Origin: Geosiphon pyriformis uo1 | Taxonomy: Eukaryota > Fungi > Glomeromycota | Assembly (NCBI GenBank): GCA_016748015.1 | Contig: JAAOMT010000648.1 | Span: forward strand, 1-64,000 | Length of the DNA: 64,000 nt | Direction: 5' to 3' | Part shown: piece after piece, positions 1 to 64,000 of the stretch | Layout: the number at the start of each line of letters is the position of its first letter | Position numbering within the stretch: the stretch's first letter is position 1 | Translations under genes and position numbers: made by a program | Notes under the pieces: model-generated | Told to the model about the DNA's origin: nothing | The model's input: the letters and a program-made list of their open reading frames with translations, nothing else | Databases searched by the model: none

Positions 1-648
1 ATCTGAATAACGAGCAAACAAAGAAAAATTAACATACCCGTAATCTACAGTTCCCATTGCAACACAAAATGAAGCACCAAAAACTCCTATATAAGGGATC
101 GATGCTTGAATTTTGGAATCAATAAAAGATAAAAAATATAAGATTGTCGAAGTGGTCTCGGCAAGATGATATGTAGTTCTGCATTGAGGGCACCGAACCT
201 AAAAAAATTCAAGATTTGAGTTGAGGCCAGCATAATTGTTGTTTATACTTCATTTCTTGATTTTTATATAACAGCAAACCCTTTTTAAAGGAGTCCCGCG
301 CTGCGATTCACTGATCCAATAAAGTAAGCATTGTTCGTGACAAATTAAGGTACATCTGCATGGTCGAACCCAATCTCCATCGCTATCACTCTCTTCACCA
401 AAGCAAATCCAGCACCTTTTGTCTCTTATTTGATCAAGAGGAAGCTGACGAACGTCGGTCTCTGTTGCGGGCTGTCCAAGGTCAAGGAACATTCCTTCGA
501 TCTGTCCAGTGGTTCCCGGTTGAGAGACCGGGACACCTCTTTCTTGTTGCGCGGAAGTGCCAACCCCAATTGTACCTGATATTTGTACTTGATCTCCAAA
601 TGGCAAGGCTGGGTTGTGAGATTGAGGTAGACCAACACCTAGTGACAT
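1..648 (-). CDS. RING-CH (RINGv) membrane E3 ubiquitin ligase, MARCH5-like; 5' part only (exons 648-280 and 198-38, continues off the window)
   Basis: CWICF..PCRC...HEQCL..W then, after a GT..AG intron (279-199), VRCPQC completes the C4HC3 RING-CH; a hydrophobic segment follows; next donor GTATGT at 37. Confidence 0.85.
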
Positions 649-845
649 ATTGAGCAAGTAAAACAAAACTCAATAGTGAAAGCGAGGCATGGAAGTTTTT
701 AACTTAGAAACAACCGAGTTTTTTCATAAATCAGATTCCACTCTTACATCCTTACATCATTGTCACATCCAATCACCAGTGAGTCAATGACTAATTGAGT
801 TCAGCTAACTAGGTTATTTTTAGTGGGAGTAAAATATTCAAATTT

Positions 846-948
846 AATAAAATTACAATCATTTATTAACTTGAAATAATATTCATTTATAAAAATAAAA
901 TTACAATCATTTATTAACTTGAAATAATATTCACTTATAAAAATAAAA
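846..948. repeat. Tandem duplication, 48-bp unit x ~2.1
   Basis: aataaaattacaatcatttattaacttgaaataatattcaYttataaa repeated with one mismatch. Confidence 0.9.
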
Positions 949-1119
949 AAATTTCTCAAAATAAAAATTCCAAAATCATAAGCTCATTTGAATTTTAAAC
1001 CATTTTTATAACTTTTGAGTACCAAAGACTAGTGTGTACAAATATGCAATCTTTTGGGATTTAAAAATTACGTTATCAAGTTGAAGGATAAGCTTTATCG
1101 GCTAATTGAGAGTCGAATT

Positions 1120-2184
1120 CTACTTTTCCGAAAACTTGTCGCATATTTCCTTCAATTTGGTCGCAGAAATCTGCAATTTCTCCCTTTCATCTTGAGTGAG
1201 ATACACGTCGATTACACGTTCTATGCCATGGCTGCCCAAAACAACGGGCATACTCATAACAGTACCATACTTTGGGATAAAAGTGCTCAGAGGTCGAATA
1301 TGTCGTTGGTTTAGAAAAATACATTGTATGAGAGCAGAAACACATCCAGCTATCCCAAAATATGTAGCCCCTTTTAGTTTGATGATCTCATAGGCTTTGC
1401 CTGCGATTTCTTTCGCGACTGCCTCCTTATCTAAAGCTTGTATTTCAGGAAAATCCAGCAATGACTTTCCACCTACATGCGCAGCATTCCACGCGATGAT
1501 TTGCGAGTCACCATGTTCACCTAGTACATAACAATGGATGGCATTCTCAGCAACCTCCAAGATTTGCGCCATTTTGAGTCGTAATCTAGCTGAATCCAAG
1601 AAGGTCCCAGATCCAAAGACTTGTTTTTTGGGTAGGCCAGACAGTTGTTGGGCAATATAGGTTAAGATATCCACCTAAATATATGAAGTTGGTGTCCTAT
1701 TATTACAAATTTGAATGCATTTGGAATTATAAACCTAATAGAAAAAAATTTACCGGATTGGCGACCAAAAGTAAAATACTCGATGGATTAAAAGGTTTCA
1801 TAGAGCCAATTACATTCTTTAAAATCATATAATTTCTCTCTATTAACTGAATAAAGAATATGTGAGTTTTAAAGATAGTCTTTAAAATAAAAAAATCAGC
1901 CTTGCTTTTTTTACCTGGACTCGAGTCTCTTCAGGGCGCTGCTTGGCACCAGCAGTAATTACTATAATATCGCATTGCCCAGCTTCCTGGAAAGTTCCAC
2001 CACGAACCGCGGTACTAGCAACAAAAGTAGCATCATTCAAGTCCAATACTTGCCCTTGAACAATCTTAGCGTCAATATCGACTAGCAAGATTTCAGAGGA
2101 GATTTTTTGTAACAAGAGAGCATAGGCAATAGTGGACCCAACCGAACCAGCACCCACAATGGCAACACGTGAGCCATTTACCAT
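1120..2184 (-). CDS. ldh: NAD-dependent L-lactate dehydrogenase (exons 2184-1915, 1846-1754, 1674-1120)
   Basis: GAGSVG Rossmann motif, AGAKQRPEETR loop with the LDH-type Gln, VANPVD, GSGTFLDSARLR, GEHGDS; two GT-AG introns restore the frame. Confidence 0.92.
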
Positions 2185-2836
2185 TATTTCTGGATTTGTT
2201 TGTTTTAATTGGAAGACAATAATTTTGATTAGCAGTAAAGAAAATCTTTTAATTTTTTGACGCTTTTTATAGAAAAAAGCTTGATATATCAGGATGAGAC
2301 ATCAGTTGTTATATTTGTGAATCACAAATATAACTTCCGCTGTTTGATGCCAGTTCTAAAACGAATCGATGATGCATACATCCAATCATTCATTCTTGAT
2401 TTACCAGGTGTCTTAAACATCCGACTTTGAAAACCTTAGATGTTATGTACTTCACTTGAATTGTAATAGCCCTCCGAGATCAAAATGGTAAGCAATTGCT
2501 TAGGGAACAACTTGCAGTTTTGAATTCGGTAATCTCCGAGTAACATCCCACAAATTGAATAACTTACGATTTCTATCAGACTATATTAAATTATGTAAAA
2601 AATTCACCGATGTTTATGTTAAAGCATTAATTCAGTGATCGCGTTAGTGTCAAATGAAAGACGTAATTTTCTGGTTGGAATGTTATCCTCAACATCTAGG
2701 CTTAAAATAAAATAGTTAAATTGGATGCCTTCGAGGCAGAATTTTTCGAATTTTTACTTATTCCCTGATGAACTTTTCAAAAGCAAGATGCAGGATTAAA
2801 ATTTTTCGATTTTTACCAGATCAAAGTAATAATACA

Positions 2837-3887
2837 TCATGCATGACCAAATCCTGCTCCGTGAAGCTTTCGATCAGTTAATGAAGATGATGCGTTAAGA
2901 TTTGGGGAAGGTGAAGCAGGAGTCTGGCGATATTGTTGAAGACTGGGATCCAACCGAATTAGATTACGATTACGATTCTTTTGTAAAGTTAAGTTAATCT
3001 GTACATTAACCGCTTCAAGAAGATCTCGTTCCCAAAAACCCATTTCATAATCCACCAAACCATATCGTTCCAATAAATCAGCCCAAGAAACTATAGAATC
3101 TCGCACCCGATAAAGATGTTCTTGTCCTAGACATTGTTGTTGTTGTTCAATCTGTTGCTGCTGAGTTTTCGTTGGCGACCCACTGGCATTTGCTAACGCG
3201 TAAAGCCAACAATTATTCAAGTTTTGCCAGAATCCTTCACGGTCAATCTCGTTATATGGGGCTTTTTCATCCGAAGTTAAACCTGATTAAAGTTTAGAAT
3301 AAGATATTGCATATAAACTGAATAAGAAATAATTTACAACAATCCTCACTGTCCAGTTTGAAATTTGCCCAATTCAATTTATCAAGAATTGCAGAAAGTA
3401 AAGATTACACTTTTTTCCTTTCGAATTATTTACCAAATCGGTCACAATTCATTACGATTATAGAGGTGACGCTTGATAAATTTTCAAATGCGTATAAAAT
3501 TTTCCCTTGATCCACAAAATCTAATACTTTTTTCAATTCTTCCTGGATATCATCAAAAGTCATCTGGTATTGCTGAAGTTCCCGATGGTCCAGTCGTGTT
3601 GGGATTTGTGGAGGTGGATATTGTAAATTTTGGCGTTGATATGATAAGGGTGGTAAAGTATGACGTTCTTGATGATTAGAGCTTTCTGCACGTTGTAAGT
3701 ATCCAGGAAATTCGTCAGGCACACTTCGTTCACCTTGATCAGTGTTAGAAGTTGAAGGTGTAGTATCCATGTTAAAATCAATTGAGGTTGTTCTAGGGTG
3801 GATCGACGGACTAGTATTTATGCTTCGTGGTTGATTTTCACCGCTATTAGTATTTTTCTGAAGCTGACTCGACGCGTCATGAATCAT
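2837..3887 (-). CDS. Hypothetical protein, two exons (3887-3434, 3282-2837)
   Basis: GT-AG intron joins the two ORFs in frame; low-complexity N-terminus, helical core FWQNLNNCWL..WADLLERYGLVDYEMGFWERD; CpG retained as in other host genes. Confidence 0.75.
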
Positions 3888-4715
3888 TTCACCTGGCGTC
3901 TTTATTTGTCCATAAATTAATACCAATCACGTAACCAGATAAAAGGACAATTCCTTCGAATTTGAAAACCTTTTAGCTGAACAAGCTAAATTATAAAAGG
4001 ACAGCGGCTGCCAAAAATTGACATGAGTAATTGAAAAAACTCATGATTCCTGAAAATCTTGATAGCTGAATCAAGAAAAGATTTGCGAAAATAAATTTTT
4101 TCAAAAATGCTGAATCACCATTATTTTTGCTATTCCAAAAGGCTATTTTTTATATTCATGTCTTTAATGCAAACCAAAAAAAAGATTTTTTAATCTTCAA
4201 TTTAATAAAATTGGCTAAGTATTAATTTTAAATGATCAGAATTCAAGATTTATTAAAACAAATTATAAAATAAGTTTTACCTTTATAAATAATTGTAATT
4301 AATACAAAGATTTTCAACCACTTTTTTTAAATTTACATTTTTTTGTGTTTTATTTAATGCATATTTATTTTAATATTTTTTATTTGGATTTAACTTTGTT
4401 TAAATACAATTTTTTTAAACTTGAAAACAATAAAATTAAAAAAAAATTTTATTTAAATAAATATAAAAATTTTTATTACAATATTATAAAAATTTTTAAA
4501 TGTAATTAAATTACATTTTATTATTTTTATTATGTTTTAATTAATAATAAAACTTCTTTCTCTTCTATGTCCCAAATTCCTGAAATAGCGCATTTTTTGA
4601 AGAAGTTTTTTTTGTTTTTTATATCTGTTCTTATCTTTTATTTTGCTCGGTTTTTACAATTTCTCAACTTACCAATCTTTTTGTTGTCCCTTTAATATCT
4701 GATACTGTTAATGCT

Positions 4716-6542
4716 ATGTTTATGAAAAAATTGGTTAGAGGTGCTACTACAAGCTTTGTGAGTAAAAGTCTGAGGCAAAAATCAAAGATTTCATTTGGAA
4801 AAGTTAAACACTTGGGTAACAAAGCTGATTTGTCTTTCAAATTATCTACAAGTGATCCCGGTTGGTATGAGAATATGGATACCTTTTTTAATGATAAATT
4901 AGGGCATAAAATGGGCAAAAACTTGGGTTATGGTGCTGACAGTAAGAGTGATAGGCCATTAGACTCTTGTACCAATACTCTAAAGGCAAAACATTTCAAC
5001 TCTGATATGGTGAAGGCTCTATCTTTGGGTCTCTGTAATTTTGGCTCTGTTATTGACAACATTAACATGAACTTACTTCCTCCTGTTTCTTTGAAATTTC
5101 TTTTTCATCTGGTTGCTTTTGTTAAGAAAAAACTCTGTTTTGAACCAACCAAATCTTTTGCAGTCAACATTGGTCTGTTGGCTGTTCCCAAAAGTACTCT
5201 ACATGACAAACTCAAGGGTGTCTAGAAGCTATTCTACAAAATTGATGGTTTTGGAGATGCATCAATTTCTTTGAAATTTTCAGGCATTATTAAGATGTCT
5301 TTCATGTCTGAATTTAGTCTTGCTTTGGTTAAACAATTGGTTGTGTTTGAGAATCTTGTTGTCAATGCTGATCTAAAAAAGATCAGCATATGATTGGATT
5401 AGGAAATCATTATCAAAAAGATTCCAGTTGATCTGTCCAAATTGGTGATTGAGTCAGCTTTGGTTAAGTATGAAAAAATTTTTTCAATTAAAATACAGCT
5501 GATTGGCCTTTGGCAGAAAGCACTGGTAGAATTTGAGAGTTCTTAAGTCGCTGACTTGGTTGTATTTAAATAATTAATCTTGCTGGGTAAGAATTCGGCA
5601 CATGTTACCAAAGCCAATACTGACAAACAAACATGGGATTTAAGGAACAGCTATTGTACTCTTCTATATACTTTGCCAATGGGCATGACTGCTTACAATT
5701 TTTTGGATTTGGTCTGATTATATGGTGAGAAAACTTGCTATATTTCTAAAAACTCGGTGTTTTATGTATGAGCCTACTGTGCTGTCATATGTTTTATTTC
5801 TGAAAATACCAAAAAGACTGCCATTTGCTCTATACTGGTGTTTAAGGGTGTTAACCTCATCTGGGCTGGTTTGTTTTCTCCTAAGTATACTGTATATGGT
5901 AATTTTGGTCATATTTCCTCTAGATGTAACAGTGGTGAAAAAAACATTGAACAGAGTTTCAAAAAAAGATTTCTTTGTTCTGATTCAGATAAGAAGCACC
6001 TTGTGCTTATTTATGCCAAAAAACAAGCTCCTGTGTCTTGTCCAGTCTTCTTTGGTGGTGTGACTTGGACTTTTGTGGTAAGTGACTTCTCTAAAAATTT
6101 ATCTTCTATACTGTTTGTTGAGACCAATTCAGGCATAGGGTCAGTCGATGGTTCGACATCTGTGGTTATAATTCTGGCTTCATATATTAGTGTCCTTAAG
6201 CATTTGCTTGAGAATGTGTTTGACCAGATGGCTGACATTTTACATAAACTGAACAGATTGCTGGCTGTTTTGTTGGCAAATTTTACTGTTTTGCCCATTT
6301 TTAAACATAATCCAGTGCTGGACATGGCTGTTGACACTCCATTATTTGTTCCTTCTGTGCTTAGTGTGGTTACTGCCATCTCTCAGAATATTTCTCCAAG
6401 TGGTTTCCAAGTTTTAACTGTGAAAGTAAGTGGCCTGGAAGCTAACCTGGTGGTTCTAGAGAATTTAATTAAAGCAACAATGAATAAGTTGAACTCTTTT
6501 GGTTCTGATAGTAGTGTGATAACTCTTTTCCTTCCCCAATAA
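4716..6542 (+). pseudogene. LINE-a ORF1 relic
   Basis: Collinear with ORF1 of LINE-c and LINE-d; degenerate CCHC knuckle (YTVYGNFGHISSRC); many in-frame stops. Confidence 0.75.
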
Positions 6543-9500
6543 GTAGTTTAGCTTGGAAAATTGCTACTTGTAATGTTAAAAGTATGAATGTTCCTGCTAA
6601 GCAGAATAACATTATTAGATAGCACACAGTTTCGAATAATAATATTTCAATAGTTACTGAAACTAAGCTTTGTTCTAGTGTCAAGCCTTAAATTGCAAAT
6701 AAGTTTCCTGATGTAAGGGTGTTTACTTCAGGTCTGGATGCTAAGTTTTTAGGTGTGAGCATCACTTTAATCATAAATAAAAATTTAGCCAAATATGTTC
6801 CAAAAATTTTTGAAATTCTGGGTAGACTTTTGATGGTTTGTTTGCTATTCAAAAACAAACAATCTGTTTTTGTGTTGGGTTTATATGCAGAAGCTTCACT
6901 GGATAGATGTATAATTTAGACTGGTTTTGTTAATTTCTTTATAACCAGAGCTCATAATGAGAGTACTTTTGTTATATTAAGTGGTAATTTTAATAAAAAT
7001 GGAAACAAACATAGCTCTAACTTTAGTAAGTGTGTGGATTTAAATCTAGTTAATACATTAGTTAATAGTTTTTATATTAAAACTTCTACTTGGAGGAATT
7101 CTAAAGGTGTTAAAAAGACTATTGACTACATTTTTGTTTCACAGAGTTTGAATAATGCTTTAGTAAATGGTCAAGTTGTGGATGTGGATGAGTTTTTTAG
7201 CACTAATTATAGTTTTGTTCAAATCATGATTGGTCTTAGTGGAATTTTAGATTCTGTTTTAAGGGCTATTTGTGTTCAAGCCAATAAAGACAAGTAGAAA
7301 TTTAATGTTAAAAATGCTGATGGGGTTAAATGGAAATGGTATAGGACTGCATCTCATGACAATTTTGTTATGTTTTTTGATGAGTTTGCAGATTTTCATT
7401 GTTCGTCTAATTTGGACAGCATGTGGAGTGTTGTTCATAAAGCCATTTGTTTTTCAGCAAGTGAAGTTTTCTTGAAAACCTAGTCTAAAGATTTTGATGA
7501 TGGCTTTACCAAGTGTTTTTCTTACTATCATAGATTAGAACTTTTGGTTTCTAAGTTGATAAAAACTTCATGTTCTGTGTCATCTGATAAGTTTGTCTCT
7601 CTTTTGAACATTTGGGTGTCTTTGGATTCTGTTAATGCTTCTATTATCAAATCTTTTTTTTTTTTGGGATCTCATTTTGATACTATTAGATCAGCTTTGG
7701 CAAAGATTAGAAAGTCTTATTGTTCCCTCAAAATAATGGAATTGAAATGTGCTAAGAATTCTCAAATTAGACTGGTAATTGACAAAAGAATGGAAAACTT
7801 TGAGTTGAATAAGAGCCAAACTATTAGAAGTGTACTTGAGCAGCCATTTTGCAAAGTTATATTGGATCACCTGGTTGTAAATGATGACCTTATTTTGGAG
7901 CCTAACTTGGTTAAATTTCATATTGATAGGATAATGGAAGACTGGACCAGAAAGTGTGTGGTAATTAAAGACGTTTTAGATGAATGATCTTGTCAATTTC
8001 AACTCTTGGAGTATGTTTTCAATAATGCCTTCTTGAATATTATACATTCAATTGAGGTGGATGAATTTCTTGGTGTGGTTTTGAATTTGCTTAATAATAA
8101 AGCTGCCAGTCTTTTTGGTATTACAAATGAGCTGTAGAAACATTGTGACAGGTTTGTTCTGGATTCGCTTTTGGTGCTTTTAAATTTTTGTTTGATTTGT
8201 GAGTCTGTTCCAGGTTCTTAGAAGGAGGTCTGGGTGTCTATGATTCCTAAACCTTATGACTGGGAGGGAGTTTTTATGAATATCCGACTTATTGCACTAA
8301 TTAAGACTGCTTATAAAATTTTTTCCAAGATTCTCTCTGACAGGATCTCTATAGTGTATAATAAGTATGACATTTTTCATGGTAACAACTTCTTGGTTCT
8401 TAAAAGTATAACAATACAGTTTCCTATTTTTGCTATCAGTTTGGTGGTCAAAGATGCATTAGAGAAGAATTGCGAACTTTGGTTAGTTTTGCAAGACATA
8501 AGAAAAGTGTATGATTTGGTTGGTTGGGAACATCTGAAAAAAAGCTTGGTCAGAATCAAAATATACAGTAGATTTATAATATTTTTTGGGAGTATTCATA
8601 ATAATTGCATAAACAGAGTGATGACTGATTTTAGATTAACTGATGATTTTAGTGTTTATGATGGCTTGGACCAGGAGGAAGTGTTTTCACCTCTCCTTCG
8701 GCATATTTTTTATGACACTTTGCTGTGCAAGGTAAAGAGACAAGAAACAGTGTGTGATTACAGACTGAATTTGTATTATGTTGCCAAAACTGGTCATGTA
8801 GATCTCCAAAATGGTTTGATCTCTTTTCTTGCTACAGGTGCATTTGTTGATGATACTATATGGGTTGGTTCTAATCAAGCGGCTACACAACATATTCTTA
8901 ATGTTGTCAGTAAATTTTTCAGGATGAATGATATCTTGATCAACAATGACAAGACTGTAGTAATTCTGATTAATTGTAGAGTAGTGGCTCTTTTTTTATC
9001 TGTCAATAACACTCCTATTTCCATCACCAAAAAAAAAGTGTCTTATTAATATCTGGGTATTTTTTTCTTTTCTAATGGGTTATCTAAGCCTAGCTTGGCC
9101 AAAGCACATTCGGATGTTTGGTTTTTTGCCAATTTTGTTCTGAAGAAAGCGATTTCAGACAAACAGTTTTCTTACTTGGTTTCAGCAGTTCTTTATTTTA
9201 TCATTGGTTACAGGACTTAGTTTAGCTTTGTGTCTGCTAGTGTATACCAAAAGTGAAATGTTTTAATTTAGAAGAGCATGAAACTAAAATTAAGTCTGTT
9301 CTTAAACTTTTCTAACAATGTCTTGTATTACTCTTCATTTTATGGCTTAAAGACTTTTGAGCAAATCCAGGCCAAAGGCAAGATTGTGGTTGTGGTATGC
9401 TTTACTAATTCTGTTAGAATTTTGGGCTGATTGTTCATACATAGGTCATATGACTTATAGGTTTTAAGTTGGTGTCTAGTACATTTCTTGTGTTCTTCAG

Positions 9501-11221
9501 TTTGCATTAGTGTTAATCCTTTGAACAACTTTTTGGCAGATATGGTTTGGGTCTTTCTTGATTCTGGTTTATTTTCAGGTAATTTTATATCTAATGCTTT
9601 TCGCTTTTGGGATAAAACTCCTTTATCTGAGATCCTTGACAGGTCAATGTATTTCAGATGTCTTCCCTTCTTTTATTATTATAGAATTGCTTTTGTTGAG
9701 CAGCTTTGGTGTTGAAATGGTGCTGTTTTTGATTGGAAGACTTTCAAGCAGAGGAAGAAGTTTGACTCATATGGTCCTGTTCTTGTTTAGTTTGTTACTA
9801 CTGTTTGGCATTTCTATGATTCTGGCTTTCTTGATGTCAGCTCTTCCTCTCCAGATGTTGTTGCTGCTAAAAACATTCTTGAATCTTATGAGTTTAGGTC
9901 AGTACATGATTGGTTGTTTGGCATTGGTGCCTCTGGCTTTTTTGTATACACAGATAGTTCTTTTTGTAGCTTGGAAAGTGTTGATATAAAAGCTGGTGCT
10001 GCTGCATTCTTTGAGGACATTAACTTAGGTCTTAGGGTGGAGGTGTCTGGTATGGTGTCTTCTACATTGGCAGAGCTTTAAGCCATTGCATTGGCCCTTA
10101 AGTGTGTGCTCAATTCAAGTTCAGTCCATCTATTTTCTGACAGCCAAGCTGCTTTGGATGTATGTAAATCTGAATTATTGTTGTTGGTTTTGGATTTTTG
10201 GAACAAATGTTGGGTTGAGTGTCAACACATTGCTGGCATTATATGTGAAAGAAATTTGAATGTTGGCTGGCATAAAGTTAAAAAACATTCAGGTGTTTTG
10301 GGTAGAGCTGACTTTCTTGCTTGCATTTCTTCCCATTTAGGCTGGCTCCTTTCTCCCTGGCTTAAGAAATGTTTTGTTTTGGCTAATGGCAGTATTGTTT
10401 CTGGAAACTCTAGACACTTTGTGTGTGATATTTTTTGGTCTATTTATTGTGCATGCTGAGAATTAGGCTTTGGTACCAAAATTGTGGACAGTCATCTACT
10501 TACAGATATTGATTGGTTTAAATTGTCCCTTGTTTGGCATCCTAATTCCCACATGGCTGCTGGCTTTACAAGTCGTTACTCTACTGGCTCCTATTCCTAT
10601 TTTATGAAAGCTTTATATTATAGATTGCTTATTGCTGTTCGCAAATGCTTCTATGATAAACATTATCCCAGTATAGTGTGCCTGTATTGTGACAATGTCG
10701 AGGTGTTGGATCATGTTTTTTCTTATGTATTTGATGCAGCTGCTTGGTTTCAATTGTTCATTGATTTTGCTTTTGCTTGGAGAGCTATTTCTGGTCTATT
10801 TCATGCCTCCTCTTGTGTATTACAAATGTTATTTAATTGTTTGGCTAATTTGGAATTGGTTGCTTTGTTGTGCAAAGATTTTGTGCTTGTGGATTGGTAC
10901 TAGGAGGCCATTTTCTGCTTTGATAACTCTAAGATTGCATCTGGTAAAGTAGTTGAGTTTGTTCATGGTTTGTGCCTGTTTTTTAGAAATGATATTTGGC
11001 TGGTCCACTTTAAGCATCATGCTTTTATGAAGAAACATGATCTGATCCCTCATAATAGTTCAATCTCTGTCTCAGTATCTGGTGGTGTGTTGATGCTTTT
11101 GGTCTAAGTGATTAAGTTGCTTAGTATTGATGATGCATTTGGTGTTAGTTTTGGGCTGTGCAGTTTCTGTAGGTTTTTTTTAGATATAGGTAATTTAGTT
11201 TTTGTGTACATGAGTATATAG
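6539..11221 (+). pseudogene. LINE-a ORF2 relic: APE endonuclease, RT, RNase H, C-terminal Zn finger
   Basis: WKIATCNV, VTETKL, IDYIFVS (EN); LQDIRKVYD, GLDQEE..SPLL, AFVDDT (RT); VYTDSS, LAEL, FSDSQAAL, HKVKKHSG (RNase H); CLYCDNVEVLDH. Confidence 0.88.
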
Positions 11222-12499
11222 TGTAGTTTTGGTTGGCTTGAGTGACTAGTCACATATAGGAAAAGCATAATTCACATTTAGTATAGATCATTATTTTGAT
11301 GTACAGTAAACTCTCTCTATAGTCTCTCTGACTATAGTCACTATCTTCTTATAATCACATTTTTTTAAAAACCAAAACCATTTATATATAATATTATTTT
11401 CTTATAGTCACTTTTACTATATATATCTTCTTATAGTCCCTATTCCCACAAATATAATAGCAAAATATAAGTAATTTCTACTCTCTATAGTCATATTATA
11501 ATTATATAATATTAGATATAAACATTAAATGTTATCTCATATTTAATTAGACATGTACAATCAAGGAGATTTCCCAATTTGTCAATAGAAATTATTCTTT
11601 TTATTGTAGTAAAAAAAATTAGAGAAGTTTCTGAAAACAATTATAGAACACTAAACAAAATTTCTGAAATATTATAATATTCAATTACTCTTCTTTTTTA
11701 TAAGCTACTACTGCCATCAGAAGACAATGATAGAACTATTATATTTGGCTTGTTGTTTGCGGGTATTATAAGAGTTTTAATAATAGTTGACATATGGTAC
11801 AGTACTGTTGTTTTTGGTGCTTTGGAGACTGGTGGTACTTCAAAGGCTGATAGTGTTTTGGAGGCTGTTGCTGCAGGTATTGATAAAGTTACTTTGGATC
11901 AAACTTTGGCTAATGAAATTACTTTTTCTCCATATTGGAAGAAGAAATTAACAGATCTACAAGTAAGAATAATGGTCCAATGGGATCTTCTAAGAACAAG
12001 TTTGTTAATGGGACATTGCTCAAATAAATCAACTGGGAATGGAGTTCAAATTTACCTTTCCTTAGGAAGAGAAATGTGATTAGTAATAAAACTCAGAGCA
12101 TAAGAATTCTAATATATACTCAATAAATACATTTTCACACCAACTTTGGCATCCGTGATTAAAAAAGGACTCCATACTAGCAATCATATTCATCATTTAA
12201 CCAATATTTAGTATTAACAAACAAAAGTTTGACTGATAGTTTTAAAGATATATTAAAAATCAACTTTTTTGGAGCAAATAAATCCATGTTAAATGCTTTC
12301 ATAATTCAAACATAATTATGCAGAATGGAGATTCGGATCTAAACTCAACATATCATGTTTTAAAAATGCCAATTATAAATGGTAATACACCCAATTTAAG
12401 ATAAACAAAACTATACACAATACAATATATTTCTAACTTCTTAAAGGATATTTATTAGGCTGTCACACAATTAACTTGATAAGCTTTGAAAACATGCTC

Positions 12500-13680
12500 A
12501 CTTAAAGAGGTATTAGAGAGTTAATAATAGATAATAGTTGTAATTTTATTAACAAATTTACATTTTTTGATGATCTGCTTCTTTACTTGTTATTGAAATT
12601 GATTTCCAAGTACCTAACAATGTTTTCTTAATTTGCCTTGCTTTAAGAAAGTCTATTCTTTTCATCCATGCAATTTTACTGAATTTTTTCATTTCTTCGC
12701 TTAATATCTATTTATGACCAATATCACAAAAAACATGATTAGAGACATTTAGATTTACAAACTGTGTCTTTTTTATTTGAACTCAAAATCAATTTGATTC
12801 AGCAATAAAGCTAGAACATGTATGAAACCTGTATATTTCACTTTTAGAATATCTGATAACATTAAAGAGGTTAGTACACAATCTTTCAAATTTGATACAG
12901 TTATGCATTGCAATTTTCCAATGCTGTTGTGAAAATATAGAAAGAATCAATGATTTGAGCATTTTGTTAATTTCTTTAAGTATTGTATCATGGTCTTGAT
13001 ATTGATTTGAAAGTTTAGATCAAGAAATTACAATTTTTTTTTGAATTAGCTTGTAAACTTCAGGCTTTAATCATAGCCATTGTTTTTCATTAGCAATTTC
13101 AATTAATTGATAAATAGGATAGCACCAAGCAGACCAAATTGGTGCAAACATTTGTCTAGCCACGAGTCTTAATGAAGACCTATTGAAATGAACTCCAATG
13201 CGAAAGTTAATAATTGCTTGTAAATAAAAAAAAACTTGTTCATATTTTAACCTGAATGTGAGATCTGTTTCATTTTGGGCCCATTTTAAATAATCTTCAA
13301 CAGATGAATTTTCCTTAAAAACAACATATAGCCACATTAATTTGGAAGTTATTACATACTTATATATATTACATATTGAATCTCACAATTTATGATGATC
13401 AGGACATTTTTTAAAAAACTGTAGTTGACTTTCACTCCAATATTCTTGACATTGTGCAAAGTATTTTATATCAATATTCCAATTAATATAGGCATTGCTA
13501 TGTTTGGAGGACTTAACAACATGACATTGTACTATCTTTTATGTAATTATACAAGTATGCAGAGAATCAAATTAACAGTCTTCATTATTGATCATCAGTT
13601 GGGGATAAGAGACAAAAAGTGTTACAGATGTATTATCAAAATTAGGTTTCTTTTTACCGAGAATCTGTCATTTACACTTA
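12500..13680 (-). pseudogene. Second gene relic inside the pogo element; uncharacterised, possibly transposase-like
   Basis: Reading through stops gives FKKCPDHHKL*DSICNIY..YLQAIINFRIG..FAPIWSA..S*SKLSNQYQDHDTILKEINK; boundaries approximate. Confidence 0.5.
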
Positions 13681-13868
13681 GAATCTTATAGTTGGATTAA
13701 AACCTTCATTTTTATAATTTGACTGCTTTTTATAATCTGAGGCACTTCATATGACATGAGACACCTCACATGTCTAATTAAATATAAGGCAAAATAATAT
13801 TTGAGACATAACAGATACATCAATGCATTATAAAAGCAAAATGTAATAAAAAGTGTGTTCTTATTAAC

Positions 13869-15410
13869 ATGCCAAAAAACGTGAACCAAAAGCAAGCAAC
13901 AATCTCCTTGAAGACTAAAAAGACTCTCTGTTAGTACAAATTAAAGCATCCTAACTACTCAGCAAATATACTTATCGAAATATTTAATCTAAAGATTAAC
14001 CGCTCCACTGTAACAAAAATACTTGCAAAATCAGACCAATAGATTAAAAAGAATGTATTTGGCAACTCTGGTCAATTGACAAAGAACAGAAAAGAAATGT
14101 TTTCAAAGATAAATGATGCACTGGGAGAATAGATGCTTGGAGCACTAGCTACCAACTGCATTTTTACTGGAAAAATTTTACAAACAAAAGCCCTCAAGTT
14201 TGCTAAAAAGTTTTTAGAAAAAAATAACTTTAAAGCATCAGATGGTTGGTTAGAAAAGTTCAAAAAACATTATAATTTGCACCATATTAAAATGGATGGC
14301 AAAGCAAACAGTGTCCTCTTGGAAATTTTACCAGAGGAACAAGAGAAACTGCATAAAATTATCAGCAAATATGATCTAAATAATGTTTACAATGCTGATA
14401 AGACAGCATTATTCTTTAGAATGCCACCAAATGCAACTTTGGCAACAAGATTTACTTCTGGCACCAAGTGTGATAAGAGTCGAATTACCATACTTCTTGT
14501 TTGTAAAGCAACAGGCAGCATCAAGTTACAGTCTTTAATTATTGACAAAGCTGCAAAGCCATGATGTTTTTGCAATATTAATATGAATACACTTCCAATC
14601 ACTTATTATTACAATACAAAAACATGGATGCAAACTGATATTTTTAGTGAATGGCTTAATTTATTAAATGAAAAAATGTGTCACAAGAAAAAAAAAATTT
14701 TGCTATTACTTAATAATACTGGTCTCCATGATAGAGAACCTTCCATATTATCTAATATTATGATTAGATATTTACCATCCAATACAACATTCTATTTGCA
14801 ACTATTAGATACAGGAATTATTGTATTCTTTAAGGCACAATACCAAAAGTTGTTTTTTTTTCATCTTATTAATCAGTATAATGGCAAGATTTCAATATCA
14901 ACAGTAACATTAAAAGATGTAGTTAACTTTCTAATTGATATATGATCAATGGTAATAACAACTACAATTCAAAACTGTTGGCATCATATGGGAATTCTAA
15001 ATAATAGTCAAATGCCAGCTCATCTATTAGATATTGAACAAGAACTCCTACAAGAAATACAAGTTCTTATTGAGCATGTTAATATTAACAAGTTATTAAT
15101 AATAAACTTTATTAATATTAACAAGTTTGAACTATTATTCACTTATGCTTCAGAAAATGAAATTGTGGATCTTATTAATAACAAGTATAGTGGAAATTCT
15201 AATGCAAATAAAGATTTAGAAAGTGAAAATGAAGATGAATCTTTGTCTTTGCTATCTACACATCAAGATAAAATTGCACTATTGTAAAGAGCATATAATG
15301 AAAAAGTTAATTCAGACTTTTTTAAAACTTTGAGAACATTAATTCGTAATACTGTTCTCAAAGTTCAAGAAGAGAAAAAACAGTTGCAAATAGATAGCTT
15401 TTTTAAATAA
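13869..15410 (+). pseudogene. pogo-family transposase relic (CENP-B HTH + DDE_1), 514 codons in one frame
   Basis: FKASDGWLEKFKK, VYNADKTALF, LLLLNN, LQLLDTGII, C-terminal PIP-box QLQIDSFF; several nonsense codons. Confidence 0.9.
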
Positions 15411-17970
15411 AATATATATAATTGGTTATTATATTATGCATGTGATATATAGATTATGTGATAAGATATTAATCATTTTTTATAGTTCCATCTTTCTATA
15501 GTCACCACAAATGTGCTGACCAAAAGGTGTAATTATAAAAAGAATTCACTATATTGTCACTAGGCAGTGTTTGGACTTTGCTTGTTAAATTAAATAAAAA
15601 AAAATTATGTTTTAATAAAGTATGGCCAAATTATAATATTAAATATATAATAAATAAATATTATACAAAAAATATGACTTATATTTTTACTAATTAAATA
15701 AATATTACCAATATTTATTAAAACTAAATAATTATTTAAATTACAAACTACAAAATACTTATTAATTAACTTTTTTTTTAGACTTTTTTTTTGTAATTAA
15801 AGACCAAATTTTAAATAAAACTAACAATTTTAAATTATAAAAAGTCAAAAAACTTATAAAAATTCAAAAAAATTTTATATTATTTCTTAAAAATCAATTT
15901 TTTGATCAAAGTTACATATTTTTTTTAATTAATAATAAATATTTTAAAACAAAAAATTAATAACCAAAAATTTAGTAAAACCAAAATTAATATTTTTATT
16001 ATTATTATTATTGTTGTTATAAGTGAAATTCAATCATTATCTAATACAATACAACTATTTAGAATTCTAAATTAAATATGATTTATGTATATACTATATA
16101 TAACTAACTATCTGGTCAATTAAAATAATACTAAGTAACTATGTTAATTAAAATGTTTTTAACTGCTTTAGCAAAAAACAAATAACCAATTCTTAAGCCA
16201 AAACTAATAGCAATATTTTCTTTAATTCTTAACAAATGAGCAATATTATTTAAAATTTCAGCAGATAAACCACAAATAACATTAAACATAAAGCCATTTT
16301 TAATTAACAATTTTCTACAATCTATATTAGTCTGAAGCTTTAAATTAAAAATCCAAATTCACTTTTTATAGCCAATAATTAGACTTTTAACAAACTTAAT
16401 TAATTTAAATATGACAAATATAGCATTCTTAAAATAAATCTTAATTTTTAACAACTAATTTTTCAGAATAAACTCTTTATACAAAACTATATATTTACTA
16501 ATATCTAACATATATCTAGTCAATAACTGAAAAACTACAAATAAAGCAAAATTTGTATTGGTTACAAATTTCTATAATAAGCAGTATCTATTCAGTATTT
16601 CTTAACAAGTAAAAAAATCTAAACTATAAGTAAAATTATAATCTAAAAACTTTATTTTATTGCAATATATACACAACACACTTGAGTATTTGCAGTTATA
16701 CAAGTGTTTTTGGACAGTTACTAACAATCTTCTATGTAAAGCCTTTATTAAGTACATTTACAAACCAAAAGTGGCTTTGTTTATGTATTCAGCAGTCATA
16801 TAAGAATCAAAATATCAAACAAAAACTGTGTGCTTCCAATTAAAGTTGCCAATACAAAAAAAATTAACAATACTAAAACCAAGTTCAGTTTCCCATTAAA
16901 AGCACTTTACAATATTATTATATTCTTTATAAAGTAACAAGTATTGCCAGATATTATATTGCCACCAGCCATCAAAATTTTTTTCTTAATGTTAATTAAA
17001 AGAACAACTCTTAAAGATATAATTCAGTTTGTCAATTTTTTAGCATACTTATTGTTTAATACTCCAAAATAACTTTTTATCTTAATTCATGTTATTAAAA
17101 TACTTTTATCTTTGACCATATTGTCAACTTGGTGACATTTAATTCAGCATCTATTATAAAATTAGGAGTTACCAGTTTTAATTTAGCTTAATATGCATTT
17201 AAAAAGGCCTAATTATCAAAAAATATCTTTATTCTGAAACAAACTAGAATACACTTAAGAGCTAAAACAATAGCCTGTAATTTAATTAGTGTTAAAAATA
17301 ATAATTTATAAACTTTTACTTTTATAAACAAGTTTAAATCAGAAAAATAAGTAATTATACTATCTATAGTATTAGAAGATCTAAAGTTCTTAACAAAACC
17401 ATTAGTATAAATTAAAATCTTAGATAAAAATATATTTCTTAATCTAAAACAAACTATATTAAAACTGTATATATCTATTATACTTGTGCTGAAAGAGTCT
17501 TTGGAAATGGAAAAAAAACATTAAACCAGACTATTATTCTTAACAAACTCTAAAACTTGTATAAACCAAAAGAGAACTGAACTTTTAAGATCTAAATGTT
17601 TCTACTAATAAAAATTCTTTTAAGCAAAGCATTTTTTATGACTATTTAAAAACTGGTTTGTGAAAATAATGTTAAAATACTTCAAAGATTTGCAAACTTA
17701 AAAGTATTTTGTCTGATTTAAAATATCTATAACAGAAGTGCTATGCTTAAGACAAAAAGCACTGAATAGACTATTGATCATAGATATACTATTAATTAGA
17801 AATATTCTGGTAATACCAGCCAAAAAATTGGTTATTAAATTAATCTTTAACTTAACAGAAAACTGAAAAAAAATTTCAGAAATCCAATCTAAAATCTGTA
17901 AATTTAGCAATTTATGTTTAAAAGACTGGCCAAGAATACTATTGCTATTAGCAAAATTTATTATTGATGC

Positions 17971-18942
17971 TGTTACCAGAGGTTTTTGGTCTCTTTTCTT
18001 GAATGTTGTAACTGTCTGTTGGTTGCAAATTCACATTTTTTAGAAGTAGTTGAATCTCCAATAACTGAATTTATCTTCAAATTATCTTCTATAATTTGAA
18101 CTGCTGGACTTATAAATGAAATGGCCAATTTTGTACCAGTTACTTTGTGTAGTTACATTGTAGTAAATGTCAACTCTTTTCCAGGAATTGCTTGTCTGGA
18201 AGCTTACTAAAAATGTGTAGTTACTTTGCTGTGAAAGTCAACTCTTTTACAGGAATCTCATCTGTAGACTACCCTAATGATTGTAATAAAAAATAAAAAT
18301 AAAAATAAAAGAAATGTAAAAGAAATAAGATTTTATCAAGGGAAACGTTTTCTATCCAGGCCTGGAGTCACTAACAGTTTACTGAAATTGGTAGCTAATC
18401 AATTTCAAAACGTTAGTTGGGTTTTGGGGATTTTCCAAGTGCAATAATTAAAGAATTTGGTTTTTTCAAATTTATTTGATATTTATTTCTTTTTGTGTGT
18501 GTAGGAATGGTTCTAAGTGATAAATCTAAAGTAAGATACATTTTCTTGAAGAGAAAAGCTCTTCTTTTATACAACTTGTTATAGTACTAGTCTATGAACT
18601 TGCACTTTTTTTCTTTGCTCAAATTTCGGCAAACTAAAGATACATTTTGATAGACTACAAGTTATTTCGCTGAACTATTGATTAATTTGGGTGAACTATT
18701 CATAATTTCGGTGAATTTTTATAAATTTCGGTGAATTTTTGAATGTTATAAAGTTTAGGGTATTGTGTAATTTGATCATCTTACTTTTTGTTATACTAAT
18801 TGGATTATTTAATTAAATCGTGATATGTGATAATTGATTAAATAATAAATAATAATTTGAAATGATATTAATATACTAATTAATTATAGGAATTATAAGG
18901 ATAATTTCATGCTAATTAATAGCTAAAATTCTACTGGTAACA
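17971..18942 (-). repeat. 3' LTR of A
   Basis: Direct repeat of 26855-27826; PPT GAAGAGGAG adjacent at 18947-18955. Confidence 0.95.
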
Positions 18943-19624
18943 TAATCTCCTCTTCAAGACTGAGCTCCATTAAAGTCCAAGCACTATCTGTGATATTGAA
19001 ATAGTGATCCAAAATAATTGAAGTAATCTGGTCTGAAAATTGTTGAAATTTCAGTTCTGTAAGTTTGCCAATAAATTGGACTTTCATTGGTTACAATATT
19101 GAATTTTGTAAAACATTTTCACAAGTATTAAACAAATCATAGAGTCTAAAAGCTGCTCTAAGTTTGTAGTGAGTGTTTGTTAGTCCAGCTGCTGTTTTGA
19201 ATTCATTATGAATTTGTTTTTGTATAGCTTCAAGAGTGAGATTTGTTGTTTCAAGTTCCAGTTTTCGTTTATAAAGTGTCTTTCCAATGTGAAAGTATTT
19301 ATAAATAGGGGTGTGTTCATTGTTCTGTTCATTGAGAAGTAGTAGAAGTTTTTGTTGCATTGTAGTATTTAGTAGAATGTTGGCAATTAAAAGATTTTCT
19401 TCCAGTGCTTGCTTCAAAAGTCTTGGTAACCTATTTTCAGAGTGATTTCTTGTTTTTCTTTTATAGGGATGATAGTTCTGTAAACAATTTACTACTGGGA
19501 CTGTGGTTTCTTTCTGAATGTAATTAATTTGACTTCCATTAATCATTATGGATAAGTCAGGAAGTGTTTTTAAGACTAACATTAACTTTTGGAATATTTG
19601 TTGAATATTTCGGAGAATAATCAT
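18923..19624 (-). pseudogene. A ORF3 (env-position accessory ORF, 233 aa, one internal TAA)
   Basis: Homologous to C ORF3; ends ELSLEEEIMLPVEF* inside the LTR. Confidence 0.75.
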
Positions 19625-19748
19625 GATAAAATTGATTAATTATGAAAAGAGAGAATAAAGAAAATTATTTTTGGATATGGGGTTTTTATTTGTTTTTGGG
19701 TTTGGGGGTTTTTGTAATTTATTTACTATTTTTGTCTTTGTGTTTTTA

Positions 19749-21129
19749 TTAGAGAATTATTGTAAAATTTAAGTGTTCAAGTTTAGTTGTTGTTCTATTA
19801 TAATTATTGGTTCTAAATTTCAGAGAATATCTTCAGGATTAATTAAAGGGGAATGTGTACCAATTTGTGGAATTAATGTTTCAGGATTGTTTTTGGAATG
19901 ATAGTGTTTTAATCTGTCTTTATGTGCAACTTTTGCTAGTATTTTATCATCAAAACTTAACTTGTATAATTCATTGCCTAGAATTTCATGAATATAAAAT
20001 GGTCCATCCCATTTGTTTTCAAATTTTCCACTTCATTGTTTTTCAGTCTTAGTTCTGTGTAAGAGAACTTTATTTCCAACTTTAAATTTGTTGATAATAA
20101 GTAGTAATTTGTTGTCATGTCTTTCTTTTTGTTGAGCTTGAAAATGTTCAATGTGAGTTGCTGCTATCCTTTTTTTTCCTTCCAATGTACTAAAAAGAGT
20201 GTAGGCTCTTCTTTGGAGTGTTTCTTGAAAGTTTTTTTCATTGATTGATTGCACTGGGTATGTTTCTACTGTAAAATTAATTGGTAATATTGCTGTCCTT
20301 CCATAAGTAAGATCAAATGGTGTGTGTTTCATAGTATTTTGTTTTAGTGTTCTGTATGCTAGTAACACTGATGGAATAAAGATATCTCATTTTTGCTCAA
20401 AATTTGTTAAAACTTTGGCCAATGATTCACACAATATTCTGTTAAAACGTTCTACAAGTCTATTTGTTTGAGAGTGATAAGGCAATGATAGAGGTTTTTT
20501 GACATTGAATTGTTCACAAAATGTGTTCCTTGATCAGATAAAAGTTCAATTGGGCATCCATGTCTACAAATAATGTCTTCATAGATGAAATTTGCTACTA
20601 ATTTTGCATCTGCTCTTGGGATGGCTCTAGCTTCAGGCCATTTGGTAAGATAATCTACTGTTACTGCAATATAGCAATTTCTTTAGGTTGTGATAGATAA
20701 TGGTCTGACTAAATCAATTCCAACTCTGTCAAACAGTTGTCCAACTTTGATTGGATTTAAAGGTTCTGTGGGGTGAGTTTCTCTTCTTTTTTGACAACTA
20801 TCACAAGATTCTACATATTGTCGAATGTCTTTTTGCATGTGAGGCCAAAAATAATGTTCAAGAGTTCTTTAAATTGTTCCATCTCTTCCCAAGTGTGCTG
20901 AAAACGAATCTGTGTGCATGTTATATAAAATTGTTTCTTTTTCATTTTTTTGTACTAATCTGAGTGATTGGTTTGGGTTTTTACAATTTTTGTAATAAAT
21001 TTTGTTGTGATGTATAAAATATTGTTTGGATTGGTATTATAATTGATGTTTTTCACTTGGAAATCAATTTTATGGCATGGTGAGAGTCTCCAAATAGTTT
21101 TTGATGTTGTTGTAGTTTTCTGGATCCAT
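19749..21129 (-). pseudogene. A integrase ORF with its own ATG
   Basis: MDPENY.., HHCC region, GIDLV, SDQG, YHSQTNRLVERFN, WDGPF. Confidence 0.88.
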
Positions 21130-21185
21130 TGTTGTTGATTTTGTTGTTTGTTCTGCTGTTAAGTTTGTTGGTGTTAATGTTGGTA

Positions 21186-24100
21186 TTAATATTGTCTCAT
21201 CTTTGAGAGACTGTCAATATTAGTGTGTATTTTTCCTGGTTTGTAGTGTACAATATATTTGTAGTCTGCTAAGAAGTCATTCCATTGAGACTGTTTGGCA
21301 CTTTGTTCAGTTTTCTTTTTATTGAGCCATTTGAGACCAATATTGTCAGTTATTATGTTAAATTCTTTTCCATTTTTCAGATATTGTTGAAAATGTTTAA
21401 GAGCCCAAATAATTGTAGCAGCTTCTAATTTAGTTAAGCCATATTTGAGTTCTGTTGACTTGAGTGTTCTACTGACATAGACGATAACTTGTCCTGACCA
21501 TTTTTATCCAATTGTGATAAGATGGCACCAAATGCTATGTGTAAAGCATCAGTGGCTAATTGAAATTGTTTGTTGAAGTCTGGATAAGCAAAAACTGGGG
21601 CTGTTGTCAATTTTGTTTTGAGAGTTTCAAAAACTTTTTGTTGTTCTTCAGTCCATTTGTATAGTATGTTTTTGTTGGTAAGATAATTGAGTGATTTGAC
21701 AATTTCTGAGAATTCTTTTATAAATTTTTAATAGTAAAAGACTAATCTTACAAATTCTCATAGTTCTGTGGTATTTCTGGGAGTTTGAAAGTTTTTGATA
21801 GCACTGATTGTTCTAGGATTTGGTTTGACTCCATCTTTGCTAACAATGTGTTTGAGGAAGATTAAGCTTGTTTTTTCAAAGTAATATTTTTCAATGTTTA
21901 ACTTTAATCTTGCTTTCTGTAATTGTTAAAAAACTTCTCACAGGTGAATAAGGTGGGCTTCAAAGCTTGGTAAGTATACATTAGTGTCATCAAGATAGAC
22001 AACTACTGATTGCCACAAGAGCCCTTCATATACAACATTCATGAGTTGCTAAAATGTTGCTGGTGTATTACAGAGTCCAAAAGGCATAACATTGAATTCA
22101 TAGTTTCCTTCTTAGATAGTAAATGTTGTTTTGGGTCAGTCTTTTGGGTTCATTTTGACTTGCCAGTATCCACTTTTCAAGTCCAAAGTTGAGAAGAACT
22201 TGGCTTTTCCTAAAGCATCTAACATGTTATCAATTCTTGAAAAAGGGTAGACATCTCCAATTATCACACTGTTTAATTGGTGATAGTCAACACAAAATTT
22301 GATTTTTCCATTTTTCTTTTTGACAAGGACTACTGGTGAGGCCCAAAGACTTCTTGATGGTTGAATCAATCCATTATTAAGCATTCTCTGGACTTCTTCT
22401 CTGATGAATTGGTAACTGGCAGGTGGCACTCTGTAAGCTTGCTGACGTTTTGGTGGAGCATCTTCTGTATAGATCTGATGTTGAACAATATCCGTTTTTC
22501 CCAGATCATTGTTGTTTTTTGCAAATATATCTGCAAATTCAGCTATCAATTGTTTTAATTGTCTTTGTTGTTGAGATTCTAAGAGACCCATGTTGATATG
22601 AGAGAGTTTTTCTTTCAAAAAATGGTAGTTTTTAATGGTGGGAATAATATTTAGATTTGGGAGTAGAGTGTGCCTTACAATTTCGATAAAATTAGAGACA
22701 ATTTGAGGGTTTTCATCTTGAAAAATATTGTTGTGTATGATTCCAATCTCTAATTTGTTTAATAAGACAATAGGGTAATTATTGGAGTTGTAGAATGTAA
22801 CTCGAAATTTTTTCATTCCTTTGGGAATATAAACGTTTAGAATTAAAATTTTATGCTTCAAACAGATTTGTTCATTGGATTCAAAGATTTGTTGGATAGT
22901 AGTGGGTTTTGAGCAAGTGTAAATTTCGTGATGTTCTTCAAAAGGTGAAATGGTAATTGGTTGGAGAAGTTGAAGAATCTGGTAAGATTCATTTTGTATT
23001 TTAAGAGCTATGTTTACTAGAACTGTAAATTGTCCAATTGAACCAAAACCTTGAATTCCTCTTTCACTTTTTCCCAATTTTTCTCTGTTGTTTACTGATT
23101 GTAGACCCGAAATATTGATTAAGGGTAGGTAAATTGCTTGAGCAATTTTTTCAGCATGTTCAATCTTGAATGGTTTGTCTGTTTCATTCTGCAACATGAT
23201 AGTAATGTCTCTAGTGTATCCTGCATCTATAACTTCTCCTCTAATATTGATTCTTTTGCTTGCCAATGATGATCTGGAGGCAATTTGAACTATTGCTCTA
23301 GGTAGAATTTCAAGAGCAATTTTGAGATTGATTTTTGTCAAAGACTTTGGTTGAAGAACCAAAATATCTTTTCCTGGGTATCTTAGGTCATATTCGACAT
23401 CAATTTCGTGTGCTTTTTCTGGTCTGATTCCTTGGCCATGGTTGTCAAAATATTTAAGTTGTAGAGGTGATTGCTTTTCAAGGAGATAGATGGAGGTGGT
23501 TGGTAGTTCTTCTATTAGTTTGAATACTCCAAATTCGATTTTATTTTCATCATTCTCTTTTGGCAGGGGAATGCTAAGAGCATAGCATTCTAAACACCAT
23601 TGGTTATCACAAAACATGATGCATTCTTCACATAATTGAATGTTTATTTGCTCTAATCATTGAATTTGAGCTTCTTTGGTCAGATATGTGTGGCTTGCAA
23701 TTTGGTGATATGTTTCTGCTTTATCTTTATAATCAAATCCAGCTAATTCTATAGTATACTCAATATATTTAGCTTCTTTCATTTGACAAACATCTTTTTA
23801 AGTGGCTTCATTGATCAATATCATTGCTAGGTCAAAAATCATTTTAGTATTATGAGGGTAGTGGTAAAGTTTATTGAAAGCTTTGTTGTATGCTGCATTA
23901 AATGGTGTTCCTCTTCTGACTTTTTCCAAAATTGATAGAGCATATTGACAGATTTGATTACATACTCCTCCTCTCATTGCAACATCAATCCAGTTGCATT
24001 CTTTTGGTAACATATTTCCACATGTAAGACAAGATGTGTTGTCTCATTTTCCACTTCTTTTTGGAGATCCAAATCATTTTCTATGGCATACTTTGCAAAA

Positions 24101-26809
24101 GTAACAGGTACAAGTTTCATATTTCTCTTCTGAAGAAATACATGCTCTCATTGATGAAAGTTTCTTGTTGCAATCTTTGCATTTGAGTGAAATATAGAGT
24201 TGTTGTTTCCATGGTTCTAGTGTAGAATATCTAACTTTCTTCCATCTTCTTGATTCTTCAAAAATCTCCTGTTCTGTTTCTTCAGCCCAATTGGATGTTA
24301 ATCCAAGAGCCATGTAGATTTCAGTAACTGGCATTTCTTTTTCCTCTTTAAATTCAAATACTAGGGCTTTTTCTGATCATTTGTTAAAAGTACTACAAGT
24401 AGCAGGTACTATGGTGTATTGTTCTTGGTATGAGATTTTTAATTCCTAAGTTTCCCAGTCTAAGTTTGCATTGGCCTTAAGAAGCCAATTATTTCCGACC
24501 AAAGCTTGGTATTGGGATGTATCCATGACTAGAACTTTGACTGAAATGGTAATTCCATCAATAGTAAATGGAAAATTGTCAATTTCTTCTACTGGTGTCT
24601 TTTTTATACCAGTTGCTGTAACAATTACAGTTTGGGCTGGTCTGTTAACAGTTTTTTGAAGCTGCTGCATTAACTGGTAAGTGATAATACTTCCAGCTGA
24701 TCTACTGTCTAGAATTAATTGGATGGGTTTTTCTTCTACTGTAGTTTTAGTATACATAGCAGTGATAGCTTTTTGTTCATTAGCTGCTGCATTACTAAGC
24801 AAGAATGGTGATTCATTTGCTTCAAATTCGAATGAGAATATATCTAAAAGGTTGGCATTTTGGGCAATTTGAGCTGATGGAATAGTGTTGTTGGAAGAGT
24901 TTGATCTGGGTGCTGCAACTTCATTTTCAGAAAGTGCAAGTTGTTGAAAATCCGATTCCTCTGGTATTGTAAGATAACTGGATTGAGTGTGATAGTAATT
25001 GGGTCTTTGCTAACCAAAATTTTGGAGAACCAACTGGTTATTTGGATTAATTCTGTTGTTGTTATTCTGAAATTGATTTTGGGATGTGAATTGGTTATGT
25101 TGAACCAATCTTCTTGCTGGTACTTGATATTGTTGAGTAGATGGTGTCTGATATTGCTGAATTGGTAAAGGTTGCTGATATTGTTGTTGAATTGGTTGTG
25201 GAGCTGGTTGATAATAGCTGTTTTAAATTTGTGGTCTTGGTGAATAATAAGTTGGTGGTGGAAGTTAGTAATAATATTGTTGTGATGAAGAATAACATTA
25301 ATTACTTCTGTTTTGTTGGTCTCTTTGTAGTTTCCTACAATCTCATTTCCAGTGTCCTGGAATTTCACAATAGTGACAATTTTAAGGTTGGTTGTTGGAT
25401 GGTGGTCCAAAGTTGTTTTGATTGCGTCATTGTGGGGGTTGGTATTTTTGTGGTTGTTGTTGCTATTGTTGTTAATTTGTGAAGTAGCTTTCAACCTTCT
25501 TTGTGAGTTGGTTTATCTTTTCTTCAGCTGCTAAACTGGTTTCTTCAATAGCTAGATTGACGAGTTTGGTATGGTTTGCTTCTTTTATAGCTATTTCATA
25601 GTTCTTTGCATGTCTGATAACAGTTGCTAAGTCTGTTGGAGCATGTGAATGGACTTTCTTAATCAGTTTGTCTTTTAACCTTGCTATAAACTGGTCTAGA
25701 ATTTGAGCATCAAAATAATAATTATTGGTTTCCAATTGTCAAATCTGTCAAAAAAGTTTGTTGAATCTTCCAAGATAAGTCATGACAGTTTCAGATGTTT
25801 CTTGTTTGATATTGTGAAAGTGATTGTGGAAAGTAATAGAGGTGTTGTTGTTAGTAAATTATTGTAAGAAAACATCTTTAAATGCTTGTCAGTTTTCAAA
25901 TGATTCTTTTAAGTTTTCAAACCATTCTTCTGCAGTTCCTTGAAGAAAATATGGGATTGCTTTGAGCATTCTTGCTGCATTCCAACCATTTGCATCTCCT
26001 GCTTTTTGAACTTTGTCAAGCCATTCTTAAGAACTGGTATCATTATCTTCACCTGTGAATTCTGGAATCTTTGCAATATAAGCAGTTACTATTTCTTCTT
26101 CATTTTCTGTGGCTTCTTCTGATTCTGGTTCAGTTTTTTCACTTTCCAAGCTTTTTAAATGATTACTTTCGTTTTCTTGTAAGTAATCAATGATATTAGC
26201 ACTTGTTGATATTGGTTTCTGTTGTTGAGTAGGATTTCTAGGTGACTGAAAATCTTCTGGTCTGGAAAAATGGTTAGGTAATGAACTTAGTGTTTGTAGT
26301 TAAACAAGTGAAATTGAAAATAGTGTAATAAAAAGTGGTAATTTGACACTGGTTTCTTGTTCAGGTGTTTGCAAGTGTTTGGCAGTTGTTTTTGGTAGTA
26401 TTGGAGTGTTTGGAGTGGTTCTTGAGTATTGTTTCACTTTTTGTTTGTTTTTGTTGCTTGTCTCTGTTTCTGATTCAAAGTTAAAAGAATATTTGGGCTG
26501 TACTGGGTATTTTTCTTTACAGTACTCAATAATATTAAAATTAAGTTTTTAGAAGTAGATAGCAAATGTTTCACTGTTCAGGTCTTCTGTTCCCAATTGT
26601 AAATAGTGCACTAAATTATTGTAGAGGTTGCTTCTAACTTCTGAAATGTTGTAGTTTCCAAAAAGATAATTGTTGATGCAATTTTCAATATATTGGTATA
26701 CTGATTTCTTGATAACTTCAATTCCGTCTGGGATGTTAAATCTTTGCTTGCAGTGGGTGTAAATTGACTAATGATACTCTAGAGTTGTTGTGTCTGGTGT
26801 AGTTGCTAC
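21186..26809 (-). pseudogene. A ORF1: extended Gag, PR, Cys-rich domain, dUTPase, RT, RNase H
   Basis: CHYC..GHW..DC knuckle, LILDSRSAGS, RSSLA/VIDAGY/IAQAI/RGIQGFGS, LDLKSGYWQ, YLDD. Confidence 0.9.
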
Positions 26810-26854
26810 TTTGAAGTTGTTTTTGCTGTGTTGTTTCTGTGGGAGAGCACCAAA

Positions 26855-27826
26855 TGTTACCAGAGGTTTTTGGTCTTTTTTCTTGAATGTTGTAACTGTC
26901 TATTGGTTGCAAATTCACGTTTTCTAGAAGTAGTTAAACCTCCAATAACTGAATTTATCTTCAAATTATCTCCTATAATTTGAACTGCTGGGCTTATAAG
27001 TGAAATGGCCAATTCTATGCCAGTTACTTTGTGTAGTTACGTTGTAGTAAATGTCAACTCTTTCTCAGGAATTGCTCATCTGGAAGCTCACTAAAAATGT
27101 GTAGTTACTTTGCTGTAAAAGTCAACTCTTCTACAGGAATCTTGTCTGTAGGCTACTCTAATGATTGTAATAAGAAAAGAAAAGAAAAATAAAAAAAATG
27201 TAAAAGAAATAAAATTTTATCAAGGGAAACGTTTTCTATCCAGGCCTGGAGTTACTAACAGTTTACTGAAATTGGTAGCTAATTAATTTTAAAACGTTAG
27301 TTGGGTTTTGGGGATTTTCCCAGTGCAATAATTAAAGAATTTGGTTTTTTCAAATTTATTTGATATTTATTTCTTTTTGTGTGTGTAGGAATGGTTCTAA
27401 GTGATAAATCTAAAGTAAGATACATTTTCTTAAAGAGAAAAGCTCTTCTTTTATACAACTTGTTATAGTACTAGTCTATGAACTTGCACTTTTTTTTTTT
27501 GCTCAAATTTTGGCAAACTAAAAATACATTTTGATGGACTACAAGTTATTTCACTGAACTATTGATTAATTTGGGTGAACTATTCATAATTTCGGTGAAT
27601 TTTTATAAATTTTGGCAAACTTTTGAATGTTACAAAGTTCAGGGTATTGTGTAATTTAATCATCCTACTTTTTGTTATACTAATTAGATTATTTAATTAA
27701 ATCGTGATATGTGATAATTGATTAAATAATAAATAATAATTTGAAATGATATTAATATACTAATTAATTATAGGAATTATAAGGGTAATTTCATGCTAAT
27801 TAATAGTTAAAATTCTACTGGTAACA
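26855..27826 (-). repeat. 5' LTR of A
   Basis: Direct repeat of 17971-18942; followed on the minus strand by PBS TGGTGCTCTCCCACAG at 26852. Confidence 0.95.
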
Positions 27827-29420
27827 ATGCCATCTTTTTTTTTGTTTGCATCTGATTAAAAAATCTTAAATTGTACAAAGACAAATAGTAAACAGTTTTA
27901 CTAAAAAAATTTTTAAGCAAACTAGTCTTGAACTTCAGTTTTTTCTTAATTAAATGGTTTTATTTTTTACACATACTTTTGCTAATAAAGCTAAATTGAA
28001 TTTTGTATCCAATAATAAGTTATAAAACAATTAAGACCAAATAAAAAAATTGTTTGTTTAAAATAGCTTTACACAAAACCATAGATAAAAAAAACTTTAC
28101 ATCTGAATTTGCTTTCTTCAAACTTAACTCTTAATTAACAAAAAAATACCCAAGTATTAATAAACCTTGTCTGTCTTTGCAATCAAAATAAGTAGTCTAT
28201 TTATGCTTAAAAAAATTTTACTGGTTTTTAGATTGATTGAGATAACTATTGTTTTGTCTGTATTTATTAAAATATTTATAATGTTAAAAAATTTACTAAT
28301 AATATTTAATATATTCTGCATTGCTATATAAAAGTTACTAACCCAAATTGTATTATTTATAAATGTATTAACTACCAAATAAAAGATCAGATCTGTATTT
28401 GATTTAATTTTGCCTGTTTTAGCAATAAACTTAAAGTTAATACAGTATTTAAACAAAAATTTTTGTCTCTTTACTTTGCATAAAAAGGAGTTGTAAAAGA
28501 TTTTTCAAAGAAGAAGTGAAAAAATCTTTTTCTAATTCAGTCTATTATGGATTTTATAACTTTTAGATAACCTAAAATTTGTTATAATTCTATTTATATG
28601 GCCATTATAAATATAACCAAAGAATCTAATAAATTTATTACACATTTTAACTCAAATTAAACTGCTTTTTAAATGTAGCCAGTCTACTAAATTGTATGCT
28701 TTTTGCATATTCTAAAGCACCAGCCAGATTTTTTTTCTTTTTTTCAAGATATTTTTAATTACTGATCTAACTGTAAAGATGAGAGATTAAGTTAAAGTGC
28801 CTTTTAAGATTGAAAAGTTGTCTTCATACAAAATATTGTATTTGTTACAGAATACAGAAATGCAATCAAACAAGATCTTCAAAAAAAAATTTCTTACTAT
28901 CTTAATAAAAATAATAGTTTTTATGTTTGTTAAGATGCTTTTCTATTTATAAGATTTTAGAATTATAAACACTTAGATATCTTTTCAGATATTAAAAACC
29001 AATTCAGCCACTAAACATGAATTAAGCAAATACAAAAAAAGCTCTAAAACAATTCTGCTACAGTATTTCTATGGTTTATTAGAAATACCAAACATTTTAG
29101 CAGCTTTGCCATCAGAAAAATTTCTAATTATCAATAAGAATTTATCAAAACTTATATAAAACATTACACTAGAAAATGTATTATCTACTATATAAATTAG
29201 AAATAAAAATTGTTTTTGCCAATAAAAAAGAATATCAAACTTGACCATGTGTTTTTTGGTTCAATTTTTTATTATTAAATTAATTTTGTACTTGATTGTA
29301 TTAAGCTCCAGAATTAATTTACTATTATTAATCAAATAGTCTATTATGATCTTTTTGAAAGATTTTTTTAGCATATTACTTATTATTTGACTCTTATTAT
29401 TAATGAAAGCTTTTATATAT

Positions 29421-30221
29421 TGTTACTCATAGAAAAAGCATACAAAAAAATAGTAGGAAAAACAGATAAACCAATAAAAAAATAGTAGCTAACATATAAG
29501 CATATTGCTTAACAATGTGAAGCAAAGTCAAAAAATTATGACACATTGTTCAGCAATATAAACATTGCTTGAGAAATTATAATACATTATTCAGAAATGT
29601 AAGCAATCTCATAGAACCCAAATTATGTATATATAGCAAGAGCATTAAAAGCAGAAAAAACAGAATTAATACCAAGATCTCTCTATTAAAACATCTTAGT
29701 TAGAATTATCAATAACAATAAATAATTATTTATCATATAAATTACTCTTTCCACTATTAACACTTCATGTTGATAGTATTCAATACTTAATCACATTGGA
29801 ACAATAGCTCTTAATCATGGCTATTGATGAGATACTAACTTTTTTGCCTTGGCTTATTGTCTTTATTTCTTTTTTTTATTTTATTTTATTTTCTTTTGCT
29901 GTTGATTTACTAATTGATTAAAAAATTAATGTGCAGAGTATTGATATTAGAATATAATACTGGTAAAAAACCCAGAAATAAAAATAGACATTCATAATTA
30001 AGAATAGCTTACTAGAAGATTGCCAGCCACCATGCTAAGAAAAAAATTGATAGAATTGTAATTTCAGGAAGTAATAGATAACAACAAACAACTATTGAAT
30101 CTCTGTCTATTATACAAAAAATTCCACCAAAACCTTCAGATATTACCAACTATTTTAGTGATTAAGTACCAAGTTATGAGTTTGTTATTTGATTTGAGAC
30201 CCCAAATAATTATCTGTAATA
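29421..30221 (+). repeat. 5' LTR of B
   Basis: Aligns to 49253-49991 with an extra ~58-bp internal unit. Confidence 0.88.
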
Positions 30222-30283
30222 TTTAGTGCTCCTTGTAAGATATAATTCTATAGAGAACTAACACCAATAACAATTATTCAAAA

Positions 30284-33200
30284 GTGGCAGAATCAAAAAT
30301 AATAGAGACAAACTATTTAAGATTTGTTAAATCTTTATTTCAAAATTACTGTCAACACTTGAGATTAACCAGCAATTATTTATTAGCAGAATCAGTCTTT
30401 AATTTCTATGTTAATAAAAGAATTTCTTATTCTTAGGAGCACTAGTAGATATTGAATCAGCAAAAGAAAATTTTTACAATGAATTAATTCAAAACACCAG
30501 CTTATTAGTAAATCATAATTTTGTATTCATTATTACTGAAATCAATCAAAAAATTGAAAATCACATTCAACAAAAATATCCAATTACCTATACAAGCAAG
30601 GGCAAAAGAAAATTACAAACACCAACAGTAATACTTTAGAGAATACAACTATTGACTTAAAAAAAAACAAAAATTAAATTACCAACCAATCTATTATATC
30701 ACTATACATCTAAAAGTGTCATCAACATTTCATTAACAGATATGTTTACATCAAATGTGAAAACAGCATCAGCCCAACTTTCATTTCAAAGTAAACAAAA
30801 GAAAACAGAGTTATTGAAAACCTACAGTAATTATTTTGAAAAATTTAATTCATGATCACCAATGCCATTAGGATTTTGATTATTGCTACATTAGCCAGAT
30901 TTTGGAACCATGAGTCCTTGGAAAGTAATGGAATCAGAAGAAGAAGAAAACAAAAATTAGGAATTTAATTATTAAAACCCAATCTCAGAAAACCTGGAAA
31001 TTCAAACTCTGATTGTTCCAACTTAGCAAAATCAGAATAATTCGAACTTTACCATTATTAATTAACCAAACTTACTTTCAAAAATCATAATTAATTCACC
31101 ACCAATTGTACCAATTGTTGTATAATCACAACCTTAACAACAACCAAACCTATTACAACAACCAATTGCAATACCAATGGCCTATGCACCAATTGCCAAA
31201 TTAAAAAAATTTACTGGTAAAGAGGATAATGTGTAAGCATGGCTAAATGATGTGAAAAAAGCCATTGCAGCCAATGAATAAAACAATGCCAGAACACTGT
31301 AAGCCATCTTATACTTTCTTTAGAATACTACTAACTTGTGATATTAAAGCTTGGCAAATAAATCCCAAGATTTCAACATATTTAAACTTGAGTTCCTAAG
31401 ATATTTCAACAATAATAACAGCATCAACTGCCTAACTAATACTTTTACTACCATTAAACAAAGAAATACTGAAGTCATCATTATCTACTTAGGATGCTTT
31501 TACAGAAATCTGCACCAAATTCAAGCCATCAACACTAATTATTTTATGGTAGCCCAAATCTTAAACCAGTTTATTTGTGGATTATATAGCAGCATTCTGC
31601 AACACATACATCCACTACATCCAGCCACACTTCAAGCCACAGTCACACATGTTAAAAACTTTGAATCAGCTAAATTAGAAGCCAACTATGTTCAAGCCAT
31701 TAATCTAGTAATGAATAGATTATCTGAATTGGGTTTTAAATTAAAACAATTCAGTAATTCAATTAATCAGAAATTAGAAGGGTACTTAGTTAACAACAAT
31801 CAGATTATATATTAACACCACAACATTGTAACAATCTCAGAATTTTTAATCAGTACCAAAATCAGTTGTGTCTTATGTTATTATCAAATTGTCAATTGTG
31901 GCAACAAAAAACATGTATCTGCCACAATTGTGGTAAACAAGAACACATCAGAGTTGATTACCATGCTAGAATAAATAATCAACAATTAGAACATTAATAT
32001 TGAAACCCTGATTACCAATTTCAAACTCCAAGTTATTAACCAAATTAAGATCAATATTCATCTTATTACCCACAAATAACATAACAATCAATATACATAT
32101 CTTTAATCTATTAAACCCCAGCCCCAGTTATTTATCAACCACAGCCACAAGTAATTTATCAACCCCAATCTATTTTAACACCACCATAAAACTCAGCTCT
32201 AATATTCAGAAATCCAAGATCAAGAATTACTCATACTTAACAAAACTGGTAATTGGCAATATTAATGTATTAATTAATCTCCAGTTTATTACAACAATCA
32301 TCAAGATTACACCAGTGGAGTTTGAAAACTGAGTACAATCAAAACCCAAATTTTCAGAACTATTTAAGTTTCCTAATTACTTCAGAAGATGCCAAACCCA
32401 AGAACTCAATCAAACCCAACTATTTACCAACAACATACTTCCAGCAACCATTACTAAAATGAATCACTTACTGTCATCTTTTTCTTTAAACTGGAAGAAC
32501 CAATTAAAACACCGTTATTTAGTGGAGCCATTGTTATACTTAGAAAAGAAAAATAGAAAAAGAAAAAAAATGATTTTTCAGGAAAATTTTAGATGTTTTA
32601 AAAAATCTAAGATTAGTCAAGAAATCCAAAATATTCAGAAAAGTTGAGAATTTTTTAGGAAATCCTAGATGTTTTAAGAAATCAAGGATTTTGCAGGAAA
32701 TCTAGCAAAAAAAAAAAATTTCTTGTGTAAAGAAAATTATGTATATATAGTAGTAATGTTAAAAGCAAAAAAAACAGACCTTTTAGTTTTGACTTCTTTT
32801 TCTATCTATTCCTTAATCACTTCAAGAATAATTTATATTCACTAAAATAAAATCATCAAATTATCAATAAAATACTTATCTACATCCAATTCATGTTGTT
32901 ATTATTTGATTAAGAAATATTCATTAAACTCTAACTATTAATACTTTATGTTGATAGCTGCTAATACTTAACTACACTAAAACAATAGTTCTTGATCATA
33001 GCTATTGATGAAATACTAACTTTTTATTGTCTTGGCCTAATTTTTTTGATTTCTTTTATTTTTTTTCTTTATTTTTTTTCTTCTTTTATTTTCTGTTTAT
33101 TGTTGTTTACTAATTGATTAAGAATTAAGCACTATGTTACAAATGTTATAGGAACTGGTAAAAGACCTGTAAAACAAGAGTAGAACATTCATAAAATTGA

Positions 33201-36200
33201 GAATAGCTTACCAGAAGGGTTACTGGCCACCATGCTGAGAAAGAAATTTGATGGAATTGAAATTCTGAAAAGCTATAGAAAAAAACTACTACTTAAATCT
33301 CTGTCTATTATACAAAGAACTTAACTAAAATTTTCAGACAACCAAAACCTTCAGATCACTATAATCTTCAGATATTACCATTATATCAGTTATTAAGTAC
33401 CAAATTACAGATTTGTTATTTGATTTAAGACTCCAAATAATTATCTGTAATACTGTTCTTAAATTAAAACCAATCATTACAATATATACAGATACCAAAG
33501 TTGATGATCAGTTTATTAAACTGATTTTAGACAGTGAATCAGCTGGCAGCATCATTACATGATAACTTATAGATCAATTAGGTTGTCAAATTAATTACAC
33601 TGCTAGTGCCAAAATTATTACTGTTGATAAAATAACAAAAATGCTTATTAATAAGATTAATGATTTCCCATTTGAAGTTAATAGAATTATCATACCAATT
33701 AAAGTCTTTGTAATAAATGCTACCTAATATTAAGCTTTCATTGGCAATAATTGGTTAACAAAAACAAATACTATATTTGATTGGACTACACAAAAACTCC
33801 AGTTCAATTAAGACAGCAAGCATATACAAATACCAGCTACTTGTGACCACTTTAAACCAACTGTCACACAACCACTTATAGAATTTAAAAAAAAGAAAAA
33901 AAACCTATCTGAAAAGCCTACCAAGTCTTATGGGCTGACACTGACCACAACAATCTATTACCAGTATTTACATGGAAAGAAAAAAGAAAAGAGAAAAAGA
34001 AAGAAGAAGAAAAAACCCAAGCAACTATCTTTATATATATTCTATACACCACTATCACTCAAATCCAGCCAAACTATTATTGATCCAAGCTAATTTGCAT
34101 CAATTGTAACAAGAAATTGTTAACAATAGGTGCATGTTGTGGCAATAATAAAGAATAACCAATGGCCACAAAATACTACTGCCACCCATGTATCCTTGAA
34201 TGTTTTAGATAACCAAAATAACAAGACAAATAGGACTATAAGTATTGTCTTGTGTGTAAAACAATTCTTCTTGACAAAAGAATATAGAACAATATTCCTG
34301 GACAAGAAAAAACCTGTGATAAGACATGTTAATACACAATTTTGATCAACAATTAGATACAAAAAAAGACTCCAATCAACAATGCCTAGAAATAAGCACT
34401 ATAATACCTAAAAGGATACTCACACAACAAACATGAGATTTGGAGAATGGCAAGTGCTAAAGTTGAAGGTACTACTCCCAGTAAACTACTGAAAATTAAG
34501 AATAATCCATTTACATTACCTAAACCAGAGTACATTCTTACTTTTAACATCTTTGATAATATTAAAGATGATCCAAAAGAATTCTATGAACATTATCAAA
34601 ACCTAGTATTTATATGAGAGGAGTAAGAACAGCATTTAGAAAAACTAAATACTTGATTATATAATCATTGTTTAATTTCATGTAACTTCTAGTATTGTGA
34701 TAATTATGACTTTATTTACAATTTACTACCATGAATAATCTATTTAATTTCCAAAGAAGAAAAGCCAATCAGCAAGTATACAATGGAATTGAAACCAAAA
34801 TTCAATTTTGATTCAAACTCTAACAATGATAACAATGATAACAGTTTCAGCTTTGTTTAATATGACAATAACAACAGTGAAAATTTAAATTCTGATTTAA
34901 ATCTAGAATAATATATTGTGCTCCCTAATTTTTCAAAGGAGCAAGAACTTAAATGGTTCAGCAATAATAATAAAGGTATTATGCCAAAATGTGTGCATGA
35001 TACTAATGCTAAATTTGATCTGAGATATCTAAAAAAAGATGTTATTAAATTGAAACCACATTCACACACATGTATTAATCTAAAAATAGCATTGGAAATT
35101 CCAGCAACAACAATGATTCAATTAGCTTCTAGATTTAGTTTAGTAAAGAAAAAGATAAATATAAGAGGAGGAATAATTAATGCAGAATATGTAGGAAATA
35201 TTATTGCAATACTACAAAATAACTCAGAAAAGGCTTATATAATCAAGTCAAATGAAAAAATAGCACAGGCAATATTTCTACCTCTGGTTAAAGTAGCTTA
35301 ATTAGTATTAATAAGAAAAAAAGAAGAATTAGAGATAATAGCAAGAGGAATAAGTGGATTTAGATTTACAGGTAGAATAGATGTACCAGTTAATATGGCA
35401 AAAGAAAAAGTTATTGACATGAGAGAAATTATTTCCACCCATCAATTAATTTCTATTCTGTCATATAACCAGTACATGTTAGCCATAGAAAAAAAAGTAA
35501 AAAATCAAGCTCAAATTTTCAAAGTAGAAGCTACCAATTATGAATCAAGAAAAATTGGAATTACCAATCTTTACATACCAGCCAAAAGCCCTAAACACAT
35601 CAAAATTTCTATCTACAATACAATGGAAAAGATTATTGAAATACCAAGTAGAACTATCATTAGATACTTAAGCACTGAAATTGAAAACCAACTACCAAGC
35701 ACTATTTCAGATTTTTCACAACTTTGCAGATATGTGGATATTATATTACAAACAATATACAAATAAAAAAATACTATTTGCTTCAATCAGAACAATTAGA
35801 ACAAATGAACTTGGAAAACTTAGACCCACTCCAACAGATGCAGCTCAAGATGTTGCTTAACAATTTTACTGATATTTTTGCCAGTGAAAATGAATTTAGC
35901 AGAACCAACATTATCTAACATTAAATCAAGACTAGAGATGTGATGCCAATCAAACAACAAGTATACCAAGTGCTACCAGCCAGCCATAAAATCATTTAAC
36001 AAGAAATTAACAGAATGTTAGACAATAGATTAATTCAATTATCAATAAGTTTATGGTCATCACCAGTAATACCAGTCCATAAAAAAAAATCCGTTTTTGT
36101 GTGGATTATAGAAAACTCAATAGTGTAACTTATGGAGACAGCTACTCCACTCCACAAATCCAAAAATTATTTGATGCTTTTGGAAGAAAAAAATGATTCT

Positions 36201-37183
36201 CCACATTAGACTTGAATAGTAGTTACTGGCAAGTAATCATGAATTCAGCCAACAAAAAAAAAACCACATTCACTACCAAAAAAGAGAATTTTGAATTTGA
36301 AGTTATGCCCTTTGGCTTAACCAATGCTTCAACCATATTTCAATGGCTTATGGAAATTGTTTATACTGGACTGCTATGGAAATCAGTAGTCATATATTTG
36401 AATAACACTAATGTGTTCTCAAAAACATTCAATGATTATTTGCATTATCTTTAGCAAATGTTCAAAAGGTTAAGAAGAGCAGGATTGAAACTAAATGCAA
36501 CCAAGTGCTTTTTTGGCAAAACAGAATTGAAATTTTTAAGACATGTTATAAGCAAAGATGACATCAAAACAGATCCAGACAAAATTGAGATAGTCAAAAA
36601 TTTTTCAATACTCATTAACTTAACAGAACTACAAATATTCTTAGAATTTGCTAAATACTACCACCACTTTATCCAGAACTTCTTAAAAATAGCTCAACCA
36701 TTTCACTAGCTTCAAGCCAAAAATGTGAAATATGAATGGACAAAACTCAGCAAAAAGCTTTTAATATACTAAAAAAAAAGCTTATCCAAGCACCAGTATT
36801 AATCTATTCAGATTATAACAAACTATTCATTATCACCACTAATGTATTAGGCCAAATATTGGAAGCAATACTATTTCAGAAAGGACTGGATAAAAAAAAA
36901 CATCCAGTAATATATACTAGTTGCAGCTTAAGTCCAGCTGAAAGGAATTATGAAACACTTAGCTATCTATTGGGCAGTCATAAAATAGAAAAAATACTTA
37001 AGCCAGAAATTTGACATATACACTAATCACAAAAAATTAACATTAATCCAGAAACAAAAATTTGGAGATAACTGTTATGCAAGATAGAAAATAGAACTTT
37101 CACCATTCAAATATACTATACATTATAAAAAAAGAAAAAAAAATAGAAATACTAACAGTTTGTTATAAATAAAACAAATTTAA
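30284..37183 (+). pseudogene. B ORF1 relic (Gag, PR, Cys-rich, dUTPase, RT, RH), interrupted by a solo LTR
   Basis: MAYAPIAKL capsid start, CHNCGKQEH knuckle, LILDSESAGS, AKFDL/RFSL/GIINAEY/IAQAI, VMPFGLTNA, YLNN (from YLDD). Confidence 0.85.
32532..33452 (+). mobile_element. Solo LTR related to family B, inserted just upstream of B protease
   Basis: TGTTA..TAATA ends; 3' two-thirds aligns with B LTR; flanks CCAT/CTGT reconstruct to a CCGT TSD; B frame SGAVL..KPI rejoins. Confidence 0.85.
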
Positions 37184-37187
37184 AAAC

Positions 37188-38569
37188 ATTTTAACCCAAA
37201 AATATTAACAACTCTAACACTATATTAATATTCAGCAGTTCAAGAAGAAATTATCTTAAGAAGAACAAAACAACATTAAACAACAATCTAAATATTTTAT
37301 CACTTACCAAAATATATTATATTGAAAAAACAGAAAGAATCCAGATCAACCACTCAGAGTAATTACAAAATCAGAAAAAGAAACAATACTATACAACATA
37401 CACTCAGATCTGATAGCAGGATATTTTCATAAAAAAGCAACCATAGAAAGAACCAGAAAAAGATATTATTGGCCATTAATATATCCAGACATCAGCCAAT
37501 ATGTTCAAAATTGTGATGCTTGTCAGAAAAAAGGAGGAACAAGATCCAGTAAGCCATTAAAACCAATTAAAGTGGGACAACTATTTGATAGAATTGGAAT
37601 TGACTTAGTTGGATTATTAACAATAATCAGCAGAGACAACTAGTATATAGCAGTAGCCATAGACTATTTCACAAAATGGCCAGAAATGAAAGCGATTCAA
37701 AGAGCAGATAGAGAATTCATAACTGAATTTGTTTATCAAGATTTGATTTGTTGACACAGATGTCCAAAAGAATTGTTATCAGATCAAGGAACCCATTTTG
37801 TAAACAGAACATTAATAGAATTAAGCCAAAGATTTAAAATCAAAAGACTATTATTATCATCATATCATCCACAAACAAATAGTTTAATAAAAAAATTCAA
37901 TAGAACATTGTATAAAACAATAGCCAAAATCAGTCAAAAAAACCAGGATGAATGAAATTTGTTTATATCATTAGTACTATTTGTTTATTGAACAATGAAG
38001 CAAGATATCACATAAGTCATACTATTTAAACTTGTTTATGATAGAACAGCAACATTACTAGTTGAGATAGAAGTCAATATGTATCCAACTGCACCAATAA
38101 ATAAAGCCAATTTCCAAAGAACATTGCTAAAAAAACGTACAAATTAATGGAAACATTAGAAAATAAAAGATAAAAAACAGCTAATAATATTCAAAAATCA
38201 CAAGAAAAACAAAAAAAAAGACATAATAACCAATTACCAGATAAACCAGTTGAATTTAAGATTAAAAACAAAGTACTTTTATATTATACCAAAGTGAAAA
38301 AACAATGGAGTAGAAAATTTGACCCCAAATAGGACAAATCATTTCACATAAAAAAAATTCTAGAAAATGAAGCTTATAAATTAAGATGGGACAACAAAAT
38401 TTTAATTAAAACAGCACATGGTAATTAACTAAAACCATATTATAATATGGCACAATTAGCTATCAGTAATATTTCACAACTTGAAGTACAATGAATACTA
38501 ATTCAACCAGATAAGATTTCATAAGATCTGGAACCAATTATAATCATTAATTCAAATACATCCAATTGA
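37188..38569 (+). pseudogene. B integrase relic
   Basis: CDACQ, GIDLVG, LSDQGTHF, YHPQTNS. Confidence 0.85.
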
Positions 38570-39127
38570 TCAATCAAAAGAGTATATAAAAACATGATAT
38601 ACATGACAAAAGAACCAAAAAAAATGAAAATATCAGATCATATCCACATTTTAGCTTAACAATTATTTTAGGCCTTAAATTAACAATAATTGAACATAAA
38701 AATCATCATCAACTGCTAAATAATTTGCTATCAAAACACTAAACAAAAAGAAAAAATACATTATATCAGCAATCACAGAACCAACCAAAAAACTGGTCAA
38801 ATAAAATAGTAAAAAAAGTAAAGAACACTTTTGGAAAAATATCCATTATAGTTTTAACAGAAAAACTTTCAAAAACAGTAGATAGAACAACTTTCAACAT
38901 CATACTACTACTATCAGTTGGAACAAAAGTTGAATATTTAGAAGTTATATCTCAATAAAGCCAAAAGAATATTCAACCAAGAGATAATACAGAATATTGA
39001 AGATATTATTAGAAAGACAACAAATTTGACATTACATATTAGAACAATCTATTAATTACACACAATATTTCAAAACTATCTAGAAATATTGCTACACCCT
39101 GACATAAAAACAATAACTATTAACCAG

Positions 39128-40100
39128 TGTTACTAGACAAAATTAGAGATATTGTTTAGCATGAAATTACCCTTATAAATCTTATCATTAGTTAGCATAT
39201 ATTATCGTTTCAAATTATCACTTATTACATTAGCAAAATATATCCGAAATTATCATTTAATTAATAACCCAATTTGTACATAACACAAATGTATCCTAAT
39301 TGCAATGATCAATCATGCAATACCCTGAACTATGTAACATTCAAAAAGTTTGCCGAAATTTGTAGAAATTCGCCAAAATAATTGATAGTTCACCAAAATA
39401 TCTAATAGTTTGCAGAAATAATTTGTAGTTTGCCGAAATGTATTTTTAGTTCAGCGAAATTGTAGAAAATAGCAAAGTTTGAGTTTATAAAATAGTGTTA
39501 CAACAAGTTGTATAAAAAAAAAGTGTCTCTCTTCGAAAAAATGTATCTTACTTCAGATTTAAACAATTAGAATAATCTTTTACACCCAAAAGACAAATAA
39601 ATATCAAATAATTCAAAAAACCAAATTCTTAAATTATTTCCTTTGAAATTAACCAATTCCTACTAACAGTTTGAAATTGACTAGCTACCAATTTCAGTAA
39701 ACTGTTAAAGCACTTCCAGGTCTGGATAGAAAACGTTTTCCTTGATAAAATCCTATTTCTTTTATTTTTCTTTTATTTTCTTATTACAATCATTAGGGTA
39801 GCCTACAGATGAGATTCCTGTAGAAGAGTTGACTTTTACAGCAAAGTAACTACACATTTTTAGTAAGCTTCCAGACAAGCAATTCCTGGGAAAGAGTTGA
39901 CATTTACTACAATGTAACTACATAAAGTAACTGGCAAGGAATTGGCCATTCCACTTATAAGCCCAGCAGTTCAAATTATAAGAGATAATTTGAAGATAAA
40001 TTCAGTTATCGAAGGTTCAAACACTTCCCATAATTGTGAATTAACAGCATTACAACAAACATACAAGAGCTAAGAAGAGACCAAAAAACCTCTGGTAACA
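39128..40100 (+). repeat. 5' LTR of C (973 bp)
   Basis: TGTTACTAG..CTGGTAACA; repeat of 48363-49114. Confidence 0.95.
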
Positions 40101-40102
40101 TT

Positions 40103-40119
40103 TGGTGCTCTCTCACAGA
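40103..40119 (+). promoter_or_regulatory. Primer binding site of C
   Basis: TGGTGCTCTCTCACAGA two nt after the LTR; primer tRNA identity not assigned. Confidence 0.8.
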
Positions 40120-40145
40120 AATAACACAGCAACAACAAATTCAAA

Positions 40146-43100
40146 GTGGCGACCACACCAGACACAGCAACTCTAAAGTATTACCAGTCAATTTACACAC
40201 ACTGCAAGCAAAGATTCAACATTCCAGATGGAATTGAAGTTGTCAAAAAATCAGTCTACCAATATATTGAAAACTGCATCAACAATTATCTTTTTGGAAA
40301 CTACAACATTTCAGAAGTTAGAAGCAACCTCTACAATAATTTAGCACACTATTCACAACCAGGAACAGAAGACCTGAACAGTAAAATACTTGCTACCTAC
40401 TTCCAAGAACTTAATTTTAACATTATTGAATATTGTGAAGAAAAATACCCAGTACAGTCTAAATACTCTTTTGACTTTGAATCAGAGACAGAAACAAGCA
40501 ACAAAGGCAAACAAAAATTGAAGCAATACTCAAAAACCATTCCAAATACTCCAATACTACCAAAAACAACTGCCAAACACTTACAAACACCTAAACAAGG
40601 AACTAGTTCAAAACTTCTACTTACTATCACACCTTTTCCAGCTTTACTTGCACAAGCACAAACATCTAATTCACCCTTAAATTGATTTACAAGACTAGAA
40701 GATTTTACATCACCCAGAAGTCCCACCAGACAACAAGAACCCCTTCAAACTAGTTCCAATCTCCTTGACTTTCTAGCTGAAAATCGAAGTGAACACTTTG
40801 AGACAGCAGTGAACGAAGAAAATGACTCTGAAATATCTGAAGAAGAATCAATAGACAGTGAAAATGAAGAAGACGAAATGACAGCATATATTGCAAAAAT
40901 CTTTGAATTCAATAGAGAAGACATTAAGACCAGTCCCCAAAAATGGCTCAACCAAGTTACTAAAGCTGGAGATGCAAATGGATGGAATGCTGCCAGAATG
41001 TTAAGAACAATTTCCTACTTTCTCAAAAGAACAGCAGGTGAATGGTTCGAAAACTTGACCACTCCTTTTAATGACTGGACAGCTTTCAAAACTGTCTTCT
41101 TAGAACAATTTACCGATAACAACACCTCAATCACTCTTCGAAATTGTTTTCACAATATCAAACAAGAACCCTCCGAATCTGTTATGACTTATATTGGGAA
41201 ATTCAACAAACTTCTCAGACAAATTTGCCAACTTAAAACTAATGATTATTATTCTGATGCTCAAATCTTGGATCAATTTATTGCTGGTTTAAAGAATAAG
41301 CTGATTAAAAAGGTTTGCCCACATGCCCCAGAAGATTTAAACTCTGCCATTTAGCATGCAAAGAGATATGAAATGGCCATGAAAGAAGCCAATCGTACAA
41401 AACTCGTGAACTTAGCCATTGGAGAAACCAGCTCAGCAGCTGAAAAAAAAATTGACCAACTTGCAAAGAAAGTCAAAAACTATTTCACCAACCAACAACA
41501 ACAGCAACCCCAAAGATATCAACCATCCCAAAGACGGAATCAAAACAACTTCACATTACCCTCTAATAACCAGTCTCAGAGTTGCCATTACTATGGAATT
41601 TTTGGCCACTGGAAAAAAGATTGCAGAAAGCTACAACAAAACCAACAAAATAGGAGTAATCAACATTACCTTCCACCACAGCAATCTTATTATCAACTGC
41701 CACCACTAGCTTATCATCCACCAAGACCCCAATATCAAAGTAACTATTATTAGCCTGCCCCACAGCCAATTCAATAGCAATACCAACAACCACCCACACA
41801 ACATTATCAGGTGCCTGTTTGAAGATTAATTCTGCAAAATCAATTTACACCACAAAACCGATACCAAGTAAACAACAATAGAATCAATTCAAACAACCAA
41901 TTGGTTTTTCGAAATCCAGCTCAGCCAAGACCCACCCATTATCATACTCAACCTAGCTATCTTACAATATCTGAAGAACAAGATTTTTACCATACTGCAC
42001 TCTCGGAAGGTAAAGCTGCAGCATGACAACAAAGCTCTTTCTATACTCCTACCACAATCCCATTAGCCAGAATTGCTGAAAATGCCAACCTTTCAGACAT
42101 ATTCTTTTTCAAATTTGAAGCAAATGAATCACTATTCTTGCTTAGCAATGCAGCGGCTAATGAACAAAAAGCAATCATGGCTATGTACACTGAAGCAGAA
42201 GTTGAAGAAAAGACAATTCGCTTGATCCTAGACAATAGATTTGCTGGAAGCATTATCACCTACCAGTTAATGCAACAGTTAAAGAGAAATGTCGACCAAC
42301 CAGCTCAAACAGTAATTGTTACTGCCGATGGCATGAAAAAGACTCCAGTAAGAGAAATTGACAATTTTCTGTTCATTCTTGATGGAATCATCATTCTAGT
42401 CAAAGTTCTTGTAATGGACACACTCCAGTATCAAGCCCTTGTCGAAAATAATTGGCTCCAAAAAGCCAATGCAAAATTAGACTGGGAAACCCAAGAATTA
42501 CAACTCTCCTATCAAGGACAACATACCCGAGTACCCACTACTTGTGGTACATTCAACAAATGCTCTGAAAAAGCCCCAGCTTTTGAATTCGAACCAAAAG
42601 AAGAAAAACCAATAATCAAAACATTCATGGCTCTTGGATCAATGTCCAATTGGGCTGACAAAACTGAACAAGAACATTTTACACCATACTCTAAACCCGA
42701 AACCTCTGGATGAAATATCCCTTACTCAAAGTCTGAACCAAAAAAACAACGCCCTTACATTCCCCTTAAATGTAAGGACTGCCACAAGAAACTATCATCA
42801 ATGGGAGTCTGCATTTCACCTGAAAAAGAATATAAAAATCATACTTGTTACTACTACAAGGCTTGCCACAGAGAACAATGGGGCCATCTAATAAAAAGAA
42901 GTGGAAAATGGGACAACACTCCTTGTTTAACTTGTGGAGATATACTACTAGAAAAATACAATTAGATTGATGTAGCAATGAGAGAAGGAGTCTGTGATCA
43001 AATCTGCCAATATGCTTTATTAATTTCAGAAAAAGTCAAAGGAGGAACACCCTTTGATGCAGCATACAAAAGTGTTCTCAACAAACTGTACCATTACCCT

Positions 43101-46100
43101 CATGATGCTGAAATAATTTTTGACCTAGCAATGGCTTTAATCAACAGAGGCACTTAAGAAAATGTTCATTAAATGAAAGAATCAGAATACATTGCATACA
43201 CTTTTGAAATCACTGGATACAACTATGAAAATAAAATAGAAGTATATCACCAAATTGCCAGTCACACTTACCCGACCAAAGAAGCTCAAACTCAATGGCT
43301 AGAGCAAATGAATGTTAAATTGTGTGAAGAATGCATAATGCCCTGCGATGAGTAATGGTGCCCTGAATGCTATGCTCTTAGCATTCCCCTGCCCAGTAAA
43401 AACAATGAAAACAAAATTGAATTTGAAGAACTTGAAGCAACAGAAGAAATTGAAACAACACCCATCTATCTTATCAAAAGTCAGCCTGTCTTACAACTCA
43501 AATACTTTAACAACAACGGACAAGAAATAAAACCCGAAAAAGCACATGAAATTGATGCTGGATATGACCTAAGATATCTAGACAAGGATATTCTTGTTCT
43601 TAAACCCAAATCTCTCACAAAAATTAACCTCAAAATTGCACTCAAAATCCTGCCAGAAGCAATGGTTCAAATCACTTTCCGGTCCTCTCTGGCAAGCAAA
43701 AGAATCAATGTCAGAAGAGGAATAATCAATGCTAGATATACAGAAGATATTACAGTGATGTTTCAAAATGAAACTGACAAACCATTCAAAATCAAATATG
43801 CTGAAAAAATTGCCCAAGCTATTTACCTACTCCTAATCAACATTTCGGGTTTGCAACTAGTCAATCAAAGAGAACAATTAGGAAAAAGCGATAGAGGAAC
43901 CCAAGATTTTGGTTCAACTGAATGATTCACAGTTCCAGTTAATATAGCTTTTAACACACAGAACAAATCTCACCAGATTCTCAGACTTCCACAATCAATT
44001 ACCATCTCACCCTTTGAAGAACATCCGGAAATCTACACCTGCCCAAAGCCAACAACCACACAACAAATTTTCAAGTCCAATGAACAAGTCTGCTTGAAAC
44101 ATAATATTTTGATCCTAAACATTTATATTCCAGAAAGAACAAAGAAAGTCTGAGTTACTTTTTACAATCCCAACAATTATCCCATAGTTCTATTAAATAA
44201 CTTAGAAATTGGAGTCATTCACAGTAACATCTTTCAACAAGAACTACCCCAAACAGTCCCCAATTTTTCGGAAATCATTGGACATTCACTACCAAAAATC
44301 AACCCAAACCCTAGCTCTGAAAACTATCATGTTGTTATGGAAAAATTATCTCGAATCAACATGGGACAACTTGAACCACAACAACAGAGCCAGCTCAAAG
44401 AGCTAATTGCAGAATTTGCTAATATCTTTGCTGAAAACAACAATGACTTAGGAAGAACCAATTTGGTCCAACACCAAATTTATACAGGAGATGCCAAACC
44501 AAGAAGACAACAAGCATATTGAGTTGCTCCAGAAAGCCACCAATTCATTCAAAAAGAAGTACAACAAATGCTTAACAACGGGTTCATCCAACCCTCCATG
44601 AGTCTTTGGGCTTTACTTGTAGTGCTAGTTAAAAAGAAAAATAGAAAGATACGATTTTGTGTTGACTACCGACAACTCAATAGTGTTACAATTGGAGATG
44701 CCTACCTCCTTCCCTGAATTGATGACATGTTAGATGCCCTTGGAAAATCCAAATACTTTTCAACACTAGATTTAGAAAGCGGTTACTGACAAGTTGCTAT
44801 GGATCCCAAAGATCGCCCCAAAACAGCATTCACCACCCAAGGTGGAAATTACAAGTTCAATGTAATGCCTTTCAGATTATGCAATGCACCAGCAACGTTT
44901 CAGAGATTAATGAATATTGTGTACTAAGGACTTCTTTGAAAGTCAGTAGTCGTTTATCTTGATGATACTGATGTTTATTCTCTATCATTTGAATTACACT
45001 TAAAACACCTGTGAGAAGTTTTTCAATGATTACAAAAAGCAGGACTAAAACTCAACATCAAAAAATGCTACTTTGAAAAAACAAGCTTGGCCTTCCTTGG
45101 TCATATTGTTAATAAAGATGGAATCAAACCAGACCCTGGAAAAATCAGTGCTGTCAAAAACTTCAAAACTCCTCGAAACACTACAGAACTAAGAGGATTC
45201 ATAGGATTAGCCTCCTACTATCGGAAGTTTATTAAAAGATTCTCAGAAATCACAAAACCTCTCAACCAGCTTACCACCAAAAACATCAAATATGAATGGA
45301 CTGCTGAATGCCAAAATGTATTTGAAATCCTCAAAGAAAAACTAATGACAGCTCCAATTCTTGCCTATTCAGATTTCAGTAACTGATTCTGATTAGCAAC
45401 AGATGCCTCTTATACTGCCTTTGGTGCTATTCTATCACAATTGGATGACAATGGAAATAAACGAGTAATCGCCTATGCAAGCAGAACATTAAAACTAGCT
45501 GAGAAAAATTATCCTGCCACAGAACTAGAAACAGCAGCCATAATCTGGGCCCTACACCACTTCAACTTTTATCTCAGANNNNNNNNNNNNNNNNNNNNTA
45601 TTAAAAGATTCTCAGAAATCACAAAACCTCTCAACCAGCTTACCACCAAAAACATCAAATATGAATGGACTGCTGAATGCCAAAATGTATTTGAAATCCT
45701 CAAAGAAAAACTAATGACAGCTCCAATTCTTGCCTATTCAGATTTCAGTAACTGATTCTGATTAGCAACAGATGCCTCTTATACTGCCTTTGGTGCTATT
45801 CTATCACAATTGGATGACAATGGAAATAAACGAGTAATCGCCTATGCAAGCAGAACATTAAAACTAGCTGAGAAAAATTATCCTGCCACAGAACTAGAAA
45901 CAGCAGCCATAATCTGGGCCCTACACCACTTCAACTTTTATCTCAGACCTAAAAAATTCGATATTATTACTGATAATATTGGACTCAAATGGCTTCAGAA
46001 CAAAAATACTCAGCTGAACGCAAAACAAACCCAATGAACAGGATTTCTAGCAAACTATCGATACATAGTACATCACAAACCACAAAAACTCTACACCAAT

Positions 46101-46133
46101 GTTGACTGTCTCTCCAGAATGAGACAAGATTAG
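40146..46133 (+). pseudogene. C ORF1: extended Gag, PR, Cys-rich domain, dUTPase, RT, RNase H in one frame
   Basis: All ORF-track fragments from 40146 to 45810 share one frame, broken only by point nonsense codons; DAGYDL, RSSLA, IAQAI, RGTQDFGST; VVYLDD; ATDAS..ELE. Confidence 0.92.
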
Positions 46134-46184
46134 AAAACACAAAAACCAACACTCAACTTAACCAACCAAAACAGCCAACAAACA

Positions 46185-47564
46185 ATGAATTCGGAAAACT
46201 ACAACAATCTCAAACAATATTTGGAAACATTAACAATCTCAACAGATTGGTCTCCAGATGAAAAACATCAATTACAACAACAAGCCAAACAATATTTTCT
46301 ACATAACAACATTATTTATCATCGAAATTTCAAAAACCCAGACAAACCACTCAGATTAATACAAGAACAGGAAAAAGAGACTATATTATACAACATGCAC
46401 TCAGATCCTTCATCAGCACACTTTGGAAAAGACAGCACCACCCAAAGAACACTAAAATACTACTTTTGGCCTCGAATGAGAAAAGACATTCATGAATATG
46501 TCGAATTTTGTGATAGTTGTCAAAGAAGAGGAGAAAAACACTCTACTAAACCATTAAATCCAATCAAAGTTGGACAACCCTTCAACTGAATTGGTATTGA
46601 TTTAGTCGAACCACTATCTATTACCACTCAAGGAAACTGTTATATTGCAGTAGCTGTAGACTATCTTACTAAATGGCCCGAAGCCAGAGCCATTCAACAA
46701 GCAGATGTGAAATCAGTAGCAAATTTCATCTATAAAAACATCATTTGTAAACATGGATGTCCAATTAAACTTTTATCCGATCAGGGAACACACTTTGTGA
46801 ACAACCTGATACAAGAAATTTGTGAATGATTCAATGTCAAAAGACCTTTGTCTTTGCCTTACCATCCACAAACAAATAGACTTGTGAAACATTTTAACAG
46901 AACATTGTGTGAGTCATTAGCCAAAGTCTCAACCAATTTTGAGCAAAAGTGGGATATCTTTATTCCATCAGTATTACTAGCATATAAAACACTAAAACAA
47001 GATACCACAAAACACACATTATTTGATTTAACTTATAGAAGGACATTACCAATTAGTTTTACAGTGAAAACATACTCAGCACAACCAATTAATAAAAACA
47101 ATTTTCAGGAAACACTACAATGAAGAGCCTATACTCTGCTTAGCACATTGGAAGAAAAATGACGAATAGCAGCAACTCATATTGAACATTCTCAAGCTCA
47201 ACAAAAAGAAAAACATGACAACAAATTACCACCTATTACCAACGAATTTAAAGTTGGAAATAAAGTTCTCTTACACAGAACTAAAGCTGAAAAACAATGG
47301 AGTGGAAAATTTGAAAATAAATGAGATGGACCATTCTTTATCCATGAAATTCTAGGCAACGGATCATACAAGCTAAGACTTGATGACAAAATCCTAGCAA
47401 AAGTTGCACATGGAAATTGTTTGAAACACTATAATTCCAGAAACAATCCTGAACCATTAATTCCACAAATTGGCACACATTCCTCTTTAATCAATCCCGA
47501 AGATATTCCCCAGAATTTAAAACCAATAGTTGTCATTAAACAACCTCCCAACTTGAACACTTAA
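46185..47564 (+). pseudogene. C integrase ORF with its own ATG, 459 aa, no chromodomain
   Basis: H..AHFG..CDSCQ, GIDLV, SDQG, YHPQTN, DGPF. Confidence 0.9.
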
Positions 47565-47686
47565 TTTAAATTTATTATTATAGTTATCTTCTTATAATTT
47601 AGAAACAATCTCACAAAAACAAAACAAAAATAACATAAAAACTCATACACCAAAAATAATTTTCTTTTATTTTCAAATCTCTTAGA

Positions 47687-48394
47687 ATGACTATTCCTCA
47701 AAACATTTAACAATTAGTCCAAAAACTAATGTTAGCTTTAAAAACAATACCTGAATTATCTATTACTATTACTAGAAACCACATTAATTATACCCAAACA
47801 GAAGTAGTCACAAATTCACGAAAATATCACCCATATAAGAAGAACACAAGAAGTTATTCTGAAATTCACCTGCCAGAACTTTTAAAGCTTGCTTTAAGAG
47901 AAAACTTAATGCTCACTCCTATTAGTATTCCACCAAATACTACTATTCAACAAAAACTTCAACTGTGTATTAATGAAGAAAACTATGACTATACTCCAAT
48001 ATATAGATATTTCTACATTGGAAAAACACTTCATGAATGAAAACGAGAGCTTACAGCAGCAAACCTCACAAAAGAAGCTATTCAGAAACAACTCCACAAT
48101 GAATTCAAGACAACAGCTGGACCTACAAACAGTCATTATAAACTAAGAGCTGTTCTTAGACTTTATGACTTATTCCACACCTGTGAAAACGTCCTACAAA
48201 ACCCAATTTTACAGCCTTTGAAGATTCAATATATTGGAAAGCTTACAGAACTGAAATTTCAACAATTTTCAAACCAAATTTCTTCAATAATTTTGGATTA
48301 TTATCTGGAAATTACAGACAGTACTTGGACTTTGATGGAGCTCAGTCTTGAGGAGGAGGTTATGTTACCAGACGAAATTAGAGATATTGTTTAG
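47687..48394 (+). pseudogene. C ORF3 (env-position accessory ORF, 235 codons, two nonsense mutations)
   Basis: ATG 47687, same frame through to ELSLEEEVMLPDEIRDIV* inside the 3' LTR; homologous to A ORF3. Confidence 0.78.
48350..48359 (+). promoter_or_regulatory. Polypurine tract of C
   Basis: GAGGAGGAGG three nt before the 3' LTR. Confidence 0.8.
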
Positions 48395-49114
48395 CATGAA
48401 ATTACCCTTATAAATCTTATCATTAGTTAGCATATATTATCGTTTCAAATTATCACTTATTACATTAGCAAAATATATCCAAAATTATCATTTAATTAAT
48501 AACCCAATTTGTACATAACACAAATGTATCCTAATTGCAATGATCAATCATGCAATACCCTGAACTATGTAACATTCAAAAAGTTTGCCAAAATTTGTAG
48601 AAATTTGCCGAAATAATTGATNNNNNNNNNNNNNNNNNNNNNNNNNNNNNNNNNNNNNATTCCTACTAACAGTTTGAAATTGACTAGCTACCAATTTCAG
48701 TAAACTGTTAAAGCACTTCCAGGCCTGAATAGAAAACGTTTTCCTTGATAAAATCCTATTTCTTTTATATTTCTTTTATTTTTCTTTTATTTTCTTATTA
48801 CAATTATTAGGATAGCCTACAGACGAGATTCCTGTAGAAGAGTTGATTTTCACAGCAAAGTAACTACACATTTTTAGTAAGCTTCCAGACAAGCAATTCT
48901 TGGGAAAGAGTTGACGTTTACTACAATGTAACTACATAAAGTAACTGGCAAAGAATTGGCCATTCCACTTATAAGTCCAGCAGTTCAAATTATAGGAGAT
49001 AATTTGAAAATAAATTCAGTTATCAGAGGTTTAAACACTTCTCATAATCGTGAATTAACAGCATTACAACAAACATACAAGAGCTAAGAAGAGACCAAAA
49101 AACCTCCAGTAACA
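48363..49114 (+). repeat. 3' LTR of C (contains assembly gap 48622-48658)
   Basis: Repeat of 39128-40100. Confidence 0.92.
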
Positions 49115-49252
49115 CCAGTGAGGAAAAATAAACAACTTGCAAATTAAAAATATAAGAAACAGAGTTGAACAAACAATATTAGAAAAAAAAGTCATAGATC
49201 TAATTTAAAATGAAAATTTCAATAAAGCTCAATATTAAAAAAAAGAAGATAA

Positions 49253-49991
49253 TATTACTTATAGAAAAAGTATACAAGAAAATAGTAGAAAAAACAGATA
49301 GACCAATAAGATAATAGTAGCTAATATGTGAGCACATTGCTTGAGAAATTATAGCACATTGTTCAGGAATGTGAACAATCTCATAGAACCCAAATTAAGT
49401 ATATATAACAAGAGCATTAGAAGCAGAAAAGACAGAATTGATACCAAGATCTCCTTATTAAAACATCTTAGTTAGAATCATCAATATCAATAAATAATTA
49501 TTCATTATATAAATTACTCTCTTCACTATTAACACTTCATGTTAATAGTATCCAATACTTGATTACACTGAAACAATAATTCTTGATCATGGCTATTGAT
49601 GAGATACTAACTTTTTTGCCTTGGCTTATTGTTTTTATTTTTTATTTTTTTATTTTTTTATTTTTTTTGTTGTTAATTTACTAATTGATTAAAAAATTAA
49701 TGCACAGAGTATTGACATCAGAATATAGTACTGATAAAAGACTCAGGAATAAGAGTAGACACTCATAATTGAAGATAGCTTACCAAGAGATTGCTGGCCA
49801 CCATGCCAAGAAAAAAATTGATGGAATTGTAATTCTAGAAAATAATGAATAACAACAAACAACTATTGAATCTCTGTCTATTATATAAAGAACTCCACCA
49901 AAATTTTCAGATATTACCAACTATTTTAGTGATTAAGCACCAAGTTACAGATGTATTATTTGATTTGAGACTTCAAATATTATCTGTAACA
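49253..49991 (+). repeat. 3' LTR of B
   Basis: TATTAC..TGTAACA; aligns with 29421-30221; decayed purine tract upstream. Confidence 0.88.
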
Positions 49992-52900
49992 ATATCATTT
50001 CAGCAGAATTAGCACTCTTTAAGAACTTATTTGTGTAAATCTTAATATAATTAGACCAAATCTTTATTAGATTATTATAAACATCAGAGAATGTCTCAAA
50101 TTCTAATACATTTAGCACCAACAATTCAGAAGTATTAGCAAACTTAATCTTTAAAAAAACATACTTATTCATAAACTCAGCTGCCAGAGTAAACCAATAA
50201 AATACAGAGTTTCTTGGATCCAATCTCTTCTACCATCAAAATGTTTTCCAGTTCATCACCTTTCCTTTTTTGTTCAAAAGTCTATCACCAAAAGCAACAC
50301 TAAATCACTTCAAAAAAAGAACAGAATTGTAATATAAGGAACATTTTAAGATGTCAGACATCAGAAATCTGTCAGATCCATAAAAAACACTAGGCAAATT
50401 GTTTATTAAAAATAGCTTATTTTCCATAAAGATTTTTACTACACCAGCCAAAAAATTATTCACCAAACTAACCCACAACTTAACAAAAATACTGTAAAAG
50501 ATTCAAAAAAAACCATTCCAGAACTTGTAAATCCAAAAATCTATGTTCAAATAAACATCCAAAAATGCCATAAGCATTGAAAAAAAAAACCAGTGAGACC
50601 AACTTTCTTTCAAATTGCATTTGCTCAAAAGGTTTTAAACCATACAAAGAAGAATGATACAAAACTTTACTGAAAAAATCATATGGCAAACCAACCCTAA
50701 ATTTAAGACTTTTTCTAATTATAATGTCCTACTTGTGACACAAACTTGATGAAACAAAACTAAACTGCATCTGATAGCTAACTATGAGCTAAAAAACATC
50801 TGAAACCAAGTAAGAAAATTGTTTATCTGTAATAGCTTTTTTAAGCACCACATTAAAGAAAAATTAACATTTATATAAGCTTAAGCCAAATTAGGCTTAG
50901 AGAAACTCTCTGTAAACAAAAAAATGCTCAAGTATCTGTGTAATTTACTCTGTTTAGCAATTGAAATTGGCAAATTATTAATCAAAAGTGAGGTGGTCTT
51001 GACACTCTAATTGATAAAAATAGTTACTGTCTTATTATTATTAATGGAAATGTTATTAATAACAAAAAACTTATTGGTAATATCTAAAATGTTCTGTATG
51101 AAAGTTTGACAGCTCTCAACCCAAATTGTGTTATCAACAAAAACACCAGCAGCCAAAAAAAAAGTTTTCCCTTTAATAACCTCAACTTTGCCAGTTTTTG
51201 TCACAAACTTTATATTAATACAGTAATTACATAAGTGTTTATGTCTCTTAACTTCACACAAAAGCAAATCATAGAATATTTGCTAAAGAAGAGAAAAAAA
51301 AATCTTATCTTAATCTAAATTATTACGATCTTATAACTATTTAAGAATCTAAAATCTGTTATTATTTTGTTGATCTAATCCTTATGAATACTACCAAAAA
51401 ACTTGATAAACTAATTGCATATCTTAATACAGTGCAAATTAATCTTCAAATAATGCTAATCTACTGAATTATAAGCTTTGTACATGTTCTATAACACCAA
51501 TCAAAGTTTTCTATTCTTCTTTAAAGCATTCTCAACAATTAAACCAACAGCAAAAATAGGAGACTAAGTCAAAGTATTTTTCAATACCAAAAAATTATCA
51601 CCACAAAAAACATTAAATCTGCTACATGCTAACAATATTCAATTAGAAAAAATCTTAAACAAGATTTTTTAGGTAGTTTCAATCAGTACAATAGGCCTAG
51701 TATTGGTTAAGACATTATTCCATTTATAAAGTTTTGAGATCATTGAAACTCATGTTCTCTTTCAAGGAATTGGAATTGCATCCAAAATTAAGCATAAATT
51801 CAATAACTTTAAAAGACAAGCCAACATTTTATTACTATAGTGCTTCTAAAGTTCATTAGGTATCTCTAATAATCTGACAGTTTTATTGATTGACAAATCA
51901 TTAATAACCAAAAACAGCTCTTTTATATCAATTTTCTTTATCATACCAGAAAAAACATTATCATTAACATAATCCAAAGGCATATATTAATAAGACTAAA
52001 GATCAGACATTTTTGGAAGCACTGTCTGCTTCCTTGTTTACTTTTTTATAATCTCATCTACTTTAAGCTTTACCTTATCAGACTTGATTATCAACTTATC
52101 TTCAACTATCAAGTAATCCAAAACAATCTTGCAAAATAGATATTTAAGAATACTTTTGATCATTTGCCCCTTGTCAAAACAAAAATTTTCTATGTATTGG
52201 TCAATTACTTTCCTAATGGCTGTATTTTTAGATGTTTTTAACTTAAAATACTTGGATTTCTGATACTTTTTTCTAATTATTGACAAGTGTTTGACCAGAT
52301 CTATTAAACTTACATCAATCAGAATCATGTTAGCAATCTTAGATGCCTCAACTTTATCAATATCCAACCAAATTCTAATAAGACAGTTAAAATCTAGAAG
52401 ATCTTCAAAATTCCAAACTTTTACAATTTTTACAATAAGTAGCTTCAATTTAAAAATTTTTGAAGATTGTTTGTTTTTCAAACAATCATATTTACTATAT
52501 CAATCTCTAAAAAACACCACATTAGTAGCTTATATTATAATATTTTTTAGCATTATCCACATTGTATTCAAATTACCATTGTTTTTTGCATTTTCAAATA
52601 TGTTTAACTTTATTAATAACTCAGCAAAAAATCACTTTTTAAAATGCAATCAATGAATTTCATCTGCATTTCTCAACTTGAATTTTTACTGGTTTCAATT
52701 GGTTTGTTTGCAAACACTATTAAGATAAGTATTTAAGAGTTTTTTCAACTTAATTACAACCAAAACTGCCTTATAATCTGTATCAAAAAACTCTGACACA
52801 TTATCAACTTTATGCAATATAATTGTAAATACCAATTTTTCACTTACAAAAACAAAATCTAGTACCTTTTTAATGCTGTTACCAGAAGATTTTTACACTT

Positions 52901-55900
52901 TTCAATGCAAAATTTACAACATATACAATGAAAATTAACATCAAAATCATGTGAAAAAAACCTATATCATTGCACTTAATCAACAAAATCAGCCGGCAAT
53001 TTGAGAATAAATAATCAGCAATCAATTCAATTACAACAAAGAAATATGGCACAATCCAACAGTTTAACTAAGTTGGATACAAAGAAATCTTGGCAAACTA
53101 AAAAACACCAATGGAAATGAATGATTAATGCATGTAATCAGATAACAACAGGTTTTATTATGCTCTAAAATTCTCATATGCCCTTATTGGAACAATCTAA
53201 CATTCCAGATTTGCGATTAATGATTAAAAGTAGTTACCAAGAAATGTAATCAATTGATCTACTTCTGATTATGTTGATTATAATCACAATTGGTATCATT
53301 GATTTACAATCAATGTTCTAGATTCAGCCATCTAAATTTGATTATCTAAATTACTAGCTCTTAAATGAATAACAGGATGAGTAAGCTCATCATAAATTGA
53401 TTAATTAAATGTATATAAATAATTGATATATTTTAAATATTTCTAATATAGTATGTAGATTTGATGTAATTTAGCTATATATATAGCCCTTCTGTCAGCT
53501 CAGGAAAGTATTAGTTCAATATTGAACCAACTCTTTACTATAGTTTTATAGTGAGCAGTTAGTTTTTTTCTCTACTTCTTACACTTTTTCTCCCTTTTTT
53601 ATGCTCTAAATACTTGTCATCACAATCTCAAGTATGTCTTCCCATATTCCTTATCACTATTTGGAATTATGTTGTTTATAATCTTTTACTTACTTGTTAT
53701 CACTATTTCAAGTTGTTCTATTACTTCCAATCTTTTAAATTATGTGTTATCACTATTTCACATTAAGTCTTGTTTTACTGAACAAGTTGTTAAATATAAA
53801 AATAAGTAATAAAGTATTATATTATTAGAGAGTGGTCTCAACAATAAAAAGTTTAAGCAAAATCTATTTTAGTTATGTTTGACTTTCATAATTCCTTTTA
53901 TAATTCCTATAACTTCATTTTTAAAGCAGGCATTTGAACACTACATCTTTTCGATAACTAATTGAAAAAATTCTGGTTATAATTTTCTTAAGTAGTTTTG
54001 GTTTTTTCTTGTTGCTGGTTGCACTTCTGATACATATAAAAAGATGTGACTTCTTTTTTCCCTTTTTCTAATACCTAAGACTGATTCTTGCCTAAAAACA
54101 AATAATAATGACAATACTTTCTTTCACTTTTAATAACTTTATTATGTACCCCTTTTGCTTTCCCACCTATTGAAATAGTCTATACACTCATAATATGCTA
54201 TAGTTAGTAATATAATCATGGTAATGTGTGTTCTAAGTGAAAGTTATTGTCATTGCTAAGAAATTACAAATCTGTAGCTTTCACCTGGTAACAATGCTCT
54301 TAAAATTGCTTTAAGTAGAAGCTTTAGTCAATGAATATCTACTGAAAGTATTAACCAGACCCAAATTCAAACAGAACTTAAAGCTTGCACTCCTCTTAGA
54401 TTTATTTTTATTAAAGTTACTACTAACAACTGTGAAAGAGCTAGAATTAACTGCTTTAAAGATTATGGAGTTAATATCAGAAGCTTGGCTAAAACATATA
54501 CTAATAAATACACTAGCATATAGATCCAAAATCATAACCAAAAGCTTGTTTTTAAACAAAAAATGCACAGAAATCAACTAACACAGAATCTTATCCACTT
54601 TTAAAACATACTGAGCCAAAGAATTGTTCATAATTATGGCAATCTCAGCACCAAAAAAACCTACATCCAAACCAGAAATGAAAACCTGAATTCTATCAAA
54701 CTTATTCATAATTCACAACCTAATATTAGATCTTAATTTTGTTTCTATAACAATTAAAACCATATTTCCTGATTTTCTATGCCAATGAACAACATCTTTC
54801 TGCTTGGCAAAAACATTGATACTTTGAACATTGCATGTAGTGACTTTTTAGACCAATTCACTTATTGATGGAAAAAAAATACCAGAAAACCCAGGCCAAT
54901 ACACAACAGATTTAATTTCACCAGAATTGAACCAACAGGGGCTTTAAGAGCCACCAATTTCGACTCCAAGCACTCCATTTTAGTAGTCAAAACTTTCAAA
55001 CTACTTGAACCCAAAACTAGAACACTAGATAAAACAGAAGAAGGAAACAAAAACGGTAACTTGGAACCATCTAAAATCATATTTGCACTTAAATTTACAT
55101 TGGTAGCCAATAAAATAGCCAAGACATAAGAAGAGAAAAGAGAAGCTAGAAGCACTAACTCCATATTATTGAGTTTGCACATTAACCCAGAAATCTAATT
55201 CATTAAAAACTTCAGAAAATATTCCAAAAAAGCTAACTGAGTATTTAATAATGGGACATCAGTTGAGATGGAAAAAAAACTATTACTCAAATCTAAAGCA
55301 TTAGATAAAGGAAAACCAGAACCAAAACTAAAATAAGAACCACCAAAAAAAGAAGCAAGTAAGACTATTTATGTCTAAGACTTGCCACTAAAAGCAGTAG
55401 AATAAGAAATAGAAACACTTTTTTTTGCATACAACTTTGTTAACTGAAGATAACATTCTTCTGAAACAACTCTTTTAATGGTTTTTAAAGGCTTAGAAAT
55501 GAACATAATCAGTATATTATATTTCAAAGCAGAATGACCAAAATGTTTATACTTCTTACAACAAACCAAATCTAATCTAGCCCAAGACAGTTTTACTTTA
55601 CCAAAGACAAACTTTGTACAAAAAACTGAATCCAATTTTTTATCAAATTCAAAGCTAACCACAGCACAGCAAATCCTATTGTCTGTATCCAATAAACAAT
55701 TTATGATGCAAGTTTTCTTACTAGTCCTTTTTAAAAGAGTTCCAAGATTATGTACAGTTATTCTTACTAACAAAGTAAATAAAAGCACCCTAAACCAATT
55801 TTTTAATGCCCAAATATTACAATCTCTTATGGTTTTGACTACATGCACAAAATTTTTCCTGATAAAAAATGACTATCTTATGGCCAATAGATTAGCTTGA

Positions 55901-56862
55901 CTTGATTCGGCAAATTTCACCATAGTCTTTTATTATATTCCAATTAACTGAATTTTGATTGACACAATTTAACCAAACTCAACAACTGCAGTGATGATTA
56001 TTTTTTTAGACATATTCATAAGAATTTTCTTGATTATTACAGCCCAATCTGAATGCATTCTTTGTCTTTTGAAATCAGTATTTATGATAATCTCTTTTTT
56101 TTTAACCAATAATATGGCTTTCTCCATGCTTTTTTTTAAAGTGAAGATAGATCTGATAATCTTTTCAAATTTTAAGGAGATAGTAGCTCTTCTTAAAACC
56201 ATTGACTAATAAGAACAATTTTTTAACAACTTGAATTTTTGCTATAACAGATTTTTTTTCTATAGCACTAAGATTAATATTAAAAGCAAAAAATTTTTTA
56301 ATAGACACTTCAACTTGAATTTTGATAATTTTTGAGTCAATTCACTTTCTGTCAAAAAATATCTTAAAAGGAAGAGAGAGAATTCTATTATCTTTATTTA
56401 TGTTATAATCGATTGAGCTGAAAAAAGAGTTACAAACCAGATTAGTATTAATTTTTTTAGCTTTAGGGATGTTTGTTGCTAAACTGAGAAGAGAATTATT
56501 GTCAATACCAAATATAATATCATCATTTTCACTATTGCCAAATACACTGTCTATATCTGAATATATATTACCACCAGGACTAGATTTGGTTAAGAAAATA
56601 TCTCTTTTGTCTTCTAAATACTTAACATTACCAACTAAAACTTTTTTCTTTTAAAAAAAAGAACTCCCAATAGGACTATGAAGAACCTTCTTAAACGTCT
56701 TTTTTTTAGACATAGCATTGCCTAAAGCAGCAGCCAGATTCATCACAAAAGAATTATTTGATTAAGAAATATTTGTAAAAAATAGCAAAAAAAAAATAAT
56801 AACTTTTTTTTTCAAAAAATTTGCTCTTTTAAAAAATTTGGAAATAAGAAAGAAAGAAGTTT
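49992..56862 (-). mobile_element. LINE-c: 5' UTR, ORF1 (56713-54862), EN, RT, ending at the start of RNase H; split by solo LTR D
   Basis: 5' end aaCTTCTTTCT, MSKKK start, VTTCNV, VLDFVFVS, VFVDNTIW, IYTNK. Confidence 0.85.
52877..54293. mobile_element. Solo LTR D (1417 bp) of another Gypsy family
   Basis: Perfect TGTTACCAG..CTGGTAACA ends, ATGC TSD, no ORF; LINE-c EN frame rejoins across it. Confidence 0.82.
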
Positions 56863-56869
56863 TTTACTT

Positions 56870-58950
56870 TTATAAACTATTATTATAATTTAAAATTTAT
56901 TAAAAATCATAAATAATATAAATTATTCAATCATAATATAGTATAATAAAAATTTTAAAAAAGTAATAATTTATATTACAAAAATTATTAAATAATATTA
57001 ATAACAAATATTATCTTGTAATAATAATAGTTAATATTATTAATAATAAAATATTATAATATATTATCTTATATAATTACAAATATATATATATAATAAT
57101 TTTAATATTGAAAAAAAAAATTTTAACTTTTATTTATATATTTTATTTTAATATTATCTAAATAAAATATTTAATATTTAAATAAATTTTTAATTAATTA
57201 AAAAATAAATTTTTAGCATTAAAAATCAAATTATTGTTACAAATTTATTATAAAATTTATTTGTACTTATTTTTAAATAAAATTATTATTTATTAGTTGA
57301 ATTATTTAGAAAAATAATTTTTGAATAAAATTACTTATGTTATTATTAATTAAAAAAAAATATTAAAAAACATTAATATTAAAAAAAAACATTTTTATAA
57401 TAATACTATTAAACAATTTTTACAATTGTAAATGTTTCACTAATAAAAATACTATTAATTATTTTAAATAATAAAAAAATTGTTATCTTTTTACTCTTTA
57501 TTTTAGTTGTAATTATAAAAATACAGAAAAAAAGAAATTTATTTTTAATTTTTATTATTAATTTAATAAATTATTTATAATTTTTATTAATTTATATAAT
57601 CTAATATAATTAAATACTATAAATTATATATTAAATTAAAATATATAATATTAAATATTCTAACAAAATAAAATAATTTAAAAGTTTTAATACTTAAAAT
57701 TAATATTATTCATTAAAATATTTTTGCTTAAATTATAATTAATAAAAACCAAAAAAAATTATTTATTATAATATAAATTAATAATTTTAAAATTGGTTTT
57801 AATATATAAAATTTTAAAAATAGTTTAAACAAAATTTTTTTGAGTTTTAAATTAAAATAATAATATTATAATTAAAAATATTAATTTTTTACATAAATTA
57901 TAACTTTTAAAAATTTTAAATTAGTTGCAATTTTTTAAAATTTAATATATTTTATTATTAAATACTATTTAAAAAAACAAAATATTTTTGTTAATATATA
58001 ACAACAAATTTAGAAAAATTTTCAAAATAAAAACAACAAGTTTTAAAATTTGTAAAAAACAAAACAACAAAAAACATTTAGACAAAAACTGGTTATTTTT
58101 ATTAAATTTAAATTAATAACAACTATTTTTAAACATATATATATATTATAATTTGTAATAATAATTAGATTATATTTAATAAAATATGCTAATGTTTTTT
58201 TAAATGCTTTAAATTATTAACCAATTAATACAATTAAAAATATTTTAAAATTTAAATTAATTAATTATAAAATAAAACAATATATTTTTTATAAATTAAT
58301 TACAAATAATTAATAACAAAAAATTTAAGTAATCGTTTTGATTTTATCAATTTTTTATTTTGGTTTTATGAAAATAACAAAATATATATGACATTTTAAA
58401 GTAAATATTGTGTTTTTTATAATATCAAATTAAAAACATTAAAATTTTATTTATGTATTTGTATAAAATTATAACAAGTTAATTAAAATAAAATTCTTAT
58501 TTTTGAAAAACCTGTTTTAAATAATATATTAAAATGCATGAAAAAAGATTTTATAGTTTGTAATAATTGATAATATTGTATTTTTTTGTAATTTTTTAGT
58601 TGTTAATTTTAATGTTAGATTCTCAATTACAGTTTGAATTTTATAACATAATAACCAAATGCATGCCATAAATAACAGATAATATAAAATATTATCTAAC
58701 CAACAATTAAAGCATCCAAAACAAGTTTTTGTTAAATAAATATTTTAATATACATATTGATTAAATATATAAAAAAAATTTTTTACATTTTAAATTAAAT
58801 TAAATTAAATTATGAAACGCATTGTTTTTTGTTAGTTTTTACTAAAAAAAATCATTAGATATTAATTTGGAAAACAATTTAACTCATTCTTTAAATGATA
58901 ATTTTTCAGCACGAATTAAATATAAATGTTTGGGAATTTGAAAAATTTTA
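56870..58950. other. Extremely AT-rich non-coding tract
   Basis: Very few G or C, no ORFs. Confidence 0.8.
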
Positions 58951-59118
58951 TGATGAAATATTTGTAATGAACTCATGTTTATCTCAAAATGGATGATTAA
59001 CCAACTTAGTATTAATCACCCAAATTGGTGCGAAATATTACATAATCTCGAAGTTATCCCGCAAGTCCAAACATAGTTAGATGCTTAAAAAATTTTCGTC
59101 TCGAAAATGATGCCTTAA

Positions 59119-60310
59119 TCAGTCTTTCAGCTTTTTTATTTTTCGCAACTGCTGACGCCCTCTCTTATGATCTTCGACAGTGCGGCCTACTCGGCTTTGA
59201 GGCCCAAATTGTTTCTGTGTAACAAAATTGTAATGTACCATAAACCATGAAGTATGGAAAGCAAGATTGTCATAGAATTCAGATGCAATCTTCCGGACCG
59301 CTGGCAATTTTGACCAGGGGATCTATAAATAAGTAGAGGTATAGAATTTAAAATTTTATCTCGAATAGCGCTTCGATCTCATCTATTGAAAATTTCGATT
59401 TTTCTACCTTTGTAAAATCATGATGCTCATTATGGTAACCAATATTCATAAAAAAGTAGTTCAAAATTCCATAATATGAATATGTCTCTTGTCCATCATC
59501 AAATGTATAATGTTCTTGAATAAAATGTGCGGCCGCAGGATGTACACCATATCCAAGCCATAGCGATAAGAATAAATAAATAAGACCTCTAAGTCCGCAA
59601 TACTTGTATATCAAGAAATCTGTAGTAATTGTAAAGATCCAATTCACATACTCCCAAAATTGTGGCGGTTTTTGCATTACTAGACCGCGAATAACATACA
59701 TTGCTGGATATATGTTTAACCAGATAAATTTCAAGAGCGCGTTGCCGCGAATAAGTTTTCTCTCCCAATCTAGTGGCAAGTCGGGATCCATACCTACCAC
59801 ACCTTGATAAGTATGATGTTCGAGATGGTAACGTCGGAATGACATTGCAATTGGGAATGGTAAACCAATGTTGGCAATGAGACCGATTATTCGATTCTGA
59901 AATCTTGTAGGTGCGGCGAGACAATGAGTCGTCTCGTGTATTATTACCCCATACAATTGTGTAAGTGACGCGCCGACAACATAAGAATATAACAGCATAG
60001 TCCAATTCCAATCGAGCAGAATCTGGCCAAATACATATGCAGCCACCACCTGAGCTGTGGCAGCAATTAAAGTAATAGGAATGGTAGTAATGTCATAACC
60101 ATAAAACTTCTCAATCTCGGGGTATTTTTTCAGAATGGTAATCTTCCGCTTCATGTGCGGTTCGTCCAGATCATCGGTTGCAATATCCTCGTCAACATAT
60201 GGTATAGATTTTTTCCAATCACCAAGATAAAGGGGGTGTCGATAATCAGGATTGTCGTTTTCTTTGTCCGGTAAAGGGATATCCCTCGCGATATCTGTGA
60301 ATGGTGGCAT
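59119..60310 (-). CDS. DES1: Sphingolipid (dihydroceramide) delta-4 desaturase family protein (exons 60310-59408, 59322-59119)
   Basis: DEPH..R..IL.KYPEI N-motif, His boxes HETTH, YHLEHH, GYHNEHHDF, HPAAAHFIQEH, ETYSYYG; 85-bp GT-AG intron then IPWSKLP. Confidence 0.9.
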
Positions 60311-60549
60311 GAGTATCTGAAGGTATTCCTTTTTCAAGACTTCTAAAAACTAAAACTATCTTAAAGCTTTAAATTTTCAAGGAAAAGTGAAGGACGAGGG
60401 ATGGTGTGAAAACCGAGAACTATTCGCTTCGAGTTTGGATTGTCTTATGATGGTACCAAGAAAATTTCAGCCACTGAATGTTTAAATTGGGGTTAGTTCC
60501 ACCAGTTTAGGTTTTCTCGATTCAAAATTACGGTTTTTTCCTAAGGAAA

Positions 60550-62400
60550 TTTATTTTTTAATTTTAATATTTAAAAACAATTTCTGTTTTAATTTATTCA
60601 ATAAAAAATATTCTAGGGTATAAATTCAAGATTTTTGATTTTTCTTATCTTACAATATTTATTTTTATTATATCTTTATTTATAATCATATTATTTGTTA
60701 CTAGTTGCAATTTTTAATTATTCTTTTATTTATTTTTAATCTTCTTATTATTATTTTTAAGTCACATTATTATTTTTTAGTTAAATTATCATTACTTCAA
60801 ATTAAATTATTACTATCTCAATTATATTTAATAAAATGTGGTTTAACTACTACCTTAAAACATACAATAAAGAATTATTATATAAAAGATGTAACTTATA
60901 CATTAGCTACATATAACCAGCCACCCAAGTCAATTAAAACTACACTATTATACTTTTATTTAGCATTAAAAATTCAATAATATTAACAAAACAAGACTAA
61001 AATCTAAAACAAAACAACAATAATTTTAGTAATTAAATATTAATAAATAATTAAAAACAAAATCAATCTAATAAGCATTATATGTATTTAACATAGTTAA
61101 AAAACCAGTTATATTACAAACCACAAAATTTTTACTAATTAAGTTCTGTTTTTTATATTTAATTTTGAACTTAATATTAAAACCCTATATTTTTTTTTAT
61201 AATTAACAAGTAAATTCTAAACAAAAACAATAATATTAAATAAAGTCAATTCAAAAATTTTAAAAACTTTTTGTATTATTTTTTAAACACCAATTTTTTA
61301 ATAAAAGTTATATATATTATTTTGTTTTTTTGGTTAATAATAGATTTATAAAATTAAAAAATTAAAAACTAACAATTTTATACACAATTCTTATTTTTTA
61401 ACAAATTTATTAATAATAATTTTTTTTAACTATATTAATATACAAATAAAGAAATAATTTAACAACTTTTTTTTATATTAAATATAAAATTTATCATAAT
61501 ACTTTTTATTATTACTAATAGTTTTTTATAAAAAGTTTTAATAAAATATAAATACAAACCAACAAACTTATAACTTATAAAATTAAAACTAATATATTTA
61601 TTAAAATATTACAGTTATATTAAAAAACAATTAATTTTATTTATTATATTATAATTTACAAACTTAAATACATAAGTCAACTTTTATAAAACATTATTAA
61701 CAATAAAAATTTAATAAATTAAACTAAATTAAACTTAAATCAAACCAAATTTTCAAAGTAAATTCAGTTTGACTTCAAAATTAAATCTTTTTGACAAGTT
61801 TAAATTCAAATCTGATTTAAAGTTTATAAACTTGTTTAATAAAATTAAAAAAATTAAATATTTTTTATTATTTATATATTAATTATTACTTTGTTTAATT
61901 ATTATAATCAGTTAAAAAAGTATATAAAACTATATATATAACAAGTTTACTTTTTAATTTATCAAAATAAACTTATTGTCTATATTATTAATAATTTAAA
62001 TAGTCTAAATATTAATATTTTTAATAAATATAATTTCTAAAATAATATATAAGACTATTTTAATAAGTTTAAATAAACAAAAAAAACAGTTAAATATATA
62101 ATTTTAAAATATGTATATAAACTATTTTTTATAAAATTACAAATATTATTAAATCTTTATAGTATTATTTAAAAGTTTTTTATTAAACAATATATATACA
62201 ATAAAAAAATATTATTATTAATTAAAATAATAAACTAATAAATAATAAAATAAAATAAAATTATATAATAATAAAATTAATAAAAAAAAAATTTAACTTT
62301 AATAAGCAAATTGAATTAATAAAAATTTAATATTTAAGATTAGTTTTATAAATATTTTAATTATTATTTTTTTCAAAAAGTAACAAAAAAATATGGAAAA
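60550..62400. other. Extremely AT-rich non-coding tract
   Basis: Very low G+C, no credible ORF. Confidence 0.75.
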
Positions 62401-62404
62401 AAAA

Positions 62405-64000
62405 AACTTTTTTCTCTTTTACCTCCAAAATTCTTCAAAAAGCACGTTTTCTGTTAAAGAAGTTTTCTAATTTTTTCTTACTAGTTTTTTCAACATTTCT
62501 TTAAGTGATAATCCTTTCATTATAAATTTAAAGACTGCTTTGGCTAATAACCCTTTTGTGGTGGACCTGAAAGCTGCTTCAAATAGCAGTATGTCAATGA
62601 AAAAGGCTCTTAAAGATGCTCTTTATGATCCTGTAGGTGGTACTTTTTCTCAGAAGAAAAAGGTCTCTGTTGGCAATATAAAACACTCTGGTGATGAAAG
62701 GGAAATTTTTCTCACCAAACCTAGTGTCAATAATGGCATGTACTCGGATATAGACAGTAAGTTAGGTGATGATGAGCTCAATAGTGCTGCAATAAGTTCT
62801 GGTGGTGGCTCTTTTCTCAATTCAGCTGCGACAACTCCTAAAGCTAAAAGAATCAGTAATAATTTAGTCAGTAGCTTCCCTATTGGTACTATTAGCTTTG
62901 AAATGGATGAGAATATGGTTCATCTCCTCCTTCTTCTTAATATCTCTTTTGACAAGAGGTGGATTGATTCCAAAGTGGTGAAGACTCAGGTTGAGATGCC
63001 CATTAAAAAATCTTTTGCTTTGGATATCAATCTCTCAGCTGTGGAAAGTAAATCAGTGATGGCAAAAACTCAGTTTATTCGAAAATTTTTTTCAAATATC
63101 AATGGTTTTGGGGGGCCACCACCCTCTCAAAATTTGAAGGGATTATTCAATCTACTTTTACTTCTGAAGAAAGCATGAATAAGGCTGCTTCATTGACCAG
63201 AGAGAATAAGATTGTCATGAACACCAATTTCAAGAAATCAGGAGTATGCTTAGATTGGGCCATAGTAATCAAGAAAATTCTCATAAATACCCCAAAAAAA
63301 ATGATTGTTGCCGCAGTCACTAAATTTGGTAAAATTAAGTCAATCAGAATTCAATTGATTGGCATGTAGCAGAAGACTGTAGTAGAGTTTGCCAAATCAA
63401 GTCAAGTCGATCAGTTGGCCTCAAAGTGGTTATTCCTAATCAGAAAAGATTTGGTGCGTGTGGCCAAAGCTGTGGATGATCATGATATCTGGGCTTTTAA
63501 AGATCAGTTCAGAGTGCTTTTGTTTACTTTGCCAGTGGGAACAACTGCATATAATCTTGGTACTCTTTTGGATAGAACTGGTGGGAAAACTTGCATCATT
63601 AATCAATTATTGGTAACTGGCAATAGGGTTTATTGTGCTGTAGTAGGCTTTGAATCTGAAGTGGAGTTGGACTCTGCCTTTTGTACTGAGCCTATTTTTG
63701 GTGGTGTGTAACTATCATGGACTAGGTTGGATTTAATTTGGTATGGGAAATATGGGAGATTTGGTCATTCAGTCTTGGAATGTGATGCTTCTGATGTTTC
63801 TGTTCCTGTGCCTTCTGTTTCTTTTAAAAAAAATGCTCTTGGTATAGATCATCTTTAATTAGCCAAGTTGTATGTGAAGAAAAATGTTCCTATCTCTTGC
63901 CCTGCTGCTTTTGGTAGCAAATTGTAGGCTCAAGTAGTTTTTCTTGATTTCTCTTCTGGTAGCTCTTCTTCTAATTCTGGTCATGGTTTTGGCATCTCTT
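62405..64000 (+). mobile_element. LINE-d: 5' UTR and decayed ORF1 (from 62591), continues off the window
   Basis: Shared 5' end; KKSFALDINL, LLFTLPVGTT, GKTCII and knuckle relic FGHSVLEC collinear with LINE-a/c ORF1. Confidence 0.88.

Follow-up and report, generated by a model that had tools for sequence, protein, structure and literature searches.

Post-insertion G:C>A:T decay without dinucleotide preference in Ty3/gypsy-type retrotransposons of a Glomeromycotina fungus

Two Ty3/gypsy-type LTR retrotransposons in the window (the whole stretch of 64,000 nucleotides that was analyzed) have decayed by G:C>A:T changes that show no dinucleotide preference and that arose after the elements had inserted; this larger, context-blind layer of change is accompanied by a faster loss of CpG that is specific to transposon DNA. 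Methylation-linked or RIP-like C>T mutation of repeats is a known kind of process; what is new here is the lack of a context preference, and the occurrence in Glomeromycotina. Deamination in densely methylated transposon chromatin, with methylation that would include non-CG positions, is tentatively preferred to canonical RIP as the cause. The data are drawn from a single window, with two elements, and from a single sequencing sample.

Results

Retrotransposons, Older Repeats and Host Genes in the Window

The two young elements, termed A (17971-27826) and C (39128-49114), are Ty3/gypsy-type LTR retrotransposons of the same family (Table 1); they have direct LTRs with TG..CA ends, target-site duplications, and a reverse transcriptase that precedes the integrase. 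The LTRs of element A start with TGTTACCAG and finish with CTGGTAACA; self-BLAST aligned them at 94.75% identity, with 51 mismatches and 0 gaps. Minus-strand ORFs between these LTRs have Pfam matches to a retroviral-type aspartic protease, a dUTPase and a reverse transcriptase, the latter with its YLDD motif at 21986 (minus strand); the YLDD motif of the element C reverse transcriptase is found at 44955 (plus strand). The reading frame of element A shifts after approximately 5.1 kb. In element C, one frame is kept for approximately 6.9 kb despite stops (0-6 stops per 600 nt, vs. 4-24 in the other frames), as had been claimed for its first ORF in the original prediction. Both elements are dead, with dozens of stops.

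Table 1. Positions of the two young elements, related repeats and host control genes in the window.
Feature	Position	Strand	Basis or remark
Target-site duplication ATGC, left, element A	17967..17970	.	identical to 27827-27830
3' LTR of element A (element sense), 972 bp, TG..CA ends	17971..18942	-	self-BLAST
Element A interior: gag, aspartic protease, dUTPase, reverse transcriptase, remaining pol; many stops	18943..26854	-	Pfam, frame/stop scan
Element A ORFs with Pfam matches	24446-25009, 22136-23656	-	
Candidate primer-binding site TGGTGCTCTC, next to the 5' LTR of element A	26822-26854	-	
5' LTR of element A (element sense)	26855..27826	-	self-BLAST, alignment
Target-site duplication ATGC, right, element A	27827..27830	.	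read directly
Repeat paired with 49334-49989	29562..30219	+	71 transitions, 7 transversions, 88% identity
Older, more decayed relative of elements A and C	35790..38426	+	64-67% identity to C and A (self-BLAST); YLNN
5' LTR of element C; target-site duplication CCAG at 39124-39127	39128..40100	+	self-BLAST, alignment
Element C interior	40101..48362	+	Pfam, frames, motif
gag, element C	40686-41354	+	Pfam
dUTPase, element C	43356-43925	+	Pfam
Integrase zinc domain, element C	46134-46589	+	Pfam
3' LTR of element C; N run 48622-48658; target-site duplication CCAG at 49115-49118	48363..49114	+	
Malate dehydrogenase exons, CpG-retaining control	1120..2301	-	Pfam Ldh_1_C, Ldh_1_N
Sphingolipid delta-4 desaturase exon, CpG-retaining control	59348..60349	-	Pfam

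In both elements a dUTPase domain (PF00692) lies between protease and reverse transcriptase, with E-values of 5e-15 in element A (22136-23656, minus strand) and 1e-17 in element C (43356-43925, plus strand). Gypsy elements that carry a dUTPase exist in fungi; the domain is notable given that the transposons of this host are decaying by deamination-type changes. Within element C, a run of N (45579-45598) is flanked by 100% identical stretches of 349 bp (45230-45578 and 45599-45947), a duplication that is most likely an assembly-gap artefact.

Several older repeats accompany the young elements. The decayed relative at 35790-38426 reads YLNN at 36395 where elements A and C have YLDD, the erosion that had been predicted for older copies. 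An older family of reverse transcriptase-bearing repeats (27830-28958, 50599-51735, and 8180-9369; 62-65% identity) lies beside or near both young elements, and its motif forms a decay series from FVDD (8843) over FVDN (51130) to FINN (28352); the arrangement suggests that the young elements are nested within older copies of one family. An inverted repeat pair of approximately 1.45 kb (55312-56758 and 62546-63990) occurs on both sides of the desaturase gene; its two arms are 66.5% identical (367 transitions, 117 transversions, and 2 gap columns in 1445), and their ORFs had no Pfam match. CpG o/e is 0.13 at 62400-64000. Two extremely AT-rich tracts, 56800-58100 (7.8% GC, with low-complexity inverted self-similarity) and 60901-62400 (11.3% GC), contain zero CpG and are possible end states of decay.

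The host genes place the window phylogenetically. A homology search with the desaturase returned Ambispora leptoticha (85%) and Paraglomus brasilianum (84%) as top matches, followed by other Glomeromycotina; the host is therefore an arbuscular-mycorrhizal-type fungus, in agreement with the early-diverging fungus proposed originally. The malate dehydrogenase gene is adjoined by a RING-variant ORF at 250-669 (minus strand; PF12906, E = 3e-6).

Transition Bias of the LTR Pairs

The original prediction had compared 17971-18290 with 26855-27174, taken as the two LTRs of element A; both stretches do lie inside the LTR pair, but the LTRs are really 972 bp long and the 320 bp compared are their first third. 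The counts themselves were reproduced exactly: 25 differences in 320 columns, all of them transitions, with 0 indels, and six of the 25 at reconstructable CpG (alignment positions 65 and 187, which read ACATT/ACGTT, and TG/CA doublets at 223-224 and 289-290). The probability of 25 transitions among 25 differences is 1e-12 if transitions make up 1/3 of changes, and 2e-5 at the 65% share that is seen between the interiors of elements A and C.

Over its full length, the LTR pair of element A contains 48 transitions and 3 transversions; in the pair of element C, 704 bases could be aligned and all 26 substitutions are transitions, so that both pairs together give 74 transitions vs. 3 transversions. 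Across 7816 aligned bases, the interiors of A and C are separated by 1214 transitions and 645 transversions (a ratio of 1.9), a divergence between replicating lineages to which reverse-transcription errors and selection also contribute; the transition excess of the LTR pairs over the interiors is highly significant (Fisher p = 2e-10). The near-exclusive transitions thus belong to the period after insertion. Since these changes separate the LTRs of single insertions that are bordered by target-site duplications, they arose post-insertion in both elements; at least one change private to copy A, at 18815, is present in both LTRs and hence dates from before insertion. Transitions also predominate in the other repeat pairs of the window (71:7 for the pair at 29562-30219, and 367:117 for the inverted pair).

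Two further candidate causes were considered and rejected. Mutational hotspots seemed to be indicated by six columns that differ in both LTR pairs, vs. 1.7 expected (P = 0.004), but 4.4 such columns are expected when only G/C-bearing columns are counted (P = 0.26). Mismatch-repair deficiency, which likewise produces transitions, was rejected; no indel separates the two 972-bp LTRs, even though they contain A runs as long as 11, and the changes are directional.

Direction and Strand of the Changes

With the other element as outgroup, parsimony assigned 41 LTR transitions to G:C>A:T and 15 to A:T>G:C; at least three of these 15 are TG/CA doublets that are better taken as two hits on an ancestral CpG. 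The older copy is a saturated outgroup, with 339 transitions and 342 transversions specific to it, and the three-way comparison shows only that, per site, G:C>A:T is favored over its reverse approximately fivefold.

An independent polarization used the contigs of one public DNA run that matches 54% of the sampled words of element A; the run represents one sequencing sample, perhaps that of the assembly itself. At a likeness of at least 80%, 71,265 contigs align to 17500-28300; the 53,631 contigs that align to element A (17971-27826) at 90% or more supplied the family reference, defined as their majority. Two further runs, with 29 and 2 records on the stretch, were excluded. The family of element A is very abundant: 6,160 of the 53,631 contigs are at least 99% alike to copy A and another 16,933 are 95-99% alike (23,093 at 95% or more), and the summed depth reaches 6e4-9e5 vs. 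approximately 92 for the contig that runs into the flank, a depth that is a sign of abundance and not a copy number. Places that are variable at a 10% share comprise 1639 transitions and 231 transversions among the contigs of this run.

Copy A departs from the family majority, in the sense that at least half of the depth disagrees with it, at 111 places: 92 G:C>A:T, 12 A:T>G:C, and 7 transversions. The predicted C:G>T:A direction is thus borne out by 92 of 111 differences, and both strands are hit equally, with 2.88% of ancestral G and 2.91% of ancestral C changed in copy A. This strand symmetry, together with the occurrence of both kinds of change in both LTRs, points to a process that acts on integrated duplex DNA and away from the editing of single-stranded cDNA.

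The coding strands tell a separate story. Four-fold sites are G-poor and A-rich in elements A (18943-26854, minus strand) and C (40101-48362, plus strand); the 561 such sites of element A comprise 14 G, 91 C, 186 T, and 270 A. This asymmetry suggests that the replicating lineage has long been under G>A pressure, a different phenomenon from the strand-symmetric decay that follows insertion.

Sequence Context and CpG Depletion

CpG sites are hotter than other cytosines but account for the smaller part of the decay. In the LTRs, the chance of differing is 0.48 per available CpG vs. 0.11-0.14 for other cytosines, approximately a fourfold difference; 22 of the 74 LTR transitions trace to CpG when TG/CA doublets are included, and the remaining 52 lie outside CpG. 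For the majority-polarized set, neighboring bases can be read for 36 G:C>A:T changes among the 40 listed of the 111 places, and they fall on CA (16), CT (13), CC (7), and CG (0), close to the numbers predicted from availability (16.3, 12.9, 6.0, and 0.8; p = 0.80); the neighbors were taken from copy A itself, a small source of error. All 36 readable contexts are thus outside CpG, and the outcome by which the original prediction could have been refuted, a multi-copy consensus with most changes at ancestral CpG, was not obtained (0 of 36). The original expectation of mostly non-CpG changes is upheld by both data sets, and the G:C>A:T decay proceeds without dinucleotide preference.

CpG loss forms the second, transposon-specific layer. 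CpG o/e ranges from 0.03 to 0.26 in transposon DNA (0.11 in the interior of element A) and from 0.33 to 0.46 in the four LTRs, vs. 0.72-1.15 for the host genes together with the flanking stretch 58100-59347. Host ORFs alone retain values of 0.72-1.09, as had been predicted, with 0.72 for malate dehydrogenase (ORF 1120-1674) and 1.09 for the desaturase. TpG+CpA o/e is raised to 1.21-1.35 in transposon DNA, and to 1.34-1.35 in the element interiors. The claim that hypermutation is restricted to repeats therefore stands for CpG loss and for this component only. The transposon-only loss matches the CG methylation that, in the available text of PMC8647823, is mapped on transposons of Rhizophagus irregularis.

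Stop Codons

Stops in the coding regions follow the same spectrum. In the 5.1 kb where the two elements have a frame in common, 16 stops of element A are explained by one transition vs. 5 by one transversion, and in element C the corresponding numbers are 7 vs. 4, although the available routes to a stop favor transversions more than fourfold (158 transition vs. 667 transversion routes in A, and 153 vs. 710 in C). CAA>TAA occurs more often than any other route in this region, consistent with the type of stop named in the original prediction.

Discussion

Proposed Methylation-Linked Deamination

The post-insertion G:C>A:T changes, on both strands and in all contexts, are tentatively attributed to the deamination of cytosines, non-CG ones among them, in transposon chromatin that would be densely methylated, rather than to canonical RIP; dense non-CG methylation had been offered as an alternative in the original prediction, and it is the reading that we favor. 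Cytosine methylation of transposons would in this host lineage extend past CG; deamination of 5-methylcytosine would generate T:G mismatches, which are repaired inefficiently; CpG that is methylated would decay fastest and would by now be nearly exhausted, and the remaining cytosines would decay at approximately 3% per site over the lifetime of copy A. Decay would end in the CpG-free tracts of 8-11% GC that are seen elsewhere in the window.

Non-CG methylation of transposons in the host lineage is suggested by comparing two papers on another genus. For R. irregularis, the accessible part of PMC8298701 gives 32.5-49.5% of cytosines as methylated by LC-MS, whereas in the accessible part of PMC8647823 methylated CG sites amount to 13.8% of cytosines only, concentrated on transposons; as far as these texts go, the difference leaves room for substantial non-CG methylation. 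Suitable enzymes may be available, as PMC8298701 ascribes DNMT1, DNMT2, DNMT5, DIM-2, and RID to the AMF clade. A mitotic route from methylation to mutation is described in the available text of PMC8016269, where Dim2-dependent 5mC promotes C>T changes in repeats of Zymoseptoria tritici, at CpA.

A Possible Genome-Wide Mutation Spectrum

The main rival, possible but on the whole unlikely, holds that ordinary mutation in this genome is overwhelmingly G:C>A:T, for example by time-dependent cytosine deamination in long-lived nuclei or by weak uracil repair, so that the elements merely drift to an AT-rich equilibrium and only CpG loss is specific to transposons. The rates in copy A (u/v = 13.3) predict an equilibrium of approximately 7% GC, and the non-coding DNA of the window is AT-rich throughout (8-32% GC), so that a bias of the whole genome could look the same. 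Tracts of 8-11% GC are indeed present, flat context and equal strands are expected of untargeted chemistry, and the persistence of thousands of near-identical copies indicates that nothing quick acts on new repeats. However, non-coding DNA close to genes that has kept its CpG lies at 20-32% GC, far from the predicted 7%, and GC is lowest where CpG is lost completely. Four-fold sites point in the same direction, with 35-42% GC in host genes (42% in malate dehydrogenase) vs. 19-27% in the elements, a contrast that is drawn from two genes, 203 four-fold sites and a few hundred bases of flank, and that selection could also account for. The spectrum itself is a further difficulty: the interiors of A and C, reverse-transcription errors and selection included, differ at a ratio of just 1.9, and the observed transition bias of 15:1 to 25:1 is, to our knowledge, far above any unmethylated baseline spectrum. 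The absence of an active repeat-directed process would agree with a kingdom-wide k-mer screen that, in the available text of PMC12543289, found strong repeat-directed signatures in four ascomycete classes only.

A Possible Enzymatic Mutator and the Question of RIP

An enzymatic mutator of the RID/DIM-2 type, triggered by homology or heterochromatin and acting in Glomeromycotina as a RIP analogue without CpA preference, is improbable as the cause. RIP is conventionally indicated by TA/AT above 0.89 and (CA+TG)/(AC+GT) below 1.03. For the composite index, values above a cut-off of 0 count as RIP (PMC12210899). The interior of element A yields 0.76, 1.41, and -0.64 for these three measures and that of element C 0.74, 1.42, and -0.68, so that all indices are on the non-RIP side; CpA>TpA preference was not seen in the 36 readable contexts of copy A, and TpG+CpA, which RIP would deplete, is in excess in both interiors (o/e 1.34-1.35). 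RIP is also expected to leave few long repeats that are more than 95% alike, in contrast to the 23,093 contigs counted here, and this survival, together with a light load of approximately 3% of cytosines, is unlike an efficient repeat-induced defence. G:C>A:T transitions, the outcome of RIP, are what was found (74:3 in the LTRs; 92 of 111 against the family majority); the label "RIP-like" in the original prediction is accordingly apt for the outcome of the changes, but not for their context, their negative composite index, or the many near-identical copies that survive. The bias on both strands after integration, the kept frame, and the near absence of indels would fit such an enzyme, as would the RID and DIM-2 types that the accessible part of PMC8298701 lists for the AMF clade. 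In Gigaspora margarita, by contrast, RIP signatures are reported as undetected in the available text of PMC8647823 (Dallaire et al.), which cites Venice 2020.

The broader possibility would be a context-blind, transposon-directed cytosine mutator in Glomeromycotina and perhaps Mucoromycota, linked to RID/DIM-2-type enzymes in fungi without a known sexual cycle; such a RIP analogue outside Dikarya would be invisible to RIP indices and k-mer screens and would drive AT-richness. We regard this proposal as rather improbable.

Editing before integration, by APOBEC-like deamination of minus-strand cDNA or by biased reverse transcription, could be related to the encoded dUTPase and to the excess of A over G at coding-strand four-fold sites, but it is very improbable, as the differences lie between the two LTRs of one insertion and in both LTRs, cDNA editing would affect one strand only, and G>A changes confined to the plus strand, as APOBEC-like editing would leave them, were not found in copy A, where both LTRs carry both kinds of change. 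An assembly or sequencing artefact, in the form of chimeras of family members or of amplification and deamination damage, might be suspected from the extreme abundance of the family, the N gaps with duplicated flanks in element C, and the zero contig depth of copy A's letter in places (e.g., 23515 and 25474), yet it is hardly credible: both elements have matching 4-bp target-site duplications, copy A's letter is often found at about single-copy depth (approximately 76 at 19636 once the depth of other letters is subtracted from the total, vs. approximately 92 for the flank contig), chimerism would not yield a transition-only spectrum directed to A:T, and the other repeat pairs share the bias.

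Implications

Insertion ages in these fungi depend on a substitution rate. If transposon cytosines mutate far above background, ages calculated from LTR divergence would be overestimated, and CpG-adjusted Kimura landscapes would not correct them because most changes are non-CpG. A cytosine loss of approximately 3%, with transversions at approximately 0.07% per site, would alone push old repeats to approximately 7% GC, which may account for the AT-rich deserts in the genomes of arbuscular mycorrhizal fungi. The signal goes unseen by the composite RIP index and by k-mer enrichment, and the published lack of RIP-type signatures does not exclude it. Methylation-linked deamination, the preferred reading, makes a testable prediction: non-CG cytosine methylation in Glomeromycotina.

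In a literature search, no account of context-independent C>T decay was found for Glomeromycotina transposons; nothing relevant came from a search for transition:transversion ratios in AMF, and one for RIP-like changes in Rhizophagus returned nothing on AMF among the matches listed.

Comparison With Known Systems

As retrotransposons, the two elements resemble the dUTPase-bearing Ty3/gypsy group (Metaviridae) in their 972-bp LTRs with TG..CA ends, their 4-bp target-site duplications, and the order gag-protease-dUTPase-reverse transcriptase-integrase; they differ in that both copies in the window are dead.

With the RIP of Neurospora crassa and other Ascomycota, the decay shares G:C>A:T changes on both strands of integrated repeats, reading frames that are kept but interrupted by CAA>TAA, CAG>TAG, and TGG>TGA stops, and host genes that are spared in the window, at least for CpG. 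In contrast to RIP in N. crassa, the window elements have no CpA preference, negative indices, a light load, and a large family of copies at least 95% alike, and the host belongs to the Glomeromycotina and has no known sexual cycle.

The decay of methylated CG, as linked to DNMT1/DNMT5-type methylation of R. irregularis transposons in the available text of PMC8647823, has its counterpart in window transposons that are CpG-poor compared to genes, and in CpG sites that are approximately four times hotter in the LTRs; yet CpG contributes the minority of LTR transitions and none of the majority-polarized changes with readable context, and the bulk of the decay is non-CpG. The mechanism closest to the preferred reading is the Dim2-dependent mitotic C>T process in repeats of Z. 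tritici, which, in the available text of PMC8016269, likewise changes C to T slowly in transposons and needs no sexual cycle. The Dim2 process is CpA-specific according to the same text, whereas the contexts in the window follow availability, and for the window both the methylation and a responsible enzyme are putative.

Follow-up and report, generated by a model that had tools for sequence, protein, structure and literature searches.

A cysteine-rich module of about 205 residues, which occurs in three copies in the DNA of the glomeromycotan fungus Geosiphon pyriformis uo1 analyzed here, each time between the protease (PR) and the dUTPase of a decayed Ty3/Gypsy element, is a real coding domain that was maintained by purifying selection. 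It is very probably a genuine zinc-type domain of the Pol polyprotein. As a reading of the whole, to which we give somewhat less than even confidence, we tentatively propose a lineage-specific accessory domain within Gypsy Pol, with three predicted zinc sites, likely a docking module that keeps the dUTPase in the reverse-transcription complex. This grading is a compromise between the high confidence in a zinc-type Pol domain and a much lower one in the docking mechanism, which relies on analogy and, taken by itself, appears rather doubtful.

Location of the module and its host element

The window, i.e. the whole stretch of 64,000 nucleotides of contig JAAOMT010000648.1 that was analyzed, was scanned in all six frames with a profile of the domain, and exactly three copies of the module were found. 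As copy B had been left out of this profile, its match is an independent one.

42765..43379, + strand: Cys-rich accessory domain, copy C (profile match 321 bits; translation)
23576..24187, - strand: Cys-rich accessory domain, copy A (profile match; twelve core Cys all kept; four in-frame stops)
34087..34710, + strand: Cys-rich accessory domain, copy B, distant and heavily decayed (profile match 174 bits, E 8e-55)

The latter two are the copies A and B to which the original prediction had pointed. All of the motifs that it had described for copy C were found in a single frame of the + strand, namely CKDC (42771/42780), a Cys at 42810, C..YKAC (42846, 42864), CLTC (42924/42933) and CDQIC (42993/43005), and also a helical YPHD segment and then CEECIMPCDE*WCPEC (43323-43368). 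The Cys-rich domain is indeed present at the place where it had been predicted; the predicted length of about 230 residues was too large, as about 205 residues belong to the domain and the remainder is linker. Copies A, B and C are all dead. The module of copy C is interrupted by in-frame stops at 42963, 43155, 43170 and 43353 and has lost one of its putative zinc-ligand cysteines, with Tyr at 42855 where the family has a conserved Cys. An intact open frame for the module is present in the relative P0037.

The element that carries copy C (element C) is a Ty3/Gypsy LTR element with two LTRs, TG..CA ends and a target-site duplication (CCAG), in which Pfam searches reveal the domain order gag-PR-RT-RNase H-IN in one frame. 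It belongs to the dUTPase-bearing Gypsy elements, with a PF00692 match within Pol between PR and RT.

39128..40100, + strand: 5' LTR of element C (93-98% identity to the 3' LTR by blastn; TG..CA ends; flanking CCAG repeats)
41013..41624, + strand: Gag (Retrotrans_gag, PF03732, E 2.9e-12; CCHC knuckle at 41583-41624; CHYYGIFGHWKKDC)
42130..42560, + strand: retropepsin-type protease (translation; PR families matched in the relatives P0037 and P0077)
43380..43532, + strand: acidic, poorly conserved linker from module to dUTPase (23-26% identity to P0037; pI 4.05)
43533..43919, + strand: dUTPase (PF00692, E 6.9e-16)
43926..44627, + strand: second unannotated conserved region 'X', between dUTPase and RT (dN/dS 0.07)
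44628..47432, + strand: RT, RNase H and integrase (H2C2, rve, SH3; Pfam; one frame; PF17921 at 46362-46529)
48363..49114, + strand: 3' LTR of element C (N run at 48622-48658)

The active-site region of the copy C protease, LILDNRFAGS (42222), is a decayed form of the LILDSGSAGS of P0037. On reading of the P0037 sequence the motifs of its dUTPase look intact, and what we take to be all five dUTPase motifs are present. For region 'X', neither Pfam nor PDB gave a sequence match with the equivalent 200 residues of copy A. Stops break up the stretch encoding RT, RNase H and integrase, as does an assembly gap accompanied by a 369-bp duplication. As had been predicted, the integrase has no chromodomain, its matches being limited to H2C2, rve and a weak SH3. 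The suggestion that the module serves as a tether for a free integrase finds no support; in element C the integrase is encoded in one frame with RT and RNase H rather than separately. ARAGORN detected no tRNA genes in the window.

The order of the domains is constant in related proteins. Of the 79 proteins that extend 180 or more residues upstream of the module, 76 have PR there, and dUTPase lies downstream in 48 of the 50 that extend 150 or more residues beyond it; since all of these proteins were retrieved via the module itself, the counts show constant order, not independence.

Conservation of the cysteines and selection on the module

Cys accounts for 6.6-8.6% of the module as compared to 0.5-0.8% of the flanking Pol (14 of 211 and 18 of 209 module residues versus 8 of 973 and 4 of 749 residues in the flanking PR-RT). 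The module contains 4 to 6 CxxC motifs. When its own residues were shuffled, the mean was 0.9 to 1.5, and the observed count was reached by only 77 and 14 of 10,000 shuffles. All 14 Cys of copy C are also present in copy A, and copies C and B have 11 of 13 aligned Cys in common at 26% identity at non-Cys positions. Thus, the cysteine spacing is kept in copy A and in the distant copy B while other residues diverge, as originally described, and this conservation extends to the wider family, for which 421 segments from 325 related proteins were aligned (97 to 226 segments per Cys column). In this alignment twelve Cys form six pairs, with 84-97% Cys in each column and Tyr as the main replacement. 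The same pairs are kept in a second genus. Four subfamilies, which are at most 41% identical to one another, share one majority residue in 49 of the 205 columns; twelve of the 49 are the paired Cys, and His is the majority residue in none of them. Identity to P0037 amounts to 38-41% in the module versus 21-35% in the linkers.

Rough Nei-Gojobori estimates of dN/dS between copies A and C, which are AT-rich, partly saturated and decayed, gave 0.27 for the module, 0.17 for PR and 0.13 for dUTPase, and within the module 0.20 for the fingers, 0.41 for the helices and 0.14 for the knuckle. The value of 0.27 indicates that the module was under purifying selection.

Predicted zinc sites and helical core

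The six conserved cysteine pairs agree with the multi-zinc module that had been proposed. Based on ligand pattern and secondary structure, three C4 zinc sites are predicted, comprising two N-terminal fingers and a C-terminal knuckle, with a helical core between the second and the third site.

42771..42866, + strand: predicted zinc finger 1 (CxxC at 42771/42780, then (C>Y at 42855)xxC at 42864; basic)
42924..43007, + strand: predicted zinc finger 2 (GKWD..CLxCG, then WxD..GGxCDxxCQY)
43008..43322, + strand: acidic helical core with six predicted helices and the motifs TPxxAA and YPHD (AF2; pI 4.4-5.1)
43323..43370, + strand: predicted zinc knuckle 3 (LCxxCxxPCxxQxCxxC)

In the family, the ligand columns of finger 1 (4, 7, 32 and 35) are 84-92% Cys, those of finger 2 (54, 57, 77 and 81) 90-97% and those of knuckle 3 (187, 190, 199 and 202) 91-96%; column 194 has 57% Cys and 30% Ser. 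The ligand spacing is CX2C-X24-CX2C, followed after about 20 residues by CX2C-X19-CX3C, and the models suggest that the zinc sites are sequential rather than interleaved. Each N-terminal C4 finger is predicted to consist of a knuckle and the start of a helix; in finger 1 the AF2 model places the second Cys pair at the start of helix 43-50. The helices of the core were modelled at 91-104, 109-120, 124-138, 143-163, 168/171-181 and 185-195. The AF2 models obtained from 40 and from 82 alignment rows have the same secondary structure, with a mean pLDDT of 75 and 74, respectively, and above 90 in the core. Finger 2 likewise exceeds 90 in model 1, and confidence is low at the C-terminal knuckle (45-56) and in parts of finger 1 (low range overall 45-76). 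The module as a whole has a pI of 4.6 to 5.5, and its only basic parts are finger 1 (pI 7.8-8.6) and the linker before it.

Search for related sequences and folds

The original prediction had placed the module outside the canonical Gypsy Pol, and the searches bear this out. For the three window copies Pfam returned no family at E<=1, and at E<=10 the modules of P0037, P0004, P0142 and P0077 gave nothing credible, as the few rows there scored 7-12 bits (E 0.26-4.9), below the cut-offs of 25-27; a confident match to a described Gypsy Pol domain was not among the Pfam results. The PDB yielded by sequence only 1weo_A, a RING (E 1.6), and by profile only dUTPases from the flank and nothing for the module. 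The ESM Atlas gave no usable match for the module, a word-based query with the domain of P0037 returned only P0037 itself, and a JGI metagenome scan with this domain gave 44 stretches that fit the pattern, of which none was confirmed. The top rows of Foldseek searches were LIM/GATA/PHD-like fingers at a non-significant E of 0.1-2. All structural matches are below the tools' own noise, the typical best Z for unmatched models being 7-8. No relative of the module was detected in sequence, and its whole-domain AF2 models gave no significant match in fold; as these models were used for the structure searches, the null result for the fold applies to the module taken as a whole.

Tandem fingers of the LIM, GATA and PHD-like types resemble the module in that two successive CxxC...CxxC sites are each modelled as a knuckle and a helix start, but the module differs from them in ligand spacing and in its all-Cys ligands, with no His or Asp. 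A LIM domain has two contiguous fingers, two residues apart, with His and a final Cys/His/Asp ligand. It was rejected on the grounds that the fingers of the module are all-Cys and about 20 residues apart, with no Pfam LIM match at E<=10. The Foldseek rows for this comparison have an E of 0.2-2. RING and PHD domains are cross-braced eight-ligand sites that include His (C3HC4 or C4HC3); the ligand columns of the module contain no conserved His, Pfam gave no match to these domains, and the Foldseek rows have an E of 0.1-2. The CX2CX4HX4C zinc knuckle of the NC type is absent from the module, the only one being located in gag. This Gag knuckle and the integrase HHCC site are zinc-binding parts of the same polyprotein and are both also present in element C, but they differ from the module in ligand pattern, position and size, and the module is additional to both.

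Possible function of the module

The most likely role of the module, judged by analogy, appears to be that of a zinc-stabilised docking partner for the adjoining dUTPase. The module would be carried into the virus-like particle within Gag-Pol, remain joined to or associate with the trimeric dUTPase, and anchor it to RT, IN or Gag as a protein partner or, via its one basic finger, to nucleic acid. Since the module is acidic overall, most of it is unlikely to tether nucleic acid in the manner of NC. The module may also be cut from the dUTPase by protease processing.

We infer this anchoring because dissimilar zinc modules adjoin dUTPase in other retroelements. Betaretroviral NC is a small basic nucleic-acid chaperone of the CCHC-knuckle type that is encoded before PR. 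Its zinc knuckles and that of the rotifer Juno elements are several times smaller than the module and unrelated to it, so that the analogy is positional only. According to the available text of the report on Mason-Pfizer monkey virus, this virus makes a homotrimeric NC-dUTPase fusion, in which, as proposed here, a zinc module is N-terminal to a trimeric dUTPase via a flexible linker in a retroelement polyprotein (PMC1802613). The present module differs in its size of about 205 residues, its all-Cys ligands, its mostly acidic character, its helical core and its position after PR, and shows no sequence similarity. The Juno LTR retrotransposons of bdelloid rotifers, as far as described in the available text, carry dUTPase between PR and RT and, adjoining it in Pol, an extra zinc knuckle (PMC5408684). 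There, one small knuckle follows the dUTPase, whereas in our case a large three-site domain precedes it, and the hosts are animals rather than a glomeromycotan fungus.

Fungal Gypsy elements with dUTPase have been described as PosPlaTy3-3/-4/-5 of Postia placenta and in Phanerochaete and Tuber, and PosPlaTy3-5, like the elements studied here, has the dUTPase between PR and RT (PMC2864245). For these dUTPase-bearing fungal Gypsy elements the available text mentions no Cys-rich module, and dUTPase can therefore apparently do without it. These elements are moreover chromoviruses (PMC2864245), whereas the integrase of element C has no chromodomain. A more far-reaching version of the docking proposal seems unlikely, namely that the module is a new self-contained three-zinc fold, acquired as a dedicated dUTPase partner by the Gypsy elements of an early-diverging group of mycorrhizal fungi, the Archaeosporales, and would be one case of a convergent rule that joins dUTPase and zinc modules, as in betaretroviral NC-dUTPase and rotifer Juno.

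Other roles have to be weighed against docking; none of the specific functions put forward in the original prediction (chromatin reader, anti-silencing factor, integrase tether) is supported. In lentiviruses, small helical accessory proteins that hold zinc act against host defence, and in a comparable manner the acidic helical zinc domain could, within the particle, attach to a restriction or silencing protein of the host. Such an adaptor, which corresponds to the anti-silencing factor of the original prediction, would fit the acidic surface, the lack of any conserved enzymatic motif with no His in the 49 common columns, and the faster evolution of the helical part (dN/dS 0.41) than of the zinc parts (0.14-0.20). 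The module is also restricted to a lineage whose genomes, according to the available text of PMC11952901, have large LTR expansions. However, the module has no known relative or partner, a dN/dS of 0.41 still reflects purifying selection and bears no mark of an arms race, and the fixed place beside dUTPase would be left without explanation, so that we regard this role as improbable.

It is quite improbable that the module is an integration-targeting domain or a chromatin/DNA reader that replaces the missing integrase chromodomain. The only hints in this direction are non-significant Foldseek rows to PHD-like and GATA fingers (E 0.1-0.7), within the noise of the tools. The low pI makes the module a poor fit to a general nucleic-acid or chromatin binder, its ligand set lacks the His of PHD fingers, and PR-processed domains separate it from the integrase, which follows about 1,000 residues further downstream.

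As a structured spacer behind PR, the module might also control protease dimerisation or the order of cleavage, for which the PR-RT junction of yeast Ty3 is the nearest comparison. The module directly follows PR in 76 of 79 testable proteins, and the poorly conserved linkers on both flanks could hold cleavage sites. Nevertheless, a spacer would require neither three zinc sites nor some 50 conserved positions, and conservation of this degree is usual for a folded interaction domain. Such a processing or assembly scaffold is therefore very improbable.

A zinc-finger nuclease of the HNH / His-Me type, similar to T4 endonuclease VII, was rejected as extremely improbable, since Foldseek rows to T4 endonuclease VII (E 1.6-1.7, 46-55 columns) and BFVD rows to phage HNH endonucleases (E 0.07-0.7) are all non-significant, no His or Asn is conserved in the four subfamilies in or near the CLxCG...GGxCDxxC hairpin, and the His of YPHD is Glu in the P0037 group. 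Equally remote is a tolerated insertion without function, which the death of all three window copies would allow; the dN/dS of 0.27, the cysteine pairs kept across the divergent subfamilies and in a second genus and the intact frame of P0037 speak against it, and a chance Cys-rich spacer was rejected on these selection and conservation data.

Significance

LTR retrotransposons seldom carry extra fixed protein domains, and each such domain points to a replication step for which the element needed a solution. In the present case, a large conserved domain without a named family or a matched fold is present in hundreds of copies and in a constant place beside dUTPase, in a fungal lineage with a genome inflated by LTR elements. 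If it is a partner of the dUTPase, the module joins the betaretroviral and rotifer cases and suggests a general need to tether dUTPase. If it is not, it is still an unclaimed predicted zinc-binding fold that is worth an entry in the domain databases. Such an entry would allow several hundred Geosiphon 'hypothetical proteins' to be recognised as transposon fragments. The module is thus a modest but real addition to the known parts of retrotransposons.

Presence and conservation of the Cys-rich domain

According to the original prediction, an unrecognised Cys-rich domain of about 230 residues lies between PR and dUTPase in the Pol of decayed Ty3/Gypsy copies. Every one of its listed motifs was found in the translation of 42738-43460, and the domain itself was confirmed, with a folded part of about 205 rather than 230 residues. 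A six-frame profile search of the window detected only three copies:

42765-43379, plus strand: domain of copy C, profile match
23576-24187, minus strand: domain of copy A, profile match
34087-34710, plus strand: domain of copy B, profile match (174 bits, E 8e-55)

The copy B domain had been left out of profile building, and its match is thus independent of the profile. Cys makes up 6.6% of the domain in copy C and 8.6% in copy A, as compared to 0.8% and 0.5% in the flanking PR-RT regions. The domains contain four (copy C) and six (copy A) CxxC motifs; when their own residues were permuted 10,000 times each, the means were 0.9 and 1.5, and the observed counts were reached in 77 and 14 of the 10,000 shuffles, respectively. 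The predicted conservation of Cys across copies was borne out: each of the 14 Cys in copy C recurs in copy A, and 11 of 13 are common to copy C and the distant copy B, at a non-Cys identity of only 26%.

To extend the comparison, 421 segments from 325 proteins were aligned to the domain profile. Twelve Cys columns, forming six pairs, are each 84-97% Cys, and three additional Cys columns are variable. In every core Cys column, lost Cys are most often replaced by Tyr, the change that G-to-A decay of TGY codons would produce. The 57 longest segments form four groups with a mutual identity of 33-41%. The same majority residue is present in all four groups in 49 of 205 columns, including the 12 paired Cys, giving the common signature L-x-C-x2-C-x-KKLS-x-M ... 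YC-x2-C ... GKW-x4-CL-x-CG ... W-x-D-x4-GG-x-CD-x2-C-x-Y ... TP-x2-AA ... LC-x2-C-x2-P-x5-C-x2-C.

Selective constraint was assessed by comparing copies A and C with each other and with P0037, an intact relative from the protein databases.

Nei-Gojobori dN/dS for copy A versus copy C (rough values: AT-rich DNA, synonymous sites near saturation) and identity between P0037 and copies A and C
Whole domain: dN/dS 0.27; identity 38-41%
Fingers 1 and 2: dN/dS 0.20
Helical core: dN/dS 0.41
Knuckle 3: dN/dS 0.14
PR: dN/dS 0.17; identity 59-62%
dUTPase: dN/dS 0.13; identity 54-60%
RT: identity 70-71%
Linkers: identity 21-35%

Decay of copies A and C after insertion can only have raised dN/dS. Together, dN/dS and regional identity to P0037 therefore show that the domain was a working, constrained part of Pol, and the selection data contradict the reading of a stretch with no function. 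Between dUTPase and RT there is another conserved region, about 200 residues long (43926-44627, plus strand; copy A 22457-23056, minus strand); its similarly rough dN/dS of 0.07 indicates the strongest constraint among the regions measured. It had no credible match in Pfam (a single row, Spuma_A9PTase, E 0.012, below the cut-off) or among PDB sequences (one row, E 0.17).

The host elements

The window is AT-rich eukaryotic DNA, and the closest protein matches of its elements are hypothetical proteins of Geosiphon pyriformis; the host organism is thus a glomeromycotan fungus. The following features were annotated:

40125-47564, plus strand: copy C, gag and Pol in one frame
39128-40100 and 48363-49114, plus strand: copy C LTRs, mutual identity 93-98%, CCAG on either side
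Copy C, plus strand: gag, PF03732 plus CCHC knuckle
43533-43919, plus strand: dUTPase, PF00692, E 6.9e-16
Copy C, plus strand: integrase, H2C2, rve and a weak SH3 match
Near 17971 and 26855, minus strand: LTRs of copy A
Plus strand: copy B, much more decayed than the other copies

The copy C frame is interrupted by stop codons only, with no gag/Pol frameshift, and runs through gag, retropepsin, an unannotated stretch, dUTPase, a second unannotated stretch, RT, RNase H and integrase. Given this single-frame order and the CCAG-flanked LTR pair, copy C is a complete Ty3/Gypsy insertion, about 10 kb long, but a dead one. Repeats at 29562-30161 and 49334-49932 (85-90% identical) enclose copies B and C, and CCAG is duplicated around copy C (39124-39127 and 49115-49118); copy C therefore looks like a nested insertion in the 3' part of copy B.

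Two N runs interrupt copy C, at 45579-45598 and at 48622-48658. On both sides of the first one stand exact 300-nt repeats (45230-45529 and 45599-45898, spacing 369), a duplication that is probably an assembly artefact lengthening the RNase H region. An open frame 3' of integrase, ORF3 (copy C 47711-48394, plus strand; copy A 19091-19639, minus strand), is conserved between both copies, extends into the 3' LTR and had no Pfam match at E<=1. The copies carry in-frame TAA, TAG and TGA stops and Cys-to-Tyr changes, e.g. at 42711, 42963, 43155, 43170 and 43353. Transitions seem to dominate this decay, a pattern that cytosine deamination or a RIP-like process could explain.

Distribution of the protein family

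With the copy A domain as query, a HMMER search against 1.84 billion representative proteins yielded 199 proteins at E<=1e-3; of these, 106 remained at E<=1e-10, and 50 at E<=1e-30. Profile searches with the trimmed alignment A3 returned 80 longer proteins (79 from G. pyriformis, and P0037) and 136 shorter ones; among the 120 matches listed for the latter, 119 were from G. pyriformis and one was P0077. Exact-sequence identification of 27 proteins assigned 23 to G. pyriformis, one (P0142) to Ambispora gerdemannii and three (P0037, P0077, P0091) to assembled contigs. P0037 is an unbroken frame of 1,064 residues comprising PR, the domain, dUTPase and the start of RT. PR precedes the domain in 76 of 79 proteins with enough upstream sequence, and in 48 of the 50 with enough downstream sequence a dUTPase is found within 200 residues after it; as all family proteins were found via the domain itself, these counts describe a constant order and not an independent association.

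Predicted structure and search for known relatives

AlphaFold2 models of the P0037 domain from 40 and 82 aligned rows gave identical secondary structure (mean pLDDT 75 and 74; pTM 0.55 and 0.51, respectively). In finger 1 the first CxxC lies amid short strands and the second forms a helix start; the third and fourth Cys pairs are arranged likewise in finger 2. Six helices follow, and the C-terminal Cys cluster comes last, poorly modelled at pLDDT 45-56. In our reading, a helical core separates two C4 zinc sites of knuckle-plus-helix type from a C4 knuckle at the C-terminus, the zinc sites being predicted from ligand pattern and secondary structure.

A Pfam search of the domain found no family, in agreement with its proposed position outside canonical Gypsy Pol. 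PDB searches by sequence and by profile gave nothing within the domain, and the ESM Atlas held no relative. Foldseek with both models gave no PDB match at E<=1e-3; the best rows, LIM, GATA and PHD-like fingers, had E values of 0.1-0.7, above this threshold. Against BFVD there was likewise no match at E<=1e-3, only weak HNH and RING rows. A nuclease reading is contradicted, as the domain has no conserved His. A full-text literature search retrieved no description of the Cys-rich module, nor is one mentioned in the accessible part of a paper on fungal dUTPase-bearing Gypsy elements (PMC2864245). The reading as a multi-zinc module outside canonical Pol holds, with six conserved Cys pairs and the modelled secondary structure pointing to the predicted zinc sites.

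Possible function

The motifs of the dUTPase in P0037 look intact. With a family profile, the dUTPase of the element matched staphylococcal phage enzymes, labelled in the PDB only as 'DUTPase' (5nyz, 5cco, 3zez and others; E 4e-5 to 1e-4), and more weakly deoxyuridine 5'-triphosphate nucleotidohydrolase entries (3p48, 3f4f and others; E 0.006-1.5).

The domain might serve as a zinc-stabilised docking domain for dUTPase inside the particle. Such docking would probably occur mostly via protein contacts, since the overall pI of the domain is acidic (4.6 in P0037; 5.5 in P0004, another family member); only finger 1 and the preceding linker are basic, and finger 1 could possibly contact nucleic acid. 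We favour docking, albeit as a tentative and rather doubtful mechanism, because the constant position before linker and dUTPase recalls two systems described in the accessible parts of their reports, the NC-dUTPase fusion of Mason-Pfizer monkey virus (PMC1802613) and the rotifer Juno elements, with an extra Zn knuckle beside dUTPase (PMC5408684). The domain is followed directly by a flexible, acidic linker and dUTPase; as in Juno, a module predicted to be of zinc type is next to dUTPase. As rivals to docking, the domain could be an adaptor against host defence, a reader for integration targeting or a processing scaffold. The original prediction had also considered a tether for a free integrase, a premise not seen in copy C, where integrase shares the Pol frame with RT and RNase H.

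According to the accessible part of a survey (PMC11952901), Geosiphonaceae and Ambisporaceae show striking LTR expansions, and the copy number of the domain fits these. Overall, the elements are of a known kind, LTR retrotransposons with an extra domain beside dUTPase; new is the domain family itself, which is so far undescribed and confined to Archaeosporales.

Follow-up and report, generated by a model that had tools for sequence, protein, structure and literature searches.

In canonical Ty3/Gypsy retrotransposons such as Ty3 and Tf1, integrase is the C-terminal part of Pol and is freed by the protease, and in textbook LTR retroelements, as in most retroviruses, the enzyme enters the particle within Gag-Pol. 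The 64,000-nucleotide stretch of DNA analysed here (the window) holds Gypsy copies in which a stop codon separates RNase H from integrase. This raises the question of whether the stop is a product of decay or whether integrase is encoded apart from the rest of Pol and, in the latter case, how it would be made and delivered.

Comparison of the window with itself by BLAST identified three related LTR retrotransposon copies, A, B and C, which are Ty3/Gypsy elements by their LTRs, their domain order and the type of their integrase. No fourth copy was found in the window by tblastn with the read-through protein of C as query. The copies, and the parts of C, are arranged as follows.

39656..49114, plus strand: element C, a full-length but decayed LTR Gypsy copy (self-BLAST)
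39656-40100 and 48659-49114: LTRs of C, 93.2% identical over 456 nt (self-BLAST)
17968..27304, minus strand: element A, full-length, with ~75% nucleotide identity to C along its whole length
17968-18420 and 26855-27304: LTRs of A, one at either end (self-BLAST)
31190..38440 (roughly), plus strand: element B, divergent, with 64-67% nucleotide identity to C
40125..46133, plus strand: ORF1 of C, comprising gag, a protease region, a Cys-rich stretch, dUTPase, RT and RNase H (40125 is not an assigned start codon)
46185..47564, plus strand: integrase ORF of C, with H2C2 zinc finger, rve core and SH3 domain, ending in a TAA at 47562
47565..47686, plus strand: integrase-to-ORF3 spacer of C, 122 nt, ATG-free
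47687..48394, plus strand: ORF3 of C, a candidate ORF with two internal stops

When the stops of C are read as X, Pfam recovers Retrotrans_gag, dUTPase, RVT_1, RT_RNaseH, Integrase_H2C2, rve and SH3_Tf2-1 in that order; the protease match is weak in C and clear in the relative L010 described below. ORF1 of C carries 24 internal stops. The integrase ORF, which starts MNSENYNNLKQYLETL, has five, and the ORF3 proteins of A and C share 66% amino-acid identity. C is interrupted by two N gaps (45579-45598 and 48622-48658), and the block that follows the first of these, 45599-45947, is an exact duplicate of the 349 bp at 45230-45578 and is an assembly artefact. The best named relatives of the elements are Rhizophagus proteins with 42-45% identity, and it is only on this ground that the elements are placed in the Glomeromycotina.

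The junction between RNase H and integrase has the following structure in the three copies.

46131-46133, plus strand: ORF1 stop of C, TAG, four codons past the RNase H motif LSR (...NVDCLSRMRQD-TAG)
46134..46184, plus strand: spacer of C, 51 nt, A/C-rich, ATG-free and not conserved among family copies
46185, plus strand: integrase start of C, acaATG, in the same frame as ORF1
21127..21188, minus strand: junction of A, with TAA at 21188-21186 (...NIDSLSKMRQY-TAA), an ATG-free spacer of 56 nt and acaATG at 21129-21127 in another frame
37181-37183, plus strand: junction stop of B, TAA, at the aligned junction codon (...NSLL*IKQI-TAA)

In B the integrase homology restarts in the +1 frame about 5 nt past the TAA, so that this copy is almost spacerless, and its Met codon has been lost. 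C and A thus display both parts of a signature that recurs in the relatives described below, an ORF1 that ends after LSR and a homologous integrase Met (M-D/N/E-x3-Y), and B has kept the stop and lost the Met. The initial annotation had placed the three stops at 46131, 21188 and 37181 and had described integrase as in frame after 51 nt in C, shifted after 56 nt in A, and +1 without an ATG in B. The sequence bears out these positions and frames, and likewise its description of the spacer as AC-rich and unconserved, in that the C spacer is A/C-rich and family copies carry other spacers. The peptide that it gave for the end of ORF1 in A, LQRMRQY, was misread and should be LSKMRQY.

A stop at one and the same codon in three copies had been taken in the initial annotation to be more than random decay would produce. 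The stop is real; the argument is weak when it stands alone. In a codon-register alignment of C, A and B spanning 2327 codons there are 30 in-register stops in C, 38 in A and 87 in the heavily decayed B, and two codons, 1888 at the junction and 1638 within RT, are stopped in every copy. Since codon 1638 is also a stop in all three, the three-copy argument is unsound by itself. In five intact relatives codon 1638 reads K, R, R, E and R, and because these are sense residues we regard the RT codon as a mutational hot spot at which the copies have decayed. It could be supposed on this model that the junction stop too is functionless, each of the three dead copies having happened to decay at a mutable codon. 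The mutational pattern would suit such an explanation, since transitions prevail among the copies (C>T at 34 places, G>A at 30, T>C at 24 and A>G at 15); at many of the stops in C, a TGA stands opposite AGA, CGA or TGG in A.

The wider family argues otherwise. We surveyed it through a pile-up of contigs from one DNA run (X1, Logan contigs) at a likeness of at least 80%, which gathered 3660 contigs over 45950-46700. Across 46085-46215 the pile-up comprised 230 contigs, 138 of them less than 95% alike, at a depth of ~81,500 and with a reporting threshold of 2%. Among these 230 family contigs no variant at or above 2% was seen at either the TAG (46131-46133) or the ATG (46185-46187), and just five places in the interval are variable (46115, 46124, 46128, 46140 and 46172). 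Ten contigs that diverge at 46132 read A as the next letter, giving TAA, and then continue into another spacer, and loose contig ends at 46132-46139 and at 46176 mark the other spacers of other copies. A decay stop of C behaves differently: at the TGA of 46035-46037 the family reads G at 46037, restoring TGG, in 52,999 of 54,693 depth, and this stop is private to C, as 97% of the depth has TGG. Two contig joints, 46006>46194 and 46191>46287, were each represented by a single contig with non-canonical ends and were discounted as variants among copies or chimeras. At the junction codon the family consensus is therefore a stop, and not the CAA, CAG or TGG that the initial annotation had named as the outcome that would count against its reading. 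Coincident decay is contradicted by this consensus, by intact relatives that stop at the same place, by the confinement of the split state to one clade (both set out below) and by the sense codons that relatives carry at 1638, and we give it practically no chance of being correct.

The relatives were approached through both proteins and DNA. A protein search with the RNase H and integrase of C as query (P0002), against targets of 339-1080 aa, returned 2236 matches at E <= 1e-10. Among the best 120 of these 2236, all but one are integrase-only; these 119 proteins, whose median length is 418 aa, come from metagenomes and from Rhizophagus irregularis. The Met homologous to that of C (MNSENY) is the start of 96 of these 119 proteins and lies behind a short extension in a further five, so that it is carried by 101 of the 119 among the best 120 of 2236; the remaining 18 start further in. 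The only 'fused' protein in the best 120, the R. clarus gene model P0004, was rejected as an exception. It skips query residues 135-219, a part made up of the end of RNase H with LSR, the stop, the spacer and the integrase N-terminus, and because the RNase H end, LSR and integrase N-terminus are what is skipped, the join looks like an intron introduced by gene prediction. On the other side of the junction, integrase domains are missing from the five closest ORF1 proteins (54-58% identity), which terminate 1-6 residues past LSR (SLSRIQTPSY, SLSRIH, SLSRIRT, ALSRL and SLSRIR). In a library-wide protein search the top scores belong to long fused polyproteins with 28-37% identity, and no fused relative was found above 37%; the matches above that value are integrase-only (P0003 at 51%, P0149 at 43% and P0185 at 39%).

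At the DNA level the relatives are metagenome contigs. RNase H as well as integrase is visible in 38 of the eighty metagenome loci that gave an integrase alignment: the 10 closest are split, 19 more distant ones are fused in one ORF, and 9 are decayed or ambiguous. A scan of viral contigs yielded three distant loci, which were left out. In all 10 of the closest loci (L001, L002, L003, L008, L010, L013, L015, L019, L020 and L023) the RNase H region is free of internal stops, ORF1 stops past the motif ADALSR and integrase is initiated by ATG (M-D/E/N). ORF1 ends 3-4 residues past ADALSR in five loci and 10-23 residues past it in three, and is extended by 314 residues in L010 and by 586 in L019. 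L010 has an uninterrupted ORF1 of 1479 aa that runs through gag, zinc knuckle, protease, RT and RNase H, with an intact integrase and ORF3 behind it. In three other loci, L006, L011 and L022, the integrase Met comes after the stop of an upstream ORF that resembles the L010-type extension. A match of L019 to FIN1 (E = 0.007) fell under the cut-off and was disregarded. Eight of the integrase ORFs are complete and unbroken and measure 418-433 aa, save that of L023 with 542 aa; those of L015 and L020 are cut short.

The spacers of these 10 loci measure -8, 30, 62, 63, 74, 89, 110, 163, 365 and 727 nt. L020 is an overlap, ATGGATAA, and L013, whose spacer is 30 nt, has two in-frame stops. The frame relation between ORF1 and integrase is not fixed: just 3 of 15 junctions (C, L002 and L013) have a spacer whose length is divisible by three, where the initial annotation had reckoned lengths that are always a multiple of three as evidence against itself, and 8 of 10 junctions have, after the ORF1 stop and ahead of the ATG, a stop in the frame of integrase. 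Eight relatives have an ORF3 of ~145-230 aa behind integrase; these proteins are mutually related, and BLAST gave no link between them and the ORF3 of the window. Neither ORF3 nor the C-terminal extensions of ORF1 belong to a Pfam family or gave an Atlas match.

In an integrase tree of 79 rows, built by a quick IQ-TREE search, a clade of 34 rows (SH-aLRT 95) unites C of the window with 10 split loci, 10 split-like loci and 13 loci classed as undetermined. This clade contains all 21 split or split-like rows, 10 of which were labelled by weaker criteria, and none of the 19 fused ones, and a single change between the split and fused labels suffices on the tree. The 10 split-like labels differ in their basis: an upstream stop and a Met were looked for in six, L038 is decayed, and L005, L012 and L018 were assigned by match coordinates alone. 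The sequence comparisons thus support the view that integrase is a separate ORF across the whole of a large, long-lived Gypsy clade, and we put the probability that the split architecture is an inherited, functional trait at roughly 0.9. The initial annotation had read the locus as a three-ORF lineage with integrase in an ORF of its own, and this reading gains substance from the intact relatives, from the Met conserved in 101 of 119 integrase-only proteins among the best 120, from the one-clade tree and from the presence of an ORF3 behind integrase in A and C and in eight relatives.

How such an integrase would be translated is suggested by the distribution of ATGs around the junction. The 12 spacers of up to 200 nt, those of C and A included, contain one ATG against 13.1 expected, and the seven integrase-to-ORF3 spacers contain none in 560 nt against 6.4 expected, all expected counts being derived solely by mononucleotide shuffling. 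In 13 loci, 36 ATGs were counted within the final 100 nt of ORF1. Past the ORF1 stop, the first ATG to be encountered is nearly always that of integrase, and in most loci this ATG lies in a context with A or G at -3 and G at +4. The junction between integrase and ORF3 in L009 is an ATGA overlap. In the mechanism that we propose, integrase would be its own cistron behind the stop of the gag-protease-dUTPase-RT-RNase H ORF; ribosomes would terminate at that stop and resume scanning on the full-length RNA to the next AUG, so that little integrase would be made relative to Gag and RT, and the enzyme would join the particle or the cDNA with no covalent link to Gag. We favour termination followed by rescanning because the spacers at both junctions are poor in ATG while the end of ORF1 has an ordinary number, and because of the overlaps in L020 and L009 and the 5-nt gap in B. 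Several observations nonetheless weigh against reinitiation. The long spacers of L008 (365 nt) and L019 (727 nt) have an ordinary ATG content, with 7 and 12 respectively, and an ATG-free spacer would serve equally well as the 5' leader of a subgenomic mRNA. Once an ORF of ~1900 codons has been translated, reinitiation is as a rule very inefficient, and no helper signal, whether RNA structure or TGGGA, was found upstream of the stop in 13 loci: the 90 nt before it have a mean folding z-score of -0.09, and just 1 of the 13 has the calicivirus-type TGGGA motif. On the present sequence evidence we put translation of integrase by reinitiation at about even odds.

The most serious of the other routes would produce integrase, perhaps along with ORF3, from a subgenomic mRNA, generated by transcription from an internal promoter or by splicing to an acceptor, in either case close to the 3' end of the RNase H region. 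The env of retroviruses and errantiviruses is made from a subgenomic mRNA. A conserved Met in good context behind an ATG-free spacer would suit a short 5' leader as well as it does rescanning, the long, ATG-bearing spacers of L008 and L019 would be easier to accommodate with a transcription start of their own, and the lack of any detected reinitiation helper element in the 13 loci also fits. What tells against this route is that the ATG-free zone begins at the ORF1 stop itself, with ATGs at ordinary frequency just upstream, and that the junctions of L013 (30 nt), B (5 nt) and L020 (an overlap) are too tight to accommodate a promoter or leader outside ORF1. To account for the like pattern between integrase and ORF3, a second subgenomic RNA would be required, and the L002 spacer is devoid of the AG dinucleotide. 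A subgenomic mRNA is accordingly a possible source of integrase, although we think it rather unlikely. That ribosomes enter internally, on the spacer of the full-length RNA, appears improbable. Such entry might be favoured by the A-rich, G-poor spacers of C, A, L001 and L023, as sequence of this kind can recruit ribosomes in yeast. A putative IRES between the ORFs of mouse L1 is described in a review (PMC11485995). The spacers nevertheless differ in sequence, in length (-8 to 727 nt) and in composition, being T-rich in L002 and L003; those of B and L020 are essentially absent; and entry within the spacer would not need the strong depletion of ATG.

An alternative of a different kind is that a fusion of RNase H and integrase is still made, by readthrough, frameshifting or removal of a spacer intron, and is packaged in the ordinary manner. 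C and L002 are compatible with readthrough in that their ORFs are in frame and separated by a single stop with none further in the spacer, and the R. clarus model P0004 joins RT-RNase H to integrase. The latter is probably an artefact of gene prediction, as noted above, and spacers of -8 to 30 nt are below the size of an intron. Because so few of the 15 junctions are in frame, because most of the 10 carry a stop in the integrase frame ahead of the ATG (two in-frame stops in L013), and because a fusion would leave the conservation of the Met without a reason, we consider a fusion protein very improbable. If integrase is split from ORF1 and no fusion is made, non-covalent delivery of the enzyme would follow logically. 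Rescanning at both junctions would make the genomic RNA tricistronic (Gag-protease-RT-RNase H / integrase / ORF3), read by two successive stop-rescans, with trace amounts of integrase that are recruited non-covalently. We offer this complete scheme, as a strategy undescribed for LTR retroelements, more tentatively than its parts.

The elements resemble canonical Ty3/Gypsy elements (Metaviridae) in their LTRs, in the order gag-protease-RT-RNase H-integrase and in an integrase of the H2C2/rve/SH3-like type. They depart from them in that integrase lies outside the pol ORF, behind a stop and a spacer of any length and frame and with its own Met, both in the family and in intact relatives, and in the presence of a third ORF after integrase. 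The dUTPase of the A/B/C lineage lies between protease and RT, as it does in PosPlaTy3-5 of Postia placenta, which is described in PMC2864245 along with other dUTPase-bearing fungal elements, including ones from Phanerochaete and Tuber. By analogy, the split-integrase elements would work most like the bicistronic LINE-1, and their overlap variants like the stop-restart RNA viruses. The first ORF of LINE-1 is short. The elements described here differ from LINE-1 in being LTR elements with an ORF1 of ~1900 codons and a conserved downstream ATG, and they are known from sequence alone. The likeness to LINE-1 lies in a retroelement RNA with two cistrons and a short, stop-bearing spacer, and in a downstream enzyme of which little would be made. 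The review cited above (PMC11485995) describes ORF2 as translated after ORF1 by an unconventional, AUG-independent reinitiation for which rescanning has been proposed.

A start at or just past the stop, as in B (5 nt), L020 (ATGGATAA) and the integrase/ORF3 junction of L009 (ATGA), is the likeness to stop-restart viruses. Those viruses use AUGA in victoriviruses, UAAUG in hypoviruses, and TURBS in caliciviruses and influenza B. A further likeness to stop-restart systems is that the downstream start is the first AUG past the stop, as the depletion of ATG in both sets of spacers attests (1 versus 13.1 and 0 versus 6.4). The difference is one of distance, with 51 nt from stop to start in C, 56 nt in A and up to 727 nt in relatives. 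Neither upstream structure nor an 18S-complementary motif was detected in the 13 loci by z-score and TGGGA. The junctions of C and A, with stop and start 51-56 nt apart, are thus not of the ATGA or ATGAATAA overlap type. Foamy viruses offer a parallel for delivery, since their Pol comes from its own spliced mRNA and is packaged without a Gag-Pol fusion; here too a retroelement enzyme is predicted to be taken up by the particle while not covalently joined to Gag. In foamy viruses, however, it is the whole of Pol that is separate and made from a spliced mRNA, whereas in the elements studied here integrase alone is separate and RT is still fused to Gag.

No account of a Gypsy element whose integrase is encoded separately was found in the literature searched, a search outside which subscription journals, Repbase and GyDB fell. 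The accessible portion of a preprint on the transposons of Rhizophagus irregularis does not mention a separate integrase, and the excerpts retrieved for 'separate ORF' deal with other subjects. To the clade of such elements the window adds a family in which the stop and the start of integrase are 51-56 nt apart. The existence of the clade raises the questions of how a eukaryotic ribosome reaches a cistron behind ~1900 codons and of how a free integrase finds the reverse-transcribed DNA, and with spacers that range from an overlap to hundreds of bases the clade supplies many natural variants. Separate dosing of integrase may limit damage to the host genome. The named relatives of the clade are in Rhizophagus, that is, in arbuscular mycorrhizal fungi. 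Annotation pipelines list such integrases as stand-alone 'integrase core domain' genes or fuse them to the upstream ORF through invented introns, and the element counts and gene sets of arbuscular mycorrhizal fungi are affected by annotation of this kind.

The three decayed Gypsy copies in the window (A, B and C) share a stop codon within the reverse transcriptase: window positions 45012-45014 in C and the aligned codons of A and B are stops in all three copies (TGA, TGA and TAG), and intact relatives encode K, R or E at this position. Many of the stops in C are TGA where A reads AGA, CGA or TGG, and transitions form the majority of differences among the family copies, the contigs of one DNA run aligned to C. 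At the level of sequence, the shared stop, the TGA pattern and the transition excess are consistent with methylation-driven decay of the elements.

The RNase H region of C contains two identical 349-bp blocks, 45230-45578 and 45599-45947, separated by 20 Ns; the duplication has the appearance of an assembly artefact. C has another N gap at 48622-48658. The 259 bp a short way 5' of the C 5' LTR (39128-39386) are 97.7% identical to 48363-48621, where the internal region of C itself ends; this suggests either a tandem or recombined array, with two C-type elements having a common LTR, or a mis-assembly. At 4500-12100 (+) and 52000-64000, additional series of stop-to-stop ORFs show a strand-skewed composition; they do not match the C polyprotein and are probably other repeat families.

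Several coding regions lie outside the recognized domains, in the window and in metagenome loci (L-numbers) carrying related integrases:

Window 42700-43400, Cys-rich stretch of C between protease region and dUTPase (e.g. CKDCHKK...C..C...)
Window 47687-48394 (+), ORF3 of C, after integrase
Window about 19624-18926 (-), ORF3 of A, after integrase
L010:3497-4438, ORF1 extension
L019:4513-6270, ORF1 extension
L006:2-541, ORF1 extension
L011:1-345, ORF1 extension
L022:189-464, ORF1 extension

The extensions belong to one subclade, in which ORF1 continues for 300-590 residues past RNase H before its stop; those of L011 and L022 have in common a Cys/His-rich motif, C..C...H.C.IG.G.GQ. Neither the extensions nor the Cys-rich stretch of C has a match in Pfam. 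The ORF3s of A and C are 66% identical and matched no known family. Eight loci (L003, L006, L009, L010, L011, L017, L019 and L026) also carry an ORF3, of about 145-230 aa, 3' of the integrase; these are related to one another and look different from the A/C ORF3.

A public R. clarus gene model of 940 aa (P0004), named KRAB-A domain-containing protein, joins reverse transcriptase-RNase H to integrase and leaves out about 85 residues around the RNase H-integrase junction, an example of gene annotation masking a separate integrase ORF.
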